Positions 1 to 64,000 of a stretch of 64,000 bases of DNA are shown here, piece by piece. Each line of letters starts with the position of its first letter. Position 1 is the stretch's first letter. The DNA comes from Antedon mediterranea. Taxonomy: Eukaryota > Animalia > Echinodermata. The notes beneath the pieces were generated by a model. It searched no databases. It was not told where the DNA came from and was given only the letters and a program-made list of their open reading frames with translations. The DNA lies in the NCBI RefSeq assembly GCF_964355755.1, contig NC_092674.1, positions 27,218,001-27,282,000 of the forward strand. The letters run 5' to 3'. The position numbers and the translations under genes were made by a program.

Positions 1-222
1 AAAAGTTAAAAATAGTAGTTATAAGGATAAAAGGTCTACTACGTCTGTAAATTGTTAAAACCAAATCGTGATTGGCTGAGAGAATTCACGTTCACTATCG
101 CAGCAATAGGCCTATATAATACTTTACACCCTGCATTAAATACATTTTAACAATTTAATTTTTAAAATTGATATATTCCTAAATACTTGTATAGGAGCGG
201 CGACGGAAAGCCTTATTGCAGC

Positions 223-458
223 TAAAGCGTGGTTCCCACTAGCGACGCAACGTAACGCAACGCAACGCAACGCTAAAGCGTAGTTCCCACTAGCGACGGA
301 ACACAAGGACGTAACGCAACGCAAGTGAATTGACCAATCACAAGCGATGGCTTATTGGCTTGTGATTGCTAACTGTCTATAACTTCGCTTGTCATTGGTT
401 AAAACGCTTGCGTTGCATTTACGTCCTTGCGTTACGTTCTAGTGGGAACCAAGCTTTA
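223..458. mobile_element. MITE family 1 (PIF/Harbinger-like), full copy 274-458 preceded by an extra left end
   Basis: Ends TAAAGCGTAGTTCCCACTAG...CTAGTGGGAACCAAGCTTTA are inverted repeats flanked by TAA/TTA, with internal (ACGCA)n-type repeats. Related copies at about 575-663, 9950-10070, 37595-37758 and 52375-52548. Confidence 0.75.
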
Positions 459-817
459 GTATTGACGCAATGTGCTGTATTGTAATCACAAGTGAGAACC
501 GAAACAGTGCTGCAAACATCGCAGGTTTCATTTCTCGCAGGCGGGGAAAACTCAAATATTGGAAGGGCATTTTGTTACGCTGCGTAAGTTGTGTTACGTT
601 GCGTCGCAAGTGGGAACCAACCTTAAGTTGCGTTACGTTGCGTCCTAGTGGGAACCACGCGTTACAATGTGTGTTTGATGTGAATGATGCACTATTTACA
701 TAAACATAATATTATTATGATTTGGAATTTAAATCTACCAGCAGGGATGTATACACATAAACACCAATTACGATGAATGTCATTCATATGCAAAGAAGAG
801 GGCTGACGTACGCTAAA

Positions 818-1035
818 TTAAGTTGAAAACCCTGCAGTATACTGTATTCTAAAAGTGTTTTTCCTTTGAAATTTGTGGAAGCAGGTGCCGTTTTGCGTAG
901 TACACACGCCACAGGAAAGTACCAAAAACAAAATTATTATAAAAATTACAAGCTGCTTTAAGTAAGGTGGCGGCATAACGTATGGTGGGATGTACTCCGT
1001 CACCTCCCCTTCACACGTAACACACGATGTTCTAT
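818..1035 (-). pseudogene. 3' remnant of a TSP1/EGF two-TM paralog
   Basis: Translates to EYIPPYVMPPPYLKQLVIFIIILFLVLSC, matching the C-terminal VYMPPYVVPPHWYLLKLIAVVLCL of the 1102-2586 gene. No ATG or upstream domains. Confidence 0.6.
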
Positions 1036-1101
1036 TATAACGTATCGTGATATGTTTTGATTTCCTCTATACACAGTCTGTTTTAACATGAAGACCTAGT
1101 T

Positions 1102-2586
1102 TCATGCGTTATGTACATGTGCTTCTTCACTATTTACATTATTGAATACCAATAAACGCAAATCTATATTATAGACGTATTGCAGTCTACCAGTACCAAC
1201 AACGTCAAGGAATATTGTAAAACCTAAACAAAGCACGACAGCTATTAGTTTCAACAAGTACCAGTGTGGTGGAACGACGTATGGTGGCATGTACACACAG
1301 AACCTCTCCATTTCCGACTCCCCTTTACATGGTTTTCCGGCACACGATCTTTCATGCATTACATTTCGGGATCTGTACTGAATTGCTCCCAGTTGTGTGG
1401 GTTCACACGGAGACCAGCTACTCCATTGACTCCATTCACAGTCTATGTCTTTACATTCACAGACGTCACCACTGAAACCAGTAGGACATCTGCATACGTA
1501 CTTTGAAGGTTCTAACTGTCCATTGTTCTGACAGAGTGAACATGAACGTGTCTGTCGTCGATCATTAGAACATGACAATCCATTACATTTGGGTGGTATC
1601 TCGACTGTACGTGTTCTAATTTGCTGACCACGAGCATTTTCGATGACGTCACAATCTGACCAAGGAGTCCATTCTGTCATTATGCAATCCTGCACCTTAC
1701 ATTCACAGCACTCACCATTGTAACCTTCATGACAAGAACAAAACGGAGATCTGGATCCTGAATTGACAATGTCACCATTATTACAATGACGATTGCAAGA
1801 CTCTTTTTCTTGTTCTAATGGACAGGGAACTCCGCCAAATTCAGCATCTGAAACAACGCTACGTGTTCTTTTCCTTGTTCCAAACGGTCCGCATGTATGA
1901 GAGCATTCTGTCCATTCAGTCCATTCTGTCATCTCGCAGTTTCGTATCTTATTTTCACAGCACTCACCAGTGTACCCTTCTTGACAATAACAAGACGATG
2001 GACTGCCGTTGATTATTTTACCATTATTACGGCAATAACGATTACAGGTCGTCTCTCCTATCTCTTGTTCTGATGGACAGGGAGAACCACCGTGTTTTGC
2101 TTCTGCAAGAACGCTACGTGTTCTTTTCCTTGTTCCAAACGGTCCGCATGTATGAGAGCAATTTGTCCATTCAGTCCATTCTGTCATCTTGCAGTTTCGT
2201 ATCTTATTTTCACAGCACTCACCAACGTATCCATATGGACACTGGCATTGAATAGAGTGTCTATTATATCCTCTGCACATTGTGTTGCAATGTTTCTCTT
2301 CCCTTCTCTTCTCTTCTCCGTCGCAATCGGAATGATATCGTACAAATTCTCTTGATCTGGAAGTATATCCATCACATGGATTTGCACAACTTGACCATTC
2401 ACTCCAGCGAGAAAATTGACAGTCTCTAGTATATGCTCTAGGTCCTCCTGTATCATCATATCGATTTCTGGATGTTGTGTCATTATCTTTGACGCGTATG
2501 TACCATACGCCTAAGCATAATAGGCCGCCTACAACCAAAATGAAGCATACACAACGACATTCGTCATCATTGTAGTTATTATGCAT
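1102..2586 (-). CDS. Intronless thrombospondin type-1 / EGF-like repeat membrane protein, about 494 aa, with N- and C-terminal hydrophobic helices
   Basis: First ATG at 2586 (MHNNY). TM CVCFILVVGGLLCLGVWYI, five WSxW/WTEW..C..RTR TSP1 repeats alternating with four EGF-like C.C..G(Y/F).G..C units, and a C-terminal TM LLKLIAVVLCLGFTIFL. Confidence 0.85.
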   Translation of the reverse strand: MHNNYNDDECRCVCFILVVGGLLCLGVWYIRVKDNDTTSRNRYDDTGGPRAYTRDCQFSRWSEWSSCANPCDGYTSRSREFVRYHSDCDGEEKRREEKHCNTMCRGYNRHSIQCQCPYGYVGECCENKIRNCKMTEWTEWTNCSHTCGPFGTRKRTRSVLAEAKHGGSPCPSEQEIGETTCNRYCRNNGKIINGSPSSCYCQEGYTGECCENKIRNCEMTEWTEWTECSHTCGPFGTRKRTRSVVSDAEFGGVPCPLEQEKESCNRHCNNGDIVNSGSRSPFCSCHEGYNGECCECKVQDCIMTEWTPWSDCDVIENARGQQIRTRTVEIPPKCNGLSCSNDRRQTRSCSLCQNNGQLEPSKYVCRCPTGFSGDVCECKDIDCEWSQWSSWSPCEPTQLGAIQYRSRNVMHERSCAGKPCKGESEMERFCVYMPPYVVPPHWYLLKLIAVVLCLGFTIFLDVVGTGRLQYVYNIDLRLLVFNNVNSEEAHVHNA

Positions 2587-3699
2587 CCTTGTATATGGTA
2601 GTAAAGGTATGCCAATTAAAGGTGGTATTTTTCTTATTATAAACGACAATAAAAACGGTGACGTGGTCGACTGACAAGAATAGTACAACAACATTGGAAA
2701 TTCCCATCCAAGCTAATAATAGAGGCCAGAGTATAGGGAAATATTGAATGAATTCGTGTATTGTAACTAACTTGTTACTAAAAGTATTTAAACAACATTT
2801 AAAAACAATAATTAAAGCAAATGGAAGATAAACTAATTACGGACTAAACAAAAGTTATATAAAAATAAACAGGAAACAACAAATAATGAAAGAGAAAATT
2901 ATCATTTAAAATAAAGTATACGGTGAGGCTAATTGATTGTTTTATGTGGATAAAAACCGAATCAACATTTCCGGAATAAATACTAATAAAACCCAATATT
3001 AGGTCTATCCATGTTTTTCTAGATTTCTAGATCCTCAATGAATTATAATTATGACTCCCCAATAAGAATAATATAATGGAAAATCGACTAAAAATGATAA
3101 AATAGGAACATTTGTTGAGGGACAGTTGCGCTAAGCTAGGCCTGTCTATTATCATAGATTGTGATTAAGAGTTGAATACCTGCATAATAATTATAGGCCT
3201 GATGTTATTTTTTAAAATGGTAAGCTTAATTATAATTGAATCCAAAATGCTATTTTTTAAAACGTAATATACCATAACCATGACCTGCTCTAATCTAAAA
3301 ATAGCTCAGGGAAATTATCCGTATACATAATAATAGATACAGGTACTAGCAGTTACACATTGAAAACAACTTAATACATTGGAAAATGACATATTTTACA
3401 CGCCTGACTTCTTCTTTTTTAGTTTCTGTATAACAACCGTTTTCGTTCGGTTCCTATTGTTTCCACCTATCTATTGTAATAATCAGACATAATCGCTTTT
3501 GTATCCATAGTGATGCTTTGTGATAAAACGCAACCAAAAACTCGTGTAACATTGAAATATTTTGGTATTCCGTGTTGTTAATTTTAAATTACTTCCTTTT
3601 AATCAATTTTAATTTCTATTATTTAAAAAAAAATGTGTAGCACTCATCCTCAGACTTCATGAAGGAGCATTGCGTACAAATATTTTTCACGTATTGCAT

Positions 3700-4290
3700 T
3701 TGAATAAGGCATACATTTTCTTATATAATTTTCCACTTAATGGAATTATACATTAGAGTCATTGAGGTTCCAAATGTACTTTGCTTAATTCGATGCTGTT
3801 TCTTTTACTAGAATTACGGAATGAACTTTGGTGAATTGGTTTTTGGTTAGACCTATAATTATATGTTTCTTATTGTCATTTCTAATTACGGTAGCTTGCA
3901 CCACGCTTTTAGTGAGTGAGACACTTTCCAGGTAAAGGGCATTCGCTTTTATCACAGCAGTTACATTCGTTTGTAGCAATGTCCAAAGGGTTTATTTTTT
4001 CTTTGGCTGGTACTGATTTGTTGTGTGTGCACTGATTATGCTGTTGACATCGGCATACAACTATAGCTTAATTTGAGTGAGAGTGAGTGTGCTTGCTAAG
4101 CTTGTGCTCACAATGGAAACATCCATTGAGCAAGTGCAGAAACTTATGTCCAATGTTAGAGGATACGTTTCTGCCAAATAGAGGGTGAACCATATAACAT
4201 TTCTTGTTCGTGATCTTGTTATTTTTTTGTTGCGGCTCAGGATTGAAATTAACTTTATATTCATATCTGCTGTTCTTCTTGATATGGTGG
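3700..4290 (-). mobile_element. Degraded Penelope-like retroelement fragment (linker plus GIY-YIG endonuclease region)
   Basis: Frameshifted pieces read RTRNVIWF...GRNVSSNIGHKFLHLL...NSIISAHNK...LTKSVVQATV...IGLTKNQF...ELSK.IWNL, typical of the RNIIWFNPP / IISAHN / SVVYQATV / YIGLT / ELSKYIW motifs of PLE ORFs. Confidence 0.7.
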
Positions 4291-4646
4291 TGTGGCTGTG
4301 TTTAACGATTGTTTATCGGATGAGATACCGGATACCGGATAGTCTTATAGTCCTATATAACATAGTTGCTTCATTGTAACAAACTAGAGATGGTTACCAA
4401 TAGGCAAACAATTTACTTTGCAGGTAACTGAAATAAATACCAAACATCAATCAATCGATCAATCAATAAGATGTCTTTTGCGTTTAGTGTTCATATCCAT
4501 CCAAAGGAGAAAAAAAATCCGTGAATCTAAAATCTACAAAATCCAGAAAGAGCAAAACCCACATATCTGCATTCCGTTTACCAGCAATTTAAGGTGCACA
4601 GACCGGCTAGTACATAACTCACAGGTGTTCTCAGTTATGTGGGCAT

Positions 4647-4994
4647 CTATCTATACAATCTTAGCCTAACAAACAAAATAAAAAAACATAACAAAAAAAT
4701 ATAGACAAAATCTATAATATTGCAGAACCTTTCTTGATCTTCAGGTGGACATGGAGGAGAAACACAATCTTTAGCGTTACGTGTTCTTGTTGTTGTTCCA
4801 ATTAGTCCATATTTATTTGAACACGGTGTCCATTCAGTCCATTCTGTCGTCATCCTCCAGTTTCCACCCTGGAATAGATCTCTTATATACAACAGGAAAT
4901 TGCTGATATACGGAAGCAAAATTAAAAATATTACGATACTGGCGATCACACAAAATCCACGCCGAAAACATTGTTGGTAATTGCGAGCAGGCAT
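4647..4994 (-). CDS. Miniature paralog: TM - single TSP1 - TM, about 115 aa (could be a pseudogene)
   Basis: ATG at 4994 (MPARNY). TM FCVIASIVIFLILLPYI, TSP1-like TEWTEWTPCS...TRTR...PPCPP...ERFCN, then TM FVYIFLLCFFILFV. The sequence upstream of the ATG resembles that of the 2586 gene. Confidence 0.55.
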   Translation of the reverse strand: MPARNYQQCFRRGFCVIASIVIFLILLPYISNFLLYIRDLFQGGNWRMTTEWTEWTPCSNKYGLIGTTTRTRNAKDCVSPPCPPEDQERFCNIIDFVYIFLLCFFILFVRLRLYR

Positions 4995-5891
4995 TGTAGG
5001 TAGTATGGCAATTAATATTATTGGTATTTTCAGTTGATCACAAATGATGAAATGGTTCGTTAAACCTCGAAACAAATCAGAAGATCCTTTGGAATTTCTA
5101 CACAACTTATTGTTAGGCCCAAACCAATAATAACCAACAAAAAACATCACGTGATTTAATATACCCAATTGAACATTTCTGTTGAATCACTTCTGCCCTT
5201 ATTGTTAGAAAGTTGAAAAACACAAACCGACTTACGTACAGATAATATTTAATGACAATCATTCATTAACTGAATAACTCCTCCAAATCATTATTTATAT
5301 TTATTATAATTATGTTCAACAACGCAATAGACCTATACAAATGTACCGTACACATTGTATTAAACTTTTTAAAACCGCACTCGTCCTCTTAGTAATGTTA
5401 TTGCAATTATTTGTAATGTGATCCGGTCGTCATGGAGAACGATGCAATGATTAGCCTGGGTGCAGTACAAATTTTGGTTTTTCTGATAGAGTATACCATA
5501 GAGAATATCAGAAGAAAAAAACCCATCCTAGGGTCTTGTGGGCAACATTTTTTATAGCACTAAATTTTAAATAACATACCATGGAACTATAATATTATAG
5601 TTCCATGAACATACACAAATACCTATATATTAAGGGATAGGGAAAACCAATTCACGGTTTGTGTCACTTGTTATAATGATTAAAATTAGCAGAGGTTTAC
5701 TTTAATAACTCTTCTCATAGTAGTTAATGAATCGAGTCGACAACGATGACATCATCATGCCAAAATCCAATATGGCGTCCAATTTGGCGGGAAAAAACAA
5801 GTATTGAAAAATGCCTTTTAACGTTACAATGTACGAATGCTACCTTAAAATAATGTATACACATACAGTATCTAAACACGCGATGGTATTG

Positions 5892-5968
5892 TACCCCTTT
5901 CACACCAAAAGCAAAACTCCGGAGACACCCCGGAGTTGACGTCCCGCTGTTTTGGTGTGAAAGGGGTA
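5892..5968. mobile_element. Short MITE (family 3)
   Basis: TACCCCTTTCACACCAAAA...TTTTGGTGTGAAAGGGGTA inverted repeat with an internal AAAACTCCGGAG. Related sequence at 8878-9395 and about 51883-51980. Confidence 0.7.
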
Positions 5969-6699
5969 TTGTATCTACTTACACGGTTATATTGATAACA
6001 CTGTTGTTATTATGTTTATGATGATACTAGTTGATTTAAACATTTTTATCCCGTCAATGTTTACTTTTAACAGTCATAGGCCTAATTGTCGAGAAAGTAA
6101 TTCTTCTGAAAGAGTGCGCTCTTTATCTTACCTCTTGATACGGAACTGGATAGTAATATCAAGTATTTAAAAATTGGTAAAAAGGTAAATATTTCAGCCG
6201 GAATCTAGTTTACAGACAAAAACCGACGACGCCGACTACGAATCAAATACTAAAAACATAAAAAACACAATAACTAGAGCACTTCATTTGCGTAGAACAA
6301 AGTAATATGATTGATTAAATTTTATTAAAATAAATTCGCAAGTAGGCCTACACAATTAACACAAATCATACCGTAATAGGCCTACAATTTGTTTATACAA
6401 AAGAACCAGGAATTATAACATGATCACCACCTGCCATAATCAATAGAATAACAAACTGTAAAGATACACTAATTTAGTTATATATAAACAACTTGAAAAT
6501 TGAAAAAAAGGCGAAAAATACATCTTAAACAGTACAAAATAAAAAAAACATGTTCATGAACTTTTGTAATGATTCGCTTAATTTTGAATTTCTAACCTCG
6601 AAAAGATACACCGTAGTAACTTGACAATTGGAGATATAGTTAAATCATGAGCACCATGAGAAATAAACAAATTTAAACTTAAAATAGTTAATTACAATT

Positions 6700-7885
6700 T
6701 TAATCCAGGCGAATTACGTAACTAACTAAAAACGGAAGCGAAGCTAACCAGTGCCAATTTTGCGGGATGACGGAGTTGTTGTGCCTACGCCTACGGAGCT
6801 TCTCCGTATTCGCCTTTTCTGATCTAGATTGAACTCCTAAAGGCGGCCTACCCGTCTGCGATGTCGTTTTACACGGATACCCGTTACTTCTGTGGTTCCA
6901 CTCGCAATCTTTGTATTCACAGAAGTCACCACTGAAACCAGTAGGACATCTGCATACGTACTTTGAAGGTTATAACTGTCCATTGTTCTGGCAAACTGGA
7001 CATGTACGGTTCTGATGTCGATCATTAGAACATGACAATCCATTACATTTGGGTAGTATCTCGACTGTACGTGTTCTAAATTGCCGTCCTAGAGCGCCTT
7101 TGATGACTTGACAATCTGACCATGGAGTCCATTCTGTCATTTTGCAGTCCTGCACTTTACATTCACAGCACTCACCAGTGTAACCGTCTAGACAAGAACA
7201 AGGACTGTCATCAGAATTGATAACTCCACCATTGAGGCAATAGCGATTGCAGGCCTCTACCTCTTGTCCAGGTGGACAGGGAAAACCGTTGTAACCAGAG
7301 TCTACAATAACGCTTCGTGTTCTTCTTTTTGTTCCGCCTGGTCCACATGTGTGCGAACAGTTTGTCCATTCAGTCCATTGCGTCATCTTACACCAGTCTT
7401 GTACATGATATTCACAGCACTCTCCAGCGTAACCATGTGGACAAGAACAATACGGAGGACTGCCATCTAAATTGATAACTCCACCATTGAGGCAATAGCG
7501 ATTGCAGGTCTCTATCTCTTGTTCAGGTGGACAGGAAACACCGTTGTAATCAGCGTCTACAAGAACGCTACGTGTTTTATTCTTTGTTCCAAACGGTCCA
7601 CATGTGCGAGAACAGTTTGTCCATTCAGTCGATCCATTGCGTCATCTTACACGATTCTTGCGTCTGATATCCATCAGAGTATGCCTGTGCACATCGATAT
7701 TGAATAGGGTTTTTTGACATTTCAATTATGCACAATGTATCAGCATGTCGAGATTCGTCGAATTCTAAAGATTGCACTGTTTCATTGGCATTGCCATTGT
7801 AAAACACGATTATTAGTACGAAAAAGAGGACTCCAGCAAAACATTCGCAATAACCCGCTTCATCAGTTTGCGATTTGCGAGGCAT
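6700..7885 (-). pseudogene. TSP1/EGF two-TM paralog pseudogene
   Basis: High DNA similarity to the 1102-2586 gene. A 4-bp ATCG insertion near 7630 (TGG-ATCG-ACT GAA TGG) shifts the frame, and GAA>TAA at 6970-6972 turns QLEPSKY into QL*PSKY. Confidence 0.8.
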
Positions 7886-8877
7886 GTTTGCGATATGATG
7901 TAATTGGTGGTGTTTTCCTTAAATATAAACTATCCTAACCATGACGTGGCCTAGACATTAGACCCAACAAAAATAGTGCAACCAAAACTTTACTTGGGAA
8001 TTCCATACCATCATTTATTTATCTCTTATGGAATTCCCCAAAACAAATTGTTTATTTATGCGCAATAATCCAACTGGTATTATTGTTATGTGATCGATAA
8101 TAAACATGTGGTCAGATATTCAATTTTCAATAAAAAAATAAAAACAGCAGGTTGAAATTCATGTAAACAATAATAAAGTATATTGAAATGTTTCTTCTAC
8201 TTTAAATTCGGAAATGTTTTTTACTTTGTGCTATAAGATAACTTATCTCATGGGTGTTTCGGTGGTCACCGGCATAGATATTTCTTCTGTTGCAAAATAA
8301 CACCGTGGACTAGTATCTATTGCGTAATCATGATGGATGAATGATAGGTCCATGGTACACAAATCAGAGATAATAACTGAAACGTGCGGAATTTCCAAAA
8401 AGAGTCTACCCAGAGCAAATTTTAGGCTGCATTGACAAATGAGGTTCAGGAGAAATTGTATGTTTTCACCAAATGTCCCCTATTCTTGATTTTTCTTATA
8501 CAGATACATATATTCAATAACAAAAATCAGTCATTAGTAGCTCCAAATCATTACGTCATTTATTATTGTATATATATGTTCAACATCGCAATACATTAAG
8601 TACTATAAAAACCACTTTAATAACACTTTAACATTATTCTTAGAATAAAACATTATAGTTTACGATACATACAATAAAAACATTATTATTAATTATTATT
8701 AATATTTCATATTAGTATTTTCTAAATCATCTAAGCTGCTATCAATAAAATTTGAGAACAACCAACAAACATTCTTAATACACTTTTTTAGTAGGAAAAC
8801 TTCAATAAGTGTGACTAGAATATGATTTTATGCAAATATAATTATATTATTAGTAATAGCATGGGACCCTGGTACAG

Positions 8878-9395
8878 TACACCCTTTCACATCGCCTATA
8901 CACAACTTTGTACGCCACCGAGGCGTCAACACCGGCGTTTTGTGAGGTGTGCACAACGTTACACCGCCTAAAAAACTCCGGAGTTTACATACACCACCGA
9001 GGTGTCAACACCGGCGTTGGGTGTGGTGTGCACAACGTCACATCGCCTATACAAAACTTTGGAGGGTACATACACCACCAAGGCGTCGTCAACATTGGCG
9101 TTTTGTGTTGTGTGCACAACGTCACATCGCCTATACAAAACTTTGGAGTTCATTACACCACCGAGGCGTCGTCAACACCGGCGTTTGGTGTGGTGTGCAC
9201 AACCTCACACCGCCTAACAAAACTCCGGAGTTTACATACACCACCGAGGCGTCGTCAACACCGGCGTTTGGTGTTGTGTGCACAACGTCACATCGCCTAA
9301 CAAAACGCCGGAGTTTACATACACCACCGAGGCGTCGTCAACACCGGCGTTTTCTGTGGTGTACACAACGATGTGTGTAAAATCCGGAGTTTTGC
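8878..9395. repeat. About 83-bp tandem repeat x6, rich in palindromes, beginning with a family-3 MITE end
   Basis: CACCGAGGCGTCGTCAACACCGGCG recurs at about 8916, 8995, 9077, 9159, 9242 and 9325. The array starts TACCCTTTCACATC. Confidence 0.85.
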
Positions 9396-10719
9396 TAGAT
9401 AGGCAATGCATAGTTAGTTGAATAAAAATACTACAGTTAAATATACACAATATATAGTATTGGCTGCATGCGCTAATTGCTATTACTGACCAGCAGTTAC
9501 AATTAAGATTAAATAAAAGTCTTTGAACACGGAGAAAATATTAGCCTGGGAAAAAATATACACTACATTTTATATTGAAAAAAAGTGTATTGAAATATTC
9601 AGTGTCTCCTAGTATAAATAAAAAGTACATTTTATTTTAAATAATAACTATAATATGTACATAAATACCATATATGGTTTACCAAATAAATAATACATTT
9701 ATGAATAAATAAAAGCACCAAATGTTTTAAATATTATGAATTTATAACATTGCACATATCTAAAAGAAATTATTAAAATATATTTGTAAAGGTTTTTTCT
9801 CCGAATTATTTTGGTCAGTACATATGATCTGTATTGTTTAAAAAAAAAAGATACTACATAATTATGCAGCAATATGTTTATTTAAATGTGTTTCAATATG
9901 CCTACATTTTTTGGGGCTAACAGTGCCAGATACATATATATATATGAATTAATGGTTCTTACGGACACATTCACATAGATGCAACATCAAATGAGTTGAC
10001 CAATCACAAGTGACAGTTTAGCTGATCATCGCGTAGTGATTGGTCTAATTATTTGCGGTGCGCTTACATCCTTATTATGTGTCGGAACGAAATTCAAGTT
10101 CCCTTTCCATTTGAAAAAAAAATGTGATTTACTTTACTTTGTTCATGATATGTTTCTACCTAAGTTTACTGTTCAATAAATGCTTTAGGAAATTCTTAAA
10201 TTTTATAGGCCCTGCCCTGTTTTGGTGGGTTACAGTTGAATCTCTAAATTTACTGTATTTTAGTTAAAACTATTCATTTAATGCTATTTGGTGTATTTTA
10301 ATGTTTTATGAAAACAAATTGTCTATAATACTTCTTGTATTGTAGTACTGTAGTTTTAATGTTGAACTTTATGCTAATGACAGCCCAAATATTTGAATAT
10401 GTTATTTGGTGTGTTGTAATGTTTTTTTTATTAAAATAAATTGTTTAAAATACTGTAGTACTGTAGTTTGAATGTGAACACGGTGGGTTTGAAAAAATAC
10501 AACTTGTTAAAATACTGTAGTACGATATGACACAGTTGCCTTTGGCATTCACAGACTACAAAGCAAATATTCAACATTTTTGTAAAAAATAAAATGGGTA
10601 TATCTTAAAATATGAGGCATGTCTAGACACCCCTTCTTCAAAACCAAGGCCCCAATGTAAATCCACCAAAGAGGGTGAATTTCCTCAGTTGAATATAGCA
10701 CCTCACTTACATAACATTC

Positions 10720-12972
10720 TCATACAGCATTTGTTCCAGGCTCTTCCCCGACAATGTAAGCCGTACAACAAATACAACAACAAAACAAACCCATAGTAAT
10801 ATAGATGGCAGTGTTTAGCCAGAACGCAAAATAGTACACGACACCACTACAGTAGTTGTCAGCGTAAACATCACGGGTATCAACTTTGCCTCCGTATATC
10901 CACATATTTCCTGAAAAACAAGGAATTAAACTTTCTACAGTAATGGTTTGGGAGCATGTGCAAAAGTTGTGATATGCTCTGTTGTGAAAAAAAAAACAAA
11001 AAAGGTTTACATTTATATAAAAATCATTTCTACTAAAATTAAGCAGATATAGCAAATATACCAATATCCTATAATATTATATAGCAATATCCAATAACAC
11101 TAAACAATATCCCATAATAAAATATTCATATCCCATAATAAAATACTGTAGACTATTCCTTAATAATTCATATAACAAGAATATCACATAATAATTTAAC
11201 AAGAATATCCCATAATATAAACACAATCCTATAATATTGTGAATAATTTGAACTTACCCACTATAAACCACGCAAAAAGAAAACATCCAACAAGATGCGT
11301 GAACAGCCCTTGTTTGGCAGTATTACTGCTCTCTTGATCCCGCCACGTAGTCAATCGCACCCAAAGATCTATGACTATTTTTAGAACTGTGAAGGTGCCG
11401 CCAATGATCAGGTAAACTGGAATGTACATCTCTCCGGGACAGTCATTTTTGTAAGTTAAGCCTAAAATTCAGATTAATTTTAATCTTTTTTCTCGAAAAA
11501 GACATTATTCTGATGTGATGGATTGAATTAACATGCAGTAGGTAAACGTGTTGTCAGGCCGCGAGAATAGGCGATTACTTTATTCAGTTTCAAATCATGT
11601 TCTTACATATTACCAATGTCAGCAATATTTGTTGGATTTTATGGATAATAATTAATATACAAGGCCAGCACTCGCATACATTGATGTACTGTACTAGAGA
11701 CACTAGAGAGATGGACACCGGAGAGAGGAACTGGCTGTCACAATGGCAGATAGGAAGTTATGGAGGAATCTAGTCATATAAGTTCGAGTATGTCCCGGCG
11801 GACTAAGTATAATAATCATTCACAATAAGTTTGCATTGTGTCTATTGTATAAAACTGAGGTTGATAAAGTATATAAAAAAAGGCACACTGAAAAACACAT
11901 TGTAAATTTAGAAAAAAACGAAGCGAAACGATCATATTAAAAAATCTTTCAGAAATTTTGTTGTACCTTTATACTGGATTTTATAATGGAATGAAATAAA
12001 AGTTAAAAAAAAATAAAAAGTTCTATGACTTTTTGAAGTAAACTTACCAATTACAATCATGGCAACAGGAATAGCTAGAATGACTCCCATCATTATTGTA
12101 CAGGCAACTAAGAAAGGAAAAAATATATATAAATGTGATATAAATATTTCAGGGGACACCTCAAACATCACTGTTCGTTTCAACAACATATTTTCAGTGT
12201 TGTGGTTTCACAGCAATTTATAACTTACATGTTTTTAACAATATCATTACAATCTTTGCAAGAAACTCAACGATTCCTGATGAACCAGCCTTGGCTTCTT
12301 TAATCTCACCGAAAATTGCCTGGTACGATGGTGGCGCATCTACAAATAATCAAAGATAAATTTTTATATATTCACTGATCGTAAAGGCATTCCATTGTAC
12401 AATTCCCCTTCAGCACTATTTGATATTTAATTAGCACATGGAGGTCTGTTTTATACCTCCATGATTAGCACTATTATTTTTACATATTTTTAATATAAAA
12501 TAGTTATACAGAGGCTTCAATTTACTGTGTACTTTAATTTATCTTATAACATTTTAATGTTAATAGTGTACTTAGTTTTGGAAATTACCTTTTTGTACTT
12601 GATCATAAGTTGGTGGAGCAGATTGTTGACGCCAATATCCTGGCGGTGGGTTGTCTGAATCCTGTATGTAGGGGAAGGGATATAAGAACGGGACTAGCAC
12701 TTTATAAATCAGTACATTTTTATATTGGCCATGTCAGCTGGCTAAAGTTCTATCAAATCTAGGCCTAGCCTATAAGGCCAGCCTGTGTGTGATGTGTCTT
12801 TCCTAGCTTAGCTAGCCAGCTAGGCTAGGGCCTAGCCATCATAGAGATTATAATATCTCTATATGCCATGGCCTCTAGCCTAGAACTTTACTAAATACTT
12901 GGCCTAGCCTAGCTAGTAAGCTAACCCATCAATATACTTTAAAATAAACGAACTGACCATTGCTAATTCCAT
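10720..12972 (-). CDS. TMEM272-like 4-TM protein, paralog A, about 217 aa, 6 exons
   Basis: GT-AG exons 12958-12972, 12589-12661, 12229-12339, 12048-12107, 11258-11461 and 10720-10910 splice in frame (654 nt). Motifs CPGEMYIPVYLIIGG, WFIVGNMWIYG, NYCSGVVYYFAFW, and N-terminal PPGY/PPTY/PPSY. Confidence 0.85.
11670..11812 (+). mobile_element. RTE-like LINE 3' fragment in an intron
   Basis: Degenerate YIDVL...ELAVTMADRKLWRNLV, resembling the C-terminus of RTE ORF2. Confidence 0.4.
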
Positions 12973-13697
12973 TTCTGTTATTTAAAATAGCTCAGCCGCT
13001 AACCAAACTTTAGCCTAGCCCCCACCCACACTACACGACTTTCCCGCCAGTCATACAGTACCGGCCTAGGTGGTAGGTTCTGTTATTTTTGTTGATTGCT
13101 CAAGCGCATCGCAATAATTTAATTCGTTGTTCTGCTGCCACCAATCATTATATTAGAGAGCAGACCACTGATATTGGGTGGTAACTTTATAAAAAAAAGT
13201 GTAACGGTCATACAAAAATACATTTTAAATACGTATTTAGCTTTCAATTTGTATTTATTTATTTTTATTGTTACAAGCAGTATATATATTTGTAAATTTT
13301 TACATCTAAATTAAATTTAATCACTAAATCATTAACTATTAACTGTGTAAATGTCTACTTTTATTGAAAATATCAATGACTCCTGAAAGATTTCTCTATC
13401 TAAATTACAAGAAAAAGTCAAGCAAAATTAAAGGGTTCTCGGAGCGGAATCTCTCAGAGTGTACCCCACTGCCTTAAAAAACGCTGCCAAAACACCATTA
13501 GCTATATCAGGCCTTGTCTTTTAAGGCGAGCGAGTGTGATCACTCACCTAACACTCCTAAAAGTTGAAACTGCCCTTTGAGGAGTGTGATTTACAACACG
13601 CTTAAATTTGATAAACTTCTACACACCAACATACAAACAGCACACCTACAGCACCCCTGAATGTATTGAGGAGTGCAATTTGTAGCACACCTATAAT

Positions 13698-14438
13698 CTA
13701 TATATAATTCTTGTACAGCGTTTGGCAAATCTTGCAACATTTGACAACAGCAGATAAACCCGCTAAGATGTAAGTGACATTTGTCAGCCAAAAAAGCAAA
13801 CTTGTAGACAGTTCCATTACAATAGTTATCTGTCCGGACATCATCAGTATTTACGTCAGTTCCGTAAATCCACACATTTCCTAAAAACGATAATGATAAC
13901 TACGTTAATTCATATTTGCATGCAGGAACATTGGGACGTGATTACTCGCTTCCCACCTAGACACAGGTTTGATGAATTAAGGTTCAGGTCACAAAACGAC
14001 GACACATCGATTGACCCGACCTAGGTTGGTCGTCAAAAATCGAAAGCTCCTATCACCTATTCCAATATTTGTGACTAGAGAAAACGAACACCCTATACAC
14101 CAAATCAGTACACATAATAGGGTCTAGAAAACTCAGATCTCAGATATATCTGAGTTTTCTAGATATAGTATAGTAAAAAATTCCTATACTCACCAGCAAT
14201 AAACCAAGTAAATATATAGAGCCCTACGACAACGCAACAAATGTACCAGCAATTGTACGTCTGATATGTGCGTTTATGTCAATCTTACCATCATGTATGT
14301 TGGCCAGTAATTTTTTATTGGTTTGTACGAGATACAGGTAGATAGCAATCATATATTCAACCAATGCAAATGCTCCACTAACGATAAGATATATCGGTAT
14401 GTACCCTTCGGTAGGACATTCAACTATGTAAATAGATC
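13698..14438 (-). pseudogene. TMEM272-like paralog B: last two exons only, each frameshifted
   Basis: Exon 14194-14438 (CPTEGYIPIYLIVSG ... frameshift ... GLYIFTWFIAG). Exon from 13880 (GNVWIYG..DNYCNGTVYKFAF) has one extra T before WLTNVTY. No upstream exons found. Confidence 0.7.
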
Positions 14439-14944
14439 CTTAAAATACCAAAACCAAATAAATGAATTATAAAATAAAATAACTATAACAAGCGTGGTCA
14501 TGTTTACAGTAATTAAAAAAAAACATAGCATCATAATCTTGAGGAAGAAGAACACGCTTATTACGTATAGTAATGAAACAACATAATCTTCTTTGGGGAT
14601 GCACCAGATTCCAACCCAGTGCTGTATCTGCACATATGACAATATTTAACCTGTATCATAGGCACATTCCGTAATACGGCATATCTCATGAGTTTCACAT
14701 GCGATTCCTTATGGAAGGTTAAGCTAATAATAATCTTACCTTTTGTGATGTCATTGTGCTTGGTATTCACCTTGTATGGTCGTTAGAAGAATAGAATAGG
14801 CCTAGGATCACAATTATAAACAGTTTAATTATTTATATCTCATTTTAGTTTCAGTTTACTCCTTTGAAATATAATCTCACCCTGGTCTTTTTACTCAGAT
14901 AAACACTTTGAATAATGACGTATCTAAGCATACACTTTTATGGG

Positions 14945-15110
14945 CCACTATGAGTTAGGGCATTGGACTAGCAATGCAGAGGTTGTGGGTTCAAGCTTCG
15001 GTCCGGTCAGTTCAGTCCTTGAGCATTCTTTATCCACTTTACTACTCCTCACCCAGGTGACAAATGGGTGGTATTTAAGTACTGGGAAAATAATTCAGAC
15101 TCAGGGGAAG
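14945..15110 (+). mobile_element. tRNA-derived SINE remnant
   Basis: A-box-like ...GTTAGGGCATTGG, B-box GGTTCAAGC, followed by a GTCCTTGAGCA...CACCCAGGTG..AAATGGGT core. Confidence 0.5.
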
Positions 15111-17043
15111 AGATGAGTGGCATACAAAGAAAACAGAGAAGAATGTGAAAGTTTTATGTAGCAACATGGAACTTACGGTCGATGATGGACACCCCTACCA
15201 CTTCACTCAATTAGACCAGAAAGAAGTGCATTCATTGCTAAAGAGCTTTTGCGTAACAATGTAGAAATAGCTGCCCTCTTTGACTCAAGACTCCTAGTTG
15301 ATGGTCAATTGGTTGATTGGTTAAAGGTCTGGTTATACCAACTTCTGGAAAGAACAAGGCCAATACATGGCTGGCCCAGTAGCGTGCACAAATTTGAGTT
15401 AGTGTTTACCGACCGAATGGCCGACCAGCCAACTGACCGAAATAATGAGCTTTAGAGTCGCATTTGCACGTGACTAAAGACCAGCAACGACGAATTCACA
15501 GGGTGGCAATTACAGTTAGATGAGAAGGAAGCCTTTTATCGGGAGCTAGATATTTGGATTGGAAATCAAACAACATTGAACACCAAAATGATATTTTTTA
15601 CAGAATTTTTATTTAAACGTTTGTAAATGAATTTTAATTAAGAATTACATTACCACCGATTCATAATTTGTTTATTCTATTTACTACTGCCACAGATACA
15701 AAATATACATTTAATATTTTAAGATATAAATACAGTTCTAAATATACATAACACTTTCTATTTAGGATGAATATAAGACACGCCTTTGGTGTAGATCAAA
15801 CATATTGATTATAGAGAGAAAAAAAACACCCTTTCTAAATAAACAAAAACTTATTTAACAAAAATGAAAAATTTATAAAAGCATTCTACAACAAAACACT
15901 TCAAATAAATTCAGTTTGCAATTATGATTAAATGTTAACTATTAAAAAGAAAGGGGCGAAACACGGATTTTTTCATATATTATTATTCTGTAAAAACTAG
16001 CGCTACCCTCTTGATTCACCCTTGCTATAGCAGGTCTGTCACGATTCTAATAAATTTTACCAAAATATTTTTCTGATTTTAAATTTAACTAAGGCTATTA
16101 AAGCTTCTTTTCGATTTGAACTTACTGATCAGACACAGTGGCCGATATTTATTGAAATAAAATAAAAAATTAATTCTTGTTTATTTCCCTATAAATGTTT
16201 TCTTTGGTGGAATTGTTGAACTTTTGGAATTTCAATTACAATTTATTAATGGTTCAGTAGAACAAAAGAGTAACACCTATTTTATGGTTAGAGCAAATGG
16301 AAGGAAATCTAAAAACTGTATGAAAGGGTGTGTGTGAGCCGTGAAACCTATTACATTTACATGATTGAATAGTGTAATGTGCAATAGTGGAGAGTTGAAT
16401 ACTTTAGAGTGCAATAGTATAATTAATAAATATACGGTATATAAAATAAGACTGAATACAAATTCAATGGAATAAAAACATATTACAATATTTAAAATAT
16501 AAGTTGTCATGAGTTGAAATATTTAGTATTATTAATGTACGAGGCATAGAGGTATTCTCTAGCATAATCAAAACTAGAGATTCAACTGATTTTAACACGG
16601 TATTCTGTTTTTTACAGAATGCATCTTATTTACAGAATGTATTCTGTTTACTACTGTCTATAGCTTTGGCACCATCTGTTGGCTTACGTCATTGTTTTAA
16701 ATAAACTAACCTTTAGTATATTTTGTTAATTTTTTGGCATTCTGATATATAAACCTAAATTATCATGATCATCAAATGTGTACTATAATAAATAAAGATT
16801 ATGACATTCATTATAGAAATAAATATATAATTTACTACAAAAGAATATAAATTTGTAATTAATCAAATTCATCAAGTCCATGATAAGAAATATATAGATA
16901 CTGCTTCTAAGTATATAATAAAAATATCATTTATAAATAAATAAGAAATGTCCTCATTGTCCAACAAAGTGTTAAATTGGAATTTCAATCCGAGTTTAAT
17001 ATAAGGTACAAATATGGAAGCTTTCCAGTTATAATCTTACATC

Positions 17044-17089
17044 CAGGGATGTCACCAGCTTTTTGGAGTGCTGGTCGGCAAATTCCGCC

Positions 17090-17125
<36 letters not shown>

Positions 17126-18135
17126 ACACCCCCCCGGGGTATACCCCCGGGGGTTGTCGTTATTTTAGCGAAACATAAAGAATTATGAAAATAAATAACA
17201 ACAAATTGCGTCAGGTCTAGGCCTAACCTTGTACCACCGGGGAGTCGCCGTTAATATTCGCGAAAACAAAAAAACGCATACGAAATGAATAGCAATAGTT
17301 CGCGTCAGGCTTAGGCCTAGACTTGGTAGACACTACGACCACTACTAGGCCTAGCCAAGGCTTAGATAGATGCCCCAAAATCTGAATTCCACAAAAACAG
17401 GCGCTTCCTTATTTAGCGTATTCGCGAATTCCGGATTTTTTGTTTCACAACTGTGCGGCAAGCATGTAGTGCATGGCCGGCAAGAACAGACACGTGTTTA
17501 TCCAGGGACGTGTAATTATTGTACCATGCTCGACGAACATTAACGAACGAACTTGCCGGGTCTCACTGAACCATGCGCATGTTTTTTTATTTTTTTTAAT
17601 AGTTCGTAGAGTACAAAAATGTAAAACTAGTAACATAATATAATTAAAGCAGGGTGACAAAACATTCAGCAATTAAAAATTATTTTGTTTGGGTCTATGT
17701 AGTTGTACATTTTTAATTACTGCGTACTTGTTTGTATTTTTAATCTGTGCAAAATAAAACGCTTGAATGGTCGCTTTGTGAACTTTAAACTTGTACACTG
17801 TGCTGTGTAGCACGTTGTTCGCCATGACTCACAAGCTGTAACAATGAATACCAGGGCAGGGTAGGCCTGGTATTGTGTTACAAATAAAGTAATGTACGTA
17901 ACCACGGAAACATTTGCTGTAGTCTTTTGTCTTATCTATATGAGGCTAGCTTGTCTGTAATTAACGATGTGCTAGGTAAAATGTTTCAGTACGAATTTTA
18001 GTAAGGCCTAGGCCTAATATAAATATCGTAATGATTAATAAATAATAGTGGTGGTCGGCAGCCTGTAAATCCTGGTCGGAAATGTTGAGTGCTGGTCGGG
18101 GCCGACCAGCGCCGACCAGCGTGGTGACATCCCTG
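17044..18135. mobile_element. Non-autonomous DNA transposon with hAT-like termini and a 6-bp TSD
   Basis: TIR CAGGGATGTCACCA / TGGTGACATCCCTG, TACATC directly repeated on both flanks, subterminal GCTGGTCGG repeats, no long ORF. Confidence 0.8.
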
Positions 18136-18381
18136 TACATCATTTACACAAGACAATCTGAACCGAATTTAAGAAAGATTGTCAAAGAATATACAGTATA
18201 GTATGTCTACCTGTAAGCTTGATATTATTCTAATGCTGTGATGAGACAATTTTTATTTTATCAATCCACAAATCGTGTAAAATAGAATATTTGGCTCCAA
18301 TATTAGAAGAATAGATTTATTATACATATCTTGATAGGCATGCTTAAAGGTGCAACGAGACAGGACATCGTCGTTTAAGAT

Positions 18382-21300
18382 TTAACTGTTTTCACTGGTA
18401 CCTCCAGACACCCCGGCTGCACAGGCAGCACAACAGAAACAGCAGCACAGCAGTCCGAGTATGATGTATGTGGAGTTCAACAACCAAAACGAAAAGTAAT
18501 ACAAGGTTCCGTTACAGTAGTTAAGCGCGTTGACGTTGTCGGTGTTCGGGTCGGTCCCATATATCCATACATTTCCTGCAAAAAAGGGTAAGATTAACAT
18601 TGGTGAGAGAAAACACATGTGTAAAACTTTATGTTACAAAAAATGTGATGTGCCCATATTTAGACATGATGTCATATCACTACCATATTTGGGCACATCA
18701 GTTTTTTGTTTGATAGCGGAGATAGAACTTAACTATCCAGGTATGTCTAGACATATAACATCGGGATACTGTACATAGTTGCCGTTGCAGTGATCCATAC
18801 ACGTTTTTTGCGGCACATCCATCGTTGCTGCATAGATCTGCATAATCATATTTTGGGCACTAGTATTTATTGTTATACAAATGAAAATAACAGGTCTTTT
18901 ACTTTACATAACTCTATTCGATTAAAAGTCTTTCACCACAAAAATCCTCTTACAGGCCTAGAACATCGGTAAACTTTTCGCGATTAGGAATTATTGTAGA
19001 ACACTTTATATGATTAAGAACTAGTTACGTATGTTTATGTTCCTTGGGACGTGTTTCCTCACCAGTTATTCTGGATTCGAGATCCACACCTAATTATCAC
19101 TAGCTACTTCTAAATTCACCAGCAATGAACCAGGCAAAGAGGAAGCAACCAAAGAGGTTACTACAAGTTCCTTGCTTGGTCACCTAATTATCACTAAGCT
19201 ACTTCTAAACTCACCAGCAATGAACCAGGCAAAGAGGAAGCAACCAAAGAGGTAACTACAAGTTCCTTGCTTGGTCACATAATTATCACTAAGCTACTTC
19301 TAAACTCACCAGCAATGAACCAGGCAAAGAGGAAGCAACCAAAGAGACTACTACAAGCTCCTTGCTTAGACATCTGATTATCCTCTCCATCTTCAGTTCT
19401 TCTCTTCGACCACCGAGAACAAAGATCCATTAAGTTTTTGGCGATTGTAAATGCGCCGCCAACAATCAGGTATATGGGTATTTTATCCTGAGCTGGGCAG
19501 TCATCTTTATAAACAGCGCCTATACACAATAAAAGAAGTAAAATGTATAAGTTTGTTGTTATATAGTCTGGGCTCCAGACGGAGTTCTGTAAAAATTAAA
19601 ATATTTTTGCACATATGGCGTTTCATACGTGCATTACTTGAGTTTGGATACTCCGTCTGGGGAAACACGCATAAGTCATGTGGTTTGACACCAAGAATTC
19701 TTGGTGCATAAATTATCCAGTTGACTAGTTTCAGCCGCATGCCATTGGCTACTCACTCGTACGTCGTTTTAATATTCATATATCAGAATTTCAAAGACTC
19801 AACGTCTAAAGACGATGCGCATGCGCTATATTACGTTTAGACAATGTGTACTTGGGTACATTGATGAAAGTTTCTGAAGGCTAAAAATGATTTTATATGC
19901 CTAGTAGTCTGGTAAACATTTGATGAGATTTTTCCAAAGAACATGAAAACTCGTCTTGATATGATAGGCTAGCTTCTCCGCCAAATCAAACATTGAATGG
20001 ATCATTTATTATGCGGAGAAAATTTGATTTAATTCCCACCCAGATTCAGACCCTTTCCTGTTCTGTGTGGTGGTGTAGCCCTGTTGTGTGCCGGTCGGTG
20101 GTGGTATGTACCTTGATTGGCGTTTTATTTGGCAGGTCATACGTACGAGTTGAGTAGCCCTACGAAGGAGGCCTAGGCCAGGACTAAACAATTAATAAAC
20201 AAAACAACTTGGCAACACGATTTAATATTTCAACAGTTGTTCAGTCTCGTCGTACATTCAGCACTGCACACTGTACGTACGTACTCGATCTTTTTCATTT
20301 TGAAACAAAATGATCATTGGTTGATTCGAAATCCATACATACAGCCCGCCCCATATAGCCAAATAAGGTATGATAACCTACATCATTCTTATCGGATGTT
20401 TTCGGTTTGCAAATCGATTTCTATACGTGTTTCACAAGTCTGTATTTTCAGACAAAAATCGCGGTCGAAATAAAAACAAATAAATAAAAAAAAGAAAGAC
20501 AATAAATACAGACTTGGGGCAAGTCTAGTTGTTATACTGTAATTTTGATTTTATTTATTTTAGCAGACATTCAACAACATATCAAATAATTTATACAGGA
20601 AATTATTTGAAAAAAAATAATGTCCAAGTTTTCAGTGGAAATATTTACACATGAGAAAACCTGATCTTGGATTTGAACCAAGTAGCCTAGATTGACAAGC
20701 ATGAACCAGCTTTTTTCTTACCTATAACAATCATTGTGATGGGCACAGCCAGGATTAACGCCATCATAATGGTGCAACACACTAGAAAAAAAAAGAAATG
20801 AAAAAAAAAAAAAAGTGAGATTTCTTGAGTTGACACAACAAATGTACTTATTTTTTATGTTTAATAAAACACTTTACTAAAATATTGAGTTTTGATTAGA
20901 TGGAGAATTGGTGTGACTTTGAATAATGCATTGTGATTGGTTGATTTTGGTTTATTTCTTTTTTATACTGGGTGACATTATTTCCCAGAGACCTCAGGCC
21001 CATGACCATCACACTGTGCTTCTTTCGTATTGTATAGAAAGTTTTTTATGGTGCATATACATAGGACCAAGAGCTTTACCTCCATCTGAAAGACGAGGTG
21101 ATTAGAATAAAGAAAGAAAACATGGTTTCAAACCTATGGATCTGATATGTCTACCAGTTGCTGGGCGTGTACCCAAATTCACTTCTCCATTTGTAGGAAA
21201 ACATTAAAACAGGAATTAAAATAAAATAATAATTTAATACTTACATGTGTTCAGTAGGATAAGAAGCAGTTTTACCAGGAAGTCAACCAATCCAGAGGAA

Positions 21301-24300
21301 CCTGCTTTAGCTTCTTTAATCTCGCCATAGATTGACTGGTATGATGGTGGCGCATCTGTAACACAAAAGAAATAATAAAACCATGTTGGAAAATATTGTT
21401 TGAAAGATTGCATGGCGAAATCAAATGTTGATAAAGTTTGCGATATACCACGTATATTTAGTTCTGAAAAGAGCTTCTCGATGTTTCGATCAATCTACTT
21501 TGATCGTCCTCAGGACAGAAAAATGTTCTCACCCTAAGGGCGATCGAAGTTGGAATAGTTGTTGATGTACATACAGAAGTACACGCATATATAGAAATTA
21601 AGAAGACGTACATTACTTTGCAATAAGTGTAAGAATCCATGAATTTTACAAATGTTGGTTGGACAAAAGCATAAAAATTTAACCACATATAAAATATTTA
21701 TTATACAGCAAACATATCATACGGTCTATAAATTAGGCTAATTTGACATTACTATATTGCATTATGTTCGAGAAATTGAAAATATTTGAAAGGTTATCAT
21801 AATTAATTATAATAAATTTTAACTTTAATTTCTTTCATAATAATTTAATTATCACTAACACAGATAAACTTTCATAAATATATCATTTATAAACATTTCG
21901 CGGGTTTATATTAATATTGCATTATGTTCAAGCAATTGAAAATCTTTGGATTTGTTAAATGTCAGAAAATATTATTATGAAGAGATGATAAAGTTAGAAA
22001 AAATCAAAATTGATAGGAAAAAAAAAACAAAATCAGAAAGCAAAATTTACCATTTAATATAATTACACATTCAGACACGATCGAACCTTTAATGCTTTAA
22101 ACAAATTTTACCTTTTTGTATTTGATTGTAGTCAGGTGGAGCAGGCTGTTCCGTTCCATAGTTTGGATTGTCTGGTCCCTGTTCCAGATCCTGTTGAAAG
22201 GGAAACAAGAATTAAACTTGAACTTCTCCTAGAATTAGGTCAAAACGGTTATTTTGCAATATTTCCATCAAATTCTAAGAGCTGGATTAGAATCATCCAG
22301 GATTTAAATGATAAAAATTCCCACATTTAGAAACTACAAATATCAAATTATTAAAAAAAAAACGTACAAGTAGAAATTTTAAATAATTGAAAAACATTGT
22401 AATTTATCAATAAAATAAGTTTTGATATTCAATTTAGTAACTATTTACAGTACTGTAGTATTGGTACTCTACATTGTAAAACTGCACTGTATTTTATTTT
22501 TATTTTAAGCTCTGTCTACACTAGTTTGACAAAAAAAGTTGTATGTGCCTAAATATGGTAGTGAAATGCTTAAATATGGTAGTGATATGACATCATCATG
22601 TCCATATATGAGCTCATCACATTTTTCTGTCATCATAAGTTTGATAGTGAGACAGAGCTAAAGGTCTATGTATTTCTTTTTCTTTTATTGTGTCCTAGTG
22701 TTACTTCATGAATGTAATAATATATTTGTTTTATTATATTTTTTCTTTGTATTAATTTATGATTATGTTGGCAATATCTTTTAGGATTTTCTTTAGTTAC
22801 TTAGTTACTACTAATTCACATTACTGTACATATTTGTATGCTATATTATAAGATGATTATTATGTGTAAATATATTTTAAACAGAATAAAACAATGTACA
22901 GGATAAAAGGTGAAAATTGTCATGCTGAACTGAGGGCAAATTAATATCCTTTAGTAATTTAATACATGCAGAATAAAACATACCCTACAATAATTACACT
23001 ATAATACTACTGTGAATACTACTGTGATTTCTACTGTAGATTCCCGATTTTCTATAAAAAAAAAGTATCACTTCTAAAATTTGTTATCTTAAGTCACATG
23101 CTAACATGTACAGTATGAAAAAAACTAGTTCTATTTTTCAAAATCTGTAAACAGGGAAGTTACATGCTGATATATTGTATAAAAAAATCCCATTTCCATT
23201 ATTATAATAATGAGTTTGATCTTTAGTAACACCATGGAGGTATACCTCCATGGTAACACTAACAAGGTAAATATTGACATCATATAATAATAGGAATAAC
23301 TTCCATTTCATAGGAACTGTAGGCATATGTAAACAGTTTACTATGGAAACTGTGTTGATCCACTATATGTCCAAGCACTGCAGGGAGTTGTAAAATAATT
23401 ATATTTTACAACTCCCTGGTCCAAGCATGGCATTAACTTAAAAAGCTATAACCAGAGGTCCATATCTAAAATCTTAACTGCCCAGTGGTATATGGAAATC
23501 TAATTATTTTTAATAAACAAAACAAATTTGAGAATGAGCAAAAACTGCCCTGAACCAGGAATCTCCTGCTTATACAGTATGCAGGACATCCAATTTTAAA
23601 AGCCTTAATACAAAGCTAACTTATAAAATAATATAATAATAATAATAGTATAAATAAAATAATAATAAAACACTTTGCACTAGGCCTAACACCAGAGGCC
23701 TGGGATGTCAATAATTTTAAACACTAATCAATATAGAGTTGATGGTTCAAGCAATATGCTAATAAACCCGAAAATGAAAACATAATCAATAAACAACAAT
23801 AACATAATTTCAGGCTTGATTCTGACAACTGCGCTGACAAATGGGCCGACAACTGAGTAGTATTGAATAAATATAGAGATATTTTATTTTATATTTTATT
23901 CCTTTTACATTACAGTATATTTGGTGATAAATAAAATACGGTATGATGAGACATTTTATACCTTGTAAATATACAGTCTACATGAACCTCTATTAAGGGG
24001 ACACATTTAGGACACAACAAAGCGTCCACTTAATAGAGGTTTTGACTGAATATGGGTTGGCCTGCAGTCCTGTATCAAGTGTTGAAAGATATACTGTATT
24101 GCCTCGACTCTTGTTTTAAAGGGAAAGATTCCACTTAATAAGGATGTCACCTGAATAGGGATGCTGTACTGTACAACTCTGCTCTGTCTACACTATTATC
24201 AAACTTGTGACAAAAAAATGTGATGTGCCCATATGTGAACATGATGTCATAACTACCATATTTGGACACAAACTAGTTTGATAGTGTAGACAGAGCTTTA

Positions 24301-26083
24301 GTCCGAGTTTATACTCAATTAGAATAAGTCTGGTCAAATGTTAAATAAAATCAAATGCAAAATAAAACCGAAGAAAGCAAAACTCAAGCATAAAGTAGTA
24401 ACATATGCCAGAATGTTATTTTACTATACATCATAAAAAAAATAATATAAAAAATGTTACAAAAATGGTAATTTAAGCAGACATGGATTATCCTAGAATT
24501 CTCGCCTTAGTGATATATTATTAAAGCCAGTCTGCAGCACACTAGGTGCATGTGAAAGAATTGAAGTGGAATAATATGAGGGATCATCCATGTGATTAAT
24601 GAAATTACATCCAAGTTTCATGCACCTCACAAATGCAGCTGATTGAGAAAATAAACAAAGAACTGCAAAATGCAAGAATTTCATTCATTTGGTAAAAAAG
24701 AAATACAAAGAGTGTAGGATGAACTGCATGATTGAATTACAATTCCAATGACAATACATACCATATCAGTCATAAAAAATGGTATTTTTAATTATTATTT
24801 TCCCATATCCAACTGTAAAGATGTACTGTTAGTGAAACATGAATATAAAATAAACATAGAAAATGCCATTTTAAAAGTTGTTTTTATATTTTGGAAGTCT
24901 TACTGTACCTCAATTTGTAACAGAACTTAAAGATACTGTATAAAAAAAATGTCAGGTATTATAATTATTCACTTTGACAAAAAACTGGATCGAAAAAGAA
25001 ATCATTTTCCAAAAATAGTAAAATTTATACTAAATTTTTAGTATATTTTACATTATACTGTATAACATTAGGCCTAAGGAATCATGTCAAAATTATTGTA
25101 CTGCAGGTACAGAGCGGTTTACAGTAATTCAGTCATTAAATTTTTCGTTGTTTAATAACACGCCGCCATCATCTTTCGTGAAACTGATCGAGTGGTAATG
25201 TAGCATCTATTATACTGCAGTAAGCATAATTTTAATATGTTTCAATGTAGCTAGAGGTTTATGAGACAGACACTGCAATTACACAGTAGTTAATATGGTT
25301 GCAGTTAGAATCATTTTGATATGGTCCCTGTAAATTCTTTTAGTTCATATTTCACAAACAATACATCTTCTCATTATTCTGCCGTAGTACGATAATAGGA
25401 TGAAAAAAGCACAGAATAAATAATTGTTAATAACAAAATGAAGAAAAAAAAAGAAAAAATGTGAAAAGAAATAAAAAATTTAAAATTTCAGGCTGGGTGG
25501 GACTCACCAACTTTGTGTCTGTTTGTTCATCAGAATTTGCAAGTGCTTGCTATATTATAAAAATTAAATACAAAACTGCTAAACTCATACTAGTTAAGCT
25601 AACTAATAGCATTATATTATTAGTCTTTTGTAGCAATAATAATAATTAATAATATTATAGAGCCTAGCTTAGCTAGGCCTATTTGGTAAATTCCCAACCT
25701 ACTCGTCGTGTCGTGATGGATGTTTCAGTCTTCAGCTACCTAAAGTGCAGAGCACAACAAGAAGAAGGCAAGCCATCCATCATTCATAAAATGGGAAGGC
25801 TGCTAAAGGCCTAGAGTAGTATATAATAATATAATATTAGCCTACCACTGCCAGTCACACCAGGCAGGGAGGTCACACTCTGTGTGTGTAGGCTAGATAG
25901 AGTAGTTATTTTTAGGCCCCCTCTTTGTTAGCTCAGACAGTCTAGCCATGGTCCATGGAGGTATAAAATAAATACCTCCATGGTCTAGCTAGGCTGCTTT
26001 TACAGAAACATAAGCTAACATTCAATACAATGAAAAGTCAAAAACCCATAATACAAGTTAAACACTACCTTTTCTACTTCCAT
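18382..26083 (-). CDS. TMEM272-like 4-TM protein, paralog C, about 222 aa
   Basis: Exons 26069-26083 (MEVEK), 22112-22190, 21245-21355, 20722-20781, 19310-19519 and 18382-18575 splice in frame (669 nt) with the same phases as paralog A. Motifs CPAQDKIPIYLIVGG, WFIAGNVWIYG, NYCNGTLYYFSFW. Possible extra 42-nt exon at 25508-25549. Confidence 0.85.
19089..19370 (-). repeat. 95-bp tandem triplication of the exon-5 3' end and its splice donor
   Basis: The donor-containing unit recurs with the exon-end base at 19310, 19215 and 19120. Confidence 0.9.
22506..22661. mobile_element. MITE family 2 (PIF/Harbinger-like)
   Basis: AAGCTCTGTCTACACTA...TAGTG(T)AGACAGAGCT inverted ends. Copies at about 18625-18732, 24180-24300, 28063-28205, 31990-32102 and 33176-33339. 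Confidence 0.75.
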
Positions 26084-26670
26084 TTCTCAAATGTTATAAA
26101 GTCTTTAGTTTAGGAGGAATAATAAAGGTGCGCCGCCTCTTTTTTTGTTGTTGTTCTCTGCTGCACCACTGCTGTGTTTTGTGTCGTACTTAGTTATGCA
26201 TGACTGCTTTTTGATCTCGTGTGTGTGTGTAAACGCGACGTAAGAATAGTACAACTCTAGAGGGCGATATGTACGTAATTTCTTCAAAAGAAGTAAGATT
26301 TCAAACGTAAAAGCATTTAAAAATGTATGATCAAACACAATGAGATAAATAACTGACATACACTTACTAAACAGTGTGTATTTATTCTTTAAAAATGTCT
26401 AAAATCTAAACAAAAAACTATACATTGTAACAACCAACACACTGGTAGTGTATCAGCATTGTATTATTAATATTGCAGTATGAGTATGGAATCCGGAATA
26501 AAAAAATCAGGCATTTTGTTAAAATAGAATACACAGAATAATGTATAGATCTTGGATGGTCCAAAAAATGAAAGAAGCCCGCCCTCAATTCCTAGAATTG
26601 AACACGCATTAATATTCTGCAAACATGTCTTCATTACATACAAAAATTTAGGAATGTTATTACGTCTATG

Positions 26671-29504
26671 TCACCTCTTATGAGGTACGGTAGACGAAAC
26701 GACTTTACTCCGTACTGCTTTTACATCGGTTCTTTCCGTCTTTTGCGCCGTGACTATAGCCGATTTTAACCTTGATTTACCGCTTATTTTTTTACGAAGC
26801 TCTTCCATTTCTTCAAGTTTTCTTTTCTCATTTCTTTCTTCCATGTTTTTTAAAAGTTTCTTTTTTAATTTCAACTCTCTTCGTTTCAACTCTCTTACTT
26901 TACGTTCCTCCTGTTTTTTTTTCTTTCGCTCATCATCTAGTTTCTTTTTCTTCTCTTTTTCAATTTGTTTTATCCTCTCATTTTGAAGTTCTGTTACTTT
27001 CCTTTGAACTTCCTCCTGCTGTTTTATTTTCTAGGTAGAAAAAAATGAAATACAAAAATAAATTAATGTTAAACAGTTCCTGGTTGCATGAATTTTTTTC
27101 CAAATACCTTAGATTGCAAGATAGCTGACTTTTCCTAAATAACTGAACCTAACCCTCTAAGATGCTTAAGATAACTTAACAGCAAGAAGGACTAATATAA
27201 GGTGTCCTGCAGGAAGTTGACATCAAAAATAGGTTGCTGGATACAATTAATCATCACGCACTTAGCTACACAACTGTCTTGAAAAGGTGATAATGCAGGG
27301 AAAATTGAGGGGTCAAGGAAACCAGGTCGACCAAAAGCAAGATGGACAGATAGAATTAAGGCCCTTGTTGGACATCCTCTGCCGGTTGTTTACCAACTAG
27401 CTGCTGATCGTAAACAGTGGAATACTATCATGAGAGTCACGAATGACCCTCTAAGTAATCTCTCTCTCTATATAAAAATGTTTTTATCCAATATGATGAA
27501 GAGATGTCAAATAAATGAAAGAAATAGATGAGGTGTACCGCAAAACTTTATATCAACATTTGATTTCACCATGCAAGTCTTCAAAACAATATAATACTGT
27601 ATATTCATAATCTGCTCCCGAAAATGGGATGCCCTCTCTAAGATTTTTAGAGGAAGTTTTTTGGAAAAGAAATGTTGCTTCCTGATTATCCCACCTAAAA
27701 TCATTTGCACCAAAAGTTATAAAATTTGTGGATTAGAGAATGTGTTTAACCTTACCTTTATTCGGCAAAATAATTCTGTTAATAAACGAATTGATTCCAA
27801 TTTTCTCTGAGCTAACAGCAGTTTTCTCTCTTCCATTGCAATCTTCCGCTGCAACTCGGCTTCAGCTTGGAGTCGCTTCTTTTCGTCCTTTCTTATTCTT
27901 CTACGCGCTTCACGTTTTTCAAGCCGGCTCATTTTTCTCATGGCTTTCTGAACTTTCCGTCTCTGTTTCTCCCGTCCCTCCTCTTCTTTCTTTCTCCTTC
28001 AAAAAAAAAGTTTCATATAATTTAAATTTATTAAATTCCAAGCAGAGTTAAATAACATACTATAAAGCTCTGTCTACACTATCAAACTAACTGTGATCAG
28101 CCCAAATACGGTAGTGATATACCCAAATATGGTAGTGATATGATGTCATCATGTCCATATATATTTTTTTGTCACATAAAGTATGACAGCGTAGACAGAG
28201 CTTTAGTTATAACTTTAAAAATGGTTAATTAAGAGTAGAGAAGGCTACTGCAAAAGTCAACCCCAAACTTTATAAATGTCTACTAGTCCATGTAAACAGT
28301 ATTAAATAAGTACTACAAATACCTTTCTTCTTCTACTCTTTGTTCCTCTGCTTCTCTTTCTTTTTTCTTTTGTTCTTCCCTTTCTCTTTCAAGTTGTATG
28401 AGCCTTTCTCTCTCTTTATTTCTTTTCCGTATTGATTTTGCACTCATGTGTTTTGTTTTATCAAAATCAACCTACATAAAATTACAAATATTAATTATGG
28501 ATGGGAGTCTCTTCCTTCCTCACAATTTGAATAACAATCATTATTTTTATCACATCATTATTATCATCATTAAAATGAAATTAAAAATAATATTAATTTA
28601 TTATGTTGTAAAGGCTGGGGAGTTTCTTCTTTTCTCAAGTCAGCAGCAACCTCAGTCCTAGTCAATTCATTTGCAATCAACACATTTCGCTCTTCCCTAC
28701 CCCAACAATCGTTAATTTTAATCACATCATTATTGTTATTACCTTATAATCCACAGTGTATGCCTTGCCATCATCTTTCCTCATCAACTTCATTCCTTTT
28801 AATGAATCCATTGCTTTTACAAAACCTATATATTCTGTAAACTGTATATAAGCACTGAAAGTAATATTACCACCAAAGTTGAAGTTTCCAAATTTTCCTC
28901 CAGTTATTTGATTTTCGTGTCGATACGAGTCTAAAATTGGTATATCAACGTTACGCAGCTCACCGTATTGTTCAAAGATTTTACGAATAATAAACTCACT
29001 TGGATTGTCCGGGTCCTTTTTCGTGGAAAACCATTTACCAGGAAGGTTTTCCAGATGTATCGTGTCGGGTCTTTCACCCGGATTACACTCATTCATGTGT
29101 TGAGCGTCGCGGAAGAAAGAGTCCCAGTCGTGACGTGTTGGGTGAGCAATCTTAGCTTCCGCTGCTCGAACCTTTAGCAGTTCTGTGAAACCGGATAGCT
29201 TGATGTTTTTGCTGTCAAGACGAAGCATTAAAACTTTTAACAGAGCTTTTGTTTCAACTTCAGCCTCGAAGCGAATAAAATCAAAAGAGCTTTGTTTTAC
29301 ACGCAGGATAATGAATTGATCTGGGTGTATCATGTTCTTTAGCTTCTCCATCACTTCCCAGTTACTGATCGACTTGCCTGGTGTCTTAAGTTGTGGCAGG
29401 GTCACTGAAATGCTCATCTTTGCAATGGGTTTTAGGTAGAGCTTCTGAGGCTCAAATAATTCTATGGCTTCGGAGGTATCATTGCATAAGGTCGTGGAAG
29501 CCAT
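26671..29504 (-). CDS. AKAP17A: A-kinase anchor protein 17A (XE7/SFRS17A splicing regulator), about 503 aa
   Basis: Conserved LYLKPIAKMSISVTLPQLKTPGKSISNWEVMEKLK, HDWDSFFRDA, PGERPDTIHL, VDFDKTKH and RKLESIRLL. Exons 28743-29504, 28323-28471, 27756-27996 and 26671-27030 total 1512 nt in frame. Confidence 0.93.
27180..27445 (+). mobile_element. RTE-clade LINE 3' fragment in an AKAP17A intron
   Basis: Degenerate RRTN..VLQEV..RLLDTI...LEKVIMQGKIEG.RKPGRPKARWTDRIK...AADRKQW. Confidence 0.75.
28063..28205. mobile_element. MITE family 2 copy
   Basis: TAAAGCTCTGTCTACAC...GTAGACAGAGCTTTA with TAA/TTA flanks. Confidence 0.8.
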
Positions 29505-30789
29505 GTTGTTATAAATGTTAGCATCACTTTCACAACATAACCTCTCCTTAATTAGTTACACACAAAATCTGAAAATAAAATAAACCAATAATTGTATGTT
29601 AAAGGCTAAATGTGACGGTAGAGCATGTTTTACGATAGCTTTTTTAATCTGAATCTAATCTTCCTACTACACTGTACGCCTGGCTTATTAATATTATAAA
29701 AATGCACAATACTGTAATGAAGTTGAGCATCAGAGGCAAACCTAGCCTAGCAAGATATAGTAGCATAAATAATACTCGGTCCTAAGGGTTTCATTTCATC
29801 TTGATATCGAGACTGACACCACACAGTGACATGGGGAAGGGGAGGGGAGATACACGGATTACACTTTTTTGACTTGGCTATCTACATTACATCTCCTAGT
29901 CCTAGCTAGTCACTCTAAAAGATTAGGATAATGCTAAGTAAAAGAACCCATATACACTTGCTAGCCTACTGCTTAAATTTGGATTTGGGCCTAGCCTAGG
30001 CCTACCAGTTTATTGTTTATGCAATGCCCACTCAGCAGACAGTGGCAATATGCCTGGCCGACCGTGCCCGATTGTCTGATTAAAGTAGGCCTAGCCTTTA
30101 TATTTAATGTCAAATATATGATAATGTACACAAATGTCCATATAATTTACCAGAAATTAGAACTAAAATAAACTGTACATAATGTTGAATTCTAATAATG
30201 TTAATAACATCAATAAAAACAACTTTAAACGACTTGTTTTCACGTTTCCCCTTTGTTGTTAATTTTGTCGTCCCATATTCGATTTCTCGTGTTCTTCTTC
30301 GGTGGTGTGTGCCGCCCTCATTCAAAATAGTTGTCATCAAAGAACTTTGGTACCAATTGAAGTAATGAGCATGGATGGATGATAAAAGTTATAATTACGG
30401 ATTAAAGTTTTAAGCCCGAGCGAGAGAAGAAAGCCACATAATCATAATTGAGTTAAATGTTAATAGCTTTTGTTGTTACATTGTCACCCTATTGTTTTAG
30501 CAAGTGGATCAGAGAAACTTAGAAACATGTACTAGGCCTATACAAAATAATAAATTGGTATTTAAACTTGATATCTAAGTTCAGTTGAATATTATATTTT
30601 GTTTTCGTTTTTGTCTTGTTTGTAAGATGACTAAACATAAATGTCATTGTTTAATTCAATTGTTACACTGTGTGTACATTACCGCGGATAACCCTAACCG
30701 TGACTGCGGCCTTTTGTTTACCGTAGTGTTTATGTTCAGTTCTTTTCAAGTACTACCATTTCACCAGTAACTGTAAATGTATTGAATAT

Positions 30790-31526
30790 ACTTTTCAACA
30801 TTTATAGGTCGGAAAAACTTCTTACCAGTACCATAGAATTACAATATTGTTATGGTGGCCTATTATGTTTTTTCGTGTGCGTAAGCAGAGTAGGCTTATT
30901 ACCCAAAGTCCAATATAAACAAAATGATTTGAGCAAATTTACTTTGTAAACACGTTGAACGTTGTACTACTTATTCTTATTTAGTAATGTTTAGTACAAA
31001 TAATGGCGGGTCCTAAATAGACGGCCGATTCGTAACAGGTTGTCACATCCTATATGGGTCTAGGGTTTTTATATATACTGTTGGAAATCCCATGGTTTTG
31101 TTGTTGTTATTAAACATTGTATTATTAATTGCCTATAAAAGCGTGTCGAATACAAACATGTTTTGTTCGTCTTATCATTTTTGATTGGCTAATTGTTGTA
31201 TTATGTTGTAACATTGTGATATTATATGTCATGCTATATTTAGTTCTCTATTCACCTGATGAGTTTTGTCGTTTTAATAAATCAGTCGTTTTAATAAATC
31301 GAGGCAGTTTTAATTACCTATAGCCTATAATTATAATGTTAACATTTTAAACCGGAGAGACGAAGTGGGAACGTGGAGTAGACAGTCCAACCTGTGGCTC
31401 TGCTCATAGTGTAACTAAAATAAGGAACGGAGGTTGGGGAATTTTTTTTGAAAGAGAAGGAGGCATAGAGTGTTTATTTTGTCGATCATTTCCTCATTCT
31501 TCACAGTTGTGAACGGGTCAGCAAAG
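30790..31526 (+). promoter_or_regulatory. Upstream / 5' UTR region of Mesh-like copy 1, homologous to 49640-50339
   Basis: Blocks shared by both copies: GCGTAAGCAGA.TAGGC, TTGAACGTTGTACTA, TTTGTTCGTCTTA, TTTGATTGG (reverse CCAAT), TTCACCTGATGA, TAACTAAAATAAGGAACG, TTTTGTCGATCATTTCCTCATTCTTCACAG. Confidence 0.55.
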
Positions 31527-34500
31527 ATGTCACTGTGTATTGTCTTCATTATTGTTACTGGATTGTCTGTGTGCCATAGTCAGAGTAAGTAAATTACATT
31601 TCTAATTAAAATAACATATATAAGGACTATAAAAGTGTTCAAAAATAGAATAGCCATGATCATCATCGTTATTCAGAGAGGTTTTCCTGCTGTTTTAATT
31701 TACAAGGCGTTATGGTCATTCATACCACTATAGCCTAATTCATAAGAACAAATATTATACTACAGGTACGTAAAGTAAAGCAGCATAATTTGATTTAAAC
31801 ATTTTAAATATTAAAGCCTATTGAAATAAGGATAAATAGTACGTATCGTACCATGGTACCAACTTTTAAAGCGGACTCATTAAAACAATACGAAATACAT
31901 AATCTGTCAGAGTAAATAGGACCCCCATGTATAGAAGTGTTTATGAATTCTTTTAGGCCTATTTCTTCTTTTATTTACAATAAAATCAAATTATCAAACT
32001 TTATGTGATGTGCCCATGGATACGATGACATCATACCACTACCATATTTGGGCACATTACATTTTTTTTTCTAACTAGTTTCATAGTGTAGACAGAACTT
32101 TAGGCTTACTCAACACCAATGAGAAAACAATTCTTATAGGTACTCCTGATTTTAATATCATTTCGTTTGAAAGATGTTGTTAAGAATGAATAGGTCTACA
32201 CTGACTACGGAGGAAAAATAACTAATTAACTTCCTCCTTGCAAAGAGTACGGTACACTACAACAGTGTACGTATAGGCCTACTGTATATATTTCCAGGGA
32301 GATGTAAAATAAATCTCCCCAATATTTCCTGATTAGTTTTTTTTAATGGAACCCACGGTACTACGTAAATAATTTTAATGGAAACTATATATGACACGCC
32401 ACGCTCCACCTGTCTACATTTAGATTTGTTAGTCCCGTTTGGCTCATTCACTTCGACTGTACTCTGTATACTATTTTACTGTGTGTACTTTTTTGTGGAC
32501 TATCAGGTGCTTGAAAGCGGCTGGTTGATTGACAGATAAAAAAGGGCAAAATGTTCCCTGTGAGTGGACAAGGTACTCCAACCTCTTCCCGTCTCTGTAA
32601 ACTGTGATAGCTTAATATTACTCTAAAGGTGATTTTGCCATTTCCCACTATTACAATATAGGCCTACACGGTGTTTATTTGGGTATCTTCGGGGGACTCA
32701 ACAAAGTAAGTCCTTACAGAGGTATCCCCTCTGAATAAGGATTAATTGATTGTTGTGTTATGATTATCATTTCCCCTGTCTTTTAATATGGGGGTGTCCC
32801 AAAGGAACAGGTAAAAACCCCGAGTAAAAATAAAATAGGCCTTGCTCGTTTATAATACCCCCCGGAAAGTATTCCTTTAAATCGAGTAACAAGAAACAAT
32901 TGCAATTTCTTGACTGGAGCTAAATGTACGGTTTAAATTTCGCTACCGTACACCTCGGATGATTGATAAAATTTCGTACAAAAAAACTGACGTTCAAAAG
33001 TTATGTAATGTGGCCATTGGTTTTCCCTCCTGTATTGAAATACCAATATGATTACAACTTTATCACAAAATTACGTTTTTTTCGCTCTGAAAAAGTAAAA
33101 AGTGGTAAAGTTTGTTGAAATAGGACTAGGCCTACACACTACCGTACACCTTTCGTGATTTCCGAACGACGTTTCTAAAGCTCTGTCACGTCTACACTAT
33201 CAAACCGTCTAGTTTGACCAAAAAAGCCCAAATATGGTGGTGATATGCTTAAATATCGTAGTGATATGACATCATCATGTCCATATATGGGCACATCATT
33301 TTTTTGTCACACTATTCATATATTGTAGACAAGGCTTAACAACTCGCCTTAAGTTGTGATATGGTCATTGACACCCCTTCATCTTGTATTATATAACGTT
33401 TTTTTTGCTTTTATAGGGGTACCGTAACATTTACCAGTATCATAGGGAAATTCCTTGACACATCATCACATATGAAATTATTTTAGAGAACGTCCTTTAT
33501 CTAACCCTTAAACTTTCCATTATACAGACATCACAATCATGTAATACACATGGGATGCTGTATTACGCAATTTTCCTGTGATATTGGAGAAATATTGTCA
33601 TATGTCAGCGAGATACCAGCACTGGGTGATTTGCAATGTCGCTACCGTACATATTCAGTTCGTTTTGGTTCATATAACATTTGCATTTACAAAGCTTCGA
33701 GCTGGCACAATGCCACTTGGTGTTCACACAGTGGGCTATATAATTAAGTTGTACGCTATTGTTTATTTGGTCGAAATTGGTCATTTAAGCGTGTATACAC
33801 AACAATGTTAAATTACTTACTAAAATCAATTTCGAAATGTCCCTTATTTAATTTTCAAACAATTCTATGGAGCAAAAATCATTTCTTATTCAAACTATTA
33901 GGGCCTAGGCCTATATACGATTTTGTTATGGAGTGGAATGAGGAAATATATGTATTTGTTTTGTATTGTGGAAAAATATATGATATCTATAGCGTGTAAT
34001 CAATTAAAATTCGGTTGGCTAACATAGCAGTTATATATTTTATGGTGGTTCATTTTCCATTAACCAGATTCTACAGCTGTCATGAAATACTATATAACTT
34101 ACTATCGACAGTCAGCTATAAATTGCATGCAGATAGAACCTACTGACGACAGAGATAACCATATTAAATAGTATTTAACGTTCTAGTTGACTGTCTATAG
34201 CCAGTTAGATGGTATCTAATGACACCTACAAAATCCACCATCGGATGTCCACATTTCCCTCATCATCCTAGTCGCATAAATGTTTTTAATTTAATATACA
34301 TTTTTGGTTTTGTCAGATGTTGAGGGATTAACGGATTCAGAATTAGATATAGTGGTGGAATTTGTAAAGTCACACGAAACGTTTCAGCAAATGTCTTCGA
34401 CAAATAGTGTTGGAACAAGGATTGTGGGATATTCATTTCAAATGGATAGCGATGGTAGATTAATATTTAATGGACTATTTACTGGAATACTTGACTTTGA

Positions 34501-37500
34501 AAGGGTGAGAGATGGACTTGACAGCATTACAGAACAACAAGCGACTCAATTGCTAAAGGTATAATTTTAAAATCGAAACAATTAAAATCTATTTTTTACT
34601 ATAATAGACTGTTAAACAAAAGCTAGCTAGCAAATAAATTAAGGGATGACTAAAAAGTTAATTAACTAAAGGCCTAGACAATGTTTGGCTGGAACGATAA
34701 AATAATAGTAGTTTTCGATTTGTGCGCATGCGGGGAAGTTGTGAGGCTCTTTCTCACTACACTCCTTATTAGCACAATTTAATCTATCAACGTCCAAGAT
34801 GACGACATTAACAAATATCTAAAACTATGCGTATATAAGGCCATATATTACAACATCACATTCAAATATAGTTAGAACTAGAATTCACCAGGTAGGGGAT
34901 ACAAGTTGGCGTAGGTAGTGACCCGATCGGTCCCAGCGTTTAGAAACCTTAGCCAACAAAAAAGATGTGGCTGCTTCAGGGAAGGCCCACTTCTTGAGAA
35001 AATCGCTTCTGAAGAACCCAGTCAGCCCATGATGAATGGGTTCTTTTGAAGCGATTAAAAATTGTTTCATTGTCCAAACAAATATCTTGCAGCATTTTAC
35101 CTTCAGTTTTTCAACTACATTGCATTATTTAATTCCCAAAATGTTTTACAGGAAGATTTAAGGAATATAGTGCAGGCGCTTGATGCAGAATTTGGATCAT
35201 TCGCAAGCTACTCGTTTGACGTAAAGAAAGGTCTGGTTGATGCCGAGTTCTCGAATATTTTATCCGATGAATTAAGGTCATACCTGATAGCAGCGCCGAG
35301 ATGGCAAAGAATTTGCTTTGCTATAATAACATCTACAGAAGGTAAATGATTATACTTTTGTTATAATGTAATGCGTGAATTAATGCATAAATACAGGATA
35401 TATTATTGTGTTCATTGTGGTACGCGCAGGAGTGTACGCTATATTAATTTAAGATTTGTTTGTTTGTTTCATTTATTTATTTTCCACACATTGAACAAAA
35501 AAGAACATATTTAAACTTCTAGAAAGAAAAGAAGACAATGTGTGAAAGGAGATCAAAATAAGTAAAACTTACTATAAAGTATGAATGAACTTGAATAATT
35601 GTCGTTATTTTAGTACTTGCCGTTAGAATCTTATTGACTAACAACATCGCTATTAATCAGAATAGTTCCTAACTAGTACAGATAGTAACTTAATTAAACC
35701 TACTGTGTTGAGCCAAGGTCAATAAAATTACATTTTTTGCCCATGGTTGAGCTATATTATATTTAAATTCTTTATCATTTTCAATAATTAAAAAAAAAAC
35801 AGCGCCGTCTTCCGTTCCTTGAAAACATGGTGTTAAGATACAGGTGTCTCTGCCTTAAGTTGACATATCACGTGGTCACATGATGTTCACCCATTAGGTA
35901 GGCCTATATTTGTTCATTTCAGGTGATGATACTCGAAGGTTTGACGACTGTAGGAGTATCTGTCCAGTACCTACTCCTTTTATTCGCGATAATGCAGTGT
36001 ACGACGCTTGTACGGCGGAACGTAAGTTTTTAGAATCTTTCTGAAGATATCAAGAAAGCGAGAAAAAACTGTTTTCTTCGACTTTTATAAAATATAGAGA
36101 TTCTAAGCTTCCTCCTTACCCCCATCTTTCATCTGGATTGATTATTGAACAATAACAAATCAGAAAATCAGCGCCACCCATTGATCAATCAAATATTTTC
36201 GACGACACTTTCGTGAAACACTGAGTAATACTCATCAGATTCTGGAAAATAATTACCAAATTTACCAAAACTTCGAATTCTCCGTCCGTGTTCTGTCTCT
36301 ATTTGGAGATATAAGAAACATTTTATCTGGAAATATTTTGGGTCTTGTGTATAAAAATTGCATTGTTAACGTTGATCAATTGCATTTTTCTAAAATAAAC
36401 GGCGTAAACAGTTTATAGCTCGGCGATGTGAACGTGGTATAAAAGAGGTATAAGTCTGAATTATTATCTTTATTAATTTTTATAGAAGTAATGTTTCCAT
36501 ATGGTGTTGATTTCAACGACGAAATTGGACCGGTGAATGATGATGGATCTTCGGGCAGGATCGATCTATTGACGTTCTTTCCGTTTTACGATGAGCTGCA
36601 CGAATCACTTTTTGTACGTAAACGGTTTTCAGAATTGAAATGAATACACCCTTATTATTCATCGTATTAATTAAAGATGTATTGTCAAGTCAAGTATATT
36701 TCAAGTAAACATTATAAAAAACATTTACATTGAAATGAATTTGAAAGGTTTCGGCTAACAACATAGAACTTAAACTACAAATAATGAAAAATTAAGATTA
36801 ATTAGGCCTAAATCAGATTTGTAATTGGTTATTGTGTAGTTTTAATAAAGTTAATCACCTCCGTAGAAAAAAACGGAAAAAAATAATGCTTCCACTTATA
36901 AAATGACAAAATAAATGGTTAAATTCAACCAATTGGCTGGCAACCAATTTGACTATTTTTGCTTTCAATTACAGTTTCTTCAGGTAAATATTTTTTTTTG
37001 GATCCAATTTTTGATCAAAATGGAATATTCAACAAAAAATGTTTTAATAATTATTTTTGTCAGAGTAACAATACATCTTTAGCAAGATAAATGTGTTTTA
37101 TAATTATGTAGCCTATCGTAAAATGTATTCAACATGAAACAATGAACTAACAATAATTATAGGGCATACACACATTTAAACAAATCTTTGTACATTAATT
37201 TACACTGGACTTTTTTTTAATATATATAATAGGTGAACACAAATGGGATAATTTCATTTGATGAGGAAGAGGCGACATATACATCGCAACCCTTTCCCCT
37301 AACATCGGACCAAGGGAGTGGAGGATCTTCTGTTGATGAACATACATCACTCATTGCACCGTTTTGGGCTGATGTTGATACAACTGAAGGTGGTACCATT
37401 TACTACCGACAAATGACAAGGCGTGACGATGAATCCCTAGCTGCCGCCGTCGATGAGATCGTAAACGAACATGTTATGTATTCTGGAGACGCATTTCAGT

Positions 37501-40500
37501 TGATTTGGTACTTGGTAGCTACTTGGGACCAAGTCGCGTATTACGGCAGGCCAACTTACGAATTTACGCGTAACATTGTGAGTATATGAAGCCGTAAGAT
37601 TGGTTCTCACTAGAGACGCAACGCAAGGACGTAACGTAACGTAAGTGATTTGACCAATCACAAGCGATGGATTATTCGAACAGTGGCTTGTCATTAGTCA
37701 ACTCGATTGCGTTGCGCGTACGCCCTTGCGTTGCGTCGCTAGTGGGAACCACGCTTTACACGTAATTTAAAGTAAAAGATTAATGTGTATAAAGTGAATA
37801 ACTGTTCAAACTACGAACATGCCTATTCAAAGTTTGATATTAATCTGTAGTATTTTTCATCTTTATCATCATTCAACCACATTAACATGTCCCTCTCCTC
37901 AAAAAGCGCCTCATCTATAAAGCTTTGTACTATATATATTTTTTATTATTTAACACAGACTAACACCTTTCAAGCAATTCTAGTGACGGATGGTATACAA
38001 TCATACACCATATTCAACTACGGTGATATACAGTGGACAACTGGAATTGCTAGCGATGGTGACAATTATGGTCTAGGTGGCACACCGGCCCAGGTATATA
38101 TCAATGATTGGAATCAAAATGTCTTACCTACCGTGATTTTAGTATTCTGTGTTCAAATTAATTTTTTTGATTATAAGTTAATATTCTGGTAATTTGCCAT
38201 TAACCAATAGGCCTATTGGTGTTCTGTTTTTCCAGTACGATTCTGGAATAAATAATTGCTTCGGCCGGTATTAAATATGGTGTAAGAAAATATAACATAA
38301 AATAACCATTTTTCTAGCATTGATAGGCTATTAATAGGTTTATACATTATAAAAACACGATACACAGCTAACAATTGAAGGTTAATTATTAATTCGATCA
38401 ATAATTACTGTATATCACTTTAGGATTTGGTATTATCATTTATTGTCTTATTTCAAAATTGAGAACACTGATATCTAAATTGAGAAAACACTGATTTTAA
38501 AATTGAAATAATACTGCTTTTTAAATTGAAATAACATTGTATCCTGTTCCTTTGTCACCTAGGTAGGGTCCGGGACCGCGACAGAAGGAGAACGGATGGG
38601 GACCCTCCAAAGAAATTGCATTTTATTTGTCGGGCATTTGTATGATTTGTTTTATTTTTTTGAATGCGCCTTGAGCACTCTTGAGTGGCATGTGCGCTAT
38701 AAAAATCCTGTTATTATTATTATTTTATTATTATTTTTAAATAGAAATAACACTGATTTCTAAATTGAGAGAACATTGATTTCTAAATTGAGAGAACACT
38801 GATTTCTAAATTAAAAGAACACTGATTTTTTAATTGAAAGAACACTGATTTTTAAATTAGGAGAAAACTGAATAACACAATAGAAAGTACGGTACCGTAC
38901 GGGCCTTATATGAATGCGTCGGTACTTTTCATATATATATATATCTTTCATTTGAATGCGGCACTTTATTCGACTGTAGCACACATAAAAAAGTTAAATT
39001 GCTGTCGTGATACGACTGCTGTAGCATAATGTTGTGAGCCGTTTACTCAGTTATTGAAGGAGATGCAACATTAATTACAATGAATGTATAATTGTTGTTA
39101 ATATTCAGGTTGGATGTAATGCTGGTGATGAAGTCAGGCATCATGACGTGGCTGAATCCCAAACAGATGCCATAGTGAATATTAATGAAACAAGCAATGT
39201 TGGCCAGCCAGGCAGATACATTTTCAAAATCAGTGAGGAAAATGTAGTATCGTATGACTGCAACGCTTTTGGTAAATATATAACTCAAAATATATACATA
39301 ATATTTTCGCCTTTTCCATTTCTCGACTCGATTTGAATGGAAGCTTCATTTTGCAGATGTTAAGTTCAAGTCAATGACTACTACACGTTTATTTGAATGT
39401 AAAAACCAATTGCTGTGTGCGTCTTAAGAGAATGAGATATCTTGCGTGTGGTAGTAGTAGTTGCGGGTGATAACTAGTTTCATCGTGTGTGTCTCTAGCA
39501 AATTCTTTTTTGTGTATAGTAGTCATTTGTTGCGTGATGATAGTAGTAGTTACGTGCAATAGTCAGTTCTTGCGTGTGGTTGTAGTAGTAGTTACGTTTG
39601 ATAGTTGTTGCGTGCAATAGTCAGTTATTGCGTGTGGTTGTAGTAGTAGCTACGTGTGATAGTTGTTGCGTGCAATAGTCAGTTCTTGCCTGTGGTAGTA
39701 GTAGTAGTTACGTGTGATAGTTGTTGCGTGCAATAGTCAGTTCTTGCGTGTGGTCGTAGTAGTAGTTACGTGTGATAGTTGTTGCGTGCAATAGTCAGTT
39801 CTTGCGTGTGGTAGTAGTAGTAGTTACGTGTGATAGTTGTTGCGTGCAATAGTCAGTTCTTGCGTGTGGTAGTAGTAGTAGTTACGTGTGATAGTTGTTG
39901 CGTGCAATAGTCAGTTCTTGCGTGTGGTTGTAGGAGTGGTTACGTGTGATAGTTGTTGCGTGCAATAGTCAGTTCTTGCGTGTGGTAGTTGTAATGTGGT
40001 AGTTAAGTGTGATAGTTGTGCATCCAATATTCAAGTTGTATATGTATAGCTAGTAGTATGTGATAGATGTTTTGTACGGTACCATAATTATATTATTTTG
40101 TGTACAGATAGTGGCTCAATCCTTACATATCCTTCCTTCGGATCCATGCTGGGTGGTGCAAGGATATTCATTCAAGGAACATGTTTCGATAATCAAGATA
40201 TTGTAATGTGCAAGTTCATTGATGCTGAAACCGGACCAGAGGTACCGTGTCAATTTGAAAACGAACGCGCAGTGTCTTGTGTGGTACCATGGTTACTGCG
40301 CATTGGTAGAGTACCAGTTTTTCTTTCAAAGGATGGTGGTATGACTTATGGCTTTCGAGGAATCTATACATCAGGTAAGCAACTCGAGAATAATAAAATA
40401 ATTATCAAATAATTATCAAACACGTATAAACCATACTACCATATATTACAACCTCATGGCAGCTGTGTTTTTACCTAACTTTTCACATCTGACTGGAGAG

Positions 40501-43500
40501 AGGCAAATGTAAGGTGTTGAGCATTGGCTCTTAGAACAAGTGTAGACATATGCCAATAATGTTTTTCCCAAATCAAGTTTAAAGATGTATGTAAATAACC
40601 GACAAATAAATAATTTAATAAATGACAAATTGTCAAAGAGGTTGTTTTAAACCAGTCTTGGATGCCGTTCATTATGACAAGTGTACATTGCTTTGGTTTG
40701 TATTATAATCCAAATGCTTTTGTTTTGTAGTGAGTGTTGATGAAGTAACCGAAGATGTCGCGCCAAAAGCTCGCCTTGAGTACGATGACGACTTGGAAAG
40801 ATACACGGTTATGTGGAGGGCAGACTCCTTGCAAGGGCATTTCTTCGATATTGACATTATTTTATATGATGAGTATGATCCAACAAACCTAGAAATGGTC
40901 AATATTTTAAATGATAGGCAATTTGAAACAGCAGAAGAAAATTATGAATATCTTGTGCCCAGAAATTTTGAAGTGGAAACATCAAAACTTGGAGTCATTC
41001 GTGTTATGCAAGGTGACGAGGAACCTGGTGGTAACAACGAGTAAGTATTTAATGCGTTTCATTTATCCTTTTCAAGTTTGAAGTCTGAAGTACCACCAAG
41101 TTGCTAATCATAGTCTTTTAGACCAGACTTCAGAATCATAGACCATAAATTGATAGAAGTCATTCAATGTCAGTAAAACATAATTAATATCCACCACCTA
41201 ATTGGAATAAACAATTTAAGCAACAAAAACGTCTTTGTGCGAAAAGGGAATGGAGTAACTTTGTTATTATTCACAGTTATTATCAGTTAAGATCCATTCT
41301 ATCTTACTTAACACTAGTGTATACAAACATTGGCGTATTGTTTTTTTTCTGAAAAAGAAAATCTTGTCAGAATTAAAAATGTATTACAGTAAATTTAACT
41401 TTAAAATGAAATAAATAAATGTTTATTTGATTTGACTTGTTATACAAACAGATACCTCTATCATCTTCCACTTTTGCAAGATTTTACAAAATGTTATCAT
41501 TAATACTATTTATCTGTTCACAGTTTTGCATTATACATTTGGAGTGACCCATTTGACATGAGCATATTTTATAAATATAAGTTCGATTTACGTAAATGGT
41601 GTTCGTCATGGCAAAATTTGTATGGAGCATTTACTTCAGATGGTGAATTTACTTCAGATGGTGAATTGAGGTGTCCATGTAACCTACAGACTGCTTTGGT
41701 CGATCGGGGACGCTTTGAGTCAAGTCCACGCTGTTCAAATACAGTCGAGGATTCGTGTTCAGATGACGGTGATATTGTGCACTGTGTTCGTAGCAGCAGT
41801 CCCAGGTAAACTATACCATACCGTTTGTGGAAGGAGTCAAGTCAGCTCTGGTCTCCCTTTTTAAGAAAAGAGCTTTCAGAAAATATTTCACTTCACATTC
41901 TCAGCCCCTTTTCCAATTCTCAATCCTTTCCGTCATTCTCACCTTCTTGACCTTCCCATTCCCAACCTCTTTCCAATTCTCCACATGCACTTTCTAAGCA
42001 TCATGAGTTTGATTGTATAGATTATGTAGATTTGTTTGTATATTTAAAACTTTAACATAAAAGAAATAATCTGATTATTTACTACCTGTAGTTCCAACGG
42101 AGAAGGTTTAGAGTGTTGTTACGACATCAACGGAAACCTTGCCAATATAGCTGATAATTTGTATGCAGGTTACATTCATCGGTATCACTACCACGGTACA
42201 GAACCATTCGACCAAACGGGTACTTCTCCCTACTTCTCGCATTACACAAGTGATGTCTTGCCATACATTAGGTGCTGCTCTACTAGGTCTGATTGTGATC
42301 GGTATTTCATACCATATCGACCATCGCAGGATTGTAATGGCTACCAGCCTCCTAGACCAGGTACATTTGTAGATATCTATGTATGTCACCGCAAGCACAC
42401 CTAAAAGCAACAAAAACATTATAATCATATCTCTTTTTGACATACAGTACTTTAATCATGAAATATGATACACACCATTGATTTGACAGTACTCTGCCTA
42501 TTTTTATTTGTTGTGGTGGGTTGAGGGAGAGGGAACTTAATTGTTTTCACAAAGGTTCATTAAAAAGACATACAGTATTTTATAAACAGAATATTTTGTT
42601 TGACAGGAAGATTGAATGGTGATCCCCACATATTAACTCTGGATGGACTTGCGTACACATTTAATGGACATGGAGAGTACGTTCTGATAGACGCACTCGG
42701 TGGATTGTTTGAAATGCAAGGACGTACCGAACCAATTAAAAATGGTTGGTAGGCCTACTGTAAATAGCACTATAGTGTAAGGAATTGAAAATTAGGTGAA
42801 CTAATGAAAAGCATACATGGTTGTTACAGATATAATGCCAATTAAGGTACAAATGCGATGTCTGGGCTTGGTTTACATGGATGTCGGCAAATTCTCTTTT
42901 TTATTCATGTATAAAACAGAAGAAACACAGTGATAACCTATACTATATAAGACAGGCTAATATTTATAACAGTCATACATTATACCTGAAATTATAAATG
43001 TATATTGTCTAGAATTTGTATTCTGAACAAATAAATAATTATTATTTATTAGGTACCACACCAATTAAGGCTACACGGTTTACTGCAATCGCAGCGAAAT
43101 TTAACAATGATACGATGGTACACGTAGCATTGAATCAAGTACGTGGACTGGTTGCCTATACGACTGAAGACTATGTATGGTCACGTATAGACTTTGACGA
43201 TAATCCGATCTGGTCTGGCACAGGTAATAATACTTCATTTTTCATTTGATATGTGGCTCGTGTCAGTGACAGGTTGAATGTTAAAATCATTAAAAACCAA
43301 TTGAAAATGTTCATTTATCCGATCTGGCACAGGTAATAATACTTCTGTAAATCAAGTATTTAAATTTATTACCCCACTTTCTGATTTTCTGACAGCGGTT
43401 TTTTTTTTTAGCAGAACAAGCAAATTTTTAAAGTTGTGCTTGCCACAGGACTTTTTTTTTAAATTGTGGCATTTTGCAAAAATAGAAAAACTAAACCTAC

Positions 43501-46500
43501 CACTAGCCTTTTAAAAACCTTTTTTGCAGGACTTACCATCTTCTACACTAAGGCAACCAATGAGACCAGTGTATCTATAACCGTGGCGTACGATTTTGGA
43601 TTATCATTCGTTGTTGAAGCTAACAATGACCTGATGTCAATAATAGTCTACGGTCCTGAGATGTTGCGTGGCAACACCAGCGGATTGCTTGGAAACTGGA
43701 ATGATGATGTCACAGATGACCTTCGAACTCCAGATGGGGACATCATTCCCTCAAACTCAAGTCTTCGAGATATCCACTATGATTTTGGAGAGAAGTGTAA
43801 TATAATTTATATACAGTTTTATTTCACTGTAGCTAAGTAAAAAGTAAATGCCAAGACCTCATCCAATCACCATCCCTTTAACATACATCTTTAGCATCCA
43901 TAGTAAGGGACTATAATATCTCTATGTGTACAGTACACATTGTTGGCAAGAAAAACACCTGCAACAGGTGTTTTAGTTCAAATCAAATTTTGTTCTAAAT
44001 CATGACTACTGTTTGATTCTATTTAGGGCGAGTTGACCCTGAGGATTCAATTCTATATTATATACCTGGTACTGATTATAGTACATACTATAATCCCGAT
44101 TTTGTGCCATGGTTTGAGCCACCAGACAATTTTGATCAGGAAGAAGTGAAGAAGGTTTGTGGAGACAACATTGAGTGTATCTTTGACTACCAAGTTACAG
44201 GGAATGTAGAAATTGCCAAAGTCACAAAAGATATTGTAGAATTTGTTGAGGAAATTAAGGAAGATGTTAAACCTGGTACGTTTTTTTTCCATTATCACAT
44301 GCCACTAGAATAACCATTACCATCATCATGGATTACAAATACCAAATCCCCCTACTATTATACCTATTTACCATGATTAACACTACCAAATCCACTTCTA
44401 CAATCACCATGATGACAACTACCATTAATACCACTACACAACAATGAACATCCATTACCACCATTAACACTACCATTTCCACCACTAGAATAACCATGAC
44501 AACTACTACCATCACCATAATTATGAAAACCATAACCTTGAATACCCATTATCAAATTCACAACTACCATCCTCATGATGACCACGGATCTCCATGATGA
44601 CCACTACCATCACCATGATGGCCACTCCATCACCATGATGACCACACCATCACCATGATGATCACTACCATCACCATGTTGACGACTACCATCACCATGA
44701 TGACCACTACCATCACCATGATGACCACTACCATCACCATGATGACCACTACCATCACCATGATGATCACTACCATCACCATGATGACCACTACCATCAC
44801 CATGATGACCACTACCATCACCATGATGACCACTACCATCACCATGTTGACGACTACCATCACCATGATGACCACTACCATCACCATGTTGACGATTACC
44901 CTCACCATGATGACCACTACCATCACCATTGTGACCACTACCATCACCATGATTGAATACCAATTACCATGACCTCACCCCCATTTTCAATATATATCTA
45001 CAGTACAACGACCATTCCACTTGTAAAATCCTAATAATTTTCTTTTACAGTTGTAGTGTGTGGTTTCATATCTACTCCGCAAAACGGCTCCAAGACTGGT
45101 ACAACGTACACAGAGGGCAGCATTTTAATATTTATTTGCGAAACTGGTTTCAAATTGACTGGTGAATCTAGGATCATTTGTACACCAGAAGGAGTTTGGT
45201 CAGATTTTACACCCACCTGTGTTGGTAATTATTAAGTTTATATATTATTACCTTGTACTGTATTTCATTTAAAATTGATCCTTTTCTCTTTTCTTATTTA
45301 ATCTCAACTCACTCCATCCTACCATACCAGTTCTTCTTTTGTATTCATGTTCCTCCAATCAGATTTATTCGTTTATTCTATTTTTTGCATCTCCTCTCAA
45401 TCCTTTACTTTCCACAATTCATCCAGTATCTATCTCTCTTGTCTGAACACTTCTTCTATCAATTCTCATTTCATAAACACTTTTCTATATTCTTTAATAA
45501 ATAAATTGTTCTATTTTATTTGCAGACCAATGTGAATACGCAGAAGCCCCTCAAAATGGAGCTAAACAATTCAAAGGGCAAACTATATACTTCACATGCA
45601 ATGATGGTTATACGTTAAATGGAGAGTCTTCCATAATGTGTATGGGAGGGACGGTGTCTGATAGTATGCCCACTTGTGAAGAAGGTAAATTTTTTCCATT
45701 AAATCAACCTATACTAGAATCATATTTACATTTTAGACGATTGGAGGTATATCTCCTTCCTTAATGCTGCATCATTTCTAAGTTTGTATAATTAGTTAAA
45801 AAACAAATACTAAAATTTTCCTTTGCTCACCTTTACTTTTAGATTTTCCCATCTTGTATATTATAATTGGTTCTGCTGCTGCTGGCCTCTTTTTAATATT
45901 TATTGGCATTTTATGCTGCTGGTGCTTCTGCTGCAGAAGGTATGTGAATAGGGGTGTCCCAAAGCATTGGTTTTACTGTAGTAAAAACATTACTTATTGA
46001 AATGAATCAAAATCTAAAAGAGGGCGAAAGAAAGTCACTCACGCATGTAATTTCAACTAAAAAATGTAATGATAATTACCAAAAATTAAAGCCAAGACAT
46101 TTTGACTGTCCACATGGCACTACAAAAAAGTAACCTCAATGCAATGACCTCTTACCTTATATCAGAGAAAGATTTTTTATTTTATTTACTGTCTTGGTAT
46201 CTATACACAAAGTATCCACTAAGTACAGAGCTCCTATGAAATTGAACGAGTTTAAAAAAAAAAGTAGATACTTTGAATTCTAAATGTTTCTAGTTCTTTA
46301 CTTCATATCAACTCTTTATTTGTAGATCTAGTAGTAGATCACAGGCTGGAAAACACAAAGAATCATCTTTTCATGTCATGTAAGTGTACCAGAAAAGTCA
46401 ATAATATTGAAAAGCCCCCCCCCCCCCCCACTCCACAAGAATCCCACCCTAAAAAATACTGTTATGTTTTCCCAACCCACCCTAACTTTTTGACACCGGG

Positions 46501-49051
46501 ACACCAACCTCCTAGACATTTCTAGATAAATCAAAAACCAAATGAGTCTTACCTTAATCAGGGAAGAGTGAAATTACATTCCCTGCCTTAACATAACATA
46601 GAAATTTCCAGCACAAATTTTTACTTCTAAGTAAATAGCTTAGTTGAATTCTTTTACATCTTTCATGTTTTTATTTGAAGTTCTTATTTCATAATAATAA
46701 AATCTGTATTTTATAGAGAACATGGTGCCACAGGCTTAGTTGAAAAGTGAGTATTAAGTCTTTATATTTCTCTTCCGTAAAAACAATAGACTGCAAAAAT
46801 TATTAGGAGTTAAGCCTTCTATTTTAGAGGCTACATTCAATGTTCGTACAGTGGATCCTTTTCAAGGATCAGGTATACTTAAACATTTTGCCTGCCATCA
46901 CAATGGTCAAGTGAGAATACCTGATTTAAACTCGCCAGAATGGCTAGTTACAATGCAAAGGGACAAGTCAAGGCAGATACATGGGGGCAGGAGGTGTTAG
47001 CCAGGCACTTTTAGGACCTGGGTCCCACCTTTAAAAATCCTGGATCTGCCACTGCCCTACGAGTATTTATATATGGCATATGAACACCTAATGACTGGGA
47101 ATGACTAACACATACATTCTTCATTGAATGTTGTGTGAGTTAAGTAAGTGGGGGAAGCCGATACAAATAATTGTACTTAATTAAAATTGAACTCAGAAAT
47201 CTGAAAAAAGGTTACTGCTGATCACCATACCACAATAATTAATGGTATATAAAGTTGGTTCGTACTTTCGATACTGATTTTAACCACCTGATGTAACCCT
47301 GTTTACTAATTAAATGGAGTTCGATAATTAGTTATTGAAGATTAAAACGAATTTAGGTTCAACGATTTGCCCCAAATAGGGGTGTTTTCCGATCGTGGTA
47401 TACACTGTCCAATGCATGTCTATCTTGAAAAATACCCGCATACAATAATACGAGGATGCTTCGCATTTTCCTATCTCCTCCTACGATAATTGTTTTTAAT
47501 GGATGAAAACCGGTTGAACAGCTCGAGTACAGCATCATAATGTTGAAGACAGACCTATTTTCTTAAAAACATACTATTTTGATAGATTTAATATACATTT
47601 ATACAAATGTATTGATTTCCGATGAATGGAACATTCCAATAATAACTCTTTGCTTTAACACAAGTACCACCAGCTGTTGTAAATTTATTGGCCCTTGGGG
47701 AATTAACCTAAAACCTATATATAGATAAGTATTGCAATACTTGGACATTACTGTAAATACGTATTAACATTTGTGGTCGCCATTGAATTTACTGTGAGTG
47801 TGGGTACTGAGAACACAATCATGTACAAATAAACGTATTACTGTGAGTGTAGGCCCTACTGTTATATAGAACGTACAATATACAAATAAACTGTAGTACT
47901 GACAGTTGCTTCTCAACGTTTGTATTAATTAATAATTACAAAGAATATAAACGTTGTAGTGGTACGTGTATCGTTACATGTACTATGCTATTTCAATCGA
48001 CTATGACAGTGACAGTTTTAACAAAGTATTAAGTCGCAAATGTGTTACTGTATCAAGTGGTATATTATTTATAGGCCTGTGAGTAGGCCCTACTGTTATA
48101 TAAAACGTACAATATACACATAAACTGTAGTACTGACAGTTGCTTCTCAACGTTTGTATTAATTAATAATTACAAAGAATATAAACGTTGTAGTGGTACG
48201 TGTATCGTTACATGTACAGGCTATTTCAATGGACTATGACAGTGACAGTTTTAACAAAGTATTAAATCGCAAATGTGTTACTGTATCAAGTGGTATATTA
48301 TTTATAGGCCTGTGAGTAGGCCCTACTGTTATATAAAACGTACAATATACAAATAAACTGTAGTACTGACAGTTGCTTCTCAACGTTTGTATTAATTAAT
48401 AATTACAAAGAATATAAACGTTGTAGTGGTACGTGTATCGTTACATGTACATGCTATTTCAATGGACTATAACAGTGACAGTTTTAACAAAGTATTAAAT
48501 CGCAAATGTGTTACTGTATCAAGTGGTATATTATTTATAGGCCTATCAAAGTGAAAAACATATTTCGTTACTGAGTAGATAAATAATATATTAAAACATT
48601 GTTCTTCTTTGTACCCATATCCTCTTCCCCATCCCTCAAAACTAATGTTACACACAAAACACAAATTGGGTTTGTTTAAATGAGTCCAAATAACAAATTT
48701 GGACTCATTTTGTGACAAGTTTCTCTTTCGGAAGTAATTCCCAGTGTGCTAATTTCAGTTTAATACATAAATCATCGTGTCTATTTATTTGTTTCTGTAA
48801 ACAATAATAACTATTATCGTCCTGCAGTACGTACATTAAAAAAAGCATTTTTTTACGCTGAAATTACTGTGTATTCGAGAACCATCTGTGGGCACGACCT
48901 AGATGGTACGCGAGCGAAGCGAGATTATAATCTAGTAATTATAATTTATACAATTTATACTATTAATTGTTATCAATATTTTATTTCTTGTTTCTTTAGT
49001 CCAACGTACGATGGAATTTCAAATCCAGCTTACGAAAGAAGATTATTTTAA
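31527..49051 (+). CDS. Mesh/SUSD2-like type I membrane protein, copy 1 (signal - lysozyme-like - NIDO - IPT - AMOP - VWD - 2 sushi - TM - NPxY tail), about 1292 aa
   Basis: 22 GT-AG exons total 3879 nt in frame: 31527-31584, 34317-34558, 35152-35341, 35923-36021, 36486-36613, 37233-37577, 37959-38093, 39109-39271, 40108-40374, 40731-41040, 41524-41805, 42092-42360, 42607-42744, 43053-43223, 43530-43796, 44027-44275, 45051-45224, 45526-45684, 45843-45939, 46326-46379, 46717-46746, 49000-49051. Motifs [71 protein letters not shown]. Confidence 0.92.
36671..37082. mobile_element. Kolobok-like MITE (TTAA-flanked, AG termini)
   Basis: TTAAAGATGTATTGT...ACAATACATCTTTA. A related internal sequence lies at about 51381-51636. 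Confidence 0.6.
37595..37758. mobile_element. MITE family 1 copy
   Basis: Same TIRs and internal TTGACCAATCACAAGCGATGG as 274-458. Absent from the equivalent intron of copy 2. Confidence 0.8.
38445..38872. repeat. Degenerate short tandem repeat (AACACTGATTTCTAAATTGA) interrupted by a LINE-like 3' tail
   Basis: The unit recurs at 38460-38540 and 38740-38870. The insert ends GCGCCTTGAGCAC...GCGCTATAAAAAT..(TTA)n, like an L2/CR1 tail. Confidence 0.55.
39535..40020. repeat. 58-bp minisatellite, about 8 copies
   Basis: GCGTGCAATAGTCAGTT at 39610, 39668, 39726, 39784, 39842, 39900 and 39958. Confidence 0.95.
44575..44955. repeat. 21-bp minisatellite (CCATCACCATGATGACCACTA)n, intronic
   Basis: Directly visible, preceded by degenerate CAC/CAT-rich sequence from about 44290. 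Confidence 0.95.
47845..48545. repeat. About 233-bp tandem repeat x3 in the last intron
   Basis: GTAGGCCCTACTGTTATATA at about 47849, 48083 and 48316. Units are near-identical. Confidence 0.92.
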
Positions 49052-50339
49052 TAAATACAGGACGGTTTGATCCTCAGTTTAATTTACTCAGAATGACTGC
49101 GAAATGTGAACTATGACTTGTTCCGTATACACAACTGCAATTCAACAAGAAGAATGCAATTGTAAACACAAGTTGTGCAGGTTATCATTGCATCCAGCAA
49201 ATGTACTCAAATTAGTACAAATACTAAAAAATGGATGAAGAGAACATAAATAAACTGAAAATCCGGTAGTTTTATACTATTTATGCAATTTAGCAAGTGT
49301 AATTAAATAGGTAAAATAGTTGAAATGATGTCTTGAGAGCACCAGGGTATAGGCATTGACAAACCTAGTACTATGCAAGTAAAGTACTTAATCAGTATCA
49401 GTTTGTTTAGTTTATGAGATTTCAACAATTCAATTGCAAGTGAATCTTTTACTTGCGAGTGTTAATGGCAATTTTTTTATAGTTTAAGTTTATAAAGTGC
49501 TTTTACAATAAACAGATTGTCCCAAAGCGCTTAAAATAAAAACAATGCCGCTTGTTTTAGTTACTGTTTTTATGATTCAGATCAGTGATCTCGATTTCAC
49601 TGTACATTTCATTAGTGTTAATTTTATTGAATGTACATTTTCAACATTGGTAGGCCTACATTTGTATGTTATTTAAGAATAGGTCAGAAAAAACCGTCTA
49701 GAATTATAATATATTAAGCCTATATTCTATGAGGGAGTAATTAATTACAACTCCCTGATTCTATGGTTATTAGGCATATTCTTATGTTTTTTTTTTTTGC
49801 GTAAGCAGACTAGGCCTATTAACCAAAGGCCAACAGGAGGCCCCAACATAAACAAAATAATCTGAGCAAACTTACTTTGCAAAAAAATGTTGAACGTTGT
49901 ACTATCCTTATTAATGTTTAGCAAACATGACAATAGGCCTAAGCTGATTCGGCACAAATTGTTATTGGTATTTTGATATGGGTTTCAGACATTTGGAAAT
50001 CCTGTCTGGTTTTTCATTAAACATTAACTAAACACAATGGCCTTTTGTTCGTCTTACCCATCTTTGATTGGTTAAGTCTTATTGTATTATAGAATATTCT
50101 AGTAACTTTGTTACAGTTCTCTTCACCTGATGATAGGTTATGGCCGAATACGTTGTTTTAATAAAATCTTAATTTTACAATTTTAAACTGAAGAGACATG
50201 GTGAGAAACAGTAAATGAGTGGCTCTCTGCTCCTAACTAAAATAAGGAACGCAAGGTGGAGGAATTTTTAAGAGAGGAGGCAGATAACTTTTTGTCGATC
50301 ATTTCCTCATTCTTCACAGTTAAGAACGGGTTAGCAAAG

Positions 50340-64000
<13,661 letters not shown>

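Follow-up and report, generated by a model that had tools for sequence, protein, structure and literature searches.

Locus organization and splicing

The window (the 64-kb stretch of DNA analysed here) carries two tandem copies of a gene in which a lysozyme-like domain stands in front of a Mesh/SUSD2-type membrane protein, and only these two copies match the domain within it. The first copy consists of the following features.

31527..31584, + strand: exon 1, with start codon, hydrophobic signal-peptide-like leader and a phase-1 intron at its end; the final 30 nt appear as the loose end of a spliced contig
34317..34558, + strand: exon 2, encoding the lysozyme-like domain's N-terminal lobe with an insertion of ~18 aa and the beginning of the long helix; Glu11 is kept (equivalent at 34376-34378), Asn replaces Asp20 (34403-34405), Ile replaces Thr26 (34421-34423) and Ser replaces Gly30 (34433-34435)
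35152..35341, + strand: exon 3, C-terminal helical lobe, weak by sequence alone; Trp126 equivalent at 35302-35304
35923..36021, + strand: exon 4, encoding the final helix, in which the Arg145 equivalent lies (35934-35936), and a Cys/Pro linker, with a phase-1 intron at the exon end
36486..39271, + strand: exons 5-8, NIDO region (PF06119, E 2e-21), with the exon 4-5 and 5-6 joints
40108..45684, + strand: exons 9-18, TIG, linker, AMOP, GDPH-VWD, C8-3_MUC4 and two Sushi domains
45843..49051, + strand: exons 19-22, which encode the transmembrane helix, a cluster of cysteines and a short tail carrying two NPxY motifs, plus the stop codon

Exons 2-4 of copy 1, each preceded by AG and followed by GT, lie between the signal peptide and NIDO and together make up a phase 1-1 cassette of 531 nt. 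In-frame splicing yields a stop-free product of 1292 aa; a preliminary description of this DNA had placed the three exons at 34317..36021, and its coordinates were exact and its quoted peptide recurs in the product letter for letter. Pfam searches revealed NIDO, TIG, AMOP, VWD, C8-3_MUC4 and two Sushi domains, in this order, after the lysozyme-like domain, and a hydrophobic transmembrane stretch lies near residues 1217-1247. A GDPH motif, an autocleavage site in mucins, is present at residue 834.

The joints of a 607-nt contig from run X1 (depth 51) coincided with the predicted introns of copy 1; this contig comprised 30 nt of exon 1 (its loose end), exons 2, 3 and 4, and 44 nt of exon 5. Further X1 contigs connected exon 5 to NIDO exon 6, so that the proposed joining of exon 4 through exon 5 to NIDO was observed. 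Run X1 was taken as RNA by a guess, and its splice joints bear the guess out; its depth was about 45-78 in exon bins versus 0-15 in intron bins, and the DNA run X2 reads through the same introns unbroken. At the 3' end, the joints 45937-46324 and 46379-49000 were observed, and exon 21 itself was not covered. Gene structure and spliced contig together uphold the proposal of an intron-bearing, domesticated domain fused in frame to a Mesh/SUSD2-type scaffold. Contamination as a source of the lysozyme exons was rejected on the basis of the GT-AG introns, the phase-compatible fusion, the spliced contig and the occurrence in a second genus.

The second copy, for which the same domain had been claimed between 51088 and 57344, contained the corresponding exons.

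50340..50397, + strand: copy 2 exon 1, signal-peptide-like leader
51088-51332, 52096-52285 and 57246-57344, + strand: copy 2 exons 2-4 (predicted), second lysozyme-like domain
57706..64000, + strand: copy 2 exons 5 onward, NIDO, TIG, AMOP and the first part of VWD, cut by the window's end

Its domain keeps the Glu and the Asp and has Val at position 26, and its intron 3 contains a long satellite. The contig splice evidence for exons 2-4 belongs to copy 1, as exon 2 of copy 2 is 82% alike, under the 85% cut. The RefSeq model P0001 corresponds to exons 5-10 of copy 2 and omits the lysozyme exons.

Similarity to T4-like lysozymes

An HMM built from 176 phage lysozymes, selected on motif, gave 33.3, 39.8 and 26.9 bits for the three crinoid domains, whereas the best of 2000 shuffles per domain reached 4.7-7.2 bits and none (0/2000) attained the domain scores. 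A second HMM, built from 65 lysozymes gathered without regard to the motif, gave 15.0, 16.3 and 7.8 bits, above 1000 shuffles for each domain. hhalign against the lysozyme profile gave 98.1% (E 1e-13, score 81), compared with 12 for the reversed alignment and 23 for the best of 100 column shuffles; the match spans 129 colinear columns, includes the ~18-aa insertion and extends into exon 3. Most of this signal resides in exon 2 (hhalign score 64.9), and exons 3 and 4 alone scored 16.5 versus a shuffle maximum of 16.1. PF00959 clusters headed the ESM Atlas lists of the two species (0.93 and 0.85).

Several database searches were empty. Neither the exons taken singly nor the complete Anneissia domain matched any Pfam family, PF00959 included, at E<=10, and the hmmscan against PF00959 that the preliminary description had proposed thus found nothing; four relatives serving as bridges do exceed the PF00959 curated cut-off. 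No lysozyme match appeared in PHROGs (best E 0.016, function unknown) or, by sequence search, among PDB sequences and annotated phages. A word-based search with exon 2 gave 0/55 candidates and also missed P0004, so this search is insensitive; a search with the P0004 region returned only P0004 itself among 803 candidates. phmmer against 1.84 billion representatives, which are clusters at 50% and may hide other crinoids, produced 26 matches at E<=0.001, two of them full-length and both from Anneissia. The remaining 24, short and in multiple stretches, were discarded; the two inspected were repeat proteins.

These comparisons confirmed, at the level of sequence, that exons 2-4 encode a distant T4-lysozyme-like (GH24) domain whose likeness is beyond chance; the custom HMMs and hhalign stood above shuffles, in agreement with the earlier assignment. 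Among T4-like GH24 lysozymes (PF00959; T4L, P22 gp19), the nearest group is a phage/bacterial one with an insertion of ~18 aa before the long helix, and equivalents of Glu11, Gly28, Thr59, Phe104, Trp126 and Arg145 are common to the crinoid domain and this family. Unlike its members, the crinoid domain shows only ~20% identity, no PF00959 match, an incomplete triad and an acidic composition, and it is encoded by three exons inside an animal membrane protein.

Structure models

Structure prediction, also proposed earlier, agreed with a lysozyme fold in its guided form. The unguided AlphaFold model, with a pLDDT of 42, was too poor to judge the fold by, and searches with it yielded nothing meaningful (Foldseek best E 0.7; VIA best Z 4.8). 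The model guided by lysozyme sequences reached pLDDT 90 and pTM 0.85, with pLDDT 83-96 over residues 91-160. Its best PDB match was P22 lysozyme (2anv; Z 13.4, rmsd 2.8 A over 136 residues), and SpmX (6h9d) was within the top five (Z 12.6, rmsd 3.1 A over 132 residues); this agreement is partly circular, since the model was steered by 30 hand-chosen lysozymes. On viral structures, every named row in the Foldseek top ten was a lysozyme, none at E<=0.001.

The register of the C-lobe, and with it the assignments of Gly107, Trp138 and Arg145, shifts with the sequence set used. Alignment A3 and two automatic sets gave different C-lobe registers and were left out of folding. For the C-lobe, the L127-type phage subfamily was weighed as a better fit; the profile of that subfamily matched locally over the first 70 columns only.

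It is very improbable that the lysozyme likeness arose by chance, or is confined to exon 2 with exons 3-4 forming an unrelated helical region. The empty Pfam, PHROGs, PDB-sequence and annotated-phage searches, the low confidence of the unguided model and the score of exons 3 and 4, scarcely above shuffles, are what such a reading would predict; against them stand the 98% hhalign match colinear into exon 3, the first-ranked PF00959 clusters in both species and the confident guided model at residues 91-160.

An altered cleft under constraint

Comparison of the three crinoid domains with 30 relatives revealed that Glu11, Gly28 and Arg145 are kept in 3/3 and Asp20 in 2/3, whereas Gly12, Tyr18, Thr26, Gly30 and Gly107 are kept in none (0/3). 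The partial Anneissia protein P0009 agrees with this table across exon 2; with P0009 included, the Glu is present in 4/4, Asp20 in 3/4 (Asn in copy 1), and Thr26 is replaced by Ile or Val in 4/4. The Arg145 equivalent is found in 4/4 in the chosen C-lobe register, other registers having occurred. The triad Glu-x8-Asp/Cys-x5-Thr is incomplete in the crinoid domains. Among the 65 lysozymes not selected on motif, Thr26, Tyr18 and Gly30 are each present in 64/65 (one gap) and Gly107 in 65/65; in the crinoid domains larger residues fill positions 30 and 107, and Trp138 aligns to a gap. The crinoid domain is also acidic (pI 4.4, net charge -12) compared with 195 relatives (median pI 8.9; 4.6% below 4.8), and the whole ectodomain is likewise acidic (pI 4.2). 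The degree of this cleft wear was missed in the preliminary description. The changes count against binding as well, given the larger residues at 30 and 107, the Trp138 gap and the acidic domain.

Between the Antedon copies, dN/dS was 0.44 in the lysozyme-like domain versus 0.36 downstream, and codon comparison places the domain under purifying selection. Identity to Anneissia was 86/158 in the domain, 144/238 in NIDO and 37/99 in the linker. Retention of the Glu and Arg proves little, because 72/158 domain columns do not vary between the crinoid copies anyway.

The working peptidoglycan hydrolase proposed earlier is not supported in that form, given the changes of Thr26, Tyr18, Gly12, Gly30 and Gly107 in all copies checked and of Asp20 to Asn in copy 1, and a full lytic enzyme appears unlikely; the sensor named as its alternative may hold. 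An efficient muramidase, tethered or shed, that lyses bacteria on the feeding or gut surface by a Glu-only mechanism is an improbable candidate. The Glu in 4/4 would be compatible with it, and the GDPH motif could permit shedding. Precedents exist in the lytic bivalve phage-type HcLyso1 (PMC5303276) and in the Glu-only lysozymes AP3gp15 and goose-type (PMC5674055). However, all solved T4L-like endolysins carry Glu-x8-Asp/Cys-x5-Thr (PMC8228626), and the crinoid domains have lost the Thr in 4/4, the Asp in copy 1 and the cleft glycines.

Distribution and origin

Anneissia, a second feather-star genus, has the same fusion with a domain 54% identical. The domain was found in 0/3 non-crinoid relatives (P0005; P0007, Lingula; P0008, Holothuria), in which NIDO directly follows the leader and the lysozyme HMM gave -1.8 bits or less, or nothing. 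In trees, which contain no bivalve BCPL sequences, the crinoid domain sits on a very long branch (3.2-4.0 substitutions/site) and its placement differs between trees. The careful tree puts it inside a 19-row, nearly all viral set (95/95), with local support 58/67 and an unsettled bootstrap, and the quick tree places it differently. A clade with eukaryote-like secreted lysozymes was not rejected (AU p 0.43). The direct phage or bacterial donor suggested earlier is thus not borne out by this long branch, its shifting placement and the AU result.

Comparison with known systems

The crinoid protein shares with the Mesh/SUSD2/MUC4 family the full NIDO-TIG-AMOP-VWD-Sushi-TM order, the signal peptide and single-pass topology; its scaffold is assigned to the Mesh/SUSD2 type by this domain order. 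NCBI names for the Anneissia relatives are 'protein mesh-like' and 'sushi domain-containing protein 2-like'.

Bivalve phage-type GH24 lysozymes (BCPL) were described in an animal genome with intron gain, duplication and fusion to PGRP, MALRD2 and HSPG (PMC5303276), and resemble the crinoid gene in all these respects, including fusion to extracellular proteins. They differ in phylum and fusion partner, and the crinoid domain is far more diverged; BCPLs show 28-32% identity to their best search matches, and HcLyso1 is lytic (PMC5303276). No earlier account of a lysozyme-Mesh/SUSD2 fusion was found in the literature searched, which was without subscription journals and supplements of crinoid genome papers. 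The novelty is narrower than first proposed, because bivalve fusions to extracellular proteins have been published.

SpmX of Caulobacterales offers an analogy, kinship not being claimed. SpmX keeps Glu11, has Val/Ile at position 26 in about two thirds of genes and has lost Tyr18; its activity is attenuated and Glu-dependent, reported as absent at first and as present later (10.1101/418723). Both are domesticated GH24 domains in a larger host protein, with Glu11 kept, Thr26 altered and Tyr18 lost. SpmX differs in being bacterial, in acting on its own wall and in its about 40% identity to P22 lysozyme, and Asp20 is Leu/Arg in SpmX but mostly kept in crinoid domains.

A proposed tethered glycan-binding module

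Since several active-site residues are changed, wall material is likely bound and cut weakly or not at all. We propose, with a probability of about 0.5, that the crinoid GH24-like domain is a tethered module that would bind peptidoglycan or a similar GlcNAc glycan, with weak cutting or none. Exon shuffling in an ancestral crinoid may have inserted the 1-1 cassette into the phase-1 intron that follows the signal exon, and the domain is predicted to form the outermost end of a protein on the epithelial surface. The cleft would be kept in shape by Glu11 together with its partner Arg145, loss of Thr26, Tyr18, Gly12, Gly30 and Gly107 would abolish efficient hydrolysis, and bound material may be retained or internalised via the NPxY-bearing tail.

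A possible, tentatively held alternative is that the fold has been kept purely as a structural or protein-binding cap, in adhesion or in septate-junction assembly as in insect Mesh, with no wall contact. The five near-invariant cleft positions altered in all copies, the gapped Trp138, the acidic surface and the very long stem branch point this way, as does Drosophila Mesh, a smooth-septate-junction protein (PMC9281564). Against it stand the residues that persist, Glu11, Gly28 and the Arg145 equivalent in every copy and Asp20 in 3/4, although this lies within background conservation, and the case of SpmX, reported as inactive at first and found active later (10.1101/418723).

The binding-module reading could extend to a crinoid-specific pattern-recognition or capture receptor for peptidoglycan, in which a phage-type enzyme was made the ligand-binding tip of a transmembrane protein on the Mesh/SUSD2 scaffold, with the NPxY tail serving uptake or signalling and with no relation to PGRP, LysM or NLR sensors; this fuller proposal we consider doubtful.

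The crinoid gene extends domesticated phage-type lysozymes to another animal phylum, and standard annotation is blind to it (Pfam is empty, and one RefSeq model lacks the lysozyme exons). The 160-residue domain is expressible alone, and the question of its function is therefore cheap to test. If the domain is structural only, it would still show clearly how exon shuffling can take up a foreign fold. If peptidoglycan is bound, it would represent a novel type of animal receptor for bacterial walls, present in filter feeders, parallel SpmX in the taming of a lytic enzyme, and link the Mesh/SUSD2 scaffold directly to microbes.

Two tandem genes and the splicing of copy 1

Reading the sequence and splicing it by coordinates revealed two tandem genes on the + strand of the window:

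31527-49051, +: copy 1, 22 exons, 1292-aa product without stops
From 50340 to past the window end, +: copy 2, spliced by coordinates

With exons searched singly, NIDO, TIG, AMOP, VWD, C8-3_MUC4 and two Sushi domains gave Pfam matches, and exons 2 and 3 of both copies gave none. Exons 2-4 (531 nt), which correspond to the lysozyme-like domain, are flanked by two phase-1 introns and thus make up a cassette whose gain or skipping leaves the reading frame intact. In copy 1, residues ~1217-1247 are hydrophobic and precede the cytoplasmic tail (window 45843-49051), in which cysteines cluster beside the membrane and two NPxY motifs occur; such features are typical of palmitoylation and of endocytosis or PTB binding, respectively. 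The Antedon RefSeq model P0001 lacks the lysozyme-like domain and, compared by eye, equals copy 2 exons 5-10 except for its last five residues; a ~3.3 kb array of ~45-bp AT-rich satellite in intron 3 of copy 2 (window 53870-57185) may be why this model begins only at exon 5.

The copies are 97.4% alike across 1 kb, introns included (42057-43091 vs 62966-64000), and dS between them is 0.047 in exon 3 compared with 0.33 in exon 2 and 0.86 in exon 4; this likeness and the low exon 3 value suggest patchy gene conversion. Intronic tandem repeats of ~50-bp GT-rich and ~21-bp CAT-rich units occur at window 39520-39990 and 44590-44960. On the - strand lie an AKAP17A-like gene divergent from copy 1 (~26700-29555; PF25015, E 3e-47) and long ORFs of one exon each that carry TSP1 repeats of the spondin type (1105-7641), probably a small tandem family.

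One 607-nt contig from sequencing run X1 spanned the last part of exon 1, all of exons 2-4 and 44 nt of exon 5, and its joints lay at the predicted introns; other X1 contigs linked exon 5 to the NIDO exon. X1 was presumed, as a guess, to be RNA; its read depth tracks the exons, and DNA of run X2 crosses the same introns gap-free. The proposed joining of exons 2-4 to the NIDO exons was thus borne out in one run, for copy 1-like sequence; the fusion is real, and at least one copy is expressed.

Homology to T4-type lysozymes

Standard libraries (Pfam, PHROGs, PDB sequences, annotated phages) gave no lysozyme match for the crinoid domain, and the hmmscan check against PF00959 proposed in the preliminary description gave no match. 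In the ESM Atlas, phage-lysozyme clusters topped the list for exon 2 (0.93, with 181 shared features and a recognition value of 2287, slightly below the 2300 mark) and for the domain of Anneissia japonica (0.85, a lead only). A profile of 65 T4-like lysozymes collected from T4-related seeds outscored 1000 shuffles for each of three crinoid domains, revealed an 18-residue insertion, and aligned at exactly the place where the lysozyme motifs had been described.

The second profile came from two DNA scans with a hairpin motif, which yielded 230 motif ORFs, 229 of them lysozyme-like and 176 distinct and long enough; members were picked without regard to crinoid score. It gave 35.5, 28.3 and 22.5 bits on full-length crinoid proteins, and the domain scores were matched by 0 of 2000 shuffles. 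Four of these relatives passed PF00959, and a profile built mostly from them matched T4 lysozyme at 1e-28. In hhalign, the crinoid domain matched the 176-sequence profile at 98.1% (E 1.3e-13, 129 columns), with a score of 81 compared with 12 for the reversed control and 23 for the best of 100 column shuffles. Most of this signal came from exon 2, exons 3 and 4 alone scoring 16.5 vs a shuffle maximum of 16.1. A false homology is very improbable.

AlphaFold with crinoid rows only gave pLDDT 42 and no fold match. For a guided model, 108 non-redundant rows were ordered by their score against the crinoid profile, and 30 relatives out of the top 37 were combined with the crinoid rows; the L127-type subfamily was left out, 7 rows were removed by hand, and the set was picked after the C-lobe register was seen to vary with the sequence set. 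This model (pLDDT 90, pTM 0.85; five models 88.7-90.1) matched P22 lysozyme (Z 13.4, 2.8 A, 136 residues) as well as PHAb11, DLP12, LysF1 and SpmX (Z 12.6-13.1). The guided model shows that the domain is compatible with a T4-type fold and is not independent proof of it.

Distribution and origin

The domain is conserved in two feather-star genera. The Anneissia protein P0004 ('protein mesh-like') carries it at the same position and shares 86 of 158 residues with copy 1, and the RefSeq models P0009 and P0003, on a contig equal in length to that of P0004, look like split halves of a second Anneissia fusion gene. Since P0009 diverges immediately past the residue matching the end of Antedon exon 2, the intron there would be common to both genera. 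A phmmer search of 1.84 billion representatives with exon 2 gave 26 matches, only P0004 and P0009 being full-length. In a small sample of non-crinoid full-length relatives (P0005, P0007 of Lingula and P0008 of Holothuria), the domain was found in 0 of 3, the leader running straight into NIDO. Because of this absence and the lack of any other animal match, a non-animal origin is likely.

The closest group comprised phages, bacteria and archaea together with eukaryote-like secreted proteins. The latter (L411 (19-753), L479, L480, L482 and L485) are cysteine-rich with an intact triad, two have apparent introns, and four form a supported clade; L411 was found in a bacterial MAG, possibly through contamination during binning. 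In trees of 63 rows, built without bivalve sequences and T4 itself, the crinoid stem measured 3.2 (quick tree) or 4.0 (careful tree) substitutions per site. The careful tree placed the domain among marine-type phage domains (local support 58/67, bootstrap unsettled) inside a 19-row set supported at 95/95; the quick tree left it unplaced, and a clade with the four eukaryote-like rows was not rejected (AU p 0.43).

State of the active-site cleft

T4-like endolysins carry Glu-x8-Asp/Cys-x5-Thr with an Arg bridging the Glu (PMC8228626), and the nucleophilic water is kept in place by Asp20 and Thr26 (PMC8334348; PMC5606550). Crinoid domains keep the equivalents of Glu11, Gly28, Arg145 and, except in copy 1, Asp20. 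Changes were Gly12 to Thr/Ser, Tyr18 to Thr/Ser/Leu, Thr26 to Ile/Val, Gly30 to Arg/Ser and Gly107 to Leu, with Trp138 opposite a gap; Gly30, Gly107 and Trp138 presumably line the substrate site. The 30 relatives in our cleft table were motif-selected at positions 26-30; in 65 lysozymes not so selected, Tyr18, Thr26 and Gly30 were each present in 64, and Gly107, Trp138 and Arg145 in all 65. The triad is incomplete in the crinoid domains, which are therefore not to be classed as canonical GH24 enzymes; an efficient enzyme is unlikely. The domain pI is 4.4, and the median over 195 relatives is 8.9, the whole ectodomain being acidic too.

Judged from substitution rates, the domain is under constraint (dN/dS 0.44 vs 0.36 downstream). 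As 72 of 158 columns are invariant, the retained Glu is weak evidence for catalysis. A purely structural role is possible, though less likely than wall binding. SpmX, a bacterial protein with a domesticated phage GH24 domain, shows the same pattern at positions 11, 18 and 26 and retains attenuated, Glu-dependent activity (10.1101/418723), and lysozymes relying on Glu alone have been reported (PMC5674055). We favor wall binding with little or no cleavage, at a probability of about 0.5; by analogy, the predicted working of the crinoid domain is closer to SpmX than to T4 lysozyme.

Relation to known systems

Mesh is described as a smooth-septate-junction protein (PMC9281564); mosquito Mesh, which has a link to the gut barrier, shares the domain order of the crinoid scaffold (10.1101/2021.05.07.443077). 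Echinoderm lysozymes are mainly i-type according to a 2026 paper (PMC12855814), and in an echinoderm genome paper (PMC7351957), term counts over the main text found no 'lysozyme', 'mesh' or 'SUSD2'. No description of a lysozyme-Mesh fusion appeared in the literature covered, with most subscription journals outside it and supplements that could list the fusion; it is apparently undescribed so far. In bivalves, co-opted phage GH24 genes gained introns and were fused to PGRP, MALRD2 and HSPG, one such lysozyme being lytic (PMC5303276). Phage-type lysozymes domesticated by animals and joined to their extracellular proteins are thus a kind already known, and the crinoid case is a variant new to it.
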